Notes: a model not told the origin generated them from the letters alone. A DNA stretch of 64,000 bases from an uncultured Acidobacteriota bacterium (GCA_963828865.1 CAWHGI010000011.1:14263-78262); one strand, 5' to 3'; shown: positions 1 to 64,000, counted from the stretch's first letter. Numbers and translations: made by a program.

Positions 1-1819
1 TGCTTTTCAGAAGCATCAGCACGCCATCATCGAAGCAGGCACCGGTACCGGGAAAACTCTCGCCTACCTGATCCCAGCGATTCGCAGCGGGCGCCGCGTG
101 ATGATTTCCACCGCCACCAAATCCCTGCAGGAGCAATTGTTCAATAAGGATGTGCCCTTTCTGCAGAAGCATTTCGCGCCGAACCTCAAAGCCGCGCTAA
201 TGAAAGGCCGCAACAATTTCCTCTGCCGCCAGAAAGTTCATCAAATCGAAGGCCAGGCAGTGCTGAAGGGCATTGACGAAGTCGACTGGTTCGCCCAGAT
301 CAAAGATTGGGAAAAGCTCACGGAAACCGGCGACCGCTCCGAGCTCACGTTTTTACCGGATGACGCCGACCTGTGGCATCGCATTGACGCGCGCAGCGAC
401 CTCTGCACCGGGCAGAAGTGCCCCGAGTTCAACACCTGCTTCATCACCGCGATGCACCAGCACGCGCAGGAAGCCGACCTGATCATCGTGAACCATCATT
501 TATTTTTTGCGGACCTGGCCATTCGGCAGGACGATTTCGGCTCGATCCTGCCGGAATATTCCGCAGTGGTCTTCGACGAAGCCCACGAAATCGAGGACGT
601 CGCCAGCGATTATTTCGGCCGCCGCGTTTCCAGCTATCAATTCGAAGAGCTGATGCGCGACACCGAAGCAATGCTGCGCATCCTGAAAATCGAAGCCACG
701 CCATTGCGGAAACACCTGATGCGTGTCCGCGAAAGGGCCCGCACATTTTTCGAAACGTTTCCCGAGCGCGAAGGGCGCTTTCCCTTCGGCCCCGCCGAAC
801 GCAAGTCGTTCCTGGAACGCAACCACGAAGCCTTCGACGATTTATGCGCAGCGCTGAAGCGCATCGAAGCCGAGCTTTCGGCCATGAATCCCAAACCGGA
901 AGAAGTAATCACGCTCGCTCGCCGAACCGCCGAACTGCGCCGCGAATTCGAATTTTTGCTCGAAAGCGCAGAGAAGAGCTATGTCTATTGGTACGAACGC
1001 CGCGGCAAGGGCATTATCCTCACGGCTACGCCGATTGACGTCAGCGAAGTCCTCCGCGAACAGCTGTTCGAACGGTTCGACACGGTGGTGCTTACCTCCG
1101 CGACGCTCGCCGTCGGCGGCCGCTTCGATTTCCTGAAACAACGGCTCGGCGTGATGCCCGCGAAAGAAACTGTGCTGCCGCAGGAATTCGATTTCCGCGA
1201 GCAGGCGTTGCTTTACATTCCCACGTCCATGCCCGACGTGCGCCACGAAACATTTTCCGCGCGCGCCGCGCAGGAAATCGCGAAACTGCTGGAAATTTCC
1301 AAGGGCCGCGCCTTTTGCCTCTTCACCAGCTACGCGCAGATGCGCGCGGTGCACGATTTGGTCGGCTCGCGCGTGAAGTTTCCGATGTTGCTGCAAGGGA
1401 CCGCGCCGAAATCCGCGTTGCTGGAACGCTTCCGCACCACTCCGAACGCCGTCCTTTTCGCCACGGCAAGCTTTTGGCAGGGCGTGGACGTCCCCGGCAC
1501 CCAACTTTCTTGCGTGATCATTGATAAGTTGCCGTTCGCGGTGCCCAGCGATCCCATCGTCGCGGCGCGCGTCCGAGCTCTTCAAGAAGATGGACGCAAT
1601 CCCTTCGCGGAATACCAGATTCCGGAAGCTGTCCTGGCGCTCAAGCAAGGCTTCGGCCGGCTGATTCGCTCGAAGACTGACCGCGGCATTCTAGCCATCC
1701 TCGATAACCGCATCTCGCGAATGCAGTATGGTAGAATTTTTCTTGAGTCCCTGCCCGACTACACGACCACGCAGGACATCGCAGAAGTCGCGCGCTTCAT
1801 GGAAAATCATCCGGACTGA
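1..1819 (+). CDS. dinG: DinG/XPD-family ATP-dependent DNA helicase (5' end lies outside the window)
   Basis: The frame is open from base 2. It shows Walker A AGTGTGKTLAYLIPA, a DEAH box VVFDEAHEIED, a four-Cys Fe-S region (FLCRQ...CTGQKCPEFNTCF) and C-terminal helicase motifs (WQGVDVPG, VIIDKLPF). Confidence 0.85.
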   Translation, partial: AFQKHQHAIIEAGTGTGKTLAYLIPAIRSGRRVMISTATKSLQEQLFNKDVPFLQKHFAPNLKAALMKGRNNFLCRQKVHQIEGQAVLKGIDEVDWFAQIKDWEKLTETGDRSELTFLPDDADLWHRIDARSDLCTGQKCPEFNTCFITAMHQHAQEADLIIVNHHLFFADLAIRQDDFGSILPEYSAVVFDEAHEIEDVASDYFGRRVSSYQFEELMRDTEAMLRILKIEATPLRKHLMRVRERARTFFETFPEREGRFPFGPAERKSFLERNHEAFDDLCAALKRIEAELSAMNPKPEEVITLARRTAELRREFEFLLESAEKSYVYWYERRGKGIILTATPIDVSEVLREQLFERFDTVVLTSATLAVGGRFDFLKQRLGVMPAKETVLPQEFDFREQALLYIPTSMPDVRHETFSARAAQEIAKLLEISKGRAFCLFTSYAQMRAVHDLVGSRVKFPMLLQGTAPKSALLERFRTTPNAVLFATASFWQGVDVPGTQLSCVIIDKLPFAVPSDPIVAARVRALQEDGRNPFAEYQIPEAVLALKQGFGRLIRSKTDRGILAILDNRISRMQYGRIFLESLPDYTTTQDIAEVARFMENHPD

Positions 1820-1910
1820 CGCGTGACACCGACGCTGCGGCGGTGACGGGCGCTTGGAAACGGGCGCGGTCGGGCATGCTCTAGCGGCGTCAATTCAATA
1901 AGGATGGCTG

Positions 1911-2285
1911 ATGTACGAAGTCAGTGTGGATGAAACATTCGCGGCGGCGCACAATCTGCGCGGCTACAAGGGAAAGTGTGAGGACCTGCACGGGCACAAT
2001 TACAAAGTGCGCGTCACTCTCGCCGGCGCGGAACTCGACTCGGTGGGGCTGCTCTACGATTTCGTCCATTTGAAACAGGTGATTCAGGGCGTAATTCGTT
2101 CGCTCGATCACAAATACTTGAATGAGTTGAAGCCGTTCGATGTGTTGAATCCGTCGGCGGAAAACATCGCAAAACATATTTACGACGAGGCGGCGAAGCA
2201 CATGCGTGAAACTCCGAACGGCGCTGCCATTTCGAGCATCACGGTGTGGGAATCGGACGTGACGGCTGCGACATATCGTCCGTAA
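1911..2285 (+). CDS. queD: 6-carboxy-5,6,7,8-tetrahydropterin synthase
   Basis: 124 aa with FAAAHNLRGY...CEDLHGHNYKV, typical of the QueD/PTPS family. An AAGGA RBS lies upstream, and queE and queC follow. Confidence 0.9.
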   Translation: MYEVSVDETFAAAHNLRGYKGKCEDLHGHNYKVRVTLAGAELDSVGLLYDFVHLKQVIQGVIRSLDHKYLNELKPFDVLNPSAENIAKHIYDEAAKHMRETPNGAAISSITVWESDVTAATYRP

Positions 2286-2315
2286 TCGCGCGGCCCAAAG
2301 AAAGAGCAATCGAAA

Positions 2316-2516
2316 ATGAACCGAGCGTTCCTCATCATTTTGGTTCCGTTCATTGTAGTCACCATCTTCTGGCTGACGCTGGGATGGGGATGGCACACCG
2401 CGGTAATCGGCGGCTGTCTCAAGATTGCCATCACCGTTGCGGTCGCCATATTTATCTCGCGGCGTCAAGCCGCCCGCTCGCATGCTGGTTCGGGAGACTC
2501 CTCAGCGAGCCGCTAG
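2316..2516 (+). CDS. Small two-helix membrane protein, function unknown
   Basis: 66 aa with two hydrophobic stretches (FLIILVPFIVVTIFWLTLGW, GGCLKIAITVAVAIFI). It sits between queD and queE. I recognise no homology. Confidence 0.4.
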   Translation: MNRAFLIILVPFIVVTIFWLTLGWGWHTAVIGGCLKIAITVAVAIFISRRQAARSHAGSGDSSASR

Positions 2517-2533
2517 CCGGAAGAATTTCTGCC

Positions 2534-3211
2534 ATGGTCATCACCGAAATATTCAAATCCATTCAAGGCGAGGGTACCCGCGCAGGTTTGCCGTGTATTT
2601 TTGTGCGGCTCACTGGGTGCAATCTGCGCTGTATATGGTGCGACACGGCCTACGCATTTCATGGCGGCACGAAGCAATCGACCGAAGAAGTCGTCGATCG
2701 CGTGCACACGCTCGCGGGCGACGGCATGCATCGCACGACGCTCGTGGAGATCACCGGCGGCGAACCGCTCTTGCAGCCAGAAGCGCCGACGCTAGCCCGA
2801 GAGCTGTTGGCGGCAGGCTACACCGTGATGATTGAAACCAGCGGCGAACGGCCGGTGGGCGCACTTCCGCGCGAAGTAATCAAGATCGTAGATGTAAAGT
2901 GCCCGGATTCCGGTGAGCCGGACACGTTTGACACGGCGAATCTGGAAGCCGTGGATGAGAAAGATGAAATCAAATTCGTTATCTCCACGCGCCGCGACTA
3001 CGAATTCGCGCGGGATTTCACGCGCGAGCATGGCCTCGCAACGCGCGTCCACCAGGTTCTTTTCTCCCCCGTTTTTCCTGATCCCGCGGGAAAATGGGAT
3101 GGGCTGAATGCCCGCGAGCTTGCCGAATGGATTCTTGCGGACGGTTTGCCGGTGCGCCTCGGCCTGCAATTGCACAAATTTATTTGGGATCCGGCGATGA
3201 AGGGCGTCTGA
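2534..3211 (+). CDS. queE: 7-carboxy-7-deazaguanine synthase (radical SAM)
   Basis: The internal ATG at 2534 gives MVITEIFKSIQGEGTRAGLPCIFVRLTGCNLRCIWCDT, the QueE N-terminus with a CxxxCxxC motif. The longer tracked ORF (2246) overlaps queD and looks spurious upstream of 2534. Confidence 0.9.
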   Translation: MVITEIFKSIQGEGTRAGLPCIFVRLTGCNLRCIWCDTAYAFHGGTKQSTEEVVDRVHTLAGDGMHRTTLVEITGGEPLLQPEAPTLARELLAAGYTVMIETSGERPVGALPREVIKIVDVKCPDSGEPDTFDTANLEAVDEKDEIKFVISTRRDYEFARDFTREHGLATRVHQVLFSPVFPDPAGKWDGLNARELAEWILADGLPVRLGLQLHKFIWDPAMKGV

Positions 3212-3222
3212 AGATCTGAAAA

Positions 3223-3924
3223 ATGGCTGCGCATGAAAAACCAAAAGCCGTGGTGCTGCTGAGCGGGGGCATGGACTCCTGCGTTACGGCCGCGATTGCG
3301 AATCAAACGCATCGCCTCGCGGCCCTGCACGTGAGTTATGCCCAGCGCACCGAGCGGCGCGAACGCCGAGCCTTTGAAGAGGTCGCGGACTACTACGGTA
3401 TCCGCGAACGCATGGCTATCCGCCTGGATTCCTTCGCGCAGATCGGCGGCTCGGCGTTAATTGACGAGCGCATCACAGTGCCCGAATCCGGCGCCGCGCT
3501 CGCACACGATGCCGGAATTCCCATCACCTACGTGCCCTTCCGCAACGCGCATTTTCTATCTGCGGCGGTGAGCTGGGCGGAGGTGATCGGCGCCGCCGCA
3601 ATTTTCATCGGCGCTGTGGCGGAAGATAGCTCAGGCTATCCGGATTGCCGCCCGGAGTATTACCGCGCATTCGACGAGTTGATTAAGCAAGGAACGAGGC
3701 CGGAAACGCATATCGAAATCGTCACGCCAGTAATCGCCTTGAAAAAAAGCGAAATCGTGCGCCGCGGCCTGGAACTCGCCGCGCCCCTCGACCGCACCTG
3801 GTCCTGCTATCAATTCGAAGACGAAGCCTGCGGAATGTGCGATAGTTGCCGGTTGCGCCTGCGGGCGTTTGCCGAGGCTGGATTGCCTGACCCTATCGCT
3901 TATCGGGTGCGAGTTAGGCAATAA
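3223..3924 (+). CDS. queC: 7-cyano-7-deazaguanine synthase
   Basis: PP-loop VVLLSGGMDS and a C-terminal Zn-binding Cys cluster CYQFEDEACGMCDSCRLR. Confidence 0.9.
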   Translation: MAAHEKPKAVVLLSGGMDSCVTAAIANQTHRLAALHVSYAQRTERRERRAFEEVADYYGIRERMAIRLDSFAQIGGSALIDERITVPESGAALAHDAGIPITYVPFRNAHFLSAAVSWAEVIGAAAIFIGAVAEDSSGYPDCRPEYYRAFDELIKQGTRPETHIEIVTPVIALKKSEIVRRGLELAAPLDRTWSCYQFEDEACGMCDSCRLRLRAFAEAGLPDPIAYRVRVRQ

Positions 3925-3961
3925 TAGCCGCCGCAATTTTAGCGTTGGAGGAACCACACAC

Positions 3962-5113
3962 ATGCGAAAGATGATTTTCATTCTGGGAGCCTGGATGCTG
4001 GTCGTGTTGTTCGCCGGCGGCGCGCGCGCGCAGGGAACGGCCCGAGTGAATGGAGAAATTCTGGACAAAGAGGGCAAGCCGATGGTTGGCGCCACGGTCC
4101 TGTTCAAGGATCCGGATACGGGACAGGTCTATACGGAAAAAACCGATAAGAACGGGAAATTCGTGCAGTTGGGAATGCGCGGCGGAGTCTACGCCGTCAC
4201 GCTGCCGGATTTGAATTACACCGAGAAGTATCAGGTTCAGGACGGCCAGGAAAATAATTACAAGCTGGATCTCAAAGCATTAGTCGCCAGCGGAGCCGTG
4301 GCCAATCCGGACGCCGAGAAAAAGAAAGAAGAAGCGGAAAACAAGTTCAAGGCCATGAAGGTGCATTTCGACGCTGGCGTCGCCTCCATGGCCACCGCCG
4401 ACAACCTCAAAACGCAACTAAAAACAGCGCCGGCGGACCAGAAGGCGACTCTGCAATCGCAACGCACCGCCGCTTGCCAGGCCGCCGCCGCGGATTTCAA
4501 GCAGGCCGAAGAAGGCGTCGGTGAAAAAGACGTCAACAACCACTCGATGATTTTGGGCAACTTGGGCGCGGCCAGCGAATGCGCCGGAAATCATGAGGAC
4601 GCCGCCACCGCATTTCAAAAAGCCTCTGACCTGAAGCCCAGCGCCAACTATTACACCGGGCTCGCCACCAATCTTGCTGACGTCGGCGCGTCCACGACAG
4701 ATCCCACCGCCGCCGCGGCAAAATTCACCGACGCCAGCGCCGCCTGCGACAAAGCCATCGCCCTCGACCCTGCCGCCGGCTCCACTTGCTGGAAAAATCT
4801 CGGCATCATCCTCAGCAACAAAGGCCGTATGAAGGAAGCAATAGTGCCGCTGCAAAAAGCGAGCCAAGCTAATCCCAAGGATCAATTGACCTGGTACATG
4901 CTCGGCAGCGCGCTGACGGCGACAATCGACACCAAGGAAGAAGGCGGCAAGATGGACTACATCATCCCGCCCGGCACGGCGGACGCGTACCAGAAGTGCA
5001 TTGATTTGGGAGCGGACGACCCGGTCGGAAAGCAATGCAAAGAGGCGCTCGATGGGCTGGTGGCCATGAACGGCGGCCAGGACCTGTCAGTGGGTAAAAG
5101 AAAGAAAAAATAA
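3962..5113 (+). CDS. Secreted protein with a carboxypeptidase-regulatory-like domain and TPR repeats
   Basis: The ATG at 3962 gives the signal peptide MRKMIFILGAWMLVVLFAGGARAQG. A CarboxypepD_reg-like segment follows (GEILDKEGKPMVGATVLFKD...TDKNGKF...GGVYAVT). The C-terminal half is Ala-rich and TPR-like. Confidence 0.6.
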   Translation: MRKMIFILGAWMLVVLFAGGARAQGTARVNGEILDKEGKPMVGATVLFKDPDTGQVYTEKTDKNGKFVQLGMRGGVYAVTLPDLNYTEKYQVQDGQENNYKLDLKALVASGAVANPDAEKKKEEAENKFKAMKVHFDAGVASMATADNLKTQLKTAPADQKATLQSQRTAACQAAAADFKQAEEGVGEKDVNNHSMILGNLGAASECAGNHEDAATAFQKASDLKPSANYYTGLATNLADVGASTTDPTAAAAKFTDASAACDKAIALDPAAGSTCWKNLGIILSNKGRMKEAIVPLQKASQANPKDQLTWYMLGSALTATIDTKEEGGKMDYIIPPGTADAYQKCIDLGADDPVGKQCKEALDGLVAMNGGQDLSVGKRKKK

Positions 5114-5249
5114 GCCATTTTCCGGAAGGCAGGCGGCACTTTGAACCAACGGAGCGGCGCCTCACTTTTTTCCACAATATTTATTTTCGCCGTGCTTTCT
5201 TTTCTCGATTCGCGGTTGCAACAGTGCTATTCTCTCGCGCATCATCAGA

Positions 5250-7985
5250 GTGAACCAGGCACGGCGTCGGGCAATCTTCATGGAAACCGGTGCAGCAGTG
5301 GACTCGAACCAACCCAGCACGGAACGCCGCCGCAGTGGACGTATCCTCGAATCACTGCCGCTGACCGTCCGCGGAATTGATCTTCTAGGCCAGCCCTTCG
5401 AAGAACGCAGCACCACCCTCGCGTTCAACTTGCACGGTTGCCGCTACACCTCCAAACATCACCTGCCTCGAAACACCTGGGTCACGTTGGACCTGTCGCA
5501 CAGCGCCGCACCGCCGCACACGACAACGGGCCCCGAGCATCTTTCGCAGTTACGTGCCAGGGTCGCCTGGGTGCAACGGCCCCATTCGATCCGTGATTTT
5601 TTCCAGATTGCCGTCGAACTGGAAACCCCAGCCAACGTTTGGGGGCTCGATAATCCTCCGGACGATTGGATCCGCGCGGAGCAGGCGGCTCACTCCCCGC
5701 TCGCTTCGGACACCGCTGGCGACATGCACGCGTATCCGTCTGAGCATTCCCAACAAAAGACCGCAACAGCAAGTCACCATGCATTTATGGATACCCTTAT
5801 GACCGACCCAAGGTTTGATGCCTCTGCATTCCCGTCTGAGCCCGAAGCTGCAACCCAAACTTTGTCTACGGAAGCGACGCCCGCATCTGATAGCCCGCTT
5901 CTGCGCGAGCTGCGCGCGGAGTTGGACCGCCAGGCCAAAGAATCGGTGGCAGCCGCCGCCGATCAAGCGCGCGAGGACGTCTTGCGCACCGCCGAAGAGA
6001 CCGACCGCAGGCGCACTGCAAGCGCCGAAGAACTTTTCGCCAAGTGGAAGTCCGAGATCGAGCAACTACAATCCGGCGCGCGGGAAGAATTCGTCTCGCA
6101 AGCGTCCGCAAAGCAGGAACAGGTTCTTCGGGACCTGCATTCCGAATTTGAAGGCAAACTCGCGCAGGCGCGCGAGTTGATGGGCCAAATTTCGGAGCAG
6201 GCTAGCGCATTGCGCTCCGAAAGCGACGCGGCTCGACAAGCCACCATGCAAGTGGCGCAAGCGCTGTTGCAATTGGAAGCGGTGGACGCCGCTCGCGCAA
6301 CGCGGCCGGCGGAAGCGCCCAAAGCGGATCTCGAGGCTCGCGATGGCGCCACGGGCGAATGGCGGCAGCGGCTGGAAGCGGAAATGTTAGTCGCGCAGGG
6401 GCAGTGGAACGAGCTCTTGCAATCGTCCCTGGACAGCAATCTGCGCCGGATGGTCGAGCAGCTATCGCAGCGGTCCCAGGAAGTCCTGCAAGTCGCGGAA
6501 CACCGCATGACCGAGCGTCTGGGAGAATTGCGCCAGCCGTTCGCACAAGCCGCCGCCGAAGCGCGCGATACATTTACGAGCATTCAATCCTCGCTCGATC
6601 AAGAAGTGGCGAAGGCCCGCGAATCTCTCGCCGCGGTTGAATTGGTGGCCCACCGCACCAAGGAGCTGTCCGCACAATTGGAAGCCGCGAGCCACGACAC
6701 GGTGAATGAACTCCATCGCCGGCTGGAAAAAATCCTGGACGCGCAGACCATGGAGATGAATCGCAGGGCAGAGAGCATTTTGGCGGGAATTCCACAGCGC
6801 GTCGGGCCGGCCCTCGATTCACTGAGCCACCACTTCCTCGAGCGCATGTCCGGGGAGGCGGAAGCCAGGCTGGCGCCGCATCTGCAGCGCGTGCCCGCGC
6901 TGCTCCACGAACTCTCCGCACGCGAAGTTGAAGTCGAAGAGAGCTTGCGCCTCCACCGCGAACGCCTGCGCCAGGTTTCCGAGAAAAATCAGCGGGAAGT
7001 GGCCGCGCAGATGGCGACGACCTTGAGCGGCGTCCAGGAAGATTTTGAAGCGGCGCGCAAGGAAGCCCTCACGAAGTGGGCGGCGGAAATCGACGCCAGC
7101 GGAGTTCGCGCGGCCCACGCCGCCGGCGAATCCATCGGACACACATCTGAATGGCTGCAGCAGGAAGCCCGCGCGCGACTGCAGGCACACGTCGAACAAT
7201 CGCTCGTCACGGCCAGTGCCGGCCTGGAAGGGAAAACCGCGGAAGCCGCGCAAAAATTCGAAGCCCAGCTCGCCTCCCAAACCGAGGCACACCTCGCGCA
7301 GATCCGTTCGCAGGTGGAAAGTGTCGCAGGCGAAGTTACGGGCCGCGCTCGCAGCGAACTCGATCGCGCGGCCGAAGCCGCGGCTGCGTCGTTTGGACAA
7401 GTGCTGCACGAATTGTCGGAGCGTGAATCCACTCAGTTCGCCGCGGACTCCAGCGCCACGCGCCGCGAGCGCACCGAGGAATTCGATCGTTCCACGCAGG
7501 AATTGCTGCACCAACTGGACGTCAATGCCTGGTCATCCGTTGAACGCTTCCGTTCACAGATGGCTTCGCAGGTGGAGTCGAGCGTCAACGAAGGACGCGC
7601 GGCCTTAAGCTCCGAGCTCGCATCGTCAATGGAAGGCTACCGCGCCGAACGCGATTCGCATCAGCAAGAATGGCTGGCGAATCTCGATCGCCTGAGCGGG
7701 GAAGCCTCCGGCCGCTTTCAGGAAAAGCTCCAGAGCACGGCCGATTCGTGGGTCGTAGGTTCGGTGCGCCGCCTCAATGAACACGGCCAGAACAGCATCG
7801 AATCGCTGCTACGCTCCGCCGACCAGGCCCTGCGCGATTCCTGCTCCAAAGTCTTCGAAGGCCTGGCGGAAACGCTCCGCGAACGCGCCACCAATGCCGC
7901 CGGTGCCGGAAACGTCGCGGGCTTCTCCGCCATTCCCAATCGCGATTCCACCGAAAATTCCGGTCCACGCAACGAAGCAATTTAA
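5250..7985 (+). CDS. PilZ-like N-terminal domain fused to a roughly 750-aa Ala/Glu/Gln-rich coiled-coil protein
   Basis: The N-terminus ERRRSGRILESLPLTVRG...TLAFNLHGCRY approximates the PilZ RxxxR and (D/N)xSxxG motifs. The remainder is uninterrupted helical low-complexity sequence. The start is either GTG 5250 or ATG 5280. Confidence 0.55.
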   Translation: MNQARRRAIFMETGAAVDSNQPSTERRRSGRILESLPLTVRGIDLLGQPFEERSTTLAFNLHGCRYTSKHHLPRNTWVTLDLSHSAAPPHTTTGPEHLSQLRARVAWVQRPHSIRDFFQIAVELETPANVWGLDNPPDDWIRAEQAAHSPLASDTAGDMHAYPSEHSQQKTATASHHAFMDTLMTDPRFDASAFPSEPEAATQTLSTEATPASDSPLLRELRAELDRQAKESVAAAADQAREDVLRTAEETDRRRTASAEELFAKWKSEIEQLQSGAREEFVSQASAKQEQVLRDLHSEFEGKLAQARELMGQISEQASALRSESDAARQATMQVAQALLQLEAVDAARATRPAEAPKADLEARDGATGEWRQRLEAEMLVAQGQWNELLQSSLDSNLRRMVEQLSQRSQEVLQVAEHRMTERLGELRQPFAQAAAEARDTFTSIQSSLDQEVAKARESLAAVELVAHRTKELSAQLEAASHDTVNELHRRLEKILDAQTMEMNRRAESILAGIPQRVGPALDSLSHHFLERMSGEAEARLAPHLQRVPALLHELSAREVEVEESLRLHRERLRQVSEKNQREVAAQMATTLSGVQEDFEAARKEALTKWAAEIDASGVRAAHAAGESIGHTSEWLQQEARARLQAHVEQSLVTASAGLEGKTAEAAQKFEAQLASQTEAHLAQIRSQVESVAGEVTGRARSELDRAAEAAAASFGQVLHELSERESTQFAADSSATRRERTEEFDRSTQELLHQLDVNAWSSVERFRSQMASQVESSVNEGRAALSSELASSMEGYRAERDSHQQEWLANLDRLSGEASGRFQEKLQSTADSWVVGSVRRLNEHGQNSIESLLRSADQALRDSCSKVFEGLAETLRERATNAAGAGNVAGFSAIPNRDSTENSGPRNEAI

Positions 7986-8055
7986 AGCGCCAACCGAAAT
8001 CCAATCGCCGCGTGGCCGGCGCCGCAGGATCGCGGATGCACTCACGAAGTCGCGC

Positions 8056-9501
8056 TTAAGCGGACGTGGCTCTGAATCTTGCGGTCTGCAACACAGCGTG
8101 GCATTCCTGTTCGAGCAACCCTAAAAGCTGGTCCATGTGTTCTTTGCGGGTGCGAAAGTTCACCGGGTTGATGCGGAACCACGATTTGCCCTTCAACTCG
8201 GTAGTCGAGATCCAGAATTTGCCGCTCTCCTCGACGCGCCGCGCAACCTCCGCATGCAGCTCCTTGGATTGCGCCTCGTCGAGCTCTGTGCCGCGATATC
8301 GTATGCAAATGGCCGACATCGGCGGCTCGCTGGCAGCTTCGAACTCGGAGTTCTTGGCTACCATCGAATAAAGATGCTTCGCCTGACGCACGTTATTGTC
8401 AATCCACTCCCCGATCTGCTTTGCACCATAGCGCTTGAAACTCATCCAAACCTTCAGCCCGCGAAAACGCCGCGATTGTTCGAAGCTGTGGACGTAATAC
8501 TGGTAACGCTCATTCGCGCGATCGAACTCGTCGGTAAGGTACGATGGTTTCATCCCGAAGGAAGCAGTCAAACGCCGGTCATCCTTCACCAGGATCGCGC
8601 CCGCATCGAGCGGCGCGTAAAACCACTTGTGCGGGTCAATCGTGATGGAGTCCGCAAGCTCCAGTCCGCAATCGCGCATCGGCCATTCGTGAGAGAGCAG
8701 CATACCGCCGCCGTAAGCGGCATCGGCGTGTAGCCACATTCCCACGCGGTCCGCAATCTCGCGAAGCTCGCGCACCGAATCCACCGCGCCGGTGTTGGTG
8801 GTACCGAAAATGCCCACAATACACATCGGACGCACCCCATTTTTCCGGTCTAGCGCGATCGCTTCTTCCAATGAATCCAGCCGCACGCGAAATTCAGCGT
8901 CGGTCGGCAAAGCGCGCAGCGCCGCACGGCCCAGACCGACAGCGTCAACCGCCTTATCCACCGAAACGTGTCGCTCTTCCGAGGCATAGACGGCCCAACG
9001 TTCCTGCACGCCGTCGTGCTGAATGCGGTCGTGCGAAACGGAATCGCGCGCCAGCTTCAGTCCAACAAAGTTCGCCATCATTCCACCGCTGGTAAGGTTT
9101 CCTCCCGCCGAGGCGTCATAGCCCACCAGGTCAGTCAGCCAACGCACCGTCCGTCGTTCCATCGCCACAGCCGCGGGCCCGATCGAATAGGCGCCAATAT
9201 TCTGATTGAGCGCCGAACAGATGAAATCCGCGATGATTCCCACCGGATTCGGCGATGGAGTGATCAGTCCCATGTAACCGGGATGCCCGACGTGCGTGCA
9301 ATACGGCAGAAGTTTTTCTTCCAGCTCCGCCAGCACTTTTTCGGGTGCGCTGGAATCTTGCGGCAGCGGCTCGGCAAAAAACTTTGTCAGGGTGCTCGGT
9401 TCCACACTCGGAAACACCGGTTTTTCTTCGATGTGCTCCAGATATTCGGCCAGCATGTCCACCACGCGGTGCCCGACTTCGCGAAATTCTCCCGGATTCA
9501 T
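8056..9501 (-). CDS. Group II PLP-dependent amino-acid decarboxylase (aromatic-L-amino-acid/DDC family)
   Basis: 481 aa with a PLP-lysine motif ITIDPHKWFYAPLDAG and a typical DDC-family N-terminus (FREVGHRVVDMLAEYL). Confidence 0.85.
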   Translation of the reverse strand: MNPGEFREVGHRVVDMLAEYLEHIEEKPVFPSVEPSTLTKFFAEPLPQDSSAPEKVLAELEEKLLPYCTHVGHPGYMGLITPSPNPVGIIADFICSALNQNIGAYSIGPAAVAMERRTVRWLTDLVGYDASAGGNLTSGGMMANFVGLKLARDSVSHDRIQHDGVQERWAVYASEERHVSVDKAVDAVGLGRAALRALPTDAEFRVRLDSLEEAIALDRKNGVRPMCIVGIFGTTNTGAVDSVRELREIADRVGMWLHADAAYGGGMLLSHEWPMRDCGLELADSITIDPHKWFYAPLDAGAILVKDDRRLTASFGMKPSYLTDEFDRANERYQYYVHSFEQSRRFRGLKVWMSFKRYGAKQIGEWIDNNVRQAKHLYSMVAKNSEFEAASEPPMSAICIRYRGTELDEAQSKELHAEVARRVEESGKFWISTTELKGKSWFRINPVNFRTRKEHMDQLLGLLEQECHAVLQTARFRATSA

Positions 9502-9705
9502 GAATTCACCTCGCCGATTGTTTGCGCCCCGTGACCATCATATCGCGTTTGCTCACCTTGACATGCTACCGGAAGAGCAGTACCGTCCACCTAGAATGTC
9601 TACTAAAGAGCATGCCGCAGGCAGCGCACTTCTGCAAGACGCCCCGGACAGGCTCGCAGGAGCAATTGCGAGCAATCCGCAGCTGACCGAGACGGAAGGC
9701 AAATC

Positions 9706-12306
9706 ATGAAACGCCGCAAGCGCATGCTCGAAGAGCTCGACCAGGACATTCGCGAACACATCGAACGCGAAACGCAAGACAACATCGCGCGCGGCATGCC
9801 GCCCGACGAAGCGCGTTATGCGGCGCTGCGCAAATTCGGAAATGTCGCCCGCGTCCAGGAAGAAACCCGCGAAGTCTGGGCCAGTCTCTGGTTCGAACAA
9901 CTCCTGCAAGATGTGCGCTACGGATTTCGCCTGTTGCGTCGCAGTCCGCTTTTCGCCCTTGTGGCCATCTTCACTCTCGCCATCGGAATCGGTGCGAACA
10001 CCGCAATCTTCACAGTGGTTCATGCGATCCTGTTGCAGCCGCTTCCTTATCCCAATTCAGACCGCCTCGCCATCATCTGGTCGGGTCTGGGCGACGAGCT
10101 CCGTGCTCCCGCTTCGGAATACGAACTCGTGCAACTCCGCGAGCGCTCCCATCTGTTCGATCAGATCGGCGGAATCTGGGTGCGCAATTCCGTCGTTCCA
10201 GGCGAAGGCCGACCCGAGCAGGTAAAACTCGGCGTGGTGACGGACAATTTCCTTTCGTTGCTCAGCCGGAAGCCGGCCCTCGGCCGCCTGTTTACCCCAC
10301 AAGATGTGCTCGCCGACAAGCAAGACACGATGATCGTTTCCTATGGCCTCTGGCAACGAAGGTTCGGCGGCGATCCCGGCATCATCGGCCGCGCGTTACG
10401 AGTCGGCGACGGCGCCGTAACGATCGTCGGAGTTTTGCCGCAGGATTTCCGCCTGATTTTTCCAGACGACTCCAGCGTCCCGCCGAACGTTGATCTCTTT
10501 ACGCCGCTGGGATTCGCATCCGCCAAGCCGGACGGTCCGAGCTACCTTCGCACCATCGGGCGCCTACGTCCCGGCGCCACTTTCGCGCAAGCACAATCCG
10601 AATTCGATGAAATCACCGCGCAACTTCGCCGCACCGTGCCCGCGTTCGATGATCAGAAACTTTCCCTACACGTAGCGCCATTGCAAGACGATGACGTGCG
10701 CAATGTCCGCCGAACCCTTCTGCTGCTCTTTGGCGGCGTGGCCTTCGTATTGCTGATCGCGTGTGCCAACGTGGCCAACCTGCTCCTCGCGCGCTCGAGC
10801 TATCGCCTGCGCGAAACCACGGTTCGCCTCGCCATAGGCGCGCCGCGCAGCCGCATCATTCGCCAATTGCTTACCGAAAGCATCGTGCTGGGACTCACCG
10901 GCGGAATTGCCGCGATCGGAGTCGGCTGGCTCGCGTTAAAGGCCCTGCTGGCTCTCCGTCCCGAATCGCTATTGCGGCTGGGTTCGATTCAACTAAATCC
11001 AGCAGTGTTCGCCTATACGCTACTGATCTCGCTTGTGACCGGCATCATCTTCGGAATTGCGCCGGCATTGACGGCTAGCCGTGTGGATCTTCGTGACACG
11101 CTCAAAAGCGGCGGACGCGTCGCGGGAACGGGCGGCAAACTATCTCGCGCGGCGCTAATCACCGCTGAAGTTGCGCTCAGTTTCATTCTGCTGGTCGGCA
11201 CAGGCCTGCTCGTGCGCACATTCCTCGCCGTGCTCAATGTGAATCCCGGCTTCCAGCCCGACCACGTGCTCACATTCACAACCTCGCCAGGCGACTACAA
11301 GTTTGTGCACAAGCTGCAGCAAAAATTGCTGACGATTCCCGGCGTGCAATCTGCCTCGATCGTCTCCCATCTGCCGCTGGACGACAGCTACCCCAATTGG
11401 TACGACACCTATTACCCCGAAGGCGCTTCGCCATCAGAACAAAATACTATGCAAGCCGATGATCGTTCGATTCTGCCGGACTATTTCCAAACGATCGGCG
11501 CGACGCTGATCGAAGGGCGCGACTTCACCGACGCGGACGACGCCGCGCATGAGCACGTCGCCATCATTGATGACGCGCTCGCGAAGCAAACCTGGCCCGG
11601 ACAGGAACCGTTGGGCCGCAGACTGAATATCTCCGACTCGCCAAAAGGCTTCTACGAGTTCGAGCGCGACTGGGTGGTAGTCGTCGGCGTGGTCAAGCAC
11701 GTGCAATATCATTCGCTCACAAGGATGGTGCGGCCGCAAATCTACGTTCCGTTTCAGCTGGCGCCTCGCCCGGTGTCCTTTGTGCTGCGCGCCAGCGCTC
11801 CACTCGCCAGTTTGGCCGGACCGATTCGTACGGCGGTCGCCCAAGTGGATAAGAGCGCGCCGGTCGCAAAGCTTATCGCTCTCGATGAACTTGTGAAGCA
11901 AGCGCGCGCGCAAAACCGCTTCGTGGCCTTCCTCGCCGGAGCACTCGCCGCAACCGCGCTGTTCCTTGCGTGCATCGGAATTGCCGGCGTCACCGCGTTT
12001 TCGATCGCGCAACGCACCAGCGAAATCGGTATACGCATGGCGCTAGGCGCTAGCCCGGGCGAAATCCTCCGCATGATTCTCGGTCAAAACCTGCGTCCAG
12101 TAATTGGGGGGCTGCTTGTGGGGTTGTGCGTATCGTTCGCCGTCACGCCCTTGATGGAAACTCTTTTATTTGGCGTCGAGCCCGGCGATCCGCTGACATT
12201 CGTTTCGATCTCGGCGTTCTTGCTCTTGGTGGGAATTCTGGCTTGTTATCTTCCAGCGTTGCGCGCCACGCGAATCGAACCGATCATCGCCCTGCGCTAC
12301 GAATAA
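9706..12306 (+). CDS. ADOP-family duplicated MacB/FtsX-type ABC permease
   Basis: 866 aa. It has the characteristic N-terminus LEELDQDIREHIERETQDNIARGMPPDEARYAALRKFGNV and two MacB_PCD/FtsX halves, which is a hallmark of Acidobacteria. Confidence 0.85.
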   Translation: MKRRKRMLEELDQDIREHIERETQDNIARGMPPDEARYAALRKFGNVARVQEETREVWASLWFEQLLQDVRYGFRLLRRSPLFALVAIFTLAIGIGANTAIFTVVHAILLQPLPYPNSDRLAIIWSGLGDELRAPASEYELVQLRERSHLFDQIGGIWVRNSVVPGEGRPEQVKLGVVTDNFLSLLSRKPALGRLFTPQDVLADKQDTMIVSYGLWQRRFGGDPGIIGRALRVGDGAVTIVGVLPQDFRLIFPDDSSVPPNVDLFTPLGFASAKPDGPSYLRTIGRLRPGATFAQAQSEFDEITAQLRRTVPAFDDQKLSLHVAPLQDDDVRNVRRTLLLLFGGVAFVLLIACANVANLLLARSSYRLRETTVRLAIGAPRSRIIRQLLTESIVLGLTGGIAAIGVGWLALKALLALRPESLLRLGSIQLNPAVFAYTLLISLVTGIIFGIAPALTASRVDLRDTLKSGGRVAGTGGKLSRAALITAEVALSFILLVGTGLLVRTFLAVLNVNPGFQPDHVLTFTTSPGDYKFVHKLQQKLLTIPGVQSASIVSHLPLDDSYPNWYDTYYPEGASPSEQNTMQADDRSILPDYFQTIGATLIEGRDFTDADDAAHEHVAIIDDALAKQTWPGQEPLGRRLNISDSPKGFYEFERDWVVVVGVVKHVQYHSLTRMVRPQIYVPFQLAPRPVSFVLRASAPLASLAGPIRTAVAQVDKSAPVAKLIALDELVKQARAQNRFVAFLAGALAATALFLACIGIAGVTAFSIAQRTSEIGIRMALGASPGEILRMILGQNLRPVIGGLLVGLCVSFAVTPLMETLLFGVEPGDPLTFVSISAFLLLVGILACYLPALRATRIEPIIALRYE

Positions 12307-12315
12307 TTCGCGCCA

Positions 12316-13422
12316 CTACTTTTTCCCGACGACTTCCACTACCGATCTAGCTACGTAGTTGACCTGCTCCGCGGTCATCCCCGGAAAGATCGGAAGACTC
12401 AACACGCGTTCGCACGCGCGTTCCGCGTTTGGAAATGTTCCGGCAGGATAGCCGAGCGAAGAGTAGGCCGGCTGCAGATGGACCGGCTTGGGATAGTGCA
12501 CGGAGGTCTCAATGCCGCGTTCGGCAAGCTGCGCGATCACCGCATTGCGGTTGCTCACGTAAACCACGAACTGGTGGTACACGCATTCGTCGCGTGGATC
12601 GTCCACGGGCATCATGAGCCGTGCTCCTTCCAGCATCCGACGGTATTCGCGCGCGATTTCCCGGCGCCTTTCCGTCCAGCCATGCAATCGGCGAAGCTTG
12701 ATGCGCAGCACAGCGCCCTGGAATCCGTCCATACGATAGTTGTAGCCGGGAAATTCGTGGTCGTAGCGCGCGGTTTGCCCATGCGAACGCGCCGCGCGGG
12801 CGAATTTCGCTACCGCATCGTCGTTTGTCGTCAGCGCCCCAGCCTCTCCGTACGCGCCGAGATTTTTCGTCGGATAAAAACTGAACGCCGCCGCGTGGCC
12901 CAGAGATCCTATACGTTGCTTATGGTAGCGCGCGGCGTGCGCCTGCGCGGCGTCTTCCAAAATCCGCAAATTGCGTCGCGCAGCGATCTCGCGAATCGCG
13001 TCCATATCCGCCGGGCGGCCATATAGATGTACCGGAATGATGGCGCGGCTGCGCGGCGTAATCGCTCGCTCGATCAACTTCGCATCAATATTCGCCGTGG
13101 CCGGATCAATATCCACAAATACGGGACGCGCGCCGCAATACGTAATCGCTTCAGCCGTAGCCAGAAACGTATTCGGCGTAGTGATGACGTCATCGCCCGG
13201 CTGCACTCCCAGCGCCAGCAGCCCCACATGCAGCGCCGCCGTTCCATTGCCCAACGCAACGCAGTGGCATGTCCCGCAGAAATCGGCGAACTCGCGCTCA
13301 AACGCCTCCACTTCCGCGCCCTGCACAAATGAGGAATTCTGGCAGACGCGGTCCAGCGCCGGCAGAATCTCATCACGCAGTTCTGCGTACTCGGCTTTTA
13401 GATCAAGCAGGGGAACTTTCAT
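12316..13422 (-). CDS. DegT/DnrJ/EryC1/StrS-family sugar aminotransferase
   Basis: 368 aa with N-terminus VPLLDLKAEYAELRDEI, plus YGRPADMD and FSFYPTKNLGAYGEAG family motifs. Confidence 0.85.
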   Translation of the reverse strand: MKVPLLDLKAEYAELRDEILPALDRVCQNSSFVQGAEVEAFEREFADFCGTCHCVALGNGTAALHVGLLALGVQPGDDVITTPNTFLATAEAITYCGARPVFVDIDPATANIDAKLIERAITPRSRAIIPVHLYGRPADMDAIREIAARRNLRILEDAAQAHAARYHKQRIGSLGHAAAFSFYPTKNLGAYGEAGALTTNDDAVAKFARAARSHGQTARYDHEFPGYNYRMDGFQGAVLRIKLRRLHGWTERRREIAREYRRMLEGARLMMPVDDPRDECVYHQFVVYVSNRNAVIAQLAERGIETSVHYPKPVHLQPAYSSLGYPAGTFPNAERACERVLSLPIFPGMTAEQVNYVARSVVEVVGKK

Positions 13423-13585
13423 CAGGCGCGCCTTTCAGGACAATGAAAACTCTACTGTACCGCGAGCCGCGCCACAAGCCGTCGGCTCAGCGGCGCTGAG
13501 AACGCTAAGTAGGGGCGCTGCTTGTCGGGGATCCGCCGCAGGAGGGCTGCGCCCCTGGTACGCACGGTTTCCAAAGAATGCGTCG

Positions 13586-14407
13586 CTAGATATGCGTCAG
13601 CGTCCCAGTAATCTTCGTTCGGCGCAGCGCCCAAGAAAACACCACGAACGACGCCGGAATCAAGGTGACCGCGAAGATCAGCAAAGCCGCAATCGAAGGC
13701 CACAATTGATTCCATCCCGCACCCGAAAGCAGCGCCGCGCGCATCCCCTCGAGCGAATACGTCACCGGAATCAATCGCGCCAAAATCCGCAATGGCTCCG
13801 GAAGCACGCTCACCGGATACATCATCCCGCCCACCAGACTCGAAACGCCCAGTACGACCCACTTCGCGGGGTTCCCGCGCTTAAAGAGAATTGTATAACT
13901 GGCCGATAATATTCCTAGTCCTGCAAACGCGAGAATGGAGGCCAGCAGTATCACCACCGCTCCCGCCCAGTTGGCCGCCCGCGGCGCGAACCCGAAAAGC
14001 AGCGCGCCCCACGCGAGATACACGCACGTCCGCAGCGCCAAAGCAGTGAATGGATACACCGCGGAACCCGCGAGGATCACCGGCAGCGGTGTTTGCGTCA
14101 CCAGCAACGCCTCCAGAGTCCGGTTCTGGCGTGCCTCCTCGATGCTCGAATCGAAGGCCGTCATGGATACGCTCAGGTAATCGAAAAATGCGAAGCCAAC
14201 CAGCGCAAACGCGAAGTAGCTTCCTCCCGCAGGCAGCGCCTTCGTTAACTCCGGGCTTTCCACGAAGCGCGATAGGTAATAAAACGTCGCGACGCCGAAT
14301 AGAGCCTCCAGCATTTCCAGCAGAAACGCTCCGCGATACCCGCGAGCAATCGCAAAATCGCGCGCGAAAAATGCCGCAACCTTTCGCAAAGCCCGCACCG
14401 GCTTCAT
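13586..14407 (-). CDS. ABC-2-type transporter permease
   Basis: The start MKPVRALRKVAAFFARDFAIARGYR at 14407 overlaps the upstream ATPase stop as ATGA. The protein has about six hydrophobic segments. Confidence 0.75.
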   Translation of the reverse strand: MKPVRALRKVAAFFARDFAIARGYRGAFLLEMLEALFGVATFYYLSRFVESPELTKALPAGGSYFAFALVGFAFFDYLSVSMTAFDSSIEEARQNRTLEALLVTQTPLPVILAGSAVYPFTALALRTCVYLAWGALLFGFAPRAANWAGAVVILLASILAFAGLGILSASYTILFKRGNPAKWVVLGVSSLVGGMMYPVSVLPEPLRILARLIPVTYSLEGMRAALLSGAGWNQLWPSIAALLIFAVTLIPASFVVFSWALRRTKITGTLTHI

Positions 14408-15219
14408 GGCTGCGCGTCGTCCACTGTCACCCGGTGTCGCGCCAGACGCGTGATCGCGTCCGCGAACGTTGTAGCGCCTGCCTTCGCGCACAGCCCGCGC
14501 GGAGAATCGAACGCGACGACGCGGCCTTCCTCGAGCAGGATCACGCGGTCGGCAATTTCTTCCACTTCGCTAAGAGTGTGCGAAGCAAAGAGCAGTGTCG
14601 TCCCGTGCCGACGAACCAAGTCGTCTTTCAGCAACCGGCGAAAATCCGCAGCTGCCAGCGGATCGAGGCTGCGGGTGGGTTCATCGAGCAACAGAATCGC
14701 AGGCTCGTGCAGCAGCGCGCGGGCGAGCCCCAGACGGTGCGTCATGCCGGTCGAATAAGTCCGCACCTGCCGGTCGAGTTCGGCGCCGATGCCCATCCGT
14801 TCGGCGGCGAGCTTGATGCGGCTGCGCGCCTCGGCGCCGGAAATATTGTTCATGGCTGCAAAGAAAGCCAGATTTTCGCGGCCGCTCAAGCGAGTGTAAA
14901 AACCTTCATCGCCTCCGGTGTGATAGCCAAACTGATAGCGCGCATGTGCCGCCTCGCGCTCGACGTCGCAGCCTCCAATCGCCGCGCGGCCTCGCGTGGG
15001 GATAATCAAGGTAGCAAGCACGCGGAGAAGAGTGGACTTTCCCGCGCCATTCGGCCCAACGATTGCTACCACCTCCGCGGGTTGGACCGAAAAGGAAATT
15101 CCTGCCAGCGCTCGCTCCGTCGGCCGGGAAACCGGCTGCAGCAATGCGCGCCACCCGGTGCGCGCCGGCGGAAAATATTTTTCGAGGGACTCCACCGAAA
15201 TAGCGGGCGCGGGCATCAC
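14404..15219 (-). CDS. ABC transporter ATP-binding protein
   Basis: Walker A GPNGAGKST, signature YSTGMTHRL and Walker B ILLLDEP. Confidence 0.85.
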   Translation of the reverse strand: MMPAPAISVESLEKYFPPARTGWRALLQPVSRPTERALAGISFSVQPAEVVAIVGPNGAGKSTLLRVLATLIIPTRGRAAIGGCDVEREAAHARYQFGYHTGGDEGFYTRLSGRENLAFFAAMNNISGAEARSRIKLAAERMGIGAELDRQVRTYSTGMTHRLGLARALLHEPAILLLDEPTRSLDPLAAADFRRLLKDDLVRRHGTTLLFASHTLSEVEEIADRVILLEEGRVVAFDSPRGLCAKAGATTFADAITRLARHRVTVDDAQP

Positions 15220-15262
15220 GCTGGTTATAACCGAATTCGCCGTAGCGAAGCTAGTTCCACCG

Positions 15263-15291
15263 TTGCTGTTCGCGGCGGGTGCCAGTAGAAT
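15263..15291 (+). promoter_or_regulatory. Candidate sigma70-like promoter for the lasso operon
   Basis: TTGCTG (15263-15268), a 17-nt spacer, then TAGAAT (15286-15291), in the divergent intergenic region. A GGGAG RBS precedes ATG 15398. Confidence 0.3.
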
Positions 15292-15397
15292 AGGGGGCGA
15301 CGACTTGATAAGCGCAGGGCGTGCCTATCCAATCGTACCTCCGCCGTAAGCCAAGGCGGCGGAACAAACCCAGCCCGACACCAAGGGAGCGGCCGCA

Positions 15398-15697
15398 ATG
15401 GACGCACCTCTTTCCTTGCATACGGTTGTAGTCGTATCCGCCGAACAGGTTTCGTGTCCCCTCGGCGAAGAAGCAGCCATTCTGAATCTGAAGAACAGCG
15501 TCTACTACGGCATGAATCCCGTGGGCGCGCGTATTTGGGAGTTGCTCAAGCAGCCCAAGCGCGTCAGCGAATTGCGCGATCTCTTGCTCGACGAATACGA
15601 AGTCGAGCCGGAGCGTTGCTCACAGGACTTACTCGCCTTGCTCCAGAAAATGCGCGAGGAAGGCTTGATCGAAGTAGAGGCTGCGGCGGCTGTGTAG
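15398..15697 (+). CDS. PqqD-family RiPP recognition element (lasso peptide B1 protein)
   Basis: 99 aa with ...GEEAAILNLKNSVYYGMNPVGARIWELL...ELRDLLLDEYEV...DLLALLQKMREEGLI, a typical PqqD/RRE. The reading frame is intact. Confidence 0.8.
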   Translation: MDAPLSLHTVVVVSAEQVSCPLGEEAAILNLKNSVYYGMNPVGARIWELLKQPKRVSELRDLLLDEYEVEPERCSQDLLALLQKMREEGLIEVEAAAAV

Positions 15698-15771
15698 CGA
15701 CACGCGACTTTGTTTCGCGCCGCGGGTTGAAACAACGCAAGTCGCGGCAGGCCCGGAGAAACCAGAGAATC

Positions 15772-16243
15772 ATGATCGAGCGTTTCGCAAGATTTCAGCG
15801 GCTGAGCTCTTTCGAGCGCGGCGTCGTCCTCGAAGCGGCGGGCGGGCTGCTCGCCACCTGGCTCGGTTTGCGCCTCATCGGCTTTCGCCGCTGGGAACGC
15901 GTGCTCGCTGTATTCGCGCCGCCAGAAAACGCAACCGCGCTGGCGCCAGCCGCATCGGAGCAGGAGTCCGCGCTCTCTGATCGCGCGGATGGAAGCGGCG
16001 GCGGCGCGTAATGTTTTGTTCCAGCCGAACTGCCTCGAGCAGTCGCTCGTGCTCTGGTGGCTGCTGCGCCGGCGCGGCATCGCCGCGGACCTGCGCATCG
16101 GCGCGCGCAAGGATTCCGACCGCTTCGAAGCGCACGCTTGGGTGGAATTTGGCTCTCAGGTTCTGAACGATGCGGGCGCCGAGCATCGCCATTTCATTCC
16201 GTTCGAGAAGCCCATCCTTTCCATGGAGGCGCGCATCGAGTGA
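15772..16243 (+). pseudogene. Lasso peptide B2 leader peptidase (transglutaminase-like Cys protease), one frame change
   Basis: The N-terminal part MIERFARFQRLSSFERGVVLEAAGGLLATWLGLRL is in frame 1 and stops at 16011. The catalytic part ARMEAAAARNVLFQPNCLEQSL...EAHAWVEFGSQVLND (Cys/His/Asp) is in frame 2. The junction lies near the ctctct run at about 15972-15980. Confidence 0.75.
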
Positions 16244-17957
16244 GCGGCATCGTCGGCATGTACGAACGCAGTGGCGCGCCGGTAGATCGCACGCTGTTGC
16301 AGGCCCTCGCTCATTTTCTTTCCTACTGCGGTCCGGACGCGCGCGACACCTGGTCTCACGGCCCGTCGGCTTGGGCCACACGATGTTCCGCACCACGCGC
16401 GCTTCGCAATTCGAACGCCAGCCCGCCAGCCTCGCCGGTCGGCTTTGGATTACAGCCGACGCCAGAATTGACTGCCGAGACGAGCTCCTGGGCAAGCTGA
16501 CCGAGCGCGAGGGCGGCAAGCTCTCCGGCCCCATCGCCACCGATTCCGATTTGATTTTGCGTTCCTACGCCGTCTGGGGCGCCGACTGCGTCCAGCATCT
16601 GCGCGGGGATTTTGCCTTCGCCATCTGGGACGCGCAGCAAAAGCTTCTTTTCTGCGCGCGCGACCATTTTGGAATCAAGCCATTCTATTATTCCGAATTG
16701 GGAGAGCTGTTTCTCTTCAGCAACGTGCTCGATTGCCTGCGCCAGCATCCCGAACTCTCCTCGGACCTAAACGACGCAGCCATCGGCGACTTCCTCCTGT
16801 TCGGTCTGAATTGCGACGTCGCCACCACCACGTTCCGCGATATTCGCCGCTTGCCGCCGGCGCACTGCATGACGGTATCTTCCGACGACTTGCGCATCCA
16901 GCGCTACTGGTCCGCGCCCACCGAAGGCCGCATCCGCTATCAGCGCGCCGAAGATTACGTCGAGCATTTCCAGATTCTCCTGCAAGCCGCAGTCGCCGAC
17001 CGCATGGCCGCCGATCGCACCGGGATTTTGCTGAGTGGCGGCCTAGATTCCGGCACGGTCGCAGCCACCGCCCGCGAACTTTCCACCCGTCCCGGCAGCC
17101 CCAAAGATTTGCGCGCCTACACCGTGGTCTACGACTCGCTGTTCCACGACGAAGAAGGCGCCTACGCCCAGCGAAACCGCCGACTTCCTCAAGATTCCCA
17201 TCCGCTTCATCCCCATGGATCACGTCCAACCCTTCGAACGCTGGGACGATCCGTGCGTCAGCATTCCCGAGCCGGTAGATGACCCGTGCTTCGCCGGCCT
17301 CTTCGACCAATTTCAAGCCATCGCCACAGATTGCCGCGTGGTGCTTTCCGGCGAAGGCAACGACAGCCTCATGCACTTTCAGATGATGCCGTACATGAAA
17401 GACATGATGCGCAATCGCGAATGGCAAAAGCTTCCTGGCGGAAACTTCGCGGTACATCTGGCTGCGGCCTTCCGCCCTGCCTGGAGTGTGGCGTAGGATT
17501 AAGGGACTTTTAGGAACGACGGCGCCACTCCGCAATTTCCGCGCTGGTTGGCGCCAGACTTCACGCGCCGATTGGGTTTGCAAGACGCGCGTAAGAGAAT
17601 GGAACCAGCTCGTCCCTGGTTCTCCGTCTCACCCTGTCCTGCCCGGAGGCGTACGCCTCGCTCTCGCCGTCCTACTGGTCCCACATGTTCGAACTCGAAA
17701 ATCCCGGCGTCTCGCGCTACCCAGTGGAGGTTCGTCATCCATTCTTCGATCTGCGCATCGTCAATTACTTGCTCGCGCTCCCGCCTTTTCCTTTGTTTTT
17801 CGAGAAGAAGCTGCTCCGCGAGGCAGTTGCAGGCCGCCTGCCCGAGAAAATTCGCACCCGCCGCAAGAGTCCCCTGGCTGGAGATCCGCTGGTCGCGCAC
17901 GTCGGGCAGCGGCAGACGCCCTGGATCGAGCAGCTCGCATGGGCCGACAGAGATTAG
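16240..17957 (+). pseudogene. Lasso peptide lactam synthetase (asparagine-synthetase-like C protein), about 6 frame changes
   Basis: GTG 16240 overlaps the B2 stop as GTGA. Homologous segments read in frames 1,3,1,2,1,2,3: VSGIVGMYERSG...TWSHGP / VGLGHTMF...ILLSGGLDSG...GAYAQ / ETADFLKIPIRFIP...SGEGNDS / WLRPSALPGVWRRIKGLLG / DGATPQFPRWLAPDFTRRLGL / REWNQLVPGSPSHPVLP / EAYASLSPSYWSHMFE...VEVRHPFFDLRIV. Switches are at about 16362, 17170, 17455, 17515, 17590 and 17648. Confidence 0.8.
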
Positions 17958-18054
17958 CTCGTACGTTGACAAGTCCGCATTGACGCTGTTCGAAAACGAA
18001 ACGCTTCCGGCGAAGATGGACACCGACGTTCGCCCTCTTTGCCTCAACTTTTGG

Positions 18055-18084
18055 TTGCAGTCAGCGCGCAGAGTCCGGTATAAC
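18055..18084 (+). promoter_or_regulatory. Possible dedicated promoter for the precursor gene
   Basis: TTGCAG (18055-18060), an 18-nt spacer, then TATAAC (18079-18084), about 20 nt upstream of ATG 18104. Confidence 0.25.
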
Positions 18085-18103
18085 TTGCGTGCGGAGGTTC
18101 GCA

Positions 18104-18247
18104 ATGCTTAAGCCCGTAAAACGGGTGAAGAAGCCCTATTCATCTCCTATCATAACGATGTACGGTACGGTTCAGGAGTTGACGCAAAACAAAATGGGTA
18201 GCAGGGGCAACGACGGCGCCAAGAAGCCTAAGAACCGCAGCGGCTAG
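18104..18247 (+). CDS. Candidate lasso-peptide precursor (47 aa; not in the ORF track)
   Basis: MLKPVKRVKKPYSSPIITMYGTVQELTQNKMGSRGNDGAKKPKNRSG. A GGAGG RBS sits 6 nt upstream, and there is an alternative GTG start at 18125 (VKKPY...). The leader fits YxxPx(L/I)xxxGxxxxxTx exactly. The predicted core is NKMGSRGNDGAKKPKNRSG with Asp at position 9. Confidence 0.6.
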   Translation: MLKPVKRVKKPYSSPIITMYGTVQELTQNKMGSRGNDGAKKPKNRSG

Positions 18248-18359
18248 TGCCGACGTTCGCCCGCAATCGCGGGAATCGGAGTCACCTGCAAGCAAACGAG
18301 CCCGTCGCATGAGTTGCCGGAAACGTCCGGCCCTAACTGAAAATTCTCGCGAATTCGAG

Positions 18360-18382
18360 ATGCGGCTCAGGGCGCATTTTTT
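18360..18382 (+). terminator. Weak hairpin plus T-run between the precursor and kinase genes
   Basis: ATGCG (18360-64) pairs with CGCAT (18373-77) around an 8-nt loop, followed by TTTTTT. The stem is only 5 bp, so this is at best an attenuator. Confidence 0.25.
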
Positions 18383-18402
18383 CACGACGTGGACTGCATC
18401 CT

Positions 18403-19411
18403 TTGACTGAATGCCGCTTCACCTACTTCGTTTTCGGTCTCACCCTCCGTTCGAATGGGCCAATCCCTGAGTTATCGCTGACAACCCGCGCCGACGCTGT
18501 CGCCGACGTGCACGTCCACCTGAATCTTTCTCCCCTCGGAACCCGCATCCTCCCTTCCGATCCAGAGACGCTCACCTATACCAGTCCTTACCAAGATGAA
18601 TCCGGCAATTCCATGCTCCGAATCTGGAGTATCGCTGGTGGCAAATTCTGCCGGCTGGATTACGCCGACGGAACGCAATTCTGGCTGGACCGCGATGGAA
18701 CGGAAGTCTGGGCTACTTGGCGCGAAAATTCGACGATCGAAGATACGGCGACTTATCTATTGGGTCCCGTTCTCGGCCGGTTACTGCGCCTCCGCGGCGT
18801 GACCTGCCTGCATGCCAGCGCGGTGGCCTTCGGCGAACAAGCCGTCGCGATCGTCGGGCCCGCGGGCGCTGGAAAATCGACCACTGCAGCGGCGTTGGCG
18901 CTGCGCGGCCACGCGATTCTCTCCGACGACGTGGTCGCGCTCGCCGAGCGTGATCGGTCGTTCTATGTTCACTCCGCGTACCCTTATCTCTGTCTCTGGC
19001 CCGAGTCGGTGCGATCATCTACGGTTCGGCCGACGCTTTGCCGCAACTCAGCGCTAATTACGACAAACGCTGCTTGTCGCTCGGAAATCAGGAATTGCGG
19101 TTCGCGGAACGTCCCATGCAACTCACTGCGATCTATGTCTTGGGCGAGCGCCGCGGCGATCCTGCTCCTACAATCGAAGACCTTTCTCCGCAGCAAGCGT
19201 TTCTTTCGCTGTCTGGCCAACACCTTCGGGATGAACGTCGTGGATGGCAGCATGCGCGCCAAGGAATTCGAGATGCTCGGGCGCCTGCGTCCCGGCTGTG
19301 CGTATCCGTCAGATCTGGCCGCACGAAGACCCCAACCGCCTGCCCGAGCTGTGCCAACGAATTTGCGATGATGTCCAGGCAATAAGCTCGCGAAAACCGG
19401 CGCTCGCCTGA
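18403..19411 (+). pseudogene. HPr-kinase-like (HprK C-terminal domain) lasso-associated kinase, about 3 frame changes
   Basis: TTG start. The P-loop is VAIVGPAGAGKSTTAAALALRGHAILSDD. Segments read in frames 1,3,1,2: ...YLCLWPES / GAIIYGSADALPQLSANYDKRCLSLGNQELRF...QQAFLSL / VANTFGMNVVDGSMRAKEFEMLGRL / VRIRQIWPHEDPNRLPELCQRICDDV. Switches are at about 19008, 19210 and 19290. Confidence 0.7.
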
Positions 19412-19698
19412 TCGAATCCGCCGCATTTACGCCTATCCCACTGAGAGTGGCTCTTTGAATACCGCGTGGTGGAATATTTGGCCCTCTTCGGTTTGGCCGC
19501 CATTTACAGCTATGCTACTATCCCCGTTCAAATGGCGTGTCCGAACCCCATTAAACGGCGCTGGTGTCTGAGCCGGTGGGATAAACCGTCTTCAACAGCT
19601 CAATTTTCATACTCGTGTCTCGATTCCGACGCCACCAAACTCCCTTTTCACTCGCGGTATATCAGGCTTCAGAAATACAGAACATGAGGAGAACCTCC

Positions 19699-22600
19699 AT
19701 GCAGAAGAAATCCCCGCTGGGCAAGTTTGCAGCTTTTGTCGCGGTAGCATTGGTCATTTCCACTTTATTTATATTTGTCATGATCCACCATGGGCGCAGC
19801 GCGGCGCGCGCAGTCTCGTCGCAGTCGGCTGGCGCGGCCGCAACGAAGGCCGTGCCGGCAAACTTCGACTGGACCAAGTACGGCCAGCTTCCTCTCGAGT
19901 TTGAGGCCAATCAAGGCCAGACGGCCCCGGACGTTCGCTTCCTTTCACACGGTGACGGTTACACGCTGTTCCTCACCGGAGACGAAGCCGTCATGACCTT
20001 GCGACAACCCGCACCTGGTTCTGATTCGCGGCTTGGCCGCGCGAAATTCGGCAAAGGCCTCGCCACTCGCGGCTCTGCGGTAAAAGTCTCCGTTCTGCGC
20101 ATGCAGCTCGACGGCGCGAATCCGAACGCGACCGTGTCTGGCGTTGACCGCATGCCCACAAAAGTGAATTACTTCATCAGCAACGACCCGAAGAAGTGGC
20201 ACACCAACGTCCCGGCCTACTCCCAGGTGAAATACCAGGGCATCTATCCGGGCGTGGACCTGCTTTTCTACGGCAACCAGCGCCGCCTCGAATACGATTT
20301 CGTTGTTTCCCCTGGAGCCAATGCGAACCAGATCGCCCTCGATGTCAAAGGTGCGGACAAATTGCAACTCGATCAGAATGGCAACCTGCTGATGAGCGTG
20401 CGGGGCGGCAAAGTCGAGTTGCAGAAGCCGATTATTTATCAGGACGTGAATGGCCAACGCTGCGAGATCGCGGGAAACTACGCCATCACGAATAATCACG
20501 AAGTCCGCTTTGCAGTCTCGGACTATGACTACAACCGGCCACTCACGATCGACCCGGTTTTGAATTACGTCACCTACCTCGGTGGCACGGGGACCGACAC
20601 CGCTTTGGGAATCGCCTTGGATGCGGCGGGAGACGCCTATGTCGCTGGTGTAACTACATCAGCCACGGATTTTCCGACGATGAATCCCGAATCACCAGCG
20701 CCCGGCGACACTGCCTCATTGGGCACCGCATTTATTTCCGAGCTGAACCCCGGAGGCAGCGCGCTCATTTATTCCACATACCTCGGAGGCAGCGGCAATG
20801 GACTGCCAGCCGGAATGGGCGGCATAGGAGATTTGGCTACCGCCATCGCCGTGGACACAGCAACCCCGCCGAATATCTATGTGACCGGCTTTACAGGTTC
20901 TCCGGATTTTCCGGTGAGCACGAACGCCCTGATTGGAAGGCCTGGACCGGGCGGGACGAGCACCGGTGGGTCGGCTTCATAACCAAACTCACTCCATCCC
21001 TGATAGGGACCGCCCAACTTGCTTACTCCACCTATCTGGGTGGCAACACGGAAGACGAGGGAAATGGCATTGCGGTTGATGCCAGTGGCGACGCTTTCGT
21101 CACGGGACTAACGCTATCCACCGATTTCCCGACGACGACAAACGCATACTCTCAAACGGCTCTCAATCCGACGAATGGAGGCGCTTTTCTGACGGAAATC
21201 AATACCGTCACGGGCACGGACGTATATTCGACTTACTTCGGAGGAACAAACGGCGCAGGAAGCATTTACTTGTTCGGTGATGAGGCGTTTGGAATCACCG
21301 TGGACACTAGCTCGAACGCTTACATCGTGGGTACGACTACTTCGGCCGACTTTCCAACGGCCGGACACACCATCAGCTCCTGTACGACCGACACAGCCGG
21401 AATCGCGTTCGTTTCGGTGATTAACACCACCACTCCCGCGCTGACTTATCTCAACCTGTTTGGGCGGCGCGACTACCGAAACCCAGGGTCAGGCCATCAC
21501 GCTGGGCCCTGCGGGGATCGCTTACGTCACGGGTCAAACGACCTCGACAGATTTTCCGGTAACCGCGAATTCCATTCCGGCTCCGGCGGGCTTCGGCGCA
21601 GGCAACGGCGTGGTATTCGTCTCGCTCCTGAACACCACCAGCACCACGCCGAATCAGTATTCGACCCTGTTGGGCGGGAACAACGGCGACATCGGCCTAT
21701 GGCATCGCCGCCGATTCCACGGGCAATGCGTACGTTGGTGGCTCTACGGGCTCAGCCGATTTTCCGCTCACATCTGGCGCGCTGATTCAGTCCAGGAATA
21801 ACGCGTTTGGCACAGGCTTCGTTTCAAAGATCAATCCTGGCGGAAACGGACAGGCCGACTTGCTTTACTCCAGTTACTTTGGAGGCAACGGAGTCGGCGG
21901 TACATTCGACGCGGCTTATGGCGATCGGACGTTTCCGGCACGAACGCGTAATCACCGGTCAAACGGCCTCTTCCGATTTGCCGGTGACCAGCGGCGCATA
22001 TCCAGTCACGCTCAAGAGTACGACGCACGAACGCGTTTGTCGCCGATTTGCCTCTGGTTCCAACGATCTCCGTCTCCCCGACCAGCCTTCCTTTCGGAAC
22101 GCAACTGGTCGGCGACAACAACCGCCCGCGATGTTCGTCACGCTCACGAACAACACGTGATCGGCGATCACGCTGACGATTCCGGCCACAATCAGCGGGA
22201 CGAATCCCGCGGATTTCGCGGAGTCTGCTGGCACTTGCGTGGCCTCGCTGCCTGCAGCAGCCAGCTGCACGATCGGCGCCACGTTCACGCCTGCTGCGGC
22301 TCAAGCGTATATCCGCGACGCTGAAAATCGCGTACACCTTCAGCGGCATCACAGGCACCACGTCTTCAGGTCCCGCTCACTGGAACGGGCAGCACGACCA
22401 TCGCTGCAATCGGCTTCAGCCCCTCCAGCCTCACGTTCGCCGGCCAGCTCCTCACCACCACGAGCGCCGGACAAACCCTCACAGTCAGCAACCCGAGCAC
22501 CGCTAATGCGCTCACGATCACTGCGATCACCGCCAGCACCGACTACACCATCGCCTCGAATTCCTGCGGCGCGGTGCCAATCACCATCGCTGAGTCGCCA

Positions 22601-23222
22601 GGCGGGACGCCCTGCATGTTGAGCATCACATTCAATCCCAGCGCCACCAGCGCGCCAGGTGCGGACAACGGCACGATCATGTTCACCGACAACGCCAATG
22701 GCAGCCCGCAATCGTTCACGCTGAACGGCACCGCCTGGGACTTCTCGGTCACGGCCGGCAGTGCAAGCGTCGCCAAGGGTGCCATGGGCACTTTCCCCGT
22801 GACCATCACCGGACTCGGCGGATTCACCGGCATGGTCTCTTTCACGTGCACGCCCGGCAGCACGCTAGTTACCGCGTGCGCCGTGCCGACTACCAGCGCG
22901 GCGGCCGCACCCGGAGCCATGGTCAACGGAACGCTCACGGCGGCTTCCTTCGTCGTCGCCGCCGGAGTCCATGAAGGTTCCGCCCACAGCCACGCCGCAA
23001 CAGCTGCTCCTCGTGATGCTGGCGATCGCTCTGCTGTTCATGATCCCCGCAACACGACGCTTCCGCACTCGCATGGGGATGGCTGGAGCGATGCTAGTGT
23101 TTATCATGGTGGCAGGCTGCAGCGGAAACGGCCCGAAGCCCAAGACCACAACGCTGACAGTTACACCGTCGTCCGGTGGCGTCACCAAGCCGGCCATCAC
23201 GGTGAACGTCACCATCACATAG
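19699..23222 (+). pseudogene. Large secreted SBBP-repeat (beta-propeller) and choice-of-anchor-D/HYDIN-like surface protein, about 10 frame changes plus one in-frame TGA
   Basis: Signal/anchor MQKKSPLGKFAAFVAVALVISTLF and LPLEFEANQGQTAPDVRFLSHGDGYTLFLT. There are repeated YSTYLGG...G.AVD..G.AYV.G.T.S.DFP units, then SLPFGTQLVG...VTLTNNT...ADFAESAGTC...SCTIGATFTP modules, and a C-terminal TM segment LLLVMLAIALLFMIP. The frame order is 1,3,1,2,1,3,1,3,1,2,3, with a TGA at 22158-22160 inside VTLTNNT*SAITL. Confidence 0.7.
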
Positions 23223-23247
23223 CGAGAATCGTTCTCCAACAAACTCG

Positions 23248-23293
23248 GGCCGCGCGTTCTGGTCTTCCAGGCCGCGCGGCCTTTATTCTTTCT
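23248..23293 (+). terminator. Rho-independent terminator
   Basis: GGCCGCGCG (23248-56) pairs with CGCGCGGCC (23273-81), followed by TTTATTCTTTCT, 26 nt after the stop at 23222. Confidence 0.55.
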
Positions 23294-23541
23294 ACTCGCA
23301 ATCTCAGCTGACTCGCGCAATGTTTTCGATTTTTTGCCAATTATTCGGTCCGCGAGAGATTTGCCCAACCACCCGAACCTTCACGAAATCGAAGTTTTTC
23401 GCCCGGCACACTACCCATAACCCGCCTTTCCATCTATTCTAAGTGCCGCCGCGCGCCAACGAATTACGGGCTATCTCGCATCTGAAACACTCGCGGAACG
23501 AAGCACTCTAAAACCACCACATTCACTGGAGGATGCGGTTG

Positions 23542-24193
23542 ATGAAAAAAGTAGCGGGGATTCTGTTGTTGACGGCGCTTTTCTGTGGCCACGCCATGGC
23601 CCAGGAAAATTCGATGTTCAAGCCGAATCTCTCGAAGCTCAAGCCTCGCAAGCCTGAGCGCGCGAAATTTGAACTCGGTGCCGGATACACCTATCGCTCG
23701 TTCCTGGAGCCTTCCCCTCATCCGCCCAATCTAAGCAACCGGCTGAACATGAATGGATTCAACGTCCATGGCGAATACCGCATCTTCCGCTGGCTCAGCG
23801 CCGCCGGCGATATTTCCGGCGCATATAACATCAGCTCGATCAACGGCAACACCCAGATGTACACGTTGATGTTCGGTCCCGAATTCTATCCTCTCGGCCA
23901 CCGTCACAAAATCACTCCTTTTGGTCACTGTACTCTTTGGCGAGGGCTTTTCCGTTTACAATCTCGCAAGCCAGGGCGGCTTTGCCTCGGTGAGTCATTG
24001 GGATAACGGTTACCTCTGGATGGCTGGCGGCGGCCTCGACGTCCGCTTCAAAAAGCGCTGGGCCATTCGCCTGATTGATGCCGATTACGAGATCACGCAT
24101 TTTGGCAACGTCGGCACCGGAAGCTACGGTGGGACCAGCCAGGGAAATTATCGCATCTCGGTCGGCTTGATCTACCGCTTCGGCGTGAAGTAG
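23542..24193 (+). pseudogene. Outer-membrane beta-barrel protein (OmpA-like/porin family), one frame change
   Basis: MKKVAGILLLTALFCGHAMAQ signal with GGAGG 9 nt upstream. The N-terminal part runs to ...HRHKITPFGH. It continues in another frame as VLFGEGFSVYNLA...GNYRISVGLIYRFGVK, which ends in a terminal aromatic-rich strand. The switch is at about 23925-23932. Confidence 0.6.
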
Positions 24194-24329
24194 CTCGCGC
24201 GGGTTTCACGGTGTGGCTAAGATAGCGTCTGCGCGCCGGTTGGCCGTGAAGATGCTACGAACTCCTCGCCCGCTCTGATTTAACATTGGTCTTGCGAAAG
24301 GACCGCTAGTCGTAGGAGATTACCCCACC

Positions 24330-25628
24330 GTGGAGCAAACCATTGGCGAAGGCCGCTCGCGGCTGTTGATTTTGCCGGTGGCTCTCGCGTGCGGCACTTT
24401 CCTGTGCTATCAAGCCGCGCGGCTCTGGCTCGCCGACCATCGCATTCATTCCAGCAAACTCGAAGTCATCGAGAATGGCGCGGCGCTCGAGCCCGGCGAC
24501 GCCGAAGCCTGGGACATCCTGGGCCGCCATCGCCAGCTCGATTTCGCCAATGCCGATCCTGTCCAAGCTCTCGCGAATTATCAGCACGCGATCCATGACG
24601 ATCCGCTTTCTGCGAACTACTGGATGAATCTTGCGGGCGCCTACGAGGCGAATGACGATCTGAAAGGCGCGCAAGAAGCATTTGAACACGCCCGCGCCGT
24701 CTATCCGCTCTCCGCGGAAGTCGCCTGGAACTACGGCAATTTTCTGCTGCGCCAAGATCAGGACGCCGCCGGTTATGCCCAAATCCGCCACGCAGTTCAA
24801 TCCGACCCGTCGTTTCTCACTCTCGCGATTTCGCGGGTGTGGCGCTCCAGCCACGACGTGAATATTCTGCTCGACCAAGTCCTGCCCGCGAATGCCGACG
24901 CCTATTTTCAAGCGATCAATTTCTTCGCCTCCATTCGCCAGCCCGACCCAGCGCTAATCGTTTGGCGCCGCTTCGTCGCTCTTGGGAAACCGTTCGCGCT
25001 CCCGCGCGTGTTTCCTTTTCTTGACGAACTGATCGTGGCTGACCGGTCCAGCGACGCAGCCCGCGTATGGGTCGAGGCCCTCACCGCGGGAGGTCTGCCC
25101 CACGACCCACCCTTGAAGCACTCGCTCATCTGGAATGGTGATTTTGCCCACGATTTTGAAAATGGCGGGCTCGGATGGCGATGGAACGCACCGGTCGGTG
25201 CCGCGATCGATTTTGACACCCCTCCTCCTTCTGCAGGGGTCCGCTCGGTGCGCCTGGATTTCGGCGGAGGCAGCAACCTGGAAATCACGGAGCCGCTGCA
25301 GTTCGTGGCCGTCGAACCCGCTCGCAAATATCATTTCCACGCCTATATGGAGACCGAAGGAATCTCCACCGAAAGCGGCATGCGTCTCTCGATTAGCGAC
25401 CCCAATCACAACGCCGTGGTGAACCTGTTGACCGAAAATCTGACGGGTTCGCACAAATGGACCGCGATTGACTTGGACCTGACGACGGGACCGGATACTC
25501 ATTTCCTTGTGGTGCACCTCTACCGCACTGCCAGCCGCTTATTTGAAAATAAGCTGAGCGGCACGGTCTGGCTCGCCGACGTTACGTTGATTCCCGCTGA
25601 CGCCCAGCCGGGGAACGCTCCGCAATGA
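24330..25628 (+). CDS. TPR-repeat membrane-anchored protein with a C-terminal beta-rich (carbohydrate-binding-like) domain
   Basis: GTG start and an N-terminal TM segment LLILPVALACGTFLCY. TPR-like repeats follow (AEAWDILG..., ANYWMNLAGAYEANDDLKGAQEAFEHA...). The stop overlaps the next gene (ATGA). Confidence 0.55.
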   Translation: MEQTIGEGRSRLLILPVALACGTFLCYQAARLWLADHRIHSSKLEVIENGAALEPGDAEAWDILGRHRQLDFANADPVQALANYQHAIHDDPLSANYWMNLAGAYEANDDLKGAQEAFEHARAVYPLSAEVAWNYGNFLLRQDQDAAGYAQIRHAVQSDPSFLTLAISRVWRSSHDVNILLDQVLPANADAYFQAINFFASIRQPDPALIVWRRFVALGKPFALPRVFPFLDELIVADRSSDAARVWVEALTAGGLPHDPPLKHSLIWNGDFAHDFENGGLGWRWNAPVGAAIDFDTPPPSAGVRSVRLDFGGGSNLEITEPLQFVAVEPARKYHFHAYMETEGISTESGMRLSISDPNHNAVVNLLTENLTGSHKWTAIDLDLTTGPDTHFLVVHLYRTASRLFENKLSGTVWLADVTLIPADAQPGNAPQ

Positions 25629-26920
25629 ATTTCATTCGCGCCGGACTCTTGCTCTTGTTTGCGTTTGCCGTGCTGGCGTTCGGCGCCGTGGAAGTGTGGT
25701 CCGCGTCGCTTCTGGAAATAGGAGCCGGCATTTTATTCGTCGGCTGGGCCGCGATTGTTTATCTCGATCCCGCCGCAAAAATCGAATGGAATCCTTTGAA
25801 CTGGCCCCTCGCCGGCTTTATCGCCATCGGCCTGATTCAACTGGCGTTCCACCTCACACCCTATCCGTTCCTCACTCGCGTCGAATTGCTGAAGCTGGCC
25901 GCCTACTTCCTGATCTTTTTTCTCTCGACACAAGCCTTTCGCCAGCGCGGCGATCTCACGAATCTCGCGTGGTTTCTCATTTTTCTTTGTTTCTTCGTCT
26001 CGCTGCTCGGAATTATTCAGCACTTCACCACCGAAACGAAGCTGTACGGATTCCGCGCCCTCAGTGAAGGTGGCGATCCCTTTGGTCCATTCGTAAATCG
26101 CAACGATTTCGCGGGCTTCGTCGAGCTCACGCTCCCCGCCGGTCTGGCGCTGATGATTTTCCGCGGTTTGCGCGGCGACATGTTTCCGCTCGCCGGCCTG
26201 CTCACCATCGTTCCCACGGGCGCCATGGTTCTCTCCGGCTCGCGCGGCGGCATCGTCAGCTTCGGCTTTGAGATCGCGGTGCTCGCGTTGCTGGCGCGGT
26301 CGCGGAAAGGTCCGCACGGCCCGCGGCTCGCGGCACTCGCCATCGTAGGATTGGCTGCTCTGGCTCTGGTGATATGGCTCGGCGCTGGCAAAGCTCTCGA
26401 ACGCTTTTCCACTTTGCATTCTGGCGACGTTTCGCTTTCCCGCCGCGCCACCATGGTTCACGGCGCCGCCCACATGTTCTTCGACCATCCCGTCGCCGGC
26501 ACCGGCGTTGGGTCGCTGGTAGCCGTCTATCCGCGGTACGAAACCCTATACGACGGCAAAGTTGTGGACCACGTCCACAACGACTACATGGAAATGCTCG
26601 CGGAAACCGGAATTCTGGGCGCATTCTGCGGCCTCGTATTTCTCTGGCTCTTGTTCCGCCATGCGCGCAACTGCTTTGCGGCGGAGCAGGGCCATTTCTC
26701 GCGCGCCATTCACGCCGGAGCAATCGCCGCGCTCTGTGGGCTGCTGCTGCACAGCCTGGTGGACTTCAACCTGCACATTCCATCTAACGCGCTGCTGTTT
26801 CTGTTGCAAGCGCATCTCGCCACCACCACCCCATTGCCGTCCGAAGGAGCCCCCACGCGCCGACGGACGCGCGCGCCCGACCGCGATATCGGCGACGAAA
26901 GGGAGCACGCCCTTCCGTAA
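25625..26920 (+). CDS. O-antigen ligase/polymerase family (Wzy_C domain) membrane protein
   Basis: 431 aa and polytopic, with a Wzy_C-type periplasmic loop motif ...GVGSLVAVYPRYE...DHVHNDYMEMLAETGILG. Confidence 0.8.
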   Translation: MNFIRAGLLLLFAFAVLAFGAVEVWSASLLEIGAGILFVGWAAIVYLDPAAKIEWNPLNWPLAGFIAIGLIQLAFHLTPYPFLTRVELLKLAAYFLIFFLSTQAFRQRGDLTNLAWFLIFLCFFVSLLGIIQHFTTETKLYGFRALSEGGDPFGPFVNRNDFAGFVELTLPAGLALMIFRGLRGDMFPLAGLLTIVPTGAMVLSGSRGGIVSFGFEIAVLALLARSRKGPHGPRLAALAIVGLAALALVIWLGAGKALERFSTLHSGDVSLSRRATMVHGAAHMFFDHPVAGTGVGSLVAVYPRYETLYDGKVVDHVHNDYMEMLAETGILGAFCGLVFLWLLFRHARNCFAAEQGHFSRAIHAGAIAALCGLLLHSLVDFNLHIPSNALLFLLQAHLATTTPLPSEGAPTRRRTRAPDRDIGDEREHALP

Positions 26921-27087
26921 GTGGTCGTGCCCCTTGCATAACTGTCTTGCCGTACCCGCACAACTCTTGGGAACTTTCAGAGATCGTTAATTTGTTTGGG
27001 CGTCATAGGTGCGTTGGCAAGTTGGTCTTCGCTGGTTGACAGCGGTACTCAGGGTAAGGGATAGTCTTTCTGGGGTTTTCTATCGCT

Positions 27088-28152
27088 ATGATAAGGACCG
27101 TCCGAGCCATATCGGACTGGCTCACAGTGAAGCTCGTCTTGATAGTGCCGGTGCTCTTGTGGTGTAGCCCTGCGGCCTTGCACGCCCAGCAAAAGACCGA
27201 GACTCCGCAGCAGACTAACCAGAAAATTCAGGAGCTCGCGACACTCGCCAAGTCTCAGCCGCGCGACGTCCCGATCGGGACGGGCGACTTGCTGCACATT
27301 GACGTTTTCGACGTCCCGGAACTTTCCCGGGACGTTCGGGTTAGCGAGCTAGGGGATATTACCTATCCTCTGATCCCCGGAAAGATTCAGGTAGCAGGAC
27401 TCACGCCTTTCCAGCTCGAAGAAAAGATGCAACAGCTCTTGATTGAAAATGGCTTGGTAACTCATCCACAAGTTTCTGTCTTCATGAAGGAGCAGAATAG
27501 CCAGCCAGTTTCTGTTGTCGGAGCAGTAGGTAGACCCATGGTTTACCAGATCCTTCGGCCCACGACTCTGCTGGAGTTGCTCGCCAACGCCGGCGGAATC
27601 ACCGACGAAGCGGGAAGCGTCGTGTTGATCACTCGTGCGACGGGCGTGCCAGCTCCGAGGACTGTCTCTGCTTCATCGGACGAGACACCGCCCCAAAACT
27701 CCCAGACCATCTCGATTCGCTTGCAGGACCTGCTGGAATCCGGCGATCCGTCGTTCAACATTCAAGTCCTCGGGGGCGATGTGGTTTCCGTGCCACGCGC
27801 CGGCATCGTATATGTGATGGGCGGGGGGATTACGCAGCCCGGCGGCTATGTTCTGCAAAGCCACGGGGAACAGATCAGTGTGCTGAAAGCGATTGCGTTG
27901 GCCCACGGCACCACCGGTTTTGCGAAGGCGGATGACGCGGTCATCATGCGCAACAATCCCCTCACCGGCCAGAGAGATGTGATCCCGGTGCACGTTAAGC
28001 AAATTGAACACCGCAAGGCCGAAGACGTCGCCATGAAGTCGAATGACATCCTGTACATCCCGGACAGCCTCGGTAAGAAAGTATTGGCGCGAGGCGCCGA
28101 GGCCGCGGTCGGAGTGGGTACTTCCGTCGCCATCTACCGGACGGCGTACTGA
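27088..28152 (+). CDS. wza: Polysaccharide export protein (Wza-like; Poly_export + SLBB)
   Basis: IGTGDLLHIDVFDVPELSRDVRVSELGDITYPLIPGKIQVAGLTPFQLEE (Poly_export) followed by SLBB-like repeats. Confidence 0.85.
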   Translation: MIRTVRAISDWLTVKLVLIVPVLLWCSPAALHAQQKTETPQQTNQKIQELATLAKSQPRDVPIGTGDLLHIDVFDVPELSRDVRVSELGDITYPLIPGKIQVAGLTPFQLEEKMQQLLIENGLVTHPQVSVFMKEQNSQPVSVVGAVGRPMVYQILRPTTLLELLANAGGITDEAGSVVLITRATGVPAPRTVSASSDETPPQNSQTISIRLQDLLESGDPSFNIQVLGGDVVSVPRAGIVYVMGGGITQPGGYVLQSHGEQISVLKAIALAHGTTGFAKADDAVIMRNNPLTGQRDVIPVHVKQIEHRKAEDVAMKSNDILYIPDSLGKKVLARGAEAAVGVGTSVAIYRTAY

Positions 28153-28215
28153 GTGATGCTTACGGATCGTGCACGCAAACCGCCCGCCGGCGGAGCCACA
28201 AAGGTGAAGGGGTAA

Positions 28216-30531
28216 ATGGAAGAGCCATCCCGGATTGTTCCCAGCGTTCGTGAGCGCAAGCCAGGGGATGCATTAACGGTCATTCCCGCGCCCTCCGTCC
28301 TGCCTTGGGATCAGGTCCCGCGCGAGCCTCACCTGCTCGATTACCTGATCATCCTCCGCAAGCACCAGTGGCTCATCGTCGCGTTCTTGCTTACCGTCGT
28401 CACCGTGGTCACCATTGCTTCCTTCAAAACCAAGCCCGAGTATGAAGCCGCCGCGCGCGTCGAAGTGGACAAAGAGGCGCAAAACTTGCAGCCCTTCCCG
28501 GACTCCAATGCCTTCGGCGAATACGAGGACTCGGAAACTTACATCGAAACGCAAACCAAGATTTTGCAGAGCGAAACCCTTGCGCTCATGACCATCAGGA
28601 CCATGGATCTTGGCCGCTATCCCGAATTTGGTGGTACGCCGAACTCCATTGCCTGGCAGCACGCTGGCCCCTCCACCAGCAGGCCCGCGATTCTTGGTGC
28701 CTTTTTGTCCCGTCTCAGCGTCAAACGCGTTCCCAATAGCCGCCTGATCGAAGTCCAATTCGCGGCCGAAGATCCACAGCTCGCCGCTCAAATCGTCAAT
28801 ACGCATCTGCAAAACTACGTGGAAGAAAATTTCCGCAGCAAATACGACGCCACCACTCAGGCCTCCAACTGGCTCTCGGGCGAACTCGAAGAGCTCCGCA
28901 TCAAAGTCGAGAAATCCGAAGATGCGCGCATCGCCTACGAACGCGAAAATCAAATTTGGCAGATTGACGAAAAACAGGACATTACCACTCAGAAGCTTGC
29001 CGATCTCAGCAAAGCGGTAACCGACGCACAAACAGATGTGGCCGAGAAAGAGGCTCTGTATCGCATGGCTGCTTCTGGCAACGTGGACGCCCTGCCCGCG
29101 GCGCGTAACAACGCGGTGATCTCCAACTTGCTCAACCGTAAGTCATCCCTGGACGAGCAGTACGCAGAATCTCTGGATCAATACGGTCCGAATTTCCCCA
29201 AAGTCTTGCGTCTCGCCGCTCAGCAGAAAGAAGTGAATGACGACCTGGCCGCTGCGCGGAAGAACATGGTTGAAGGCGTGGAAGAGGAATATAACACCGC
29301 GCGCACCCACGTCGAACTCCTGCAAGACGCGCTCGATAAACAAAAAACCGAGGCCAACGGCCTCGCCGAAAAGCTCGTGCAGTATCACATTCTCCAGCAC
29401 GATGCCGAATCGAATAAGCAGCTCTACGATGGTCTGCTGCAAAAGCTCAAAGAAGCGGGCATCACTGCCGGCCTTCGTTCCAGCAACATCCGCGTGGTGG
29501 ACCCGGCTCTCGCTCCCACCACTCCCTCGCGGCCGCAGAAAGCTCGTAATATTTCGCTCGCGTTTCTGGTCGGTTTGGTTGGCGGCGTCGGCCTTGCGCT
29601 GTTCCGCGAATATCTGGACAACACCGTGAAATCGCCGGACGACATCGAATCGCTCACCGGTCTTCCTTCCCTTGCAGTCGTGCCGTCTTTGCCCGGTTTG
29701 AACGCGACGCACAACCGGTTCTCGCGGCTCGCTCGCGACGCCGCTCCGCAATCCGCCACCGGTCCGCGCGTCGAATTGCTGTCCTACGTTCAGCCGAAAT
29801 CGCAAATTTCCGAAGCGTTCCGCGCGCTGCGTACGTCCCTGTTGCTTTCGCAGGCCGATCATCCGCCGCAGGTCATTTTGGTCACCAGCGCGTTGCCGCG
29901 CGAAGGTAAAACCACTGCCGCGGTGAACCTCGCTGTCACTCTCGCGCAACTCGGCGATCGCACGCTGCTGATGGACTCCGACTTGCGCAAGCCCGGCATC
30001 CGGCGCGCGCTGAACTTAACCATCGGGAAAGAAGTGGGCTTGAGCTCCTACTTGGCCGGTGTTTCAACCCTGGACGAAGTCACCATCCCCCATCCCACCA
30101 TCAATAATCTTGTCGCTCTCACCACCGGCCCCGTGCCGCCCAGCCCCGCCGATTTGCTTTCGTCGCACCGCATGCGTGAAGCAATCATCGAACTCCGCCA
30201 CCGCTTCAAATTTATCGTCATTGACTCGCCCCCGGTCATGGCCGCGACAGATCCAGTGATTTTGTCCGCGTTGACGGACGGAGTTTTGCTGGTTGTGCGC
30301 AGCGGTGAAACCCCCAAGGAAGCCTTTACGCGCACCCGCGATTTGCTCGCAGCCGTGAAGTGCCGCCTGCTAGGCGTCGTACTCAATGCCGTCGATTCCA
30401 GCGCGCCGGATTATTACTATTCTTACCGCTACTATCCGTACGCTTATGGCTATGGATATGGCGAAGATGCAGGAAAGAAGAGTCCTAGATTTTCGTCCGG
30501 GTCCGAAGATACTCACGGGCCCTCTACATAA
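28216..30531 (+). CDS. wzc: Polysaccharide co-polymerase / tyrosine autokinase (Wzc/GumC-like)
   Basis: Wzz-type N-terminus (LLDYLIILRKHQWLIVAFLL), a long coiled-coil periplasmic region, Walker A TSALPREGKTT, and a C-terminal Tyr cluster APDYYYSYRYYPYAYGYGYG. Confidence 0.85.
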   Translation: MEEPSRIVPSVRERKPGDALTVIPAPSVLPWDQVPREPHLLDYLIILRKHQWLIVAFLLTVVTVVTIASFKTKPEYEAAARVEVDKEAQNLQPFPDSNAFGEYEDSETYIETQTKILQSETLALMTIRTMDLGRYPEFGGTPNSIAWQHAGPSTSRPAILGAFLSRLSVKRVPNSRLIEVQFAAEDPQLAAQIVNTHLQNYVEENFRSKYDATTQASNWLSGELEELRIKVEKSEDARIAYERENQIWQIDEKQDITTQKLADLSKAVTDAQTDVAEKEALYRMAASGNVDALPAARNNAVISNLLNRKSSLDEQYAESLDQYGPNFPKVLRLAAQQKEVNDDLAAARKNMVEGVEEEYNTARTHVELLQDALDKQKTEANGLAEKLVQYHILQHDAESNKQLYDGLLQKLKEAGITAGLRSSNIRVVDPALAPTTPSRPQKARNISLAFLVGLVGGVGLALFREYLDNTVKSPDDIESLTGLPSLAVVPSLPGLNATHNRFSRLARDAAPQSATGPRVELLSYVQPKSQISEAFRALRTSLLLSQADHPPQVILVTSALPREGKTTAAVNLAVTLAQLGDRTLLMDSDLRKPGIRRALNLTIGKEVGLSSYLAGVSTLDEVTIPHPTINNLVALTTGPVPPSPADLLSSHRMREAIIELRHRFKFIVIDSPPVMAATDPVILSALTDGVLLVVRSGETPKEAFTRTRDLLAAVKCRLLGVVLNAVDSSAPDYYYSYRYYPYAYGYGYGEDAGKKSPRFSSGSEDTHGPST

Positions 30532-30545
30532 GAAGAGGTGCAATT

Positions 30546-31577
30546 ATGCGTTGTCTCATAACCGGCGGTGCCGGATTCATCGGCTCTCATTTGTCGGAGG
30601 CTTTGCTGGCGCAGGGCGAGGAAGTGTTTGTTTTGGACGATCTTTCCACCGGCAGCGTCGAAAATATCCGCCACCTCAAAACCAACAATCGCTTTCATTA
30701 CATCTTCGATTCCATCATGAACAAGCACTTGCTGGCCGAAATGGTGGACGAATCGGATGTGATTTTTCATCTCGCTGCGGCCGTCGGCGTGCGCCTCATC
30801 GTCGAAAGCCCGGTGCGCACCATTGCCACCAACGTGCACGGCACGCAAAACGTGCTCGATGCCGCTTCCAAGAAAAAGAAGCTGGTCTTTGCCGCCTCCA
30901 CCTCCGAAGTCTACGGAAAGAGCGACAAAGTCCCCTTCCACGAAGACGCTGACCTCGTCCTCGGTCCCACCACCAAGGGACGCTGGAGCTACGCCGCCTC
31001 CAAAGCTCTCGACGAATTTCTCGCGCTCTCTTACTGGAAAGAAAAGAAGCTTCCCGTCATCATCGCCCGCTTCTTCAACACCGTCGGCCCGCGGCAAACC
31101 GGCCGTTACGGCATGGTGCTTCCGAACTTCGTCCGTCAGGCACTGGCGGATGAGTCCATCACGGTGTACGGCACCGGCCAGCAATCACGCTGTTTCTGTG
31201 ACGTGCGCGATTGCGTCCACGCCGTGCTCCGATTGATCGCCAATGAAAAAGCGGTCGGAGAAGTCGTCAATATCGGCAGCACCCAGGAAGTCACCATCCA
31301 GGAGCTTGCGCATCTCGTGAAGCGGCGCACCAAGAGCAATTCGCCGATTACGCACGTTCCCTACGATCAAGCGTACGAACCCGGCTTCGAAGACATGCCC
31401 CGCCGTGTCCCAGCCCTCGGGAAACTCGAAGGACTTACGGGGTTCCGTCCGGCCACTTCACTTGACGAGATCGTGGACGGCGTCGTCGCCTATTTCCGCG
31501 AAAAACACGAAGGCGGCATGGCCAAGACCGTCACCGCTGCCGCCAGCCGCACGGCGGCAGGGCTGTCTGCGGATTGA
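30546..31577 (+). CDS. NAD-dependent sugar epimerase/dehydratase (extended SDR)
   Basis: ITGGAGFIGSHL Rossmann motif and a YAASK catalytic motif (YxxxK). 343 aa. Confidence 0.8.
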   Translation: MRCLITGGAGFIGSHLSEALLAQGEEVFVLDDLSTGSVENIRHLKTNNRFHYIFDSIMNKHLLAEMVDESDVIFHLAAAVGVRLIVESPVRTIATNVHGTQNVLDAASKKKKLVFAASTSEVYGKSDKVPFHEDADLVLGPTTKGRWSYAASKALDEFLALSYWKEKKLPVIIARFFNTVGPRQTGRYGMVLPNFVRQALADESITVYGTGQQSRCFCDVRDCVHAVLRLIANEKAVGEVVNIGSTQEVTIQELAHLVKRRTKSNSPITHVPYDQAYEPGFEDMPRRVPALGKLEGLTGFRPATSLDEIVDGVVAYFREKHEGGMAKTVTAAASRTAAGLSAD

Positions 31578-31672
31578 AATTTCGCGAGTCGCTTGATCGT
31601 TTCGCCCCCGGCAACTAAGCGCGCTGTACGGTGTGTTTGGCCCGTCGAATGACGGCCTAGGGAGCATCCAAC

Positions 31673-32722
31673 TTGTCTTCTACGATCCGCGTCGGCCTGG
31701 TTGGCTACGGCTATTGGGGCCCCAACTATGCCCGTGTCTTGAACGATTTGCCGGACGTCAGTCTCGCGTTCGTTTGTGACGCCCGAGAGGAGCAATTGCG
31801 CCGCGCGGCTTCCCGCTTCCCGCAGGTCCCGCTATCGCAGGATGTCGCCGAAGCCATGCGGCGCGACGATGCGGATGCCGTCATCATTTCCACCCCCGCT
31901 TCCACCCATTACGAATTGGCGTGCCTCGCGCTCGAGTCCGGCCGTCACGTGATCGTCGAAAAGCCGCTGGCACTGGAAATCGATCATTGCGAGCACCTGG
32001 CCGAGCTTGCCGATACAAAAGACCTCGTCCTCATGGTGGCGCACACCTTCCTTTACAATTCCGGAATTCAAAAGCTGCGCGAATTCGTCAAATCCCCTAA
32101 TTTCGGGCGGGTCTATTACCTGCACGCCACGCGCACCAACCTGGGCCCCATTCGCCCGGACGTCAACGCCGTCTGGGATTTGGCCCCGCACGACATTTCC
32201 ATCTTCAATTATTTGCTCGACGAGCAGCCGCAATGGGCCAGTGCCATCGGCTCGCGCGCCCTGGGAAATACTCGTGAGGATGTCGCCTTCATCACTCTTG
32301 GCTACGCGAACGACGTCATCGGCAATATTCACGTAAGCTGGGCCGATCCCAATAAAGTGCGTGAAGTGGTCGTGGTAGGCAGCCGCCAGCGTCTGGTCTT
32401 CGACGATCTCAATAGCATGGAGCGCGTGCGCATCTACGAAAAGGGCGTCTCCGTCGGTGAGACACATTCCGGCTCTTTTGGCGAATTCAAACTATTGATG
32501 CGCGATGGCGATATCGTCAGCCCCAAAATCGAATTGAGCGAACCGCTAAAAACTCAGCTCACCGATTTCGTCGAATCCGTTCGCGGGCGTCGCCCGCCGC
32601 TCTCTGGCGCGCTTAGCGGCACCCATGTGGTCCAGGCTTTGAAAGCAATTGACGCCTCCATGCGCGCGCGAGGAAAGGCTGTGGAGGTGGCAAAGTGCAA
32701 AGTTGCGTCCCGGTCGAACTAG
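31673..32722 (+). CDS. Gfo/Idh/MocA-family sugar-nucleotide oxidoreductase (WbpB-like)
   Basis: TTG start with a GGGAG RBS. Motifs include IRVGLVGYGYWGPNY and VIVEKPLA. Confidence 0.8.
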   Translation: MSSTIRVGLVGYGYWGPNYARVLNDLPDVSLAFVCDAREEQLRRAASRFPQVPLSQDVAEAMRRDDADAVIISTPASTHYELACLALESGRHVIVEKPLALEIDHCEHLAELADTKDLVLMVAHTFLYNSGIQKLREFVKSPNFGRVYYLHATRTNLGPIRPDVNAVWDLAPHDISIFNYLLDEQPQWASAIGSRALGNTREDVAFITLGYANDVIGNIHVSWADPNKVREVVVVGSRQRLVFDDLNSMERVRIYEKGVSVGETHSGSFGEFKLLMRDGDIVSPKIELSEPLKTQLTDFVESVRGRRPPLSGALSGTHVVQALKAIDASMRARGKAVEVAKCKVASRSN

Positions 32723-33384
32723 GCAAGGATTGTTCGATCGATGCCGGCGTGATTTTGGGCTATCCTCCGGGCCGCGCCATCGAACGCACACCTGTCCGCA
32801 TCGGCGATCGCGCGCGAATTCGCTCTGGCAGCGTCGTTTACGCTTCCGTTGAAATCGGCAACGGCTTCGAGACCGGCCACAATGTCATCATCCGCGAAGG
32901 CAATCGCATCGGCGACGATTGCGCCATATGGAACGGCACCACCGTTGATTACGACTGCGTGCTAGGCAATCGCGTCCGCATCCATTGCAATAGCTACGTC
33001 TGCCAGTACACCACCATCGAAGACGATGTCTTCCTCGCGCCCGGAGTAATGCTCGCGAACGATCCGCACCCGCTCTGCACCAAATGCATGCAGGGCCCGA
33101 CGATCAAATCCGGCGCGAAGATCGGTATCAATTCCACCGTGCTGCCTCACGTGATCATCGGCGAAAACGCCCTGGTCGGCGCCGGGAGCGTGGTGATCGC
33201 CGATGTCCCGGCTCGCGCCGTCGTAGTTGGCTCACCCGCCCGCGTCATCTCCGACGTAGACGATCTGAAATGCGCGTTTGATATCGTGAAGCCGTACGAG
33301 AACGGCCTGGACGTTCGCCGCCGCCCTGAATGGAGCACCGTCGCGCCCCTCCCCCGGCCGCTGGTCCGTCCGGATCGAGCCTGA
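32695..33384 (+). CDS. Left-handed beta-helix (hexapeptide) N-acetyltransferase (WbpD-like)
   Basis: Repeated hexapeptide units (IGDRARIRSGSVVYASVEIGNGFETGHNVIIREGNRIGDDCAIWNGT...). Confidence 0.8.
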   Translation: MQSCVPVELGKDCSIDAGVILGYPPGRAIERTPVRIGDRARIRSGSVVYASVEIGNGFETGHNVIIREGNRIGDDCAIWNGTTVDYDCVLGNRVRIHCNSYVCQYTTIEDDVFLAPGVMLANDPHPLCTKCMQGPTIKSGAKIGINSTVLPHVIIGENALVGAGSVVIADVPARAVVVGSPARVISDVDDLKCAFDIVKPYENGLDVRRRPEWSTVAPLPRPLVRPDRA

Positions 33385-33388
33385 CCGA

Positions 33389-34099
33389 ATGAAAATTCTC
33401 GCCGCCGCTTTTGCCTACAATGAAGGCGACAAGATCCGCCGCACCATCGCCCGCCATCCCCAATCGCGCAATTATGATCTGCTCGTCATGGATGACGGTT
33501 CGACCGACGGCATGCTCGAATCCCTGCCCAAGGACGGATGGCTGCATCTCCGCAACGAGAAAAATCACGGCATCGGCTCGGCCATGAAGCGCGTTTTTCA
33601 GTACGCGCTCGACAACAATTACGACGTGCTCGTGATCCAGGCCGGCAACGATAAAGACGATCCCAACGAAATTCCCCGCCTGCTCGAACCCATCGCTTCC
33701 GGCCGCGCCGATTTTGTGCAAGGCTCGCGTTTCCTCCCCGGCGGAGGCTACGGCAATACGCCCGTATACCGCGTGCTAGCCACCCGCTTCGTCCATCCGT
33801 TGCTGTTCTCGATGTTTGTGGGAAAATACGTCACGGAAACCACCAACGGTTTCCGCGCCTTCCGCACCGAGATCCTGCGGGACCCGCGTATCAATTGGCG
33901 GCAGGAGTGGCTGGATAAATATGAACTAGAACCATATCTTCTCTATAATACGATTCGGCTAGGATATCGCCATTGCGAGGTGCCCGTCACCAAGGTGTAC
34001 CCGCCTCGCCAGCAGGGATATACGAAAATGAAGCCGATCACCGGCTGGTGGAGCATCCTGCGGCCGGTGGTGTATTTGGGACTGGGCCTGAAGAAATGA
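33389..34099 (+). CDS. Family 2 glycosyltransferase
   Basis: [11 protein letters not shown]...[11 protein letters not shown]...[15 protein letters not shown]2-like. The stop overlaps the next start (ATGA). Confidence 0.7.
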
Positions 34100-35277
34100 C
34101 GGCAACAACCAAAATCCCGTTCGTGGACCTGCAAGCGCAATACCGGACGATCGCCCCGGAGATCAACGCCGCCATCCAGGGCGTTCTGGATCGCAGCGAT
34201 TATATTCTCGGCGATGAAGTCCGCCTGTTCGAGGAAGACTTCGCGAAATACGTTGGCACCACGCACGCCCTCAGCGTCGGCTCCGGCCTCGACGCCCTGG
34301 AAATTGCCTTGCGCGCCTACGGCATCGGTCCCGGCGACGAGGTAATCACGGCCGCGAACACATTCATCGCCACGGTCTTGGCCATCATCGCCGTCGGCGC
34401 GAAACCCGTGCTGGTGGAAATGGATCCGGCCACCTACAACATTGATCCCTCCGCGATCGAAGCCGCCATCACGTCGCGAAGTCGCGGAATCATGCCGGTG
34501 CATCTCTACGGCCAGCCCGCGGATATGGAACCCATTCTCGCAATCGCCCGAAAACACAACCTGCTGGTGATCGAAGACGCCGCGCAAGCCCACGGAGCAA
34601 AATACGCCGGAAAGTCCGCCGGCTCCTGGGGACATGCGGCCGCCTTCAGTTTTTATCCCGGCAAAAATCTGGGCGCCTATGGCGACGGCGGCATCATCAC
34701 CACCAACGACGCGGCCATCGCCGAAAAGATCCGTTATCTGCGCAACTACGGCCAGAAAGTAAAGTACGAGCACGTCATCGCCGGCACCAATTCGCGCCTC
34801 GATACCATTCAGGCAGCAATTCTGCGGGTGAAGCTGCGGCATCTCGATCGCTGGAACGCGCTGCGCAACGAGCACGCCGCCGCATATAGCGCCGCCCTCG
34901 CCGACGAGCCCTTCGTCCTGCCGAAAATAGCCGCGAATCGCACCCATATCTTTCATCTGTACGTGGTGCAAACTGAAAATCGCGCCGCCATCCAGGAATT
35001 CCTGAACCAGCGTGACATCGCCACCGGAATTCATTACCCGATTCCGATCCACCTGCAGGAAGCCTGCAAGGATCTGGGCTACCGCTGCGGCGATTTCCCG
35101 CTTACGGAGCAGGCCGCCGGGCGCATTTTATCGCTTCCGATGTATCCGGAATTGACGCCGGCGCAGCGGACCTCCGTTGCAGACGCTCTGTTGCAATCGG
35201 TCCGCGGCGCGGCCGAACCGGCCAGCGACGAAGCGAAGTTAGCGGGCACGCGATTCGCGCCTGCGTATGAAGTTTAG
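34096..35277 (+). CDS. DegT/DnrJ/EryC1/StrS-family aminotransferase (WbpE-like)
   Basis: The ATG at 34096 gives [31 protein letters not shown]. Family motifs YGQPADME and [16 protein letters not shown] are present. Confidence 0.85.
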
Positions 35278-35297
35278 TCGCTGTTGTCGCGGTCGGG

Positions 35298-36914
35298 ATG
35301 ATTGCGACGAGAGTTCCGATGAATCCGACGCCGATCAAAAGCAATACGGAAACCGCGGCTGCGGCCGGCCTCGCCGGGCGCTCCGGCATTTCCGCCACCG
35401 GAACGTCGGGCGAACCTCGTTCCAGCACCACCCTATCCGTAATCGTTCCGGCCTACAACGAACAATATCTGATCGAGGCCAGCCTGAACGGCCTGGCGGT
35501 TCTCGATGAATCTCCGCGCCTGCAGCAAATCAAAGTGATCGTCGTAAACGACTGCTCGACCGACGGCACCGCGGAGGCCATCCGCCGTTTTCAAAACCGC
35601 CTCGAAACCAGCCAGGATTTCAAGAAGTTCACCTGGGTCTGGCTCGAGCATGCGAAAAACATGGGCAAAGGCGCGGCGATTCGCACCGCCCTCCAGCACG
35701 TGGATACACACCTCGTCGTAATTCACGACGCCGACCTCGAATACCATCCCCGCGACCTGCTCCAAATGGTGGACCTCTTCCTGTTCGAAGACGCCGACGC
35801 CGTCTTCGGCTCCCGCTTTATGCCCGGCGGCTACAAACGAGCCCTGTTTTTCCGCCACGAGCTAGGCAATAAGCTCCTCACCTTCCTCTGCGACATGGTC
35901 TGCGACCTCAACCTCACGGACATGGAAACCTGCTACAAGATGGTCCGCGCGGACCTCCTGAAAAGTATTCCGCTGCGCAGCGCCACCTTCGACGTCGAGC
36001 CGGAACTCGCCATCAAACTCGCCAAACGCGGCAGCCGCATTTTTGAAGTCCCCATCAGTTATTCCGGCCGAACCTACGCCGAAGGAAAGAAGATCAATTG
36101 GAAGGATGGCGTTCGCGCGCTGTGGGCCATTTTCCACTATTCTCTTTCCGACAAAATTTACGCCGCCGATGGCCATGGCGGTGAAATCCTGCTGCGCCTG
36201 AACCGCGCGCCGCGCTTCACCGGATGGATGGCCGACGCGTTCCGCCCGTACGTGGGCAAACGCGTGCTCGAAATCGGCGCCGGTATCGGCAACATGACCC
36301 TGCATCTCCTTCCGCGCTCGGTCTACTGGGCCACCGACATCAATCCCTCGTACCTCGATTCGCTCGAACGCCTCAAAATCAATCGCCCCTATCTCTGCGT
36401 AGCCGGCCTCGATGCCACGGACGCCAGCTCGTTTCCTGCCGGCCAATCATTCGATACCGTGATCTGTCTCAACGTCGTCGAGCATCTCGCCGACGATCAT
36501 CAAGCCTTGCGCAACATCTGGAACGCGCTGGAAGAAGGCGGCAAAGCCATCGTCCTGGTTCCCAATGGCCCCAAACTTTTCGGCACGCTCGACGAAGTTT
36601 TGGGCCATTGCCGCCGCTATACCGAGGAACAGCTCCTGCAAGCCGGCCAAGCCGCTGGCTTTCAAACCGAAAAGTTGCTGAAATTCAATCGCCCCGGTGT
36701 AGTCGCCTGGTGGCTCAACGGCCAGGTTCTGCGCCGGACCACCTTCGGCCTCGGCCAAATCCGCGCATTGAATTTTCTTACGCCCCTCTTTCGCGTAATT
36801 GATCCGTGGCTTCCGTTGCCGCCGCTTTCTCTTATCGCCGTCTTTCGCAAGCAGAGTGCTCCCGACCCGGCGCCCCCGCCCGCCGCTGAATCGGAATCGA
36901 ATCGGGAGTCCTAA
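35298..36914 (+). CDS. Fusion of a GT2 (DPM1/ArnC-like) glycosyltransferase and a class I SAM-dependent methyltransferase
   Basis: The N-terminal half has LSVIVPAYNEQ...VVNDCSTDGT...IHDADLEY. The C-terminal half has VLEIGAGIGNMT...FDTVICLNVVEHLADD...GGKAIVLVPN. The start could instead be ATG 35319. Confidence 0.75.
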   Translation: MIATRVPMNPTPIKSNTETAAAAGLAGRSGISATGTSGEPRSSTTLSVIVPAYNEQYLIEASLNGLAVLDESPRLQQIKVIVVNDCSTDGTAEAIRRFQNRLETSQDFKKFTWVWLEHAKNMGKGAAIRTALQHVDTHLVVIHDADLEYHPRDLLQMVDLFLFEDADAVFGSRFMPGGYKRALFFRHELGNKLLTFLCDMVCDLNLTDMETCYKMVRADLLKSIPLRSATFDVEPELAIKLAKRGSRIFEVPISYSGRTYAEGKKINWKDGVRALWAIFHYSLSDKIYAADGHGGEILLRLNRAPRFTGWMADAFRPYVGKRVLEIGAGIGNMTLHLLPRSVYWATDINPSYLDSLERLKINRPYLCVAGLDATDASSFPAGQSFDTVICLNVVEHLADDHQALRNIWNALEEGGKAIVLVPNGPKLFGTLDEVLGHCRRYTEEQLLQAGQAAGFQTEKLLKFNRPGVVAWWLNGQVLRRTTFGLGQIRALNFLTPLFRVIDPWLPLPPLSLIAVFRKQSAPDPAPPPAAESESNRES

Positions 36915-36918
36915 ACAA

Positions 36919-38436
36919 GTGGCGAGTGTGCTGACCGCGAATCGAGCCGAATTGCAAAGCAAGCGGGAAGGGGCGTTGCGCTTGTGGAAGCCGGACAAAT
37001 ACGAAAAAATCCTGATCGTCCTGTTTCTCCTGACGATTCCCCTCAGCAATCCGTGGGTTCGTGGCGACGGCGTCGGTTACTACGCTTACGCCCGCGCCAT
37101 GCTCATCGAGCATCGCCTGGATTTTCAGAAAGACTGGCAGCATGGCAATGAGAGCTTCGCCATGGGCCGCCTGGACGCGCACGGCAACGTGCTCCCCGAC
37201 GAATACACCTGCACCGGACATATCGCCAATCTCTGGGCCGTCGGCCCTTCGCTGCTTTGGTTTCCGTTCCTCTTTGCAACGCACCTCGGCGTGCTGCTCT
37301 GCGATCGCTTCGGCGCGCACATCGCCGCCGACGGCTTTTCGACGCCCTACGTGGTCACCATGGCTTTCGCCACCGCCTTCTACGGATTTCTGGGCCTGTG
37401 CCTCTCCTTCTCGCTCGCGCGAAAATATTTTGCCGAGCGCTGGGCGCTCCTCGCCACCATCGGCATCTGGTGGGCCAGCTCGCTTCCCGTGTACATGTAT
37501 TTCAATCCGTCCTGGTCCCACGCGCACTCCGCATTCGCCGTGGCCCTGTTCCTGTGGTACTGGAATCGCACGCGCGGCGCGCGCACCATTTCGCAGTGGA
37601 TCCTATTAGGCCTGCTTTCCGGATTTGTCGTGGATGTTTACTATCCCAATGGAGCGCTGCTCGTAATTCCGCTGCTGGAAGGCATCTCCGAATATTGGAC
37701 TGACTTCAAGTCGCCGGCCTATGCCAGCGCGGCCATCGCGCGGCTTTTTGTTCGCCATTTGATCTACGTCGGCGCGTTCGCCGTGGCGCTTCTCCCCACT
37801 TTCGTCACCCGGCACATCATTTTCGGCAATTCGCTGAAGACCGGCTACGCCCCAGTCGGCGGTTGGGCCTGGAAATCCCCCGCGCTCTGGAACGTGCTGT
37901 TCTCCTCGGACCACGGCATGCTCAGTTGGACGCCGATCCTGATTCTCGCGCTGATCGGCTTGCTGCTTTTCGCGCGTGCCGATAAGGCATTCGCGGCCTA
38001 CGCTATCGTGGCTTTCCTGGTTTTTTACGTCGTGGTCTCGGTCCATCCCGATTGGGACGGCATGTCCTCCTTCGGCGCCCGTTTCTTCGTCTCGCTCACG
38101 CCGCTTTTCATTCTCGGTCTCGCTGCCTTCTTCAATTGGCTGGCTGGCGCCTGGCAAGAACATCGCGCCTCCATCGCCGCCACCGCCCTTACCGCGCTGC
38201 TCATCGTCTGGAATTTGGGCCTCATATTTCAATGGGGCGTCCACCTAATTCCCGCACGCGGCCCTATCTCCTGGCGTGATGCCGCGTACAATCAGGTAGC
38301 AGTCGTGCCCGTGCAGGCCACGCGCACGCTGAGATCCTATTTGACCCGGCGCAAACAGCTCATGCACCACATCGAAGAACAAGACGTGCAGCACATCAAA
38401 TCCGGCGAAGCGCCCCGCTCCGCGCCTGCGCAATGA
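36919..38436 (+). CDS. Polytopic GT-C-fold-like membrane protein (ArnT/PMT/GT39-like), putative
   Basis: About 12 hydrophobic segments, and a first periplasmic loop VRGDGVGYYAYARAML. The GTG start (36919 or 36928) was chosen because the upstream gene ends at 36914. Confidence 0.5.
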   Translation: MASVLTANRAELQSKREGALRLWKPDKYEKILIVLFLLTIPLSNPWVRGDGVGYYAYARAMLIEHRLDFQKDWQHGNESFAMGRLDAHGNVLPDEYTCTGHIANLWAVGPSLLWFPFLFATHLGVLLCDRFGAHIAADGFSTPYVVTMAFATAFYGFLGLCLSFSLARKYFAERWALLATIGIWWASSLPVYMYFNPSWSHAHSAFAVALFLWYWNRTRGARTISQWILLGLLSGFVVDVYYPNGALLVIPLLEGISEYWTDFKSPAYASAAIARLFVRHLIYVGAFAVALLPTFVTRHIIFGNSLKTGYAPVGGWAWKSPALWNVLFSSDHGMLSWTPILILALIGLLLFARADKAFAAYAIVAFLVFYVVVSVHPDWDGMSSFGARFFVSLTPLFILGLAAFFNWLAGAWQEHRASIAATALTALLIVWNLGLIFQWGVHLIPARGPISWRDAAYNQVAVVPVQATRTLRSYLTRRKQLMHHIEEQDVQHIKSGEAPRSAPAQ

Positions 38437-39314
38437 ACGCCACCACCCATCCCCCTGCCCATGCGGACGTTCTCGCCGATCCGGCCGTTCCCGTCACGCG
38501 CATCACTCCGCCCGGCCGCTGGTGGATCCTTCCTTTCGGCGAGTTATGGGAATATCGCGAGCTCCTCTACTTTTTTGTCTGGCGCGAGCTGAAAGTCCGT
38601 TACAAGCAAACGGTTGTCGGCGCCGCCTGGGCCGTCCTGCAACCCTTCTTGACCATGCTCATCTTCAGCCTCTTCTTCGGAAAGCTCGCCAACATTCCCT
38701 CCGGCGGCCTGCCTTATCCCGTTTTTTATTACAGCGCGCTGCTTCCCTGGATGTATTTCTCGTCGTCCCTGCAAAACGCCACCGGCAAAATCGTCGAAAA
38801 TCAGAACATGATCACCAAAGTCTATTTCCCGCGCCTGGCCCTTCCGATTTCCGCCGTGGTCTCCGGGCTCGTGGATTTTGCGATATCGTTTCTGATGTTT
38901 GTCGCCATCATGTTCTATTACCACATCCATCCCGGCTGGCCGCTCCTGATGCTTCCCGTTTTCCTGTTGCTCGCCGTGCTCACGGCCCTCGGCGTCGGCC
39001 TCTGGCTTTCCGCCCTCAATGCGATTTACCGCGACGTCCGTTACGTCGTCCCGTTTCTCGTCCAGTTTTGGATGTTCGCCTCGCCCGTCGTCTATCCCAG
39101 CTCCCTGGTCACGGCCAAGTGGCCCAAATGGGCCTGGCTGTACGGATTGAATCCCATGGTCGGCGTGATCGAAGGCTTCCGCTGGTCGCTCACGGGCACC
39201 GGTAACCCGCCCGGCCGCATGCTGCTCGCATCTGCTGTTGCTGTTGTGCTGGTTCTGGTCTGCGGCCTAATGTATTTTCAAAAGATGGAAACTACGATCG
39301 CCGATGTGGTCTAA
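38433..39314 (+). CDS. wzm: ABC-2-type polysaccharide export permease (Wzm/TagG-like)
   Basis: ELWEYRELLYFFVWRELKVRYKQTVVGAAWAVLQP is the ABC-2 signature, followed by six TM segments. The start overlaps the upstream stop (ATGA). Confidence 0.8.
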   Translation: MNATTHPPAHADVLADPAVPVTRITPPGRWWILPFGELWEYRELLYFFVWRELKVRYKQTVVGAAWAVLQPFLTMLIFSLFFGKLANIPSGGLPYPVFYYSALLPWMYFSSSLQNATGKIVENQNMITKVYFPRLALPISAVVSGLVDFAISFLMFVAIMFYYHIHPGWPLLMLPVFLLLAVLTALGVGLWLSALNAIYRDVRYVVPFLVQFWMFASPVVYPSSLVTAKWPKWAWLYGLNPMVGVIEGFRWSLTGTGNPPGRMLLASAVAVVLVLVCGLMYFQKMETTIADVV

Positions 39315-39347
39315 CTCGATGTGGCCTCACTCAACGTGCTCTAACCA

Positions 39348-40692
39348 ATGACCGAATCCGTCATTCGCGTCGAAGCCTTGGGCAAGCGCTATCGCCTCGG
39401 GGAAGGCCTGCGCCACACCGCGCTGCGCAACTTGCTCGGCGACGCTCTTGCGCGCGCCCCTGCGCCTCCTCACCGGCTCAAGCCGTGCGTCCAACGAGCC
39501 TCCGCGCTCGAGCTCGCCCGCCGGCAGCGCCCCGGCTGACCCAGGCATCGCCGCCAACGGAAGTTCGCGCTTCATCTGGGCGCTCAAAGACATCAATTTC
39601 GAAGTCCGTCAGGGCGAAGTCGTCGGCCTCATCGGCCGCAACGGCGCCGGCAAAAGCACCCTGCTGAAAATCCTCGCCCGCATCACTCGCCCCACCGAAG
39701 GCCACGCCGAAATTCACGGACGCGTCGGCAGCCTCCTCGAAGTCGGCACCGGCTTTCACGCCGAACTCACCGGCCGCGAAAATGTCTACATGAGCGGCGC
39801 CATTCTCGGCATGCGCAAAGCCGAAATAGACCGCAAGTTCGACGAAATCGTGGCCTTCTCCGAAGTCGAGCGCTTCCTGGACACCCCGCTGAAGCACTAC
39901 AGCAGCGGCATGCAAATGCGCCTCGCCTTCGCCGTAGCAGCCCACCTAGAACCCGAAATCCTCCTGGTAGACGAAGTCCTCGCCGTAGGCGACGCCGCCT
40001 TCCAAAAAAAATGCCTCGGCAAAATGGGTGACGTAGCCCGCCACGGCCGCACCATCGTTTTTGTCAGCCACAATATCGCGGCGGTGAAAGCGCTGTGCAG
40101 CAGGGCAGTCATGATTAAAGACGGAACCATCGCGAAATCCGGCGCGGTCGCGGAGGTCGTGGACGATTATTTGCTTGGGCTCTGCTCCCGGCGTGAACGC
40201 TAGAGAATGGCGCGATCCCGCCACTGCCCCGGCAACGAAAGCGTCCGTCTCAACTACATACGCATAATCCCCCCGGAAGAGAACGCCACGATTACCATTG
40301 ATACCGGCGTTTTGATCGAGATCGGATTCGATAACTTGCTGGAAGGCATCAATCTCGATTGCACCGTTTATGTGGCCAGTAGCGACGGCGTCCTTGTCTT
40401 CGAATCAGGCTACATCATCAGTTCGGAAAGTAACTCTCGCGCCGGCTCCTATCATCTGACCGGCCGCATACCGGAGCATTTGCTCAACGCCGGGCGTTAC
40501 TCCCTAAACGTCCTTTTTGGCAAGGATCAGCGCTATGTCCTCTTTCGCATGGATGACGTTATCTTCTTCGAAGTCGAGAACACTTCCACGGGAAGGGGCG
40601 CCAATCTGTCGGTTGCGCCAGGCGTCGTCCGGCCGCTACTATCGTGGCAACACTCCTTCGAGGAGAAATGTCCGTTGGTTAAGGAATCATGA
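39348..40692 (+). pseudogene. wzt: Polysaccharide ABC exporter ATPase with a C-terminal carbohydrate-binding domain (Wzt/TagH-like), split across frames
   Basis: MTESVIRVEALGKRYRLGEG (frame 3) continues as FIWALKDINFEVRQGEVVGLIGRNGAGKST...YSSGMQMRL...ILLVDEVLAVGD (frame 1, TAG at 40201). A short frame-2 stretch AREWRDPATAP follows, then a frame-1 Wzt_C-like beta-sandwich GNESVRLNYIRIIP... to 40692. ATG 40207 could also express the C-domain on its own. Confidence 0.7.
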
Positions 40693-41409
40693 TGAGTCAA
40701 GCCGAAAAGGTCCGGCTGGAAAACATAAGCAACGTTTCGCTCTATTGCGCGGGCGTCAATTCTGCCAGCATAAAATATTCGTTCAAGATAGCCCGGCGCC
40801 ACTTGGTCGGGCGATACCATTCTCGAGCTGGGGCCGGCCGAAGGTGTAATGACCGAACTGCTTGCCGCGACGGGAAAGAAATTGACCCTGGTCGAGGGCT
40901 CGGCTCTATTTTGCGATTCCTTGCGCCGTCGCTTTCCCGGCGCCAACACCGTGAACGCGCTCTTCGAAGAATTCCAGTCCAATGAACTCTTCGACAACAT
41001 CATCCTGGGTCACGTTCTCGAACACGTAGAGGATGCCGTAGACATTTTATCGCGCGCCAAACAGTGGCTTAAACCCGGCACCGGGCGTCTATTCGCGGCC
41101 GTGCCAAATGCTCGCTCCTTGCATCGGCAGGCCGCAGTAATCATGGGGATTTTGCGTGAAGAGGACAGTCTTAATGAGATGGACATGCACCATGGTCATC
41201 GCCGCGTCTTCAATCCCGAAACTTTTCGCAATTCCTTCACTCGAGCCGGTTTGAAAATCGAAATCTTCGGCGGCTACTGGATGAAGCCGGTTTCGAACGC
41301 CCAGCTCGAGGCCTCTTGGACTCCCGAGATGATTGAAGCTTTCATGGTGTTGGGCGAACGCTATCCAGACATCGCGGGAGAGATTTACGTGGTGGCCTCG
41401 CGCGCTTAG
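40689..41409 (+). pseudogene. Class I SAM-dependent methyltransferase, one frame change
   Basis: The N-terminus MMSQAEKVRLEN...FKIARRHLVG is in frame 3. Motif I GDTILELGPAEGVMTELL and the rest are in frame 1. Motif I lies upstream of the first in-frame ATG (40849). The switch is at about 40808-40815. Confidence 0.65.
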
Positions 41410-41415
41410 CTGCGG

Positions 41416-42008
41416 TCAGTCCCTGGCGATCGGTGTACGACGACGCGCCAGGCGGCAAATTGTCGCGTAGTGCCGGGCACGAAGCGCGGGCCAATTCGCA
41501 GACTTAACCCTATGTTCAATCGCTGTCTTGTGCTCGCCTCGAACAAGAAAATGATCTTCCAACACCGCCGTCCTCGAAGCCCCGAAACTGTCGTGGAACG
41601 AAACGACCCGTGGATTTTCGACCAGTGTTCGCGATGATACGCTCGCAAGCCCCAACTTTGAAAATGCCGCTTCGCAGATAAGCCATACGCTCTCCAGCGC
41701 TGCCATCGAGCCCCGCTTCAGAATCCATCGCCCCCACTGAGCGTGCGCAACTTATTTTCGATCTCATAGATTCCTATCGCGCCATGCCGCTCACCGGAAT
41801 CCGCATCCTCGACGATAAAATAATAGTCATCGGGGCGCGCGAAATAACGCTCCAGCCATGCAACTTGGTCCTCGACTCGCGGAGAAATCTCGTGAAGGTA
41901 ACGATTTAGCTGCGGATCGCTGCGTAGTTCCACAATAAACGCTGCATCTCCCAATGTCACAGGGCGTAAGCGGTAGCGCGCGCATGTAACACTGATGCTA
42001 TGTTCCAC
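41416..42008 (-). pseudogene. GNAT-family N-acyltransferase, one frame change
   Basis: GTG start. YRLRPVTLGDAAFIVELRSDP...GAIGIYEIENKLRT then continues in another frame as AQWGRWILKRGSMAALESVWLICEAAFSKLGL...VENPRVVSFHDSFG. The switch is at about 41740-41745. Confidence 0.6.
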
Positions 42009-42238
42009 TCTTTTCCTCGATCGCTTTCACGATTTCATCGGAACTGCGCAACTCCCCCATTTCCTCCTCGCTGAATTGCACTCCGAAATGTTCCTCGAGC
42101 AAAAGGATCAGTTGCACGTGCTTGAGCGAGTCCCATGTTGGTTCGGAGTCGCGTGTTACCGATTCGGCCGGCGCAACCGGGCGTCCAGGTGATGCTCAAT
42201 AACTCGGCGACAGCCGCCTGGATTTCGACTCGGGTCAT
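41998..42238 (-). pseudogene. Acyl carrier protein, one frame change near the N-terminus
   Basis: MTRVEIQAAVAELLSIT, then a shift at about 42185, then GRPVAPAESVTRDSEPTWDSLKHVQLILLLEEHFGVQFSEEEMGELRSSDEIVKAIEEKSGT with a DSL phosphopantetheine site. The ATG overlaps the FkbH-like stop (ATGA). Confidence 0.6.
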
Positions 42239-44091
42239 CCCGTGCGTCTGCTCCCATTTACTTGTGACCGGCGCTCCCAAATGTTCTTTGAGTTGCGGAA
42301 TTGCTTCCCAAAGGGCGGTCGTGAGACTCCCGTCTGAAAGTTGTGCGCTCCGGTAAAATTCGTCAGCCAGATACGCGCCGGCAGATTTCGCGGTCCCTCG
42401 CGAAACCGGAAAGCGACTTCGCGCAATCCGTGCCGTTCGATAATCGGAGCGAGAGCCAGCGCAATCATCGGACTCTCGATGCTTCGTCCCAGCGCGCGGC
42501 AACTGATCGCCACCTCGTCAATCACCAGCCGGTCGCCCTCCGCTCTCGCAAAAATCGCTCCGATGATGCCGCTGTCGCAGAATCTGTCGCGCATCCCTAT
42601 CGAAATCGCGAACTGCCCCGGTTCCTCTAGCCTGCGCGCTACTTCCACTTCGGAGAAGCGCTGCAGCCCCGTGTTGAATTGATTGGTTTTTTGCGAAAGC
42701 TCCGCGAGCCTCCCGCGCGCACTCTTCGAGTTCAACTCATAGGTAATTTCGATCTGCATCTCGCGTATGTAGTCCGCGCTGCTGGCTGCCGACGTTCGCA
42801 AATGTTCGCGCTCGCGCGCTGCCTCCAGATCGTTCACTCGCAGCGCCGTCGCTGAATTCGCGCGATAGCCGTTGAGCGCCGGATAATGCCGCAGCCAGAA
42901 CAGCGTTTGCCCGGGACTCTGCGAGTGCAGCAATGGCGTCGCCGCGTGAGCCGCGCGGAGCTGTGCAATTTCTCCCACATTGTCGTCAACCACAAGAATC
43001 GAATCAACGCCGATATGTAGCTGTTCGGCGATACTCGCCAAGCCTTCCGGTTTCGGACGCCATCCGACGCTGCTCGCCGAGAAATGCGCGGGCTTCAGAA
43101 GGAAATCCGTTCGCTCCTCGCAAAGTTTGATGAAATCGCGCTCGTCGTTCTTGGAAAGCACAGCGAGGAATACGCCCTCGCCTCTCAGCCGCAGCAGTTC
43201 TTTGTAAATGGCTTCGTGTTCGGCGCTGACGCGCACTCCCTCCACGCCGTCTTCTCCCAGCACGCCATCGTAAAGAGTGTTGTCCAGATCAACGGCGATA
43301 GCCTTGATACGCGGAAGCAGGACGCTGGGTAGCTGAACAAGGCCCAGACTGCGGGCCATCTCGATACAAGCGTTGTTGCTCAGTCTTGTGCCCTTGGCGG
43401 CCGCCGCTCGCTCGTCAAAAAATCTCCCGCTCATGTTCCGGAAAATCTCAGCGATATCCCACACGAACACCGAAGGCAGACTGTCGGCAATCTTTTCCAG
43501 CTCGCGATTGAACTCTTCGGCTTCGCGCTCCTCCGACGCCCAATTCGAGACGATGATCGGGCGATCCGTCATCTCCCGCAGCGACTTCAATCGCCCGGCA
43601 AACCAGTCGCGGAATGACGCCGAACCCGCCGTTTCCCCGTACCGCTCGAAGTCCAGCGAAATCAGTTGGATGGCCACAGGGTCAATCTGGGCAAAGCTGA
43701 GGCTGTCGTCATAATCGCTGTACGCGATGCTCGATTTCAGTCCGGACAACCAGAGGAACGGCGCCAGTACACTTCCCACCAGCTCAAACGCATAATTGCG
43801 GTGAACCTGCAAGCGTATCGGAGATAGATTGGGCGGCTCCGGAAGGCGCAAAAGGTCTGCGCGTTTCAGCGACGGTGCCGCTCTCACGTCATCTTCAATG
43901 GTATTCAGCAAGAGCATTGTCGTTGCGCCCATCAGATTATAGCCGACGTCTTGAGAGGCAGCGAACCCTCGATAAATTGCGCCAGGCCGCGACTTCAAAG
44001 TAATATCCCAATGATACGAATCCCCTGCCTGGGGATACCAGAAGAAAGTGGGATACAGCCTGTCTTTGCTGCGAGAACGAAGGCTTTGCAA
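42235..44091 (-). CDS. FkbH-like HAD-IIIC family phosphatase/acyl-loading protein
   Basis: 618 aa and intact. HAD motif I is IAVDLDNTLYDGVLGED, with AVLSKNDE and ILVVDDNVGE also present. The C-terminal GNAT-like region typical of FkbH-like proteins is there (KTNQFNTG...IDEVAISCRALGR). Confidence 0.75.
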   Translation of the reverse strand: MQSLRSRSKDRLYPTFFWYPQAGDSYHWDITLKSRPGAIYRGFAASQDVGYNLMGATTMLLLNTIEDDVRAAPSLKRADLLRLPEPPNLSPIRLQVHRNYAFELVGSVLAPFLWLSGLKSSIAYSDYDDSLSFAQIDPVAIQLISLDFERYGETAGSASFRDWFAGRLKSLREMTDRPIIVSNWASEEREAEEFNRELEKIADSLPSVFVWDIAEIFRNMSGRFFDERAAAAKGTRLSNNACIEMARSLGLVQLPSVLLPRIKAIAVDLDNTLYDGVLGEDGVEGVRVSAEHEAIYKELLRLRGEGVFLAVLSKNDERDFIKLCEERTDFLLKPAHFSASSVGWRPKPEGLASIAEQLHIGVDSILVVDDNVGEIAQLRAAHAATPLLHSQSPGQTLFWLRHYPALNGYRANSATALRVNDLEAAREREHLRTSAASSADYIREMQIEITYELNSKSARGRLAELSQKTNQFNTGLQRFSEVEVARRLEEPGQFAISIGMRDRFCDSGIIGAIFARAEGDRLVIDEVAISCRALGRSIESPMIALALAPIIERHGLREVAFRFREGPRNLPARIWLTNFTGAHNFQTGVSRPPFGKQFRNSKNIWERRSQVNGSRRTG

Positions 44092-44132
44092 TATCGTTTG
44101 AAGATCACGCGCAAACTGGAAAACTCAAGCTC

Positions 44133-44540
44133 ATGAGTCTCGCCAAATGCCGAATTATTGACCTTCCTAAAATCAGCGATCCACGCGGCAACCTCACCTT
44201 CATCGAGGGCGGGCGGCACGTACCCTTTGACATCAAACGCGTTTATTACCTCTATGATGTTCCCGGCGGGGCCGAGCGCGGCGGCCATGCCCACAAGAAT
44301 TTGCACCAGCTCATCATTGCGCTTTCGGGAAGTTTCGATGTGATTTTGGACGACGGCAAACAAAAACAGCGCTTTCATTTGAACCGTTCCTATAACGGAA
44401 TATACGTCTGCCCGATGATCTGGCGCGAACTGGATAATTTCTCATCGGCCTCCGTCTGCATGGTCCTGGCGTCAAACCTCTACGATGAAGCAGACTATTA
44501 CCGGGATTACCAGGAATTCGTTCAAGCCCAAACTCCATGA
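44133..44540 (+). CDS. WxcM/FdtA-family sugar-nucleotide 3,4-ketoisomerase (cupin)
   Basis: 135 aa with DPRGNLTFIE...VKRVYYLYDVPGGAERGGHAHKNLHQLIIALSGSF, a typical FdtA-like sequence. Confidence 0.8.
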   Translation: MSLAKCRIIDLPKISDPRGNLTFIEGGRHVPFDIKRVYYLYDVPGGAERGGHAHKNLHQLIIALSGSFDVILDDGKQKQRFHLNRSYNGIYVCPMIWRELDNFSSASVCMVLASNLYDEADYYRDYQEFVQAQTP

Positions 44541-44589
44541 AACCGTCTTTCTTTGAGGCTCAACGACCAAGAGCGACCCGAAGATTTCA

Positions 44590-45963
44590 TTGAAGCCAAT
44601 TCCACAGCTGAAACAAGATGTATTAGTAAGGTTGGCTGAGTTACGCGACAAGTTTCGCTACGCGAATTTTCGGCCATACAGCCGAGATGGGGTCGTTTTC
44701 GGCATAGGCGATCATGTAGCTTCTATTACCGCGATCCTGGAACGCGGCAATATGGAGATGTTCTTAAAACGTCTCGCAGAGTTAAGTCAAAGATTGTCGT
44801 CGGAACCTCTATGGGGGCGCGCGCTATTCATTCCGGAACTCGACAATCTGTCTCGTAAAGCTGGCAACCTCCTCGCGCCACGCCCTACCGCAAAGACCAA
44901 ATCCAAGCTGCTGGTCTATGTCGCTACCGAGGTTTTCCCTATTGGGGGGCACTCGAACGTTATACAAGATGCCGTCACCGCGCTGCCCGACTACCGTCAC
45001 ACTCTGATTGTAACGGCCATGGATAGATTGCATCCGGCCGTAATGTCCACGAAACTTCGCTTCGAGGCGCTGAATCTGGACGTCCGTTTCCTTACGTGTC
45101 CAAGCCGGGCAGAAAAAGCAAGGGAGTTAGCGTCTCTTACGGGGGGGCTTGCCCCATCGGCGGTTTTGATGCTCGCGAGCTACGACGACAGCGTCGCTTA
45201 TTCGGCGGTGACGGGAGATCCGGCACAGCGTGTGCTATTTCTGCACCATGCGGATCACCAGCCATCATTGGGTGCTTCCCGCTCCGACTACGTCCACGTG
45301 GATTTGACGCCAGCTTGCCACAGTGTCTGCGCATCTCGTCCCGATCTACACGCTTCACTTTTGAATCTGACGGCAAAAGACATTGGCACCGTTCAAATAT
45401 CTGACCGCCATCCCGTCATCGGGGTCACCTGTGGATCGCCTTACAAATACTCAGGATCGATCGAGTTCAGTTATGCCCAGTTAGTGGCGGCGCTGTTTTC
45501 GGCTGGTGTAGCTCGGATGTTCCATGTCGGTGATATGCCCGACTCACAAAGGAATCAAATCTACACAGACACCGTGGCGAATGGCCAAGACCCGAACCGA
45601 CTGGTTTTCCTGGCGAACGTTTCGTCTCTCGCGGCAAAATTGCTCGAAGTGTCTCCCGACTTTTACCTTACGTCGCACCCGCTTGGCGGGGGCAAGGCAA
45701 CCGTTGAGGCCCTGAGTGTGGGATTGCCAGTTCTATTTGTTTGTCCGGCCAGTAGGCCTCCATTGCTGGGTCCGGACATGACGTTCGGATCCGCTATCCC
45801 CATCTCAACCCTTGGGCAAGTTCCCGAAGCGATTCGTAAGCTCGAATCGGAAAAGAGTACCTTAGCAAAACGCAGCCGCGAGATTTACGAAACGCATTAT
45901 TCTGCGAAGGCATTCCGTGAGGGGCTACTTAGAGCGATTAATGGTCACTCTACCCGGTCGTAG
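44590..45963 (+). CDS. Hypothetical protein, possibly a GT-B-fold glycosyltransferase
   Basis: 457 aa with a TTG start and a weak RBS. The C-terminal segment SHPLGGGKATVEALSVGLPVLFV resembles a GT-B donor-binding motif. By eye it is more AT-rich than its neighbours. Confidence 0.4.
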   Translation: MKPIPQLKQDVLVRLAELRDKFRYANFRPYSRDGVVFGIGDHVASITAILERGNMEMFLKRLAELSQRLSSEPLWGRALFIPELDNLSRKAGNLLAPRPTAKTKSKLLVYVATEVFPIGGHSNVIQDAVTALPDYRHTLIVTAMDRLHPAVMSTKLRFEALNLDVRFLTCPSRAEKARELASLTGGLAPSAVLMLASYDDSVAYSAVTGDPAQRVLFLHHADHQPSLGASRSDYVHVDLTPACHSVCASRPDLHASLLNLTAKDIGTVQISDRHPVIGVTCGSPYKYSGSIEFSYAQLVAALFSAGVARMFHVGDMPDSQRNQIYTDTVANGQDPNRLVFLANVSSLAAKLLEVSPDFYLTSHPLGGGKATVEALSVGLPVLFVCPASRPPLLGPDMTFGSAIPISTLGQVPEAIRKLESEKSTLAKRSREIYETHYSAKAFREGLLRAINGHSTRS

Positions 45964-46078
45964 TCTTACGCAGCCCGCCCCACGGTAAATTTCATGTGGG
46001 AATACAGGATATTGTTGCCCGAAACAGACACTCCCGATTGCAGCGGCCCATTAGTTACAGGATAATCTATCTCTTGGG

Positions 46079-47290
46079 GTGACCAGCAAATCCATGCCGG
46101 CCGTCAGTTCCAAAGACCGCGAAGCGCAGCAGAACGCCATCCGCGCCATCGCCTTCCACCTTCCACAATTCCACCCGATCCCCGAGAACGACGAATGGTG
46201 GGGCAAAGGTTTTACCGAATGGATCAACGTAGTCCGCGCCGCCCCGCGTTTCCCCGGCCATTACCAACCGCACCTGCCCGCCGACCTCGGCTTTTACGAC
46301 CTGCGTCTCCCCGAAATCCGCGCCGCGCAAGCCGAGCTAGCCGCCGCCTACGGCATCCACGGTTTTTGCTACTACCACTATTGGTTCAACGGCCACCGCG
46401 TTCTGGAACGCCCCGTCAACGACATTTGCAAAACCGGCGAGCCGGATTTTCCCTTCTGCCTCTGCTGGGCCAATGAAAATTGGACGCGCCGTTGGGACGG
46501 CATGGACGCCGAAATCCTGCTCGCGCAGCATTACACTCCCGAAGATGACCTCGCGCACATTCGCGCGCTCATTCCCTATTTTTCAGACCCGCGCTACATC
46601 CGCGTCAACGATCGCCCCTTTTTCGCCGTCTATCGCGCCACCAAACTCCCCGATCCCCGCCGCACCACCGACATCTGGCGCGAAGAAGCCGAACGCGCCG
46701 GCCTGAAAGGCCTCTTCCTCGTTCGCGTCGAAAGCCACGTCGAATCCGGCGACCCCCGCGACCTCGGCTTCGACTGCGCTCTAGATTTTCAGCCGCGCTC
46801 CATGCCGCTCTATCGCCAGCAGCTCTTTCGCAGAAAGTGGTGGCATCGGCACAAACTAGGAACGGGTGAACCGGGCCTCGCGCAGAACTGGGTCTTCGAA
46901 TATGCGGCTCTTCTGAGCGATCTGGACAATCCTCTGCCGTCCTATCCGCGCATTCCCTGCGTTTCCCCCGGATGGGACAATAGCCCCCGGCGCAAAATCG
47001 GCGCGACGATCTTCATCAATTCCACGCCCGATCTCTACGAGCGCTGGCTGCGCGAGGTCGTCATCCGCCAGGCCGCTCGCCTCGCCGGCACAGCCAACGG
47101 CACGCCGGGCATTTCTCCCGAATCGCTCGTCTTCATCAATGGCTGGAACGAATGGGCCGAAAGCAATCATCTTGAGCCTGACCAGAAGTGGGGCCACGCC
47201 TATCTCCAGGCCACGCAAAAAGCGCTTTCCGCGGCGCGCCTGCACGTACCCTCGGAATGCGAAGCTCCCGGCGCGCAGACGGTGCGATGA
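46079..47290 (+). CDS. WbsX-family glycosyltransferase / GH99-like domain protein
   Basis: AFHLPQFHPIPENDEWWGKGFTEWINV...GFCYYHYWFNG...WANENWTRRWDG, characteristic of the WbsX family. Confidence 0.75.
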   Translation: MTSKSMPAVSSKDREAQQNAIRAIAFHLPQFHPIPENDEWWGKGFTEWINVVRAAPRFPGHYQPHLPADLGFYDLRLPEIRAAQAELAAAYGIHGFCYYHYWFNGHRVLERPVNDICKTGEPDFPFCLCWANENWTRRWDGMDAEILLAQHYTPEDDLAHIRALIPYFSDPRYIRVNDRPFFAVYRATKLPDPRRTTDIWREEAERAGLKGLFLVRVESHVESGDPRDLGFDCALDFQPRSMPLYRQQLFRRKWWHRHKLGTGEPGLAQNWVFEYAALLSDLDNPLPSYPRIPCVSPGWDNSPRRKIGATIFINSTPDLYERWLREVVIRQAARLAGTANGTPGISPESLVFINGWNEWAESNHLEPDQKWGHAYLQATQKALSAARLHVPSECEAPGAQTVR

Positions 47291-47330
47291 ACGCCTCGCT
47301 AGTTCACGGAAAAAGGGAAGCGGGTGTCAA

Positions 47331-48092
47331 TTGAGTGGCAGCTTGCGAATTACCGCTCCAACCGAGTCCCCCGACCAGAACGCCGCAGGTCTGCTCCAAA
47401 GCGCCCCCGACCCTCTGCGCTACGATATAGATCATCCCGCCGATCCCGACGAAGTCCACGGAATCATCGCCGACATGATTCCGGCGACTGCCAAAGTCCT
47501 CGACGTGGGCTGCGGCTCCGGCGCAGTAATGAAGATCCTGCAAGACGTCACCCACGCCGAGTTCCTGGGAATTGAACCGGACGCCACGCGCGCAGGACGC
47601 GCCTCCGCGCGCGGCCTCACCGTCCGCGCCGGTTACCTCACGGCAGAAACCGTTCGCGAAATCGGCGTGTTCGACATCGTGTTGTTTGCGGATGTCTTGG
47701 AGCACCTTCCGAATCCCCAGGCGATGCTTTCAGTCGCGCGCCAAGCGCTGAAACCCGGCGGCGCAGTAATCGTTTCCGTGCCCAATGTTGCGCACTGGTC
47801 CGTGCGTCTATGCCTTCTCCGCGGCATGTTCCAGTATCAGCAGGAAGGAATCATGGACGCCACCCACCTTAGATGGTTCACGCAGGAGAGCATAAAAGCA
47901 TTGCTCGCTTCCTCCGGGTTCAGCGTCGTCCAATATCGCGCCACCGCCGGTCAATGGCTTTCCGATAACTGGGGCCGCGCTCCCTTGCGCTGGCTGCCGT
48001 CCGGTGCTCGCGTGCGTTTCTTGCGCACCGCCAGCCGCCGCTGGCCCACTCTGTTCGGCGCCCAACACGTTGTAAAAGCCGTGATGCTATGA
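47331..48092 (+). CDS. Class I SAM-dependent methyltransferase
   Basis: VLDVGCGSGAVMKIL motif I, with IVLFADVLEHLPNP and GGAVIVSVPN. The start is uncertain (TTG 47331 or 47343). GTG 47324 in another frame has the better RBS spacing. Confidence 0.65.
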   Translation: MSGSLRITAPTESPDQNAAGLLQSAPDPLRYDIDHPADPDEVHGIIADMIPATAKVLDVGCGSGAVMKILQDVTHAEFLGIEPDATRAGRASARGLTVRAGYLTAETVREIGVFDIVLFADVLEHLPNPQAMLSVARQALKPGGAVIVSVPNVAHWSVRLCLLRGMFQYQQEGIMDATHLRWFTQESIKALLASSGFSVVQYRATAGQWLSDNWGRAPLRWLPSGARVRFLRTASRRWPTLFGAQHVVKAVML

Positions 48093-48161
48093 CTCACGGC
48101 CGAACTTTTCACGCAATCGCATCCTGCTGGTTGTGCGAGGGTAAGCCGCCGAGGCAAGTCT

Positions 48162-49214
48162 TTGAACACGCCCATCGTTAGCGTCGTCGTTCCTAATTAC
48201 AATCACGCGCGCTTCCTTCGCCGGCGCCTCGACTCGATCCTCGCGCAAACCTTCCAGGATTTCGAGCTGCTCCTGCTCGACGATTGCTCGACTGACGAGA
48301 GCCGCTCGACCCTTCGCGAATACGCCAACGATCCCCGCGTCCGCCTCGATTTCAACGACGCCAATTCCGGCAGCACCTTCAAACAATGGAACAAAGGCGT
48401 CCGCCTTGCACAGGGGAAATACGTCTGGCTCGCTGAATCCGACGATTATTCCGACCCGCGTTTCCTCGATCGCCTCGTCACGTTGCTCGACGCCGACCCC
48501 GAGGTTATGATTGCCTATTGCCGCTCCTGGCGCGTCAGCGACAACGACGCTGGTGCCGGCACCGGCAGCGATGCCGGCAGCAGCAATGCAAACCCGCGTG
48601 AATTTGCGTACCCACTGCTGGACGCTCCGGACCTGCCGCGCTGGTCCGCCGATTTTTGCGCTGACGGCACGGAAGAATGTCGCCGCTATTTCGTAATAGC
48701 GAATCTCGTGCGTAACGCGAGCTCAGCCGTCTTTCGTAAAGCCGCCTACGAAGAGGTCGGTGGCGCGGACGAAAGCTTGCGTCTCTGCGGCGATTGGAAG
48801 CTCTGGGCCTCCATCGCACTCCGCGGCAAAATGGCCTACGTCAGTGACCCGCTGAATTACTATCGCCTGCACGCGGGAAGCGTTTGGGGCCACAGCCGCG
48901 ATGGCGCGCTGGAAACCGCGGAAGTTCTGCGCGTAATCCGCTGGATAATGGACCAAGTAACGCCCACGGACGCCGCGCGCAAAAGGACCTGCGAGAGGCT
49001 TTCCCAGGGCTGGGTGATGGCGCTGATGAGCTCTCACGTCCCACTGGAAAAAAAGAAAGCGATCCTCCGCGACGTCCGCGCGATTGACTCGCACCCCATG
49101 CGCCATGTGTTGCGTCCGGCGATGGCAACTGTCCGCATGAAAATCAGCCGCCTTTGGCGCGACCTGCATTCCCCGGCCGCGCGCGCTCATCAACCACCGC
49201 GGATCGCCCCATGA
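48162..49214 (+). CDS. Family 2 glycosyltransferase
   Basis: TTG start with a GAGG RBS. VSVVVPNYNHARFL...LLLLDDCSTDES...WLAESDD. Confidence 0.8.
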   Translation: MNTPIVSVVVPNYNHARFLRRRLDSILAQTFQDFELLLLDDCSTDESRSTLREYANDPRVRLDFNDANSGSTFKQWNKGVRLAQGKYVWLAESDDYSDPRFLDRLVTLLDADPEVMIAYCRSWRVSDNDAGAGTGSDAGSSNANPREFAYPLLDAPDLPRWSADFCADGTEECRRYFVIANLVRNASSAVFRKAAYEEVGGADESLRLCGDWKLWASIALRGKMAYVSDPLNYYRLHAGSVWGHSRDGALETAEVLRVIRWIMDQVTPTDAARKRTCERLSQGWVMALMSSHVPLEKKKAILRDVRAIDSHPMRHVLRPAMATVRMKISRLWRDLHSPAARAHQPPRIAP

Positions 49215-50248
49215 GCGCAGCTCGCACCCCCACATCGCCGAGCCGGAAAGTTTCCGCCGTCCGCGTCGAAGATCACGCGCAACTCGCCGCCGGTTTCCGC
49301 GCAGCGCTCCAGCAGCTTCCCGGTCTGCTTTCGAAAACTCTTCCGCGCCAAGTCGTCATCAAGCCGAATCTTTGCGATATCACCCCCTGGGAAACTGGCG
49401 TAACCAACGACCCACGCTGGGTCGGCATTCTGGCCGCCGAACTCCGCGCCATCCGTCCCGACGTCATAATCCGCGTGGTCGAATCCGACGCCATCAGCGC
49501 CTACAAAAGCTATCGCTCCTGCGAGGAAACTTTCGATCGCCTCGGATACGCTGCCGCCGCGCACGAAGCCGGCGTCGAACTGGTCAATCTTTCCCGTGCC
49601 GACAACATCGAAATCCGCCTAGACGGCATTCCGCAAGCCGTGCGCATTCCGCAGCTCCTGCTCGAGGAAATGTATTTGATCTCGATCGCCAATTTGAAAC
49701 TCCACGGCTATGCGCGCATCACCGGCGCTCTGAAGAATTGCATGGGCTTGATCACGGATGCGGAAATCTCGTCCCTTCATCCTTATCTTTCCATCCTCAT
49801 CAGCCGCCTGCATAAACTCTGCCCTCCGGACCTCTCGATCATTGACGGCCGCGTTGGCCTCGAAGGCGGCGGTCCCATCATCGGCAGGCCTGTGCGAATG
49901 GACACGATTCTCGTCGGGAACGACGCGCTTTCGGTGGACGAAGCCTCCTCGCGCCTCATGGGAATTCCGCCCAGGCAAGTCGCGCATCTCCGTCAGACCG
50001 CCAAGGACTTGAAAAGACGTCTCGGCGAATTCGAAATCGTCGGCGATTTTCGCCCACGCGAATTTGTTTTCGATGGCCTGCGCATTCATCCTTCAATTCA
50101 GACCAAATTCGCGAATCGCCGCCTGCACCAGCGCATGGAAGCTCTCTCCAATCGCTGGATTGATCGCGCCTACCGCTTTCGCGATGATCCGCTCACGTTC
50201 GCCAAGGAAGCCCTCCCCAAACTCCTGGGAGGCCGTCGTGGGCGATAG
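49211..50248 (+). CDS. DUF362-domain protein
   Basis: ATG 49211 overlaps the GT2 stop (ATGA). VVIKPNLCD...VVESDA...KLHGYARITGALKNCMG is typical of DUF362. Confidence 0.65.
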   Translation: MSAARTPTSPSRKVSAVRVEDHAQLAAGFRAALQQLPGLLSKTLPRQVVIKPNLCDITPWETGVTNDPRWVGILAAELRAIRPDVIIRVVESDAISAYKSYRSCEETFDRLGYAAAAHEAGVELVNLSRADNIEIRLDGIPQAVRIPQLLLEEMYLISIANLKLHGYARITGALKNCMGLITDAEISSLHPYLSILISRLHKLCPPDLSIIDGRVGLEGGGPIIGRPVRMDTILVGNDALSVDEASSRLMGIPPRQVAHLRQTAKDLKRRLGEFEIVGDFRPREFVFDGLRIHPSIQTKFANRRLHQRMEALSNRWIDRAYRFRDDPLTFAKEALPKLLGGRRGR

Positions 50249-51245
50249 GCTCAAGCTCGGAGTCGTGGGCGCGGGCGTTGTCCTTGAGCGCTATCACATT
50301 CCCGCAATCAACGCGGTTCCCGAAGTCGAGCGCGCGATCGTCATTGACGCGGACTCCGAACGCGCGCGTAGTGTAGCCGAGCGTTACAACTTTCCGCGCT
50401 ACAGCACGGATCTCGCCGAACTCGTTCGCCACGCCGACCTCGCGATCGTTCTGGTTCCCAATGGCCTCCACGCTTCCGTCTCCGCCGAGCTTCTCGCGCA
50501 AGGCATTCACGTCCTCTGCGAGAAGCCGATGGCCCGCAACGTGGACGAATGCCTCACCATGATCGAAGCCGCCCGCCGCGGAAACGCGCAGCTCTGCATC
50601 GGCCACAATCGCAGGTTCCAGCAACACATGAAGCTCGCGAAACAGCTTCTCGGAAAAGGTCTGATCGGAGAAGTCGTGGGCGTTCGGGCCGAAGAGGGCA
50701 GCTCCAGCGATTGGCCTCGTTCTCCGGCTTACTTCGATCCAGCGCTGTCTGGCGGCGGCGCGCTCATGGACGTCGGCATCCACTCGATTGACTTGATCCG
50801 CTGGTTCGCCGGCGAATTCGATCAGCTCGAATACCATGGAAACGGCAGTTCGACAGCAGTCGAAAGCGATGCCCAGCTCGATTTTTCTCTAGCAAACGGT
50901 GCGAAGGGCAGAGTAGTCGCCAGCCGCACCCGCAACCTCGCGCGGAAACTTACTCTCACCGGCACCGAAGGCTTTCTCGAAATCGGCTTGTGGTACCCCG
51001 GCCTGAGCATCCGCTGCGCGAAAGGGAAAGCCTTCCAGAATCACTATCGCCTGGACGCCGCCGTACCGCGACGGCCTCCGCTCGATAGCTCCTTCGTGGA
51101 CCAGCTACGGAATCTGGTGGCGGCGGTCCGTCACGAACAAGAAGTGCTCGTCAATGGACAAGAAGGGATGGCCAGCGTCGAAATCGTTCGCCGAGCCTAC
51201 ACCGGCCAAGCCGCCGAGCCTCTGCTGCGCAATGCCAAGCCCTGA
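50238..51245 (+). CDS. Gfo/Idh/MocA-family oxidoreductase
   Basis: GTG 50238 gives VGDRLKLGVVGAGVVLERYHIPA, and VLCEKPMA is also present. It overlaps the DUF362 stop by 11 nt. Confidence 0.8.
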   Translation: MGDRLKLGVVGAGVVLERYHIPAINAVPEVERAIVIDADSERARSVAERYNFPRYSTDLAELVRHADLAIVLVPNGLHASVSAELLAQGIHVLCEKPMARNVDECLTMIEAARRGNAQLCIGHNRRFQQHMKLAKQLLGKGLIGEVVGVRAEEGSSSDWPRSPAYFDPALSGGGALMDVGIHSIDLIRWFAGEFDQLEYHGNGSSTAVESDAQLDFSLANGAKGRVVASRTRNLARKLTLTGTEGFLEIGLWYPGLSIRCAKGKAFQNHYRLDAAVPRRPPLDSSFVDQLRNLVAAVRHEQEVLVNGQEGMASVEIVRRAYTGQAAEPLLRNAKP

Positions 51246-51268
51246 TCTTGGCAGGCTCGATCGCCACC

Positions 51269-51312
51269 GCCATCTGCGAGTGCGGGAGCTTGCTCCCGCC
51301 TGTGCCGAGCGA
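51269..51312 (+). repeat. REP-like palindromic element, copy 1
   Basis: GCCATCTGCGAGTGCGGGAGCTTGCTCCCGCCTGTGCCGAGCGA contains the hairpin GCGGGAGC-TT-GCTCCCGC. It is followed by a second hairpin GCGAGGC-TTG-CCTCGC. It is about 85% identical by eye to an inverted copy at 60388-60430. Confidence 0.5.
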
Positions 51313-51423
51313 GGCTTGCCTCGCGGGCCAAGGGCATCGCTTCCAATCAGAACGCAATGCCAGTAGAGCGAAAGATCTCGCCGCACGTCCCCATCCCAGC
51401 GCCAGCCTTCCCTCCCGAATCCA

Positions 51424-51457
51424 CGTTGAATTATTCAACGATGTTGGAAAATTCAAC
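51424..51457. promoter_or_regulatory. Tandem operator-like palindromes
   Basis: CGTTGAAT-T-ATTCAACG is a perfect 8+1+8 palindrome (51424-51440). A degenerate copy GTTGGAAAATTCAAC (51443-51457) follows. GTTGAAT recurs at 51832. Confidence 0.35.
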
Positions 51458-51624
51458 CCGGGCCAAGACCATCTCTGCTTCCTCGCGCGCCGTGGTTCCC
51501 TAATTCCCTTCGTTCTGCAACAAAGTTTTTGCACAGCGGATGAAACGCTCTGGCACCTGAGTTGCACTATCTCAGCGTAACTTGTTGCTCGCGTGTGTAA
51601 GTTCAGGGATCGAGAGGCCCAGAC

Positions 51625-51783
51625 ATGTCGCCAGCGAATCAAATAATCGAAGATTCTTTTGAGAAAGCCCGCGCCGCGTTCTTCGGGACCGCAACTGCGA
51701 CTCCGCCACAAAATGAATCTGCAGCCGAGCGCCCCACAACCCAGAAAGATACCTCGCCAGAGGATGGCCAGCCGAAAGCATAA
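51625..51783 (+). CDS. Possible 52-aa small protein (not in the ORF track)
   Basis: MSPANQIIEDSFEKARAAFFGTATATPPQNESAAERPTTQKDTSPEDGQPKA. A GAGAGG motif lies about 10 nt upstream and a strong terminator follows at 51849-51886. I recognise no homology. Confidence 0.25.
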   Translation: MSPANQIIEDSFEKARAAFFGTATATPPQNESAAERPTTQKDTSPEDGQPKA

Positions 51784-51848
51784 GCGAGTACAAATGACGG
51801 GCGGCCCACCCTTCCACCGAACGGCGCGAAAGTTGAATTTTGGGGTGT

Positions 51849-51886
51849 CCCATCCTTCCCGAAGTGTGGGAAGGGTGGGAGCTTTT
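51849..51886 (+). terminator. Rho-independent terminator
   Basis: CCCATCCTTCCC (51849-60) pairs with GGGAAGGGTGGG (51868-79), giving 12 bp with one G-U and a 7-nt loop, then AGCTTTTG. An upstream perfect 11-mer CCCACCCTTCC (51805-15) can pair with the same right arm. Confidence 0.55.
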
Positions 51887-51924
51887 GAATTCCTGCTCCA
51901 GTTTTTCCAATCGTGGCACTGGTA

Positions 51925-52340
51925 ATTAGAAGGTAAATGTGCTAACGTCAGTCGGGGCACTTTTAGGCCCCGCTGAGGACGCCACATGGAGGACGGGGCA
52001 GCGCTGACTGGGACACGGATGGCTGGAGAAGCCGGACGCACGCTCAGGCACCTTTCAGCCGCACCCGCAGACCGCAGCCGACACGTCCTAACGCTTGCCC
52101 GGAACGATCGCGCCGCACACATTTCTAATCGACAATCCAAGATATTAGAATTCGCTGTAACTTGCAGAAAACAAACAACCGCGCCTCGTTCTAATCAACA
52201 ATATTTTCGTGTTGTGAAAGCCGCAAATCCCCCCGCCGGCGCCAGACCACAAGCCCGGCGCCGCAATTCTAATCGCAACAAGACCGCATTCAAAAACGTC
52301 GCCAACTCCCTCAATACAAACGAGAAAACATTTTCTAATC
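51925..52340. repeat. Cluster of six TTCTAAT(C) motifs (four direct, two inverted)
   Basis: Direct TTCTAATC copies start at 52123, 52189, 52267 and 52333, with spacings of 66, 78 and 66 nt. Each is followed by R-(A)CAA, and three are preceded by GCGCC(GC). Inverted ATTAGAA copies lie at 51925-31 and 52144-50. Confidence 0.6.
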
Positions 52341-52437
52341 ACAACACGAATCCAGTTTCCGCGGACGCGGCGCCCGCACCCCGTCGTGCGATGAACGCGT
52401 GTAGAGGCATTTACGCGTCACACGGGAGACGAATTTC

Positions 52438-52466
52438 TTGCGATGAACTAGCCCATGACGTACGAT
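52438..52466 (+). promoter_or_regulatory. Candidate sigma70-like promoter
   Basis: TTGCGA (52438-43), a 17-nt spacer, then TACGAT (52461-66), about 35 nt upstream of ATG 52501. Confidence 0.3.
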
Positions 52467-52500
52467 TCCGTGCATACCAGAGTCATTGGCGCACCCCGCG

Positions 52501-54144
52501 ATGCATACCTTGAAACATTGTTTACTCTGCGTTGTTCTCGCCGGCTCGCTGGTGTGCGCTGCTTCCAGCGGCGCGCAAACGCCGCGCGGCGTTGAGCGGG
52601 CTCCCGCATCGAAATCCGCTCCGCGTTCTCCTGCTGCGGCCGTAATGACCGTGGATCAGGCGATTGATCGCATCATTGCGCGCGAGCGGGATGAAATTGC
52701 GACGATCTGGCGGTTTACTCCCGTGATTGAAATCTACGTTCAGGACATGAAGAAGGGCGCTGACACGGAAGCGGTGCCGGCGGGGGACCACTATTTCCTG
52801 GGCTCTGCGAACCTGGCGAAGGGGGTCGTGGACCATCCGTTTCTCAGCAGCGACAAGGAGCGGGAGAAACACGGGGGCGTGAAGTTCGGGCCTTACAGCG
52901 CAGACACCTTCGCAAAAATGGTGTATGCGGACCCGAACGATTTCGATCGCCAACATTACGAATTCGAGTACGTGCGCCGGGAAATGCTCGGCGACGTGCG
53001 CTGCCTGGTGTTCGATGTGACGCCGCTGCCGGATACGGGCGAAGATCGTTTCGTGGGACGCATCTGGGCGGAGGACCAGAATTTCACGATTGTGCGATTT
53101 AATGGCGTCCACAGCTCGAAAGGAGCAACGAAAGGACGCGAAGTGCATTTTGACAGCTGGCGGCTGAACCTCGAAGGGAGCACCTGGCTTCCGGCATACA
53201 TTTATACAGAGCAATTGGGTGGCAAGGAACGCGGGCTGGTATTCAAGTCGCAAACACGGTTTTGGGGCTATGGCGCGAAAGATGTGCGCGGGGAAGAGGA
53301 GTTGCAGGGAGCGTCCGCGTCCTCGACGCCCAACGCGCAAGATGACGCCGCGGCGAATCGAACGATTGATGAGCTGCTGGGGATGGGCTTGGTCGCGCCG
53401 CGCGGGGAACTCGACCACATCATGGAAATCGTGGTGAACAACCTGGAAGTGACCAACAATCTGGACATTCAGCCGGAGATTCGCTGCCGGACGCTGCTGA
53501 CTTCGACGCTCGAATCATTTTCGATCGGACACACGATCGTGCTGAGCCGCGGTTTGCTGGATGCGTTGCCGGACGAAGCGAGCCTGGCTGCGATTTTGGC
53601 GCAGGAAATGGCCGCGATACTGGCGCCGGCGGCCGCGACGACGACGAAGGCGGATAGGAAGCGCGCCGACGATCCGGGTCTCGCGGGGCTGAGCGAGTCC
53701 GGACACTTCATGTTCAAGTACAGCGACAATGAAATTCAGGCGGCGAACCAGAAAGCGTTCGGACTGATGCGAAATTCTCCGTATAAGAACAAGCTCGATG
53801 GCCCCGGGTTGTTCCTTGAGCAGGTGGGCGGCGAACACAAAGTTCTCACAGCGCTGATCAGTCCGCGCGTGGGCGATCGCGCAAACCTGGGCGGCGAGTT
53901 GGCGGGCGCGAATGCAAGCGGACGAGCGAACTCTGGCCATTTTGTCGCGGTGCGTATGGGCACGCGAGTGAAGCTGGATCCTTGGAGCAACCAGGTCACG
54001 TTGCTCAAAGCGAAGCCCGCAGCGGCGGTCTCTGCGCGGGAATATGATCCGTTTGAACTGTTTCCGTTCTTTCCATTCCTGACGCGCGATCAGGGTGAAG
54101 GTCCTAACGCCGCGACGCACGGAGCGCAGCCGCCCCAGCAGTAA
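52501..54144 (+). CDS. Secreted protein with a degenerate M48-peptidase-like region
   Basis: Signal MHTLKHCLLCVVLAGSLVCAASSGAQ. The segment ESFSIGHTIVLSRGLLDALPDEASLAAILAQEMAAIL aligns to the M48 ...GLL..L.EAELAAVLAHELGHI pattern, but carries QEMAA in place of HExxH. Confidence 0.5.
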   Translation: MHTLKHCLLCVVLAGSLVCAASSGAQTPRGVERAPASKSAPRSPAAAVMTVDQAIDRIIARERDEIATIWRFTPVIEIYVQDMKKGADTEAVPAGDHYFLGSANLAKGVVDHPFLSSDKEREKHGGVKFGPYSADTFAKMVYADPNDFDRQHYEFEYVRREMLGDVRCLVFDVTPLPDTGEDRFVGRIWAEDQNFTIVRFNGVHSSKGATKGREVHFDSWRLNLEGSTWLPAYIYTEQLGGKERGLVFKSQTRFWGYGAKDVRGEEELQGASASSTPNAQDDAAANRTIDELLGMGLVAPRGELDHIMEIVVNNLEVTNNLDIQPEIRCRTLLTSTLESFSIGHTIVLSRGLLDALPDEASLAAILAQEMAAILAPAAATTTKADRKRADDPGLAGLSESGHFMFKYSDNEIQAANQKAFGLMRNSPYKNKLDGPGLFLEQVGGEHKVLTALISPRVGDRANLGGELAGANASGRANSGHFVAVRMGTRVKLDPWSNQVTLLKAKPAAAVSAREYDPFELFPFFPFLTRDQGEGPNAATHGAQPPQQ

Positions 54145-54298
54145 AAAGAACGGTGCTCGAACGCGACCAAATCAGCGCCCGCCGCAACCACATCGTTTGG
54201 TCTGGTTCCCGAGCGAAGTCCTCAATTTGCAAAACCGCCAGTCCGGCACTCCGCCTTTATTCAGCTGCCCAGCGCCCCTGCATTTGCACCTGTTGCCG

Positions 54299-54583
54299 CT
54301 AGTCTGTGACATTCCAGACATAGAGGAACGTGGTGTCGGTGGCGGTGGCCACCTTGCGGCCGGCTTTGCGGGTGGCGCGATTGAGGGCGGAGCGGATTTT
54401 TTCCTTGGACGCGGCAAGGCCGGAGAGAGGGATCTTGAGTGCTGCGCCGTCTTTCAACTGATCGAGATCGTCGAGTATGGTAGTGACGATCTCCTTGTGC
54501 TTGCCGTTGCGTCCCTGGGGAACGTCGGCCTGCACCATGGTTTTAAAGTGCATGGGAGCGTTGCTGTTACGCGAGTTCGGCAT
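54299..54583 (-). CDS. Hypothetical 94-aa protein
   Basis: Strong RBS GAGAGGTG 5 nt upstream and a good promoter-like element. I recognise no domain. Confidence 0.5.
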   Translation of the reverse strand: MPNSRNSNAPMHFKTMVQADVPQGRNGKHKEIVTTILDDLDQLKDGAALKIPLSGLAASKEKIRSALNRATRKAGRKVATATDTTFLYVWNVTD

Positions 54584-54606
54584 GTATCACCTCTCACGAT
54601 GCATTC

Positions 54607-54635
54607 ATTAAACTAACGTACCGCTATCGTATCAA
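54607..54635 (-). promoter_or_regulatory. Candidate promoter for the 54299-54583 gene
   Basis: On the minus strand: TTGATA (54635-30), a 17-nt spacer, then TTTAAT (54612-07), in a locally AT-rich stretch. Confidence 0.35.
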
Positions 54636-54866
54636 ACCGTCAAAAAGTCTGTCAAGTAAAAAATACGAACCGTTATGGCAGCGAGGTCAGTCCGTAGCAG
54701 CCGCAGGCAGTGAGCGGGATACGCTAACGATGAGGCGCGGGACGTGGCGTCGGACTCGCAAAAGGCGCGACTTCGTGGCGAGAAAGCAAACGGCGGAGAC
54801 CAAAAGATTTGACCCGTACGAGCGGAGGCCGGTTACGGTGGATGGCGACGGGAAAGAAGGAGCGTC

Positions 54867-55037
54867 ATGATCAAACGAAAAACAGTTTTCGAACAGGTAC
54901 CGCTGGCGGTTGCCAGAAGGATTGCGGCGGAAGAGCTGAAGCAGAAAGAGGCGGGTTTGAAGAAATCGGGAAGCAATCGCAAGAGCGACGGACGAACGAC
55001 GGCTGCAGTTGTGGCCGGCGCAGGAGCCTCCCTTTGA
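54867..55037 (+). CDS. Possible 56-aa small protein (not in the ORF track)
   Basis: MIKRKTVFEQVPLAVARRIAAEELKQKEAGLKKSGSNRKSDGRTTAAVVAGAGASL. An AAGGAG RBS sits 4 nt upstream, and the stop overlaps the next TTG start (TTGA). Confidence 0.4.
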   Translation: MIKRKTVFEQVPLAVARRIAAEELKQKEAGLKKSGSNRKSDGRTTAAVVAGAGASL

Positions 55038-55240
55038 CAACAATTCTATTCGACGTATTTCAGAAGGAACCGAGTGGGACCGTGTTGTGGCGGGCGGCGG
55101 CGCGGACGATGGAGGAGGCGACGGCGCACGTGCAGAAATTCGCAATGAGCGCTCCTGGTGAGTACGTGATCCTTGACGTGCGGACGGGCAATAAGATGGT
55201 GATTAGTTCCCACGGTTCAACCGGAGCAGCCGCGGATTAA
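55034..55240 (+). CDS. Possible 68-aa small protein
   Basis: TTG start preceded by AGGAG. MTTILFDVFQKEPSGTVLWRAAARTMEEATAHVQKFAMSAPGEYVILDVRTGNKMVISS... The longer tracked ORF (54809) looks like a spurious extension. Confidence 0.4.
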   Translation: MTTILFDVFQKEPSGTVLWRAAARTMEEATAHVQKFAMSAPGEYVILDVRTGNKMVISSHGSTGAAAD

Positions 55241-55263
55241 TGGATCTTTGGACAGGAACGACG

Positions 55264-55503
55264 ATGAGCGACCAAGAAACGAAAAATCGCGAGTGGGAAG
55301 CGGTGCTGCGGGACTTAAAGCAGGAAACCGATCCCGAAAAATTGTCGGACAAGTTGGAGCAGGTGGAGACGTTGATACTCGATCGCCTGCGCGAATTGTA
55401 CCGGAAGGATGATGGCAGCAAGGAGCACGAGGCGTTGAAAGAGGCTCTGTTTACGTTGCGGATCATCAAGCGCGATAAGCTGGGTTTCCCCGATTGGCAG
55501 TGA
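55264..55503 (+). CDS. Hypothetical small acidic helical protein
   Basis: MSDQETKNREWEAVLRDLKQETDPEKLSDKLEQVETLILDRLRELY... The alternative start ATG 55240 overlaps the upstream stop (TAATG). Confidence 0.5.
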   Translation: MSDQETKNREWEAVLRDLKQETDPEKLSDKLEQVETLILDRLRELYRKDDGSKEHEALKEALFTLRIIKRDKLGFPDWQ

Positions 55504-55585
55504 ACGAATACGAATAGCCTTCCTGAAGTTTCAGCCGAAAACAATACCGCGGTAGCGTTTTGAATTTGCCTGTGGATCGCAAAAG

Positions 55586-55614
55586 CCCCACCCTTCAACT
55601 GCGGAAGGGTGGGG
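55586..55614 (-). terminator. Rho-independent terminator between convergent genes
   Basis: CCCCACCCTTC (55586-96) pairs with GAAGGGTGGGG (55604-14) around a 7-nt loop. The T-tract (CTTTT) is on the minus-strand side, so it mainly serves the RDD gene. Confidence 0.55.
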
Positions 55615-55651
55615 CACCCAATCGTGTTCTTAGTTCGCGCTGAGCTGCTTC

Positions 55652-56704
55652 TTATTTGTGAGCTAGGCGGCGCGGGCTGGGATGGACTTCGCAGGCGCCT
55701 ACTTCCATTAGCGGAGTGGCGGCGGTGATGTACGTTTGGCTGATGCGATCCTGCCAGGTGAAGTGGTCCTCATCCCAGAGCGACCAAAGAAAACCCAACA
55801 TCATGGTGGCGCCGGAAAGCAGATAGCCGAAACTGCGCCAGAGAAGTTGGCGCGTGTCCGGCAGACTGCCGTCGAGGCGGACGATGGTGATGCCGCGAAG
55901 TTGCATGCCGGGTGTAGCCCCGGCGAACGTAGTGAATAGAAAGAAATATTGCGCGTAGAAAAGGTAGAACGCGGCGAGATAGACGATCGCGTCCACCTTT
56001 GCGAGCACGACCTCGCCGCCGAGCGACCGGAAGAGGCCGAGGAAGGCACCATAGGTGAGCGCGAGAAAAAGCGCGTCGAGGGCGCCGGCGCGGCGGCGTT
56101 CGGCGAGATCGGCGACGGGGACGATAGCGTTTTGCGGATGCGCGCGATCGTCGGGAGAGCTGGAGAAATCGAGCTCGGGCTGGATATTGATTTCGACGCG
56201 CTCGTTTAATGATTTGCGCGTGGTGACGCGTTGGACGGCCCGAAAGCGTGGGCGATCTGTGAGTTCGAGTTCTTCGGTCGGCCCGCCGTAGTCGCTTGAA
56301 GCGGGCGCGAAAGGCAAGCCGGATTGGGAGTCGTCGGGACGCGGGCGGCCACGGCGCACGCGATAGGCTTCCAGACGGCGCGAGACTTCCGTGCGCCATT
56401 CGGGCTCGACGGTGATAGCGGGGTTTGCAGGAGACTCCGAGCGAGCGGATACACCTACAGGGACAGGCTCGAAAGTCTCGTCGCTGGCGACGACGAGTGG
56501 GGCATCACAGAAAGTGCATTTTTCGGCAGGCTCGAGCAAAAGCGCGCCGCACTGCGAGCAAATTTGTATCACTGGTCCGTTTTGCGCTGCGGTAGTTCCA
56601 GTGACGGAACGCGAGTATGGTAGCACGTTGCGGTGAGGATGAGTCGGGAGAATTGGGATTGATTTCCGCGTATGAGGCAACTGAGGCGGCGGCAAATTGA
56701 TCAT
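55652..56704 (-). CDS. RDD-family membrane protein with an N-terminal zinc-ribbon
   Basis: Zn-ribbon CSQCGALLLEPAEKCTFCDAPL, plus a C-terminal RDD-type membrane domain (...LWSLWDEDHFTWQDRISQTYI). The start is ATG 56704 or 56767. Confidence 0.65.
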   Translation of the reverse strand: MINLPPPQLPHTRKSIPILPTHPHRNVLPYSRSVTGTTAAQNGPVIQICSQCGALLLEPAEKCTFCDAPLVVASDETFEPVPVGVSARSESPANPAITVEPEWRTEVSRRLEAYRVRRGRPRPDDSQSGLPFAPASSDYGGPTEELELTDRPRFRAVQRVTTRKSLNERVEINIQPELDFSSSPDDRAHPQNAIVPVADLAERRRAGALDALFLALTYGAFLGLFRSLGGEVVLAKVDAIVYLAAFYLFYAQYFFLFTTFAGATPGMQLRGITIVRLDGSLPDTRQLLWRSFGYLLSGATMMLGFLWSLWDEDHFTWQDRISQTYITAATPLMEVGACEVHPSPRRLAHK

Positions 56705-56836
56705 AGTCGAGTACCAGGGCGTCCGGGCCGCCTGCGATGAATCGCCGCGCGCACGTGGTGAGTTCATTGCGGGGTTGCGGGACGCGTGTTAGGCTCGACT
56801 TTCTTTTTTCGCCAGATCGATGCGGTTCTCTTAGGC

Positions 56837-59260
56837 ATGCCGAGCGCAATTGTCTTGTCACTTCTTCGCAGACTCGTGTTTCTTCTATTGCCGGCTGTGA
56901 TTATTCTTGCAGTCCCTCGCGTGGTTTGGGCGCAGAGCGGCGGGAACGCGGCGGCACAATCGCAAAATCAAAGCGCGACCAAAAAACAGGGCGCTCCAGC
57001 GAACGGAGCAAAAGCAACGGCGCGTCCGAAGGCACCGCTGGCGGCGAGTGGCGCGGAGCAGGAGGCGACGCTCGAAGCGAAACAGCAGCGGCAAGTGGGA
57101 CGAATTTATTACGCGGATGGGGACGTGGATGTGCGTTATGAGAACACGCGTTTGCGCGCGGACCATGTGGAATACAACGAAGACACGCAGGTGGTGACGG
57201 CGAGAGGGCACGTGCAACTCGATTATGAAACGCAGCACGTGGAGGCGGAGGACGCGCGGTACGAAGTGAACACGGGACGCGGAACGTTTCATCACGTGCG
57301 CGCTACTTTTGCGGTTCAAAGGCACGCGACGCCGACGCTGTTGATCAGTCCCAATCCGATTTACTTCGAGGCGGAGGAAGCTGAGCGGCTGGATCCGACT
57401 ACGTACCGGGTGCACAAGGCGTGGATGACGGTGTGTAAGCCGGATCGTCCGACGTGGAAATTTTATGCGCCGGAAGCGACCGTTTACATGAAGACTTCGG
57501 TGCATCTGGAAAACGGCAACTTCCGGCTGTTTTCGGTGCCGGTGTTGTACCTGCCGTATGCGACGTTCCCCGCGGAAAAGCAGCGCGCCTCTGGATTTTT
57601 GATTCCCGACGTGGGCGACAGCACGAGCAAGGGATTTATTTTCGGCGATGCGTTGTACTGGGCTCCGACGGATTGGGCGGACTTGACGCTGGGAGCGAAC
57701 TATTACAGCCGGCGCGGGTGGGCGCAGCGCGGCGATTTGCGGATGCGTCCGTGGGAAAACGCGCGGCTGGATGTGACGTACAACGGAGTGGTGGACCGCG
57801 GGCTGCGGGAGTCCAACGGCGAATTGATCAACCAGGGCGGACATGAGGCACGCTTGCTGTTTACCGCGTTGCTGCCGGACGGCTGGCGGGCGGTGGCGGA
57901 TTTAGATAATTTGTCGTCGCTGACGTACCGGCTGGCGTTCAGCGAAACATACACGCAGGCGGTGAACTCGGAAGTGCGGAACCAAGCGTTCCTGACGAAT
58001 AACTTTCGTGGGTTCAGCTTGAATCTGGCGGCGCTGAGCTATCAGAACTATCTAAGCGCCACCACGACGACGACACCGCTGAATGAGTATGTGTCGTTGC
58101 GCACCGCGCCGGAGGTGCGTTTCAGTTCGGTAGATCAGGCGCCCTGGCAGAATTTGCCGTTTTATTTTTCGTTCGACGTGTTTTCGGATGCGGCGCACCG
58201 CTCGAACAACGTCACGAATTTTGAGACGCCGAATTTCGTGGAGCGCAGCGAAATCGCCCCGAGCGTGACGATGCCGTTTCACTGGGGACCGTGGCTGGGA
58301 GTGACGCCAACGTTTACGATGCGTTCGACGTACTACGGCGGGCAGGTGCAAAACGGGTCGTTCGTCAATGTGGGATTGTGGCGCGAAACGGAAGAGCTGA
58401 CGGTGGATATACGGCCGCCGACGATCGAGCGCGTGTGGGGCAATGGGGATTCCGGGACGAAGTGGAAACACGTGATCGAGCCGGAGCTGCAATACAGTTT
58501 CGTGAACGGAGTGAATAATTTCAACAACATCGTGCGGTTCGACGAAGATGAAACGCTGACGGACACGAACCAGATCGAGTACGGAATCACGCAGCGACTT
58601 TACCGGCGGAAGAAGGACGGGAGCGCGGAAGAGGTGATCAGCTGGCGCCTCGCGCAGATTCATTTCTTCGATCCCGGTTTTGGCGGGGCGCTGATTGCGG
58701 GGCAGCGCAACGTGTTTCAGGCGACGGACGAGCTGACGCCCTTTGCATTTGCGGATGAGCCGCGGCATTTTTCGCCGATTGTGAGCGATTTGCGGATCGA
58801 GCCGGGCAAGCGCTGGGATGCGCAGTTCATCGTGAATTACGATCCGCAACGGGCGAAATTGACGGCAATCGGAGCGTTGTTGAAACTGAAACCGTATAAG
58901 GAATCGTTTTTGACCTTGGCGCAGATTTCGGCGATCAATCTGCCGACGCCGGTGCAGGATAATCCGCCGGGTTTCATGTTCGAGCCGCGTTCGAACCAGA
59001 TACGCGCGTTGATTGGATACGGCGATCTGACGCGGCCGGGATTCAATACCACGTTTGGCGCGAGCTACGACATTACAAATTCCGCGTTTCAAAATCAGAT
59101 CGCGGAGGTGAGCTACAACGGGTCGTGTTGCGGGATTGGGTTCGAGTACCGGAGATTTTCATTTGGCACGATTCGGAATGAGAACCAGTATTTAGTGGCG
59201 TTCCGGATTGCGAATTTGGGGTCGTTGGGGACTTTGCGAAGGGCGGAGAAGATTTTCTAA
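56837..59260 (+). CDS. lptD: LPS-assembly outer-membrane protein LptD (OstA family)
   Basis: Signal MPSAIVLSLLRRLVFLLLPAVIILAVPRVVWAQ. An OstA_N-like segment (YADGDVDVRYENTRLRADHVEYNEDTQVVTARGHVQLD) is followed by a large C-terminal beta-barrel. Confidence 0.8.
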   Translation: MPSAIVLSLLRRLVFLLLPAVIILAVPRVVWAQSGGNAAAQSQNQSATKKQGAPANGAKATARPKAPLAASGAEQEATLEAKQQRQVGRIYYADGDVDVRYENTRLRADHVEYNEDTQVVTARGHVQLDYETQHVEAEDARYEVNTGRGTFHHVRATFAVQRHATPTLLISPNPIYFEAEEAERLDPTTYRVHKAWMTVCKPDRPTWKFYAPEATVYMKTSVHLENGNFRLFSVPVLYLPYATFPAEKQRASGFLIPDVGDSTSKGFIFGDALYWAPTDWADLTLGANYYSRRGWAQRGDLRMRPWENARLDVTYNGVVDRGLRESNGELINQGGHEARLLFTALLPDGWRAVADLDNLSSLTYRLAFSETYTQAVNSEVRNQAFLTNNFRGFSLNLAALSYQNYLSATTTTTPLNEYVSLRTAPEVRFSSVDQAPWQNLPFYFSFDVFSDAAHRSNNVTNFETPNFVERSEIAPSVTMPFHWGPWLGVTPTFTMRSTYYGGQVQNGSFVNVGLWRETEELTVDIRPPTIERVWGNGDSGTKWKHVIEPELQYSFVNGVNNFNNIVRFDEDETLTDTNQIEYGITQRLYRRKKDGSAEEVISWRLAQIHFFDPGFGGALIAGQRNVFQATDELTPFAFADEPRHFSPIVSDLRIEPGKRWDAQFIVNYDPQRAKLTAIGALLKLKPYKESFLTLAQISAINLPTPVQDNPPGFMFEPRSNQIRALIGYGDLTRPGFNTTFGASYDITNSAFQNQIAEVSYNGSCCGIGFEYRRFSFGTIRNENQYLVAFRIANLGSLGTLRRAEKIF

Positions 59261-59347
59261 GATTGGGTGACGAGCGGGAGCGTTTTTCAGCGGCGATCGC
59301 GAAAAGCAGATCCCTTCCTGCGGTCCGGATGACGCCCGCACAATTTT

Positions 59348-60304
59348 TCAGCGAACATCAGAAGCAATTTCCGGTGAGGTGCCGTTGCGATTCATCAGAT
59401 ATTGGCCCGCGGCCCAGCCTGCGGCGCCTACTGCCAGGCCTGCCAGAACATCCGCGACGTAGTGATAGCGGCCGTAGACAGTTGCCACGCACATGCTTGC
59501 GAAAAATGGCAGACAGAACCTGAAGAGCCAGGGTTTGTAACGGCGGGCGGCGAGGATGGCGACCATGGAGCCGGCTACGTGGGCGCTGGGGAAGGCGGCG
59601 CCGTGGACTCGGCCGAAATGTTCGATGAGTTCGATGGTGGCGGTAAAGGCGCCTCCTTTTAGCGGCGCTGGATTCAGGGATGCCAGCGCGAAGTAGGGGC
59701 TTTCGATGGGGAAGAGGATTGCGATTACGTAGACGGAGTAGTGGGCGATGGCCGTGGAGGTCATTACGGTCCAGAAGCCCTCGCGGTTTTTTTGCGCGTA
59801 GAGGATCGCCGGGAGAATTACGAGATAGAGGAAGTACGTCATGTAGGCGAACTGCATCGCGTCATTCAGCGCGGGAGTGGCGAAGCGCGCGAGATAGGCG
59901 GAAGGATGTACGCTGGCGAGGCGGTAATCGAATTGGATTAGCCAGCGGTCGAACCAGTTGGGAAAGATGGCGTGGACCAGACCTTGTAGTTCTTCGAAGA
60001 AGAAAATGTAGAGCGGTAGCGGGTACCAGCTGCGTGCGAACTGTAACACTGGATTTTGCGAGCGCGCGGCGGACTGGGCGAGTTGGGCGATGGCTGCGGC
60101 GATGGCTAGATGGAGAGCGGCGCATTTTGCGGGGTCTGGGATGTTGTGGTGAAAGGTTGCGAGGAGCGCTAGGAGCCAAGCTAAGTAGGCAAACGTGACT
60201 TGTTCGAAGGCGGTGCAGGATTGGCGGACTTCGGCTGCGTGCTGTGGGAGCCAGTGTTTTGCGGTGAGCGCGTGGATGTCGGTTGTTGCGGGGAGGGTGG
60301 ACAT
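59348..60304 (-). CDS. PAP2-superfamily membrane protein (PAP2_3/inositolphosphotransferase-like)
   Basis: The ATG at 60304 gives MSTLPATT.... Motifs are FPSAHV and YGRYHYVADV (PSGH and SRxxxxxHxxxD-like). The upstream part of the tracked ORF covers a REP element. Confidence 0.7.
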   Translation of the reverse strand: MSTLPATTDIHALTAKHWLPQHAAEVRQSCTAFEQVTFAYLAWLLALLATFHHNIPDPAKCAALHLAIAAAIAQLAQSAARSQNPVLQFARSWYPLPLYIFFFEELQGLVHAIFPNWFDRWLIQFDYRLASVHPSAYLARFATPALNDAMQFAYMTYFLYLVILPAILYAQKNREGFWTVMTSTAIAHYSVYVIAILFPIESPYFALASLNPAPLKGGAFTATIELIEHFGRVHGAAFPSAHVAGSMVAILAARRYKPWLFRFCLPFFASMCVATVYGRYHYVADVLAGLAVGAAGWAAGQYLMNRNGTSPEIASDVR

Positions 60305-60387
60305 TAGATTTGTGGTTTTTTGGGGGGAGTGAGGATTGGCCGCGGCGAGTTCTGGTGCGCCGAGCGCGGGAACGGCGTGCCAGCCGG

Positions 60388-60430
60388 TCGCTGGGCACGG
60401 CGGCAGCAAGGTTCCGCACTCCCAGATGGC
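60388..60430 (-). repeat. REP-like element, copy 2 (inverted relative to 51269-51312)
   Basis: The reverse complement is GCCATCTGGGAGTGCGGAACCTTGCTGCCGCCGTGCCCAGCGA. It lies in the gap between the HAD and PAP2 genes. Confidence 0.45.
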
Positions 60431-60443
60431 TGCGAGGCGCGGA

Positions 60444-61232
60444 TCATTGGGAGGCCTTTGCGGCAAATCGCGCCGTGGCAGGGCTCGGGATTGCTGCGGT
60501 TGCGGATTCTTTCCAGTTGAGAATTGGCCAGCCGCGCTTTTGTGCGACCTTCGCGAGGCGGTTTGTGGGATTTATTGCTTGCGGATGCGCGACCGTTTCC
60601 AGCATATGGATGTCGGAGGCGGTGTTGCCGTAGGCGTAGCTTTGAGATAGGGCGATATTTTGCGTTTTTGCTAGCGCTTTGAGCGCTCCCGCTTTGACTT
60701 TGTTGCTCATGTGCTGGCTTGCTCGGCGCCCTGTCCATCGGGTTTCGGAGCATAACCAAGTGTGGTTGTGCCACCCCTGGGGCTGGACTTCCAGCTGTGT
60801 GGCTTGGATTTCGATTGGGGCTTGGATTTGCGCGGCGATGCGTTTGGCTAGTATTTGCGCCAGCGGGGCTAGAGTGCCAGTAATCAGAAGTATCCGGTGG
60901 CCCTGCGTGTGGTGCCACGCGATACGCTCGAGGCCTGCTGCGAAGAGGGGGAGAGGACCCTCGCGCGTGGATGCTGGCGTCAGAGAATTTTCCCAGTCGT
61001 TTACCAGCGATGAGTTGAGTCCGGCCAGATAGAATTTGTTTCCTTCGACCGCGTCGTGCGGATTGCGCAGGATTCTTTTTGCAAAGTGCGCGAACCAGCG
61101 GGCCACGTGCGTGGAGGAGATTTCGTCGCGTTCGAGCAAGTAGCCGATGAAACGCCACTCGAGGGAGGGCGCGGGGAGCAGCGTGCCGTCCAAGTCGAAG
61201 AATGCGCCGATATTTTGTTGGGGCGCGGTCAT
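60444..61232 (-). CDS. HAD-IB-family hydrolase/phosphatase
   Basis: The ATG at 61232 gives MTAPQQNIGAFFDLDGTLL (DxDxT), and a later YGNTASD motif is present. The start overlaps the upstream stop (ATGA). The 513-aa tracked ORF is a spurious extension. Confidence 0.75.
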   Translation of the reverse strand: MTAPQQNIGAFFDLDGTLLPAPSLEWRFIGYLLERDEISSTHVARWFAHFAKRILRNPHDAVEGNKFYLAGLNSSLVNDWENSLTPASTREGPLPLFAAGLERIAWHHTQGHRILLITGTLAPLAQILAKRIAAQIQAPIEIQATQLEVQPQGWHNHTWLCSETRWTGRRASQHMSNKVKAGALKALAKTQNIALSQSYAYGNTASDIHMLETVAHPQAINPTNRLAKVAQKRGWPILNWKESATAAIPSPATARFAAKASQ

Positions 61233-61894
61233 CGCGTGGCCTGCACGGCAACGCGCGCGGGAGTTTTCTGCTGCGCGGCGGTTAGGTAGCGGCGGCCTTC
61301 CCAAATTACAGGGATCGCACGAAGGATACAGAAAGCGACGGTGGCGCCGACCAGGAATTGGCCAGCTAGCGCTAGCGCGTGGAGCAGCGAAGAGTTGAGC
61401 CACGAAACGGTGACGCGCTCGGCCGGAAGCAGCAGGCCGAGATAGCAGAAGCAGATGCATTTGAGGACGGCGTAGGCGGCGCGGCTTGCGCGGGAGGCGA
61501 CAAGCGTGCGTCCCCACCAAGTTTCGAGCATCGAATTGGCGCTGAAGCCGCTGCGTCCGGTGCGCGCGGCGAGGGAGCGAAGGAAATCGGTGAGCGTGCC
61601 GCGCACGAAGAAGAGGACGGGCACCCAAAGCGAAATTAATCCGCTGACGGCGAAGAAGGTGAAGAAGAGATTTTCGACGACGCGGTCGCCGAGGATATCG
61701 AGTTGTGCGCCGAGCGGAGTGGCTAGGTCGCGTGTGCGCGCGAGGTAGCCGTCGAGGCCGTCTAGCGCGATGGCGGCGATGGTGAGAAGGACGGCGGCGA
61801 GATCGGCTGCGAGCGAATCGCCGAAGAGCGTGAAGAGAGCGACTGCGGCGAAGGCGGCGACGACTCGCGTGAGGGTGACCTGGTTGGGCGTCAT
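61229..61894 (-). CDS. CDP-alcohol phosphatidyltransferase family protein
   Basis: DGLDGYLARTRDLATPLGAQLDILGDRVVE is an exact fit to DGxxARx8Gx3Dx3D. The protein is polytopic and starts at ATG 61894. Confidence 0.8.
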   Translation of the reverse strand: MTPNQVTLTRVVAAFAAVALFTLFGDSLAADLAAVLLTIAAIALDGLDGYLARTRDLATPLGAQLDILGDRVVENLFFTFFAVSGLISLWVPVLFFVRGTLTDFLRSLAARTGRSGFSANSMLETWWGRTLVASRASRAAYAVLKCICFCYLGLLLPAERVTVSWLNSSLLHALALAGQFLVGATVAFCILRAIPVIWEGRRYLTAAQQKTPARVAVQATR

Positions 61895-62241
61895 CGCGCT
61901 CCTTCGGCAATGCGGTGTTGCGAAAATTTTGGGCCCGCCACCGAGGGAGATGATTTTGACCACCGCGCCCGGCTCCAGCTGGCAAGCCCTTGCGGTGTGG
62001 GATAGCATTTGGCGCGCCAGAGCTTGCGGAGTGTTTTCATTGGGGTTAGGAGCGATCGCGCGGCGCGAGGCGGCGTGAGGGTGATGGGTTGCGGCGGCAG
62101 GTGGAGGGATTTCCCTCGCACGAGCGCGGCGGCAAAAAGCGCGGGCGCGCGTCTAAGGGATGTGGGAAAATTGGTGGTTGAGGGCGTGGCGTTTGGACGG
62201 ACTGAGTTGCTCACCCGAATGACAAAACGGAATAACAGCTG

Positions 62242-63105
62242 ATGGATGTTTCCATATTTGCGGCGTTTTTAGCGGGACTGGTGTCGTTTCTTTCGCCTTG
62301 CGTGCTTCCGCTGGTGCCGGGGTACATTTCGATGCTCTCGGGCATCGGTGTGGAGCAATTGAAGGAAGGGAAGACGCCGCGGGGCGGTTTGCTGCTTTCC
62401 GCATGCGCGTTCGTGACGGGATTTTCGGTGGTGTTTATCGCGTTTGGAGCTTCGGCGAGCGCGGTGGGATCATTTTTGTTGCGGAATCGCGCGATGCTGG
62501 CGCCGGTAGCTGGGGCGTTGATCGTGATGTTTGGGCTGCACTTGATTGGATGGCTTGCGAAAATTTCCGTGCGCGTGGGTTTGGTGATCGGCGTTGTGCT
62601 GGCGGCGGTGGGCGGGTTGCTTTTGTGGCGCGCGGGATTGTTGGGCGCGGAGTTGAAGCCGGTTCATTTCTTTTCCATCGCGCTGATTTTCTTGCTGGGG
62701 CCTTCGCTCACGCGCTGGTTGAATCGCGACGTGCATTTTCGAAATATGGGCGGGCAGCCGGGGGCGGTGAGCGGATTTCTGATGGGGTTCGCGTTCGCGT
62801 TTGGCTGGACGCCTTGCATTGGGCCGATTCTAGCGAGCGTGCTGGCGGTGGCGGCGACGCGCGAGACGGTAGGCCAGGGAATATTTCTGCTGGCGTGTTA
62901 TTCGGCGGGGCTGGCGGTGCCGTTTTTGATTACGGCGCTGGGGATTGGCGGATTTCTGCGCTTTTATCAAAAATTTCGGCGGCATCTGCACACGGTCGAA
63001 GTTTTCAGCGGAGTGCTGCTCTTGGCGGTAGGCGGGCTGGTATTCTTGAACCGGCTGACGTGGCTATCAGGCAAGCTGGGGTTTCTAAATAAATTTTCGT
63101 TGTGA
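62242..63105 (+). CDS. ccdA: Cytochrome c biogenesis thiol-disulfide transporter CcdA (DsbD family)
   Basis: FLAGLVSFLSPCVLPLVPGYISMLSG, plus a second conserved Cys region FAFGWTPCIGPIL. Confidence 0.85.
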   Translation: MDVSIFAAFLAGLVSFLSPCVLPLVPGYISMLSGIGVEQLKEGKTPRGGLLLSACAFVTGFSVVFIAFGASASAVGSFLLRNRAMLAPVAGALIVMFGLHLIGWLAKISVRVGLVIGVVLAAVGGLLLWRAGLLGAELKPVHFFSIALIFLLGPSLTRWLNRDVHFRNMGGQPGAVSGFLMGFAFAFGWTPCIGPILASVLAVAATRETVGQGIFLLACYSAGLAVPFLITALGIGGFLRFYQKFRRHLHTVEVFSGVLLLAVGGLVFLNRLTWLSGKLGFLNKFSL

Positions 63106-63118
63106 TGGAGTTTAGCGG

Positions 63119-63661
63119 ATGCGAAAGCGGTGGAATTTATTTTTGATCTTCGTGGTGGCGGCGGGGCTTGCCGCTGTTTTTGTCGGGATGCAAATCGGGG
63201 AATGGAGCTACTACGCCGAAAACTTTGGCGAATGAGCCGGACGTTACGTTCAAGGATTTGTCGGGGAAGGACGTGTCACTGGCTAGTTTGAAAGGGAAAG
63301 TGGTGGTGGTGAATTTTTGGGCGACTTGGTGCGAGCCTTGCCAGGTGGAAATTCCGTGGATGATTGGGTTCCAGCAGAAGTATGCGGATAAGGGTTTACG
63401 CTTTTGGGCGTGGCGATGGATGACGACGGGAAGAGCGTGGTGGAGCCTTTCGTGCAGAAGACGGAGTTCGATGTGGATGGGAAGAAGATGACGATGAATT
63501 ATCCGATCGTTTTGGGGAATGATGATTTGGCGGCGAAGTTTGGGGGATTGCTGGGATTGCCGACTAGCATCGTGATCTCGCGGGATGGGAAAGTGGTGAA
63601 GCGATACATTGGGTTGGCTTCGCGGGATGATTTGGATGCGGAGATTAAGTCGTTGCTGTGA
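63119..63661 (+). pseudogene. TlpA/ResA-family thiol:disulfide oxidoreductase lipoprotein, two frame changes
   Basis: MRKRWNLFLIFVVAAG (frame a), then LPLFLSGC lipobox ...VVVVNFWATWCEPCQVEIPWM...YADKGL (frame b), then LGVAMDDDGKSVVEPF...GLPTSIVISRDGKVV (frame c). The switches are at about 63165 and about 63398, the latter in a TTTT run. Confidence 0.7.
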
Positions 63662-63748
63662 GGCAGGGAGCAAAGAAGCAAAGAAGCAGAGAGTTGGCGA
63701 GCGAGCAGGATCCAGAGACGGGTCGGATTTTCGGGGGCGATTATTTTT

Positions 63749-64000
63749 ATGGCTTTGATGGATGAGCACGAATTTCAGAAGAAGAGCGATGCGGCGTTTG
63801 AGGCTTTGCGGAAGCGTTTGCTGGAGATTGGGGACGAGAACGATTTTGAGGTGGAAGGCGGGAGCGGGAAATTGGAGATCGAGTTTGAGGATGAAGATGA
63901 GACGCGGTTTGTGATCAGCCCGAACGCGCCGGTGCGGCAGATATGGATTTCGGCGCTGACGACGAGTTTCAAGCTGGCGTGGTCGGATGCGGCGCAGGCG
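63749..64000 (+). CDS. cyaY: Frataxin-like iron donor CyaY (3' end lies outside the window)
   Basis: MALMDEHEFQKKSDAAFEALRKRLLEIGDENDFEVEGGSGKLEIEFEDEDETRFVISPNAPVRQIWISAL... is a typical CyaY. The frame is open to the window edge. Confidence 0.7.
   Translation, partial: MALMDEHEFQKKSDAAFEALRKRLLEIGDENDFEVEGGSGKLEIEFEDEDETRFVISPNAPVRQIWISALTTSFKLAWSDAAQA

Follow-up and report, generated by a model that had tools for sequence, protein, structure and literature searches.

Does the DNA studied here, a window of 64,000 nucleotides from an uncultured Acidobacteriota bacterium (GCA_963828865.1 CAWHGI010000011.1:14263-78262), hold a genuine lasso-peptide gene cluster, and what would such a cluster make when several of its genes are interrupted as assembled? 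Our analysis confirmed that positions 13586-19411 are a real lasso-peptide gene cluster, in which an ABC-2 exporter pair stands divergent from a B1-B2-C-A-K operon (Table 1). The account developed below, of an acidobacterial cluster with a divergent exporter, a peptide with a nine-residue ring tailored by K, and frameshifts that are mostly artefact, is as a whole probably correct.

Table 1. Features of the lasso-peptide locus, in window positions
Feature	Description	Coordinates	Strand	Basis
D1	ABC-2 type permease, ~273 aa, intact	13586..14407	-	ungapped match to the orthologue in related locus L006
D2	ABC transporter ATPase, ~270 aa, intact	14404..15219	-	NCBIfam drrA-like, E 5.5e-57
Intergenic region	divergent region between exporter and biosynthetic operon, 178 bp	15220..15397	.	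presumed promoters
B1	PqqD-like RiPP recognition element, 99 aa, intact	15398..15697	+	Pfam PqqD
B2	transglutaminase-like leader peptidase, 156 aa corrected	15772..16243	+	NCBIfam lasso_biosyn_B2
C	Asn-synthetase-like lasso cyclase, ~622 aa corrected	16240..18111	+	tblastn pieces, NF033535
A	47-aa precursor; leader MLKPVKRVKKPYSSPIITMYGTVQELTQ, core NKMGSRGNDGAKKPKNRSG	18104..18247	+	read directly from the sequence
K	HprK-like P-loop kinase, ~335 aa corrected	18403..19411	+	motifs, BsfK alignment, fold search

Gene content and conservation of the locus

The five biosynthetic parts that a preliminary description had placed here (B1, B2, C, a 47-aa reading frame and K) were all found where it had put them, as was the ABC-2 pair on the minus strand (13586-15219), and every motif it had quoted was present: NCLEQS, EAHAWVE and LND in B2, LLSGGLDSG in C and GPAGAGKST in K. 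Profile searches with the frame-corrected proteins brought B1, B2 and C to lasso models. B1 matched Pfam PqqD with 72.4 bits (E 4e-20, cut-off 23.4), its best NCBIfam matches were the lasso PqqD chaperone models (lasso_PqqD_Bac, E 1.1e-19), and the identical protein occurs on 4 further contigs in the same gene context. Corrected B2 scored 88.4 bits against lasso_biosyn_B2 (NF033537, cut-off 33), and its Cys and His motifs are present in 59/62 homologues. The best NCBIfam model for C was the lasso cyclase NF033535, ahead of the Asn synthase model, with 371 bits, which is below the cut-off of 525 bits set for this cyanobacterial 'exception' model. The PP-loop SGGxDS of C, which reads SGGLDS in the window, is kept in 73 of the 77 homologues, and the N terminus has the form xSGIVG rather than xCGI, that is, without the glutaminase Cys.

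On the opposite strand, D1 aligned ungapped from end to end with its 273-aa orthologue in L006 (96% identity, 0 frame changes), and D2 was likewise ungapped against its orthologue (92% identity); the two genes overlap by 4 nt, and Pfam ABC2_membrane is assigned to the D1 orthologues of L001, L005 and L006. The pair is conserved on the strand opposite to B1, with D2 ending ~180 bp upstream of B1, in 46/70 loci, and the length of the spacer is kept at ~175-195 bp across loci. A consensus scan of the spacer found no sigma-70-like site.

The same gene order and sizes, with the start of A overlapping the stop of C, were found in ~70 independent species-level Acidobacteriota genomes. Because order and sizes recur in so many independent genomes, the cluster is not a chance assembly of genes, and this family is widespread in soil Acidobacteriota (Ca. 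Acidiferrales/Acidoferrum). The acidobacterial context suspected in the preliminary description was thus established, and the comparison with relatives that it had proposed returned the B1-B2-C-A-K architecture throughout these genomes. Of 8,000 scored candidates, at least 4,893 were related to K (E <= 0.001), and one precursor variant occurs on 227 contigs. Precursors that carry a name in their source are annotated as 'hypothetical protein'.

A published cluster resembles this layout closely. BGC 44.1 (Negri et al. 2022, PMC9064862), a soil-metagenomic cluster assigned to Acidobacteriia by BLAST, matches the window in gene order and sizes (permease 822, ATPase 810, B1 303, B2 471, C 1863 and A 150 bp), a match of architecture and sizes. 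There, translation of D1 and D2 is coupled, and the two genes fall outside a block of A, B1, B2 and C in shared orientation (PMC9064862). Both the position of the precursor after the cyclase and the two-component exporter were correctly read in the preliminary description, but they are less unusual than it held because both had been reported for this acidobacterial soil cluster. In BGC 44.1 a downstream kinase was neither listed nor cloned and the product went undetected, whereas the cluster in the window has K.

Frame changes in the biosynthetic genes

As assembled, the window is unable to make B2, C or K. Compared with intact orthologues, these genes contain 1, 7 and 3 frame changes, respectively, 11 in all; the preliminary description had hinted at this by referring to 'frame-corrected translations', without giving numbers. 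In B2, a single +1 frameshift at ~15976-15978, where the window has one extra T relative to L001 and L002, joins the frames at residues 68/69. In C, frame changes lie at ~16365, 17172, 17480, 17505, 17590, 17645 and 17949, and ungapped tblastn pieces in alternating frames, free of in-frame stops, together span the orthologue from residue 1 to residue 622. In K, they lie at ~19017, 19212 and 19285, and ungapped pieces span residues 1-334. The orthologues are intact in most genomes, and C runs uninterrupted in one frame in 63/73 related loci.

We consider, with moderate confidence, that the likeliest source of these 11 frameshifts is consensus errors made when a strain-variable island was assembled from long metagenomic reads. 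The related records belong to the Microflora Danica MAGs, which we take to be long-read assemblies. A lesser but substantial possibility is that the cluster is a genuinely decaying pseudogene cluster, in which these frameshifts and the ~11 additional ones found in the two downstream genes are real and the strain has lost the ability to produce the peptide. The distribution of the breaks fits decay: they are confined to an 8-kb island (15976-23946), and none occurs in the more than 8 kb of flank tested, which includes the MacB, DegT and TPR genes and both ABC genes. This clustering counts against an artefact because uniform sequencing error would not cluster so. The assemblies of L001 and L005 are likewise broken in the island with intact flanks, C is also split in two short-read MAGs (L053 and L068), and loss of accessory biosynthetic clusters is frequent.

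The substitutions, however, speak against decay. The corrected frames contain no in-frame stop in 3.7 kb and give a dN/dS of 0.12 against L006, and the precursor differs from that of L006 by 10 synonymous and 0 non-synonymous changes, so that the peptide is 100% conserved. The sister assembly L001 has flanks 100% identical to the window and carries its frameshifts at different positions; between the two, B1, B2 and the first half of C contain 33 synonymous and 10 non-synonymous differences (pN/pS 0.10). These substitutions show strong purifying selection on the cluster. In addition, the number of breaks in C varies among three assemblies of 99% identity (0, 1 and at least 2), and the short-read contig L089 and L092 carry fully intact clusters that encode the identical precursor. 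Dozens of independent indels combined with zero divergence of the flanks are hard to account for biologically.

Precursor, kinase and predicted product

The ATG of A overlaps the stop codon of C (ATGCTTAA) and is preceded by GGAGG 8 nt upstream, an arrangement by which translation of A may be coupled to that of C. Residues Y12, P15, I17, T27 and D37 correspond to Tyr(-17), Pro(-14), Ile(-12) and Thr(-2) of a lasso leader and to Asp at core position 9. By the leader spacing rule taken from PMC10368454, the lasso spacing is present in all 69 family precursors, as are Thr(-2) and Asp9. The preliminary description had seen a weak point in relatives that might hold no precursor-like frame; one was recovered at the same place in 69/69 homologous loci. 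Homologues of A matched the NCBIfam models lasso_cyano (35/35) and lasso_leader_L3 (31/35), and the window's own peptide matched only lasso-precursor models, with scores slightly under their cut-offs.

Core position 1 is Asn in the window and not a small residue (Gly, Ala, Ser or Cys), with which nearly all characterised lasso peptides start (PMC12670498). Among the 69 precursors this position is T in 17, K in 17, H in 8, S in 7, A in 7, N in 4, R in 4, Q in 3 and M and G in 1 each, so that residue 1 is almost never Gly in the acidobacterial family. The peptide ends in NRSG, and a C-terminal Ser occurs in only 2/69 relatives. A Ser or Thr is nevertheless found within the last four core residues of all 69 precursors, in a column that is at least 90% Thr, and a hydroxyl residue following Lys or Arg near the C terminus persists in cores as divergent as that of L078.

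The paeninodin-type systems (PadeK, ThcoK, SyanK, PsmK) share with the window split B1/B2 genes, C and an HPr-kinase-like kinase with a His-Lys-Asp-Asp motif, of which the four residues were found essential by mutagenesis (PMC9266682); their kinases act on the linear precursor (PMC9266682). In K, the corresponding residues H137, K158, D175 and D176 are invariant among 17 homologues, and the motifs are present in 79-80 of 80 loci and in the first K segment of the window. The preliminary description had pointed to paeninodin-type chemistry; the HprK-like kinase is there, but paeninodin-type precursors end in the acceptor Ser whereas the window precursor ends in Gly, and the cluster is therefore not strictly of this type. 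The window also differs from these systems in coming from Acidobacteriota and in its two-component ABC-2 pair, lasso clusters being usually described with a single D gene. The non-Gly residue 1, the non-Ser C terminus and the ABC-2 pair set it apart from the characterised phospho-lasso systems generally.

In the bsf cluster of Bradymonas sediminis (Duan et al. 2023, PMC10368454), the precursor has a YxxPxL leader motif, like the window's family, and B1 and B2 align to those of the window with 28% identity each. Its validated lasso kinase BsfK, similar in length to K (340 vs 335 aa), shares 30% identity with K over 181 aa (E 9e-11), and its match to Hpr_kinase_C covers the same short stretch as that of K. 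The residue phosphorylated by BsfK is Ser3 of a Gly1-Asp8 ring, behind leader Ile(-2), and this signature is absent here: the window has Met at position 3, Thr(-2) as in 69/69 precursors, and a predicted ring from residue 1 to Asp9.

These comparisons bear on whether K tailors the peptide at all. K is a P-loop protein of the HprK/PEPCK fold and carries the lasso-kinase motif, as its HprK-like assignment in the preliminary description had anticipated: its top PDB profile match is HPrK/P, and a fold search with its AF2 model (pLDDT 76) returned PEPCK and HPrK/P, with which it has the P-loop region and overall fold in common. Its beta-rich N-terminal domain of ~110 residues is its own. It could instead be an HprK-like ATPase with another role, for example in regulation or as a scaffold of the kind proposed for ScmC-like proteins, and the peptide would then be a class II lasso left unmodified. 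The scores of K stay under the curated cut-offs of Pfam Hpr_kinase_C (20-28 vs 33.3 bits), NCBIfam HprK_rel_A (34 vs 200) and TIGR00679, the model of HPrK/P proper (18 vs 240), with no full-length match above cut-off; its sequence likeness to HPrK/P is limited to ~50 residues around the P-loop, nothing in its genomic context connects it with HPr or the PTS, and the window precursor lacks both known acceptor positions, C-terminal Ser and Ser3. We judge this alternative improbable in view of the four invariant residues proven by mutagenesis, the homology to BsfK, the position of K directly downstream of A in 80/80 loci, and the conserved Lys/Arg-preceded hydroxyl residue. That sub-terminal residue, part of Lys/Arg-Thr in relatives and Arg-Ser in the window, is likely the phosphate acceptor, judging from its conservation.

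It is very doubtful that the leader/core boundary lies elsewhere, for instance at the conserved Gly that would give a canonical Gly1-Asp7 ring: Gly stands at predicted position 3 in 52/69 precursors and at predicted position 1 in only 1/69, and characterised lasso peptides nearly all begin with a small residue, but the leader spacing Tyr(-17)/Pro(-14)/Leu(-12)/Thr(-2) is compatible only with a boundary after Gln28 (69/69), the window's sub-clade has Gly at position 4, which would imply an unprecedented 6-residue ring, and Asn1 has an experimental precedent, the only one, in metanodin (Negri et al. 2025, PMC12670498). Metanodin, also from a soil metagenome and the first lasso peptide with a ring-forming Asn, comes from a gammaproteobacterial A-B-C cluster of the non-split proteobacterial layout, in a lineage unrelated to that of the window; the main text of that paper makes no mention of a kinase, whereas the window has K.

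With the boundary placed after Gln28, B1 would bind the leader through Tyr(-17)-x-x-Pro(-14)-x-Ile(-12), and K would phosphorylate the linear precursor, most likely on Ser18 of the core, the only conserved hydroxyl residue, within the Arg-Ser-Gly end. B2, as a Cys-His-Asp peptidase, would cleave after Gln(-1), two residues beyond Thr(-2), and C would adenylate Asp9 and couple it to the alpha-amine of Asn1. The predicted product has a macrolactam ring of 9 residues and a cationic tail of 10, and the ABC-2 pair may export it or confer immunity to it. No product has been detected from the acidobacterial family, including in the published attempt with the matching cluster without K (PMC9064862). 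If the K step is needed before processing, this could explain why that cluster gave no peptide.

Implications for the acidobacterial family

Lasso peptides offer stable scaffolds whose activities include antibiotic action and receptor binding, and Acidobacteria are plentiful in soil and, to our knowledge, chemically almost untapped. Tentatively, we propose that the family forms a very large uncharacterised acidobacterial clade of tailored lasso peptides that accepts nearly any residue 1 (Thr, Lys, His, Asn, Arg or Gln), closes an invariant 9-residue ring with Asp9, and carries a kinase acting on an internal sub-terminal Lys/Arg-Thr(Ser) instead of the C-terminal Ser or Ser3. Its choice of residue 1 and of acceptor site would go against two working rules of the field. 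The locus itself would illustrate how, in long-read metagenome assembly, a strain-variable island can mimic a pseudogene cluster. Should these predictions be borne out, a preference for Gly at core position 1 in mining rules would under-call the acidobacterial family, and the downstream kinase belongs in expression constructs.

Gene content of the lasso locus

The gene elements were located by ORF listing and three-frame translation, and the lasso parts and motifs quoted in the preliminary description, which had proposed a kinase-type lasso cluster from the sequence alone, were each found in place. Model searches were performed on frame-corrected proteins, and for C and K the orthologue in L006, a homologous locus from another assembly, stood in (86-94% identical). 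The frame-corrected B2 scored 88 bits against the NCBIfam lasso B2 model (cut-off 33), lasso PqqD chaperone models were the top matches for B1, and the 47-aa peptide A matched lasso precursor models only. C scored highest against NF033535 (lasso isopeptide cyclase), with 371 bits; this is below the model's own cut-off, and the Asn synthase model scored lower, at 232 bits. Because its N terminus reads xSGIVG, C has no glutaminase Cys, as is usual for lasso cyclases. The B2 catalytic Asp pattern was found in 35/62 homologues, a count obtained with a poorly chosen regular expression and set aside. The matches of the frame-corrected proteins to lasso models support the interpretation of the locus as a lasso cluster, and the cluster belongs to the lasso family in the broad sense. 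No second lasso cluster was found in the window.

Features of the window and frame changes counted with L006 proteins
Feature	Window position (strand)	Size, motif or match	Frame changes
Radical SAM gene, then QueC (7-cyano-7-deazaguanine synthase)	within 2246-3924		
911-aa ORF	5250-7985 (+)	intact; no Pfam match at E <= 1e-5	
MacB-like gene			0
DegT			0
ABC-2 permease (D1)	13586-14407 (opposite to lasso operon)		0
ABC ATPase (D2)	14404-15219 (opposite to lasso operon)		0
B1, PqqD-like RRE	15398-15697	99 aa, intact; Pfam PqqD, E 4e-20	
B2, transglutaminase-like	15772-16243	NCLEQS, EAHAWVE, LND	1
C, Asn-synthetase-like	16240-18111	LLSGGLDSG	7
A, 47-aa ORF	18104-18247		
K, P-loop protein	18403-19411	GPAGAGKST	3
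DUF7948/SBBP beta-propeller repeat protein, directly 3' of K	19699-23219 (+)	1163-1166 aa (probe 1163 aa); in fragments	~10
Next gene		216 aa	1
TPR gene			0
Polysaccharide locus 3' of the frame-change island	24330-28152	TPR protein, Wzy_C O-antigen ligase-like, Poly_export/SLBB	

Scans for sigma-70 promoters and intrinsic terminators over 13400-19800 gave a count no higher than in shuffled sequence, with zero predictions of either kind in the divergent spacer. RNA folding of the A-K spacer (18240-18410) gave z = -0.24 and thus no sign of a structured attenuator, and an Rfam scan of 12000-24000 returned no match.

Conservation of the cluster and its kinase

A scan with a profile of K, using one genome per species, revealed 200 confirmed relatives, and the analysis continued with the best 80 loci. 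The best 80 of the 200 come nearly all from Acidobacteriota MAGs (Ca. Acidiferrales/Acidoferrum), many of them from the Microflora Danica project, and the B1-B2-C-A-K order is held wherever the contig permits. Among these 80, C is encoded in a single frame of ~620 aa in 63/73 loci (38/45 long-read and 25/28 short-read loci, as classed by record names), and a naturally split or recoded C, raised by a homologue list with only C proteins of <=470 aa, was rejected for this reason. In most of the 80 loci, the small ORF overlaps C, its start lying 4 nt before the end of the last sense codon. In the window, the C/A overlap is ATGCTTAA with GGAGG 8 nt upstream, which suggests that C and A may be translationally coupled. 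Of the 70 loci of this set with enough upstream sequence, 46 carry the divergent ABC-2 pair at a distance of ~180 bp upstream of B1, and the pair is therefore part of the cluster in the acidobacterial clade.

Several single MAGs harbour two or three paralogous copies of the B1-B2-C-A-K cluster with differing cores (L010 and L013; L017, L024 and L034; L018 and L023; L014 and L027). The K loci L052, L073, L076 and L083 belong to MAGs labelled Dormiibacterota, Verrucomicrobiia and Binatus; transfer from one phylum to another, or mis-binning, could account for K loci in MAGs labelled as other phyla. In L078, from a MAG labelled Heliobacteriaceae, two tandem cyclase genes (3738-5555 and 5905-7734) lie upstream of K. 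The DUF7948/SBBP gene is intact at the same position in L006, L089, L091 and L092.

The Hpr_kinase_C and HprK-related models matched K weakly, and stronger evidence came from further comparisons. The top PDB sequence matches of the K profile were HPrK/P, and Foldseek with the AlphaFold model of K (pLDDT 76, pTM 0.72) returned PEP carboxykinase and HPrK/P, which are related P-loop kinase folds. His137, Lys158, Asp175 and Asp176 of K are unchanged across 17 diverse homologues, and the His-Lys-Asp-Asp motifs, which lasso kinases require according to mutagenesis (PMC9266682), occur in 79-80/80 loci among the best 80 of 200 relatives. In addition, K (335 aa) was compared with BsfK (340 aa) of Bradymonas sediminis, a validated lasso precursor kinase whose sequence was obtained by translating the bsfK gene given in PMC10368454. 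The two share 30% identity over 181 residues (E 9e-11), and BsfB1 and BsfB2 align to B1 and B2 of the window.

Frame changes in the window

The window copy of the cluster is broken as assembled, B2, C and K not being continuous ORFs. Proteins of L006, the nearest relative whose cluster is almost intact, were used as ungapped tblastn probes, and the B2, C and K pieces span their orthologues end to end with zero in-frame stops. All of the window frame changes detected by these probes fall within 15976-23946, an 8-kb island with ~22 frame changes over five genes, and the tested genes of the flanks (9706-15219 and 24330-25628) have none. The most economical reading is a strain-variable island with a poor long-read consensus, arising from low or mixed coverage; paralogous clusters could be a further source of consensus errors when long reads are assembled.

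Because the breaks cluster in one island, real inactivation of the window cluster by decay is kept at a probability of about one in three. Several observations argue against it. First, the five genes of the cluster are free of in-frame stops and give a dN/dS of 0.12 against L006 (dS 0.50), compared with 0.037 for the DegT control. Second, between the window and L001, a locus from another assembly, B1, B2 and the first half of C show 33 synonymous and 10 non-synonymous differences (pN/pS 0.10), so that these substitutions represent real alleles under selection; the frameshifts of the two differ despite near-identical flanks. Third, among three assemblies that are mutually 99.1-99.4% identical, C is unbroken in one, has 1 break in another and at least 2 in the third. 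Fourth, L002, a short-read contig 97.6% identical to the window, is without the indels at 15978 and 16365, and in L089 (a short-read assembly) and L092 the clusters are fully intact, with a precursor identical to that of the window. Recombination was rejected as the source of the frameshifts, as the L001 allele, which differs in the second half of C and has L012 as its best match there, accounts for the substitutions and not the indels.

Overall, L001 and the window are 99.6-100% identical in the flanks and 68-97% identical inside the island, with many indels. We also noted that ~1.9 kb of L001 (6195-8163), including two called genes (89 and 372 aa) that lack a Pfam match, is absent at window ~13478-13562, between DegT and the ABC-2 permease. 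This segment represents an indel polymorphism separating strains that are otherwise identical.

Precursor peptides and comparison with known systems

From the best 80 of 200 loci, 69 precursors were recovered. Every one (69/69) contains Tyr-x-x-Pro-x-[Leu/Ile/Val/Phe], nine residues and then Thr-x; this -17/-14/-12/-2 spacing serves to define lasso leader/core boundaries (PMC10368454). An Asp lies exactly nine residues past the predicted boundary, again in 69/69. By the spacing rule, the window precursor has the leader M1-Q28 and the core NKMGSRGNDGAKKPKNRSG, for which an Asn1-Asp9 ring is predicted. Core position 1 is Thr in 17 of the 69 precursors, Lys in 17, His in 8, Ser and Ala in 7 each, Asn and Arg in 4 each, Gln in 3, and Met and Gly in 1 each. 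Residue 1 of characterised lasso peptides is nearly always Gly, Ala, Ser or Cys; the first demonstration of Asn1 came in 2025 with metanodin (PMC12670498).

The sole conserved core hydroxyl residue is a Thr, represented by Ser in the window, which is preceded by Lys or Arg in 52/69 precursors and has two residues after it in 50/69. A C-terminal Ser is found in 2/69, and position 3 is mostly Gly, in contrast to the Ser3 acceptor of BsfK. Thus, neither known acceptor site applies, and we infer from these sequences that the strongest candidate for the phosphate acceptor is the sub-terminal Ser/Thr.

The identical 47-aa peptide is encoded in lineages 15-18% apart in DNA, and A of the window differs from that of L006 by 10 synonymous and 0 non-synonymous changes. 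One precursor variant is present on 227 contigs, and public sources that give these precursors a name use 'hypothetical protein'. The core of L078 is acidic (NTTMSKDMDDNPGMGGSDKTG), yet its Lys-Thr-Gly end is retained. L040 (7625-7870) and L071 (~7587-7850) encode longer precursors of 81 and 86 aa; their leader motif region apparently occurs twice in tandem, ahead of a single core.

Kinase-associated lasso clusters are known in Firmicutes and Proteobacteria (paeninodin, ThcoK, SyanK, pseudomycoidin and BsfK), and predicted lasso precursors from Acidobacteriaceae have already been published (PMC9266682, PMC10368454). BGC 44.1, an Acidobacteriia cluster from forest soil (Negri et al. 2022; PMC9064862, Table 2), resembles the window, the likeness resting on gene order and sizes (D1 822 bp, D2 810, B1 303, B2 471, C 1863, A 150). 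Unlike the window, it has no kinase in its published gene table, and no product was obtained when it was expressed in E. coli and Burkholderia (PMC9064862). The precursor-after-cyclase order and the two-component ABC-2 exporter, which the preliminary description had called unusual, are indeed present but not new, because BGC 44.1 already has both. The proposed link to paeninodin-type kinases held for the lasso kinase motif in K; however, there is no C-terminal Ser, and strictly speaking the cluster falls outside the paeninodin type. Compared with characterised systems, the new elements are the recognition of a conserved downstream kinase and a non-Gly residue 1, together with, by inference, an acceptor that would be neither a C-terminal Ser nor Ser3. 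The description that fits best is a variant kinase-tailored lasso cluster within a large uncharacterised acidobacterial family. The cluster itself is unsurprising to a specialist; the position-1 diversity across the family and the putative sub-terminal acceptor are testable and useful.

What the first reader, a model, noticed from the sequence alone, without database searches (positions are those of the whole stretch)
41416..44091. FkbH-like loader + ACP + GNAT module embedded antisense in the polysaccharide locus
On the minus strand, a 618-aa HAD-IIIC FkbH-like protein (DLDNTLYDG, LSKNDE, VVDDN) is ATGA-coupled to an ACP (WDSLKH). A GNAT acyltransferase follows.

FkbH enzymes are established to take a glyceryl unit from 1,3-bisphosphoglycerate onto an ACP, in the methoxymalonyl-ACP and tetronate pathways.

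The module sits next to an FdtA-like ketoisomerase and aminotransferases. This suggests an ACP-delivered glyceroyl or other hydroxyacyl group that is N- or O-linked to an amino sugar. ACP-dependent N-acylation has been proposed for the tetronate-perosamine of Vibrio cholerae O1.

I am not aware of such a glycan-decorating FkbH/ACP/GNAT cassette being characterised. The ACP and GNAT each carry one frame change.
Basis: inference. Interest (0 to 1): 0.65.

Follow-up and report, generated by a model that had tools for sequence, protein, structure and literature searches.

The report
Carrier-protein glyceroyl cassette for an amino sugar
Three small genes inside a soil acidobacterium's surface-polysaccharide locus most likely build a three-carbon glyceroyl group on a carrier protein and attach it to an amino sugar; the gene set is widespread and biochemically untested, and this copy is riddled with frame breaks that are probably assembly errors.

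Summary
On the minus strand an FkbH-type protein (42235-43917, 560 aa rather than 618) overlaps by ATGA an 80-aa ACP, which an overlapping GNAT follows. FdtA is transcribed divergently, and the methyltransferase, Wzt and Wzm genes converge on the other side.

The FkbH-like protein keeps every HAD motif and the invariant SCR cysteine shared with PKS-linked FkbH proteins. Its model shows an N-terminal domain, a HAD domain and a GNAT fold. The GNAT's best solved relative is FdhC, the dTDP-Fuc3N N-acyltransferase.

In 83 related loci from more than twelve phyla:
- An ACP is adjacent in 70 of 79.
- GNAT, a VOC protein, FdtA and DegT recur.
- No type I ketosynthase is present.

The most likely function is glyceryl-ACP formation followed by N-acylation of a 3-amino-3,6-dideoxyhexose. 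No enzyme assay of this route was found.

Caveats:
- The window carries eight frame-breaking indels across Wzt, the methyltransferase, GNAT, ACP and the FkbH tail.
- It lacks the VOC gene and a close FdtB orthologue.
- The breaks are probably long-read assembly errors: other genes in the window are broken too, and dN/dS on the window branch is 0.02-0.13. This is unproven.

I rate it a new variant of known kinds and a poor exemplar.

The parts
42235..43917 (-). FkbH-like loader, 560 aa. It has an N-terminal domain (aa 1-200), a HAD-IIIC phosphatase domain (aa ~205-345; D210/D212/T214, S255, K289, D311/D312) and a C-terminal GNAT-fold domain (aa ~385-525) with invariant Cys473 in SCRALGR. The ORF is open upstream to TTG 44091 (618 aa), which is probably not used.
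   Evidence: TIGR01686 238.8 bits. Motif alignment with PKS-type FkbH. 40-sequence invariants. AF2 model pLDDT 88. Foldseek hits: 3slr, MDP-1 HAD phosphatases and GCN5/SpeG GNAT folds.
42246..42343 (-). Out-of-frame patch in the FkbH 3' end. One base is missing near 42343 and one is extra near 42246, relative to relatives. About 32 C-terminal residues are misread, and the frame is restored before the stop.
   Evidence: Protein alignment. Short-read contigs of a 94%-identical strain. tblastn frame switch.
41998..42238 (-). Dedicated acyl carrier protein, about 80 aa. Its ATG overlaps the FkbH stop as ATGA. The phosphopantetheine serine lies in WDSLKH. A 2-nt gap near 42187 shifts the frame.
   Evidence: NCBIfam ACP models 36 bits, below cutoff, and Pfam PP-binding 19.9 bits against a cutoff of 20.8. 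The W-D-S motif is invariant in 71 cassette ACPs.
41416..42008 (-). FdhC-like GNAT N-acyltransferase, about 196 aa. Its GTG start overlaps the ACP end by 11 nt. A 1-nt gap near 41750 shifts the frame.
   Evidence: Pfam Acetyltransf_3 61.9 bits. PDB FdhC 5kta 70.4 bits for the window read-through and 79 bits for the intact L002 orthologue. Indel located.
44133..44540 (+). FdtA/QdtA-type dTDP-4-keto-6-deoxyhexose 3,4-ketoisomerase. It is divergent from the FkbH gene across a 215-bp spacer and is intact.
   Evidence: Pfam FdtA 203.2 bits. PDB 2pa7 FdtA 125.5 bits and QdtA 107 bits. An FdtA lies within 5 kb of FkbH in 41 of 66 loci.
40689..41409 (+). Class I SAM methyltransferase, about 239 aa in relatives. 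It converges on the GNAT with stops 6 nt apart, and its start is ATGA-coupled to the Wzt stop. One extra base near 40807 breaks the frame. Homologues follow the VOC gene in cassettes of other phyla.
   Evidence: Pfam Methyltransf_23. tblastn with L001/L002 MT.. An MT1 homologue lies within 4 kb in 20 of 66 loci.
39348..40692 (+). Wzt ABC-transporter ATPase with the C-terminal Wzt_C glycan-binding domain, about 430 aa in relatives. Here it is in three pieces, with breaks near 39.45-39.52 kb and at 40173 and 40230.
   Evidence: Pfam ABC_tran and Wzt_C. tblastn with L002 Wzt..
38433..39314 (+). Wzm ABC-2 permease, intact.
   Evidence: Pfam ABC2_membrane. Syntenic in L001-L010.
34111..35277 (+). 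DegT-family aminotransferase and nearest candidate for the C-3 transamination step. It sits with a GFO dehydrogenase and a hexapeptide acetyltransferase, so it may belong to another sugar pathway.
   Evidence: Pfam DegT 415 bits. 48% identity to the FdtA-adjacent DegT of L003. Falls outside the main FdtA-adjacent clade.

Best explanation
The minus-strand genes form an acyl-donor plus acyl-transfer module for a nucleotide-activated amino sugar.

**Step 1 (inferred from family chemistry).** The FkbH-like enzyme takes 1,3-bisphosphoglycerate. It forms a phosphoglyceryl and then a glyceryl thioester on Cys473 of its GNAT-fold domain, while the HAD domain removes the 3-phosphate. It then passes the glyceryl group to the phosphopantetheine arm of the ATGA-coupled ACP.

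**Step 2 (inferred from homology to FdhC and from synteny).** The FdhC-like GNAT transfers the ACP-bound glyceroyl group to the 3-amino group of a dTDP-3-amino-3,6-dideoxyhexose. That sugar is made from dTDP-4-keto-6-deoxyglucose by the adjacent FdtA-type isomerase and a DegT aminotransferase.

**Step 3 (weak inference).** The convergent methyltransferase may O-methylate the acyl group or the sugar.

The decorated sugar would be built into a polysaccharide exported by the neighbouring Wzm/Wzt ABC transporter. In effect the usual acetyl-CoA-dependent FdtC step is replaced by a carrier-protein-fed GNAT.

In this assembly the genes carry eight frame-breaking indels. These are more likely long-read consensus errors than real inactivation.
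For: **FkbH-like protein**
- It meets the TIGR01686 cutoff.
- All HAD motifs, KTNQF, DSG and the SCR cysteine are shared with PKS-linked FkbH proteins and domains. These residues are also invariant in 40 diverse glycan-linked members.
- The model shows a HAD domain plus a GNAT-fold domain.
- The OzmB mechanism (phosphoglyceryl-S-enzyme, glyceryl-S-enzyme, glyceryl-ACP) is described in PMC9057759. PMC7489565 describes the same step for tetronates.

**ACP and GNAT**
- An ACP is directly adjacent on the same strand in 70 of 79 loci, with an invariant W-D-S motif.
- The GNAT's top solved relative is FdhC. FdhC converts dTDP-Fuc3N to Fuc3N(R3Hb) (PMC4869667).

**Context across phyla**
- Among 66 loci with at least 3 kb on each side: GNAT in 45, VOC in 49, FdtA in 41, DegT in 44, and FdtA or DegT in 51.
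- GNAT-VOC fusions occur in about 17 loci.
- No KS was found, and none of the large flanking ORFs tested is PKS or NRPS.
- Intact syntenic orthologues exist in close relatives.

**Selection**
- Purifying selection acts on the window branch: dN/dS is 0.13 for FkbH, 0.04 for the MT and 0.02 for FdtA.

**Known glycan chemistry**
- N-glyceroyl and di-O-methylglyceroyl amino sugars exist, and their genes were reported as unidentified (PMC5378307).
- The C. jejuni flagellin glycosylation locus holds an fkbH-domain gene (PMC7099621).
Against: - No biochemical test of any glycan-linked member was found.
- FdhC uses an acyl-CoA, so ACP-dependence of this GNAT rests only on gene linkage.
- The window lacks the VOC protein found in most cassettes. 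It also lacks a close orthologue of the FdtA-adjacent aminotransferase.
- All of Wzt, MT, GNAT, ACP and the FkbH tail are frame-broken here.
- No same-strain reads cover the break sites.
- The identity of the acyl group (glyceroyl or a derivative) and the sugar configuration (Fuc3N or Qui3N) are not determined.
- The 80 GTDB loci were chosen by similarity to the window protein. The glycan association therefore describes this clade, not all FkbH proteins.
Confidence: 0.6

Rival explanations
1. The cassette, together with Wzt and the methyltransferase, is truly inactivated in this organism. The frame breaks are then real and this is a recently decayed remnant of the acylation and export module.
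For: - Eight non-triplet indels lie within about 3 kb (39.45-42.35 kb). About 8 kb of flanking conserved genes (Wza, Wzc, the dehydratase, Wzm, the Wzy-like gene, FdtA) are full length.
- The VOC gene and the FdtA-adjacent aminotransferase are missing.
- Several indels are not in homopolymers.
Against: - Other unrelated genes in the window are also fragmented. These are asparagine synthase at 16.2-18.1 kb and a DUF7948/SBBP protein at 19.6-21.8 kb.
- Related long-read MAG contigs show similar breaks in different genes: L001 Wzt, the L003/L007 GNAT in three pieces, and L027 throughout.
- dN/dS on the window branch is 0.02-0.13.
- No nonsense substitutions or large deletions were seen.
- Short-read contigs of 90-99% identical strains are in frame at the six single-base sites they cover; at the 2-nt ACP gap their contigs break off.
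Confidence: 0.3
2. The GNAT works like FdhC, taking an acyl-CoA (acetyl or 3-hydroxybutanoyl). The FkbH/ACP pair then feeds a different acceptor, for example O-acylation of the polymer or a lipid.
For: - FdhC, the closest solved relative, is an acyl-CoA enzyme (reference 52 of PMC12273574).
- Some loci have FkbH and ACP without a detectable GNAT: 21 of 66.
Against: - Within the Acidobacteriota clade, and in most other loci, no other acyltransferase is conserved with the pair.
- The GNAT follows the ACP with overlapping or abutting reading frames.
- GNAT-VOC fusions sit directly after the ACP in many phyla.
- fdhC loci in enterobacteria need no ACP (PMC4869667).
Confidence: 0.12
3. The FkbH-like enzyme loads, or the cassette delivers, an acyl unit other than plain glyceroyl. 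Candidates are lactyl, pyruvoyl, hydroxymalonyl-derived or O-methylglyceroyl.
For: - Accessory genes vary between loci:
  - a VOC related to methylmalonyl-CoA epimerase;
  - a 430-aa SDR protein in L003/L005/L007, homologous (146.8 bits for L003/L007, 73.0 for L005) to the part of a Burkholderia type I PKS upstream of its FkbH domain;
  - methyltransferases;
  - FabH-like genes in the Helicobacter subtype.
- C. jejuni carries di-O-methylglyceroyl groups (PMC3068675).
Against: - The window has none of the VOC, SDR or FabH accessories. Only the methyltransferase could modify the group here.
- All characterised FkbH enzymes start from 1,3-bisphosphoglycerate (PMC7489565, PMC9057759).
Confidence: 0.2
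4. The module belongs to a polyketide, tetronate or butenolide secondary-metabolite pathway and only happens to lie in a glycan locus.
For: The FkbH family was defined in PKS pathways. Plasmid homologues at about 30% identity sit beside KS, FabH-like, PPTase and AfsA genes.
Against: - No KS was found in any of 83 loci.
- The PKS-type proteins form a separate clade, with 100 SH-aLRT support.
- FdtA, DegT, GT2, Wzm and Wzt recur as neighbours across phyla.
Confidence: 0.02

Closest known systems
FkbH / OzmB / tetronate 'glycerate-utilisation' FkbH-like enzymes with their stand-alone ACPs (methoxymalonyl-ACP and tetronate pathways)
   Same: - Same TIGR01686 domain, HAD motifs and invariant SCR cysteine, and an adjacent small ACP.
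- Expected same chemistry: 1,3-bisphosphoglycerate to glyceryl-S-enzyme to glyceryl-ACP (PMC9057759, PMC7489565).
   Different: - About 30% identity over the FkbH domain only, and a separate clade.
- OzmB is 366 aa and lacks the roughly 200-aa N-terminal domain present here (PMC9057759).
- There are no FkbI/FkbK-type dehydrogenases, KS or FabH partners.
- The glyceryl-ACP is predicted to be consumed by a sugar N-acyltransferase instead of a PKS.
FdhC / QdhC (GNAT 3-hydroxybutanoyl transferases for dTDP-Fuc3N / dTDP-Qui3N; PDB 5kta)
   Same: - Best solved relative of the GNAT, at 70-79 bits.
- Same genomic partners, fdtA and a DegT aminotransferase (PMC4869667).
- Same predicted acceptor and N-acylation step.
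   Different: FdhC uses free 3-hydroxybutanoyl-CoA and has no dedicated ACP or loader. Here the GNAT is translationally linked to an ACP and an FkbH-like enzyme, and in many phyla it is fused to a VOC domain.
FdtA-FdtB-FdtC / QdtA-QdtB-QdtC pathway to dTDP-Fuc3NAc / Qui3NAc
   Same: An FdtA-type isomerase is present (125 bits to 2pa7). The family-level link to a DegT aminotransferase is present too.
   Different: The left-handed beta-helix N-acetyltransferase FdtC is replaced by the GNAT/ACP/FkbH trio. In the window itself the fdtB-like gene is not adjacent.
Campylobacter jejuni NCTC 11168 flagellin glycosylation genes around cj1302 (fkbH domain; cj1301 annotated as an epimerase)
   Same: An fkbH-domain gene lies in a glycan-modification locus of an organism whose glycan carries 2,3-di-O-methylglyceroyl N-acyl groups (PMC7099621, PMC3068675). 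Helicobacter and Campylobacteraceae loci turned up among the relatives.
   Different: - The acceptor there is a nonulosonic acid (Pse), not a 3-amino-3,6-dideoxyhexose.
- That subtype has two ACPs plus FabH-like, SDR and hexapeptide genes.
- The role of cj1302 itself was not found to be tested.
Vibrio cholerae O1 tetronate-perosamine genes (rfbK-O) and Neisseria PglB2 glyceramido sugar
   Same: Both are dedicated routes that put an unusual hydroxyacyl amide on an amino sugar. From my own knowledge, the V. cholerae route includes an ACP-like protein. The Neisseria glyceramido sugar is mentioned in PMC10425976.
   Different: From my own knowledge, neither uses an FkbH-type loader: V. cholerae uses a ligase/reductase-type set and Neisseria an ATP-grasp domain. 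No such domains occur in the cassette genes.

Membership tests
FkbH domain family (TIGR01686 / HAD-IIIC) | Profile match above the curated cutoff over the whole domain | tested here: met
   238.8 bits against a cutoff of 146.65, covering profile positions 3-317 of 323. TIGR01681 scores 59.1 against 35.75.
FkbH domain family (TIGR01686 / HAD-IIIC) | HAD catalytic motifs (DxDxT, S/T, K, DD) | tested here: met
   D210-L-D212-N-T214, S255, K289 and D311-D312 are conserved in the window, in glycan-type relatives and in five PKS-type sequences.
FkbH domain family (TIGR01686 / HAD-IIIC) | C-terminal acyl-transfer domain with a conserved cysteine for the glyceryl-S-enzyme intermediate | tested here: met
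   SCRALGR with Cys473 is invariant in 40 relatives and present in all PKS-type sequences. The domain models as a GNAT fold. I did not verify from a paper that this exact cysteine is the acylated residue.
FkbH domain family (TIGR01686 / HAD-IIIC) | Dedicated stand-alone ACP partner | tested here: met
   ATGA-coupled ACP in the window. Adjacent in 70 of 79 loci.
FkbH domain family (TIGR01686 / HAD-IIIC) | Uses 1,3-bisphosphoglycerate to form glyceryl-ACP | not testable with these tools
   Needs an enzyme assay with MS of the ACP.
Methoxymalonyl-ACP / tetronate pathway (PKS-linked FkbH systems) | Linked KS/PKS, FabH-like condensing enzyme, or FkbI/FkbK-type dehydrogenases | tested here: not met
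   phmmer with KS and PKS queries from L085-L088 found no KS in 83 loci. FabH-like hits occurred mainly in the Helicobacter/Campylobacteraceae/Gastranaerophilales subtype, plus L023, L037 and L078, and none in the Acidobacteriota clade. No KS, FabH-like or FkbI/FkbK-type dehydrogenase domain appeared in Pfam scans of 44 window ORFs.
FdhC/QdhC-type GNAT sugar N-acyltransferase | Sequence relationship to FdhC | tested here: met
   5kta_A at E=1.6e-18 (70.4 bits) for the window read-through and E=3.7e-21 (79 bits) for intact L002. The next PDB hit scores below 30 bits.
FdhC/QdhC-type GNAT sugar N-acyltransferase | Co-located fdtA/qdtA and fdtB/qdtB | tested here: inconclusive
   FdtA is adjacent. 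Family-wide, GNAT with FdtA or DegT occurs in 40 of 45 GNAT-bearing loci. In the window the only DegT genes are 6 and 28 kb away and lie outside the main FdtA-adjacent clade.
FdhC/QdhC-type GNAT sugar N-acyltransferase | Acyl-CoA as donor | not testable with these tools
   Gene linkage suggests an acyl-ACP donor instead. An assay is needed.
Acyl carrier protein (PP-binding) | Profile match and conserved phosphopantetheinylated serine | tested here: inconclusive
   The serine motif W-D-S-L is present and invariant in the family. Scores are below curated cutoffs: PF00550 19.9 against 20.8, and TIGR00517 34.8 against 70.45.
FdtA/QdtA 3,4-ketoisomerase | Profile and solved-structure similarity | tested here: met
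   PF05523 203.2 bits. 2pa7 125.5 bits and 4zu7 107.4 bits. Galacto or gluco product was not determined.

The most novel reading that the evidence does not exclude
FkbH-ACP pairs coupled to FdhC-like GNATs, with optional VOC, methyltransferase or DH-KR-like partners, may be the general and so far unassigned route by which bacteria of many phyla place glycolysis-derived C3 hydroxyacyl amides on nucleotide-activated amino sugars. Such amides include glyceroyl, O-methylglyceroyl and lactyl. This would be the first carrier-protein-dependent N-acylation of an NDP-sugar. It would also supply the missing genes for the N-glyceroyl sugars of organisms such as Tannerella, Vibrio vulnificus and Campylobacter.
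Probability: 0.5. Interest if true: 0.7.

Novelty: new variant of a known kind. Interest (0 to 1): 0.5.

Why it matters
N-glyceroyl and related hydroxyacyl groups on bacterial amino sugars shape antigenicity and recognition by phages and lectins. A 2017 study stated that the responsible genes were still unidentified (PMC5378307).

This cassette joins two well-understood enzyme types into a testable pathway:
- FkbH-type glyceryl-ACP loaders from polyketide biosynthesis.
- FdhC-type sugar N-acyltransferases from O-antigen biosynthesis.

The pathway recurs in glycan loci of more than twelve phyla, including cultured strains. Confirming it would have three consequences:
- It would extend carrier-protein chemistry into nucleotide-sugar tailoring.
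- It would allow glycan structure prediction from sequence.
- It would offer parts for glycoengineering.

This particular copy adds little beyond another instance. It is frame-broken in the assembly and lacks two usual partners.

Tried and rejected
The rest of the genome could not be searched for rmlA/rmlB, an fdtB orthologue, a PPTase or second copies.

**Frame-break question**
- I tried to settle it with public reads. The best runs hold only 27% of the sampled words.
- At 98% likeness or above, no contig covers any indel site.
- Only contigs of 90-99% identical relatives were informative.

**Literature**
- Searches for FkbH with O-antigen, capsule or polysaccharide, and for HAD-IIIC, gave no characterisation.
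- The FdhC paper (PMC5095703) is not held.

**Other checks**
- The first iterative HMM for GNAT and VOC mixed the two domains because of the fusions, so I rebuilt it from unfused sequences.
- My GNAT C-part dN/dS used a wrong frame and is discarded.
- The promoter and terminator scan of 41.3-44.2 kb gave nothing usable.
- The 457-aa ORF after FdtA has no family or PDB match.

**Readings rejected**
- PKS linkage.
- A phosphatase-only reading of the FkbH-like protein, because the Cys/GNAT-fold domain is conserved and the ACP is coupled.


Full report
**1. What is in the sequence**

The minus strand between 41416 and 43917 carries three tightly packed genes.

- *FkbH-like gene.* The long ORF 42235..44091 is real. 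All 120 listed relatives are about 555-565 aa and begin at the equivalent of ATG 43917 (MLLLNT...), so the protein is 560 aa and not 618. It scores 238.8 bits on TIGR01686 'FkbH domain' (cutoff 146.65) and 59.1 bits on TIGR01681 HAD-IIIC.
- *ACP.* The FkbH TGA overlaps the ATG of an 80-aa acyl carrier protein as ATGA at 42235-42238. The ACP carries the serine motif WDSLKH.
- *GNAT.* The ACP end overlaps by 11 nt the GTG start of a roughly 196-aa GNAT (Pfam Acetyltransf_3, 61.9 bits).
- *Neighbours.*
  - On one side, FdtA (44133-44540, Pfam 203 bits) is transcribed divergently.
  - On the other side, a methyltransferase, Wzt and Wzm converge on the GNAT.
  - The surrounding 24-54 kb is a polysaccharide locus. 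It holds Wza, Wzc, an NDP-sugar dehydratase/epimerase, GFO, a hexapeptide acetyltransferase, GT2s, DegT and WbsX.

**2. Frame breaks**

I compared the window with intact orthologues (L001 89%, L002 82%, L003 72% identical FkbH).

There are six more:
- Two compensating single-base indels at about 42343 and 42246. They put the last 32 residues of the FkbH-like protein out of frame.
- One in the methyltransferase near 40807.
- Three in Wzt, near 39.5 kb and at 40173 and 40230.

Short-read contigs of 90-99% identical strains from soil metagenomes are in frame at the six single-base sites they cover; at the 2-nt ACP gap near 42187 their contigs break off. No contig of 98% likeness or better covers any of the sites, so the question is not settled by reads.

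Evidence that the breaks are consensus errors:
- Other genes in the window are also fragmented. Asparagine synthase is cut after residue 65 of its synthase domain, and a DUF7948/SBBP protein is split.
- Related contigs from the same kind of long-read MAG collection are broken in different genes. Examples are L001 Wzt, the L003/L007 GNAT in three pieces, and L027 throughout.
- The window branch shows strong purifying selection. dN/dS is 0.13 for FkbH, 0.04 for the methyltransferase and 0.02 for FdtA.

Evidence that they are real:
- Eight indels cluster in 3 kb, while about 8 kb of flanking conserved genes are full length.
- Several indels are not in homopolymers.

I put artefact at about 65%.

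**3.

I aligned it with five PKS-associated sequences recovered from plasmids:
- An ACP plus HAD-IIIC pair beside a KS gene in S. griseofuscus pSGRIFU1.
- Two KS / FabH-like / HAD-IIIC / ACP / PPTase / AfsA operons.
- FkbH domains inside type I PKSs of Rhodococcus and Burkholderia sp. FERM BP-3421.

The window protein keeps DxDxT, S, K and DD, plus the KTNQF, DSG and SCRxLxR motifs, including the only universally conserved cysteine. These residues are also invariant in 40 diverse glycan-linked members.

An AlphaFold model (pLDDT 88, pTM 0.87) has three domains:
- An N-terminal domain plus HAD domain resembling B. fragilis BF1531 (3slr).
- A HAD core resembling MDP-1.
- A C-terminal GNAT fold that carries Cys473.

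This fits the published OzmB scheme of phosphoglyceryl-S-enzyme, glyceryl-S-enzyme and glyceryl-ACP (PMC9057759). OzmB is only 366 aa, so the N-terminal 200 residues here are an addition relative to that enzyme.

**4. The GNAT points to the acceptor**

Its best solved relative by far is FdhC of Acinetobacter nosocomialis (5kta). The score is 70 bits for the window read-through and 79 bits for the intact L002 orthologue, and the next hit is below 30 bits. FdhC is the GNAT-superfamily sugar N-acyltransferase that converts dTDP-Fuc3N, made by FdtA and FdtB, into Fuc3N(3-hydroxybutanoyl) (PMC4869667; reference 52 of PMC12273574). The window FdtA scores 125 bits against A. thermoaerophilus FdtA and 107 bits against QdtA.

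**5. Survey of related loci**

One scan of one genome per GTDB species returned 80 loci. They come from:
- Acidobacteriota
- several Pseudomonadota classes
- Myxococcota
- Thermodesulfobacteriota
- Campylobacterota
- Bacillota
- Verrucomicrobiota
- Actinomycetota
- Nitrospirota
- Gemmatimonadota
- Elusimicrobiota
- Bacteroidota
- Melainabacteria
- other phyla

I searched them with profiles built from the window's own proteins.

| Feature | Count |
|---|---|
| ACP directly adjacent on the same strand | 70 of 79 |
| ACP with invariant W-D-S motif | 71 of 71 |
| GNAT within 3 kb | 45 of 66 |
| Glyoxalase_4 (VOC) protein | 49 of 66 |
| FdtA within 5 kb | 41 of 66 |
| DegT within 7 kb | 44 of 66 |
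| FdtA or DegT | 51 of 66 |
| Homologue of the window methyltransferase | 20 of 66 |

The 66 loci are those with at least 3 kb of sequence on both sides.

- GNAT and VOC are fused into one 326-343-aa protein in about 17 loci.
- The recurrent order outside Acidobacteriota is FdtA, FkbH, ACP, GNAT, VOC, (MT), DegT.
- No type I ketosynthase occurs in any locus, and none of the large flanking ORFs tested is PKS or NRPS.
- On a tree the glycan-linked proteins form a clade separate from the PKS-linked ones, with 100 SH-aLRT support. The loci were selected by similarity to the window, so this describes the clade and not the whole family.

**6. Mechanism proposed**

- *Shown.* Domain content, residues, gene coupling, cross-phylum synteny and the FdhC relationship.
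- *Inferred from synteny and homology.* The GNAT moves the ACP-bound acyl group to the 3-amino group of a dTDP-3-amino-3,6-dideoxyhexose, replacing the usual FdtC-type acetylation.
- *Weak inference.* The methyltransferase O-methylates the group, and the product enters a Wzm/Wzt-exported polymer.

The window lacks the VOC gene and the SDR gene found in some relatives. It also lacks a close orthologue of the FdtA-adjacent aminotransferase. Its two DegT genes, at 34.1 and 12.3 kb, are 48% and 44% identical to that of L003 and fall outside the main FdtA-adjacent clade. The pathway may therefore be incomplete here, or completed from elsewhere in the genome, which I could not search.

**7. Comparison with what is known**

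- N-glyceroyl and di-O-methylglyceroyl amino sugars are known in Tannerella, Vibrio vulnificus and Campylobacter. A 2017 paper said the genes were unidentified (PMC5378307).
- The C. jejuni 11168 flagellin glycosylation locus contains the fkbH-domain gene cj1302 and an 'epimerase', cj1301 (PMC7099621). Its flagellin carries di-O-methylglyceroyl-pseudaminic acid (PMC3068675).
- I found no paper that tests an FkbH-type enzyme in glycan biosynthesis.
- Earlier notes of this scan describe the same cassette type in at least 20 other genomes with the same reading. These are unchecked AI notes and not independent evidence.

**8. Verdict**

The cassette is a new combination of two known enzyme kinds, it is widespread, and it has not been tested biochemically. 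This copy is a weak exemplar because of the frame breaks and the missing partners.

Noticed in passing
window 16170-18111 and 19615-21785: Two unrelated genes look frame-broken. Asparagine synthase stops after 65 of 354 positions of its synthase domain, and two overlapping ORFs in other frames follow it. A DUF7948/SBBP beta-propeller protein is split into at least two ORFs. This suggests general indel noise in the assembly.
   Followed up: partly
window 40000-46000 versus flanks: - G+C dips to 0.53-0.58 against about 0.60-0.61 on either side.
- Synonymous divergence between the window and L001 differs sharply along the locus: 0.25-0.33 in FkbH, GNAT and MT, 0.71 in FdtA, and about 2.0 in Wza.
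- The acylation module therefore appears to have been exchanged recently between lineages whose export genes are much older.
   Followed up: partly
window 42186-42353: Contigs of related strains from three soil runs all break off exactly at 42186 and 42353 and continue with unlike sequence. That sequence matches the variant C-terminal tail of P0002. The FkbH tail plus ACP N-terminus is a strain-variable patch, and it coincides with three of the window's indels.
   Followed up: partly
L003:10777-12069, L007:12780-14072, L005:7860-9341: In these Acidobacteriota relatives the position after the GNAT holds a SDR-containing protein (430 aa in L003/L007) where other relatives carry the VOC. It is homologous (146.8 bits for L003/L007, 73.0 for L005) to the part of a Burkholderia sp. 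FERM BP-3421 type I PKS that lies upstream of its FkbH domain. It may turn glyceryl-ACP into a reduced C3 unit such as lactyl.
   Followed up: no
L023, L028, L033, L044, L047, L048, L050, L052, L068, L080: The Helicobacter, Campylobacteraceae and Gastranaerophilales loci, together with one Alphaproteobacteria MAG (L023), form a distinct subtype. Most have an ACP upstream of FkbH; the set variously adds a second ACP, a VOC, FabH-like proteins, a roughly 250-aa SDR and hexapeptide transferases. This resembles the cj1298-cj1304 region of C. jejuni as I recall it.
   Followed up: no
L078:6585-9362 (-): In a Desulfovibrio MAG a single 925-aa ORF combines a DegT aminotransferase domain (residues 349-697) with a GNAT domain (748-884), next to ACP and FkbH. 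This fusion hint links the aminotransferase and acyltransferase steps.
   Followed up: no
window 44590-45963 (+): A 457-aa ORF lies 50 nt after FdtA, where relatives carry DegT or GT2 genes. It has no Pfam, NCBIfam or PDB sequence match, and a homologue in only one of 83 loci.
   Followed up: partly
window 12316-15219 (-): A second DegT aminotransferase sits next to a second ABC-2 permease and ATPase pair, 27 kb from the cassette. The Wzt of L002 is 36% identical to this ATPase.
   Followed up: no
L002:10477-10905 and 49 of 66 loci: The Glyoxalase_4 (VOC) partner belongs to the Pfam family that, from my own knowledge, includes methylmalonyl-CoA epimerase. It is separate or fused to the GNAT. 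Within the Acidobacteriota clade it is present in L002, L004, L006, L008 and L010 and absent in the window, L001, L005, L007 and L009. Its role is unknown; it may epimerise or dehydrate the acyl thioester.
   Followed up: partly
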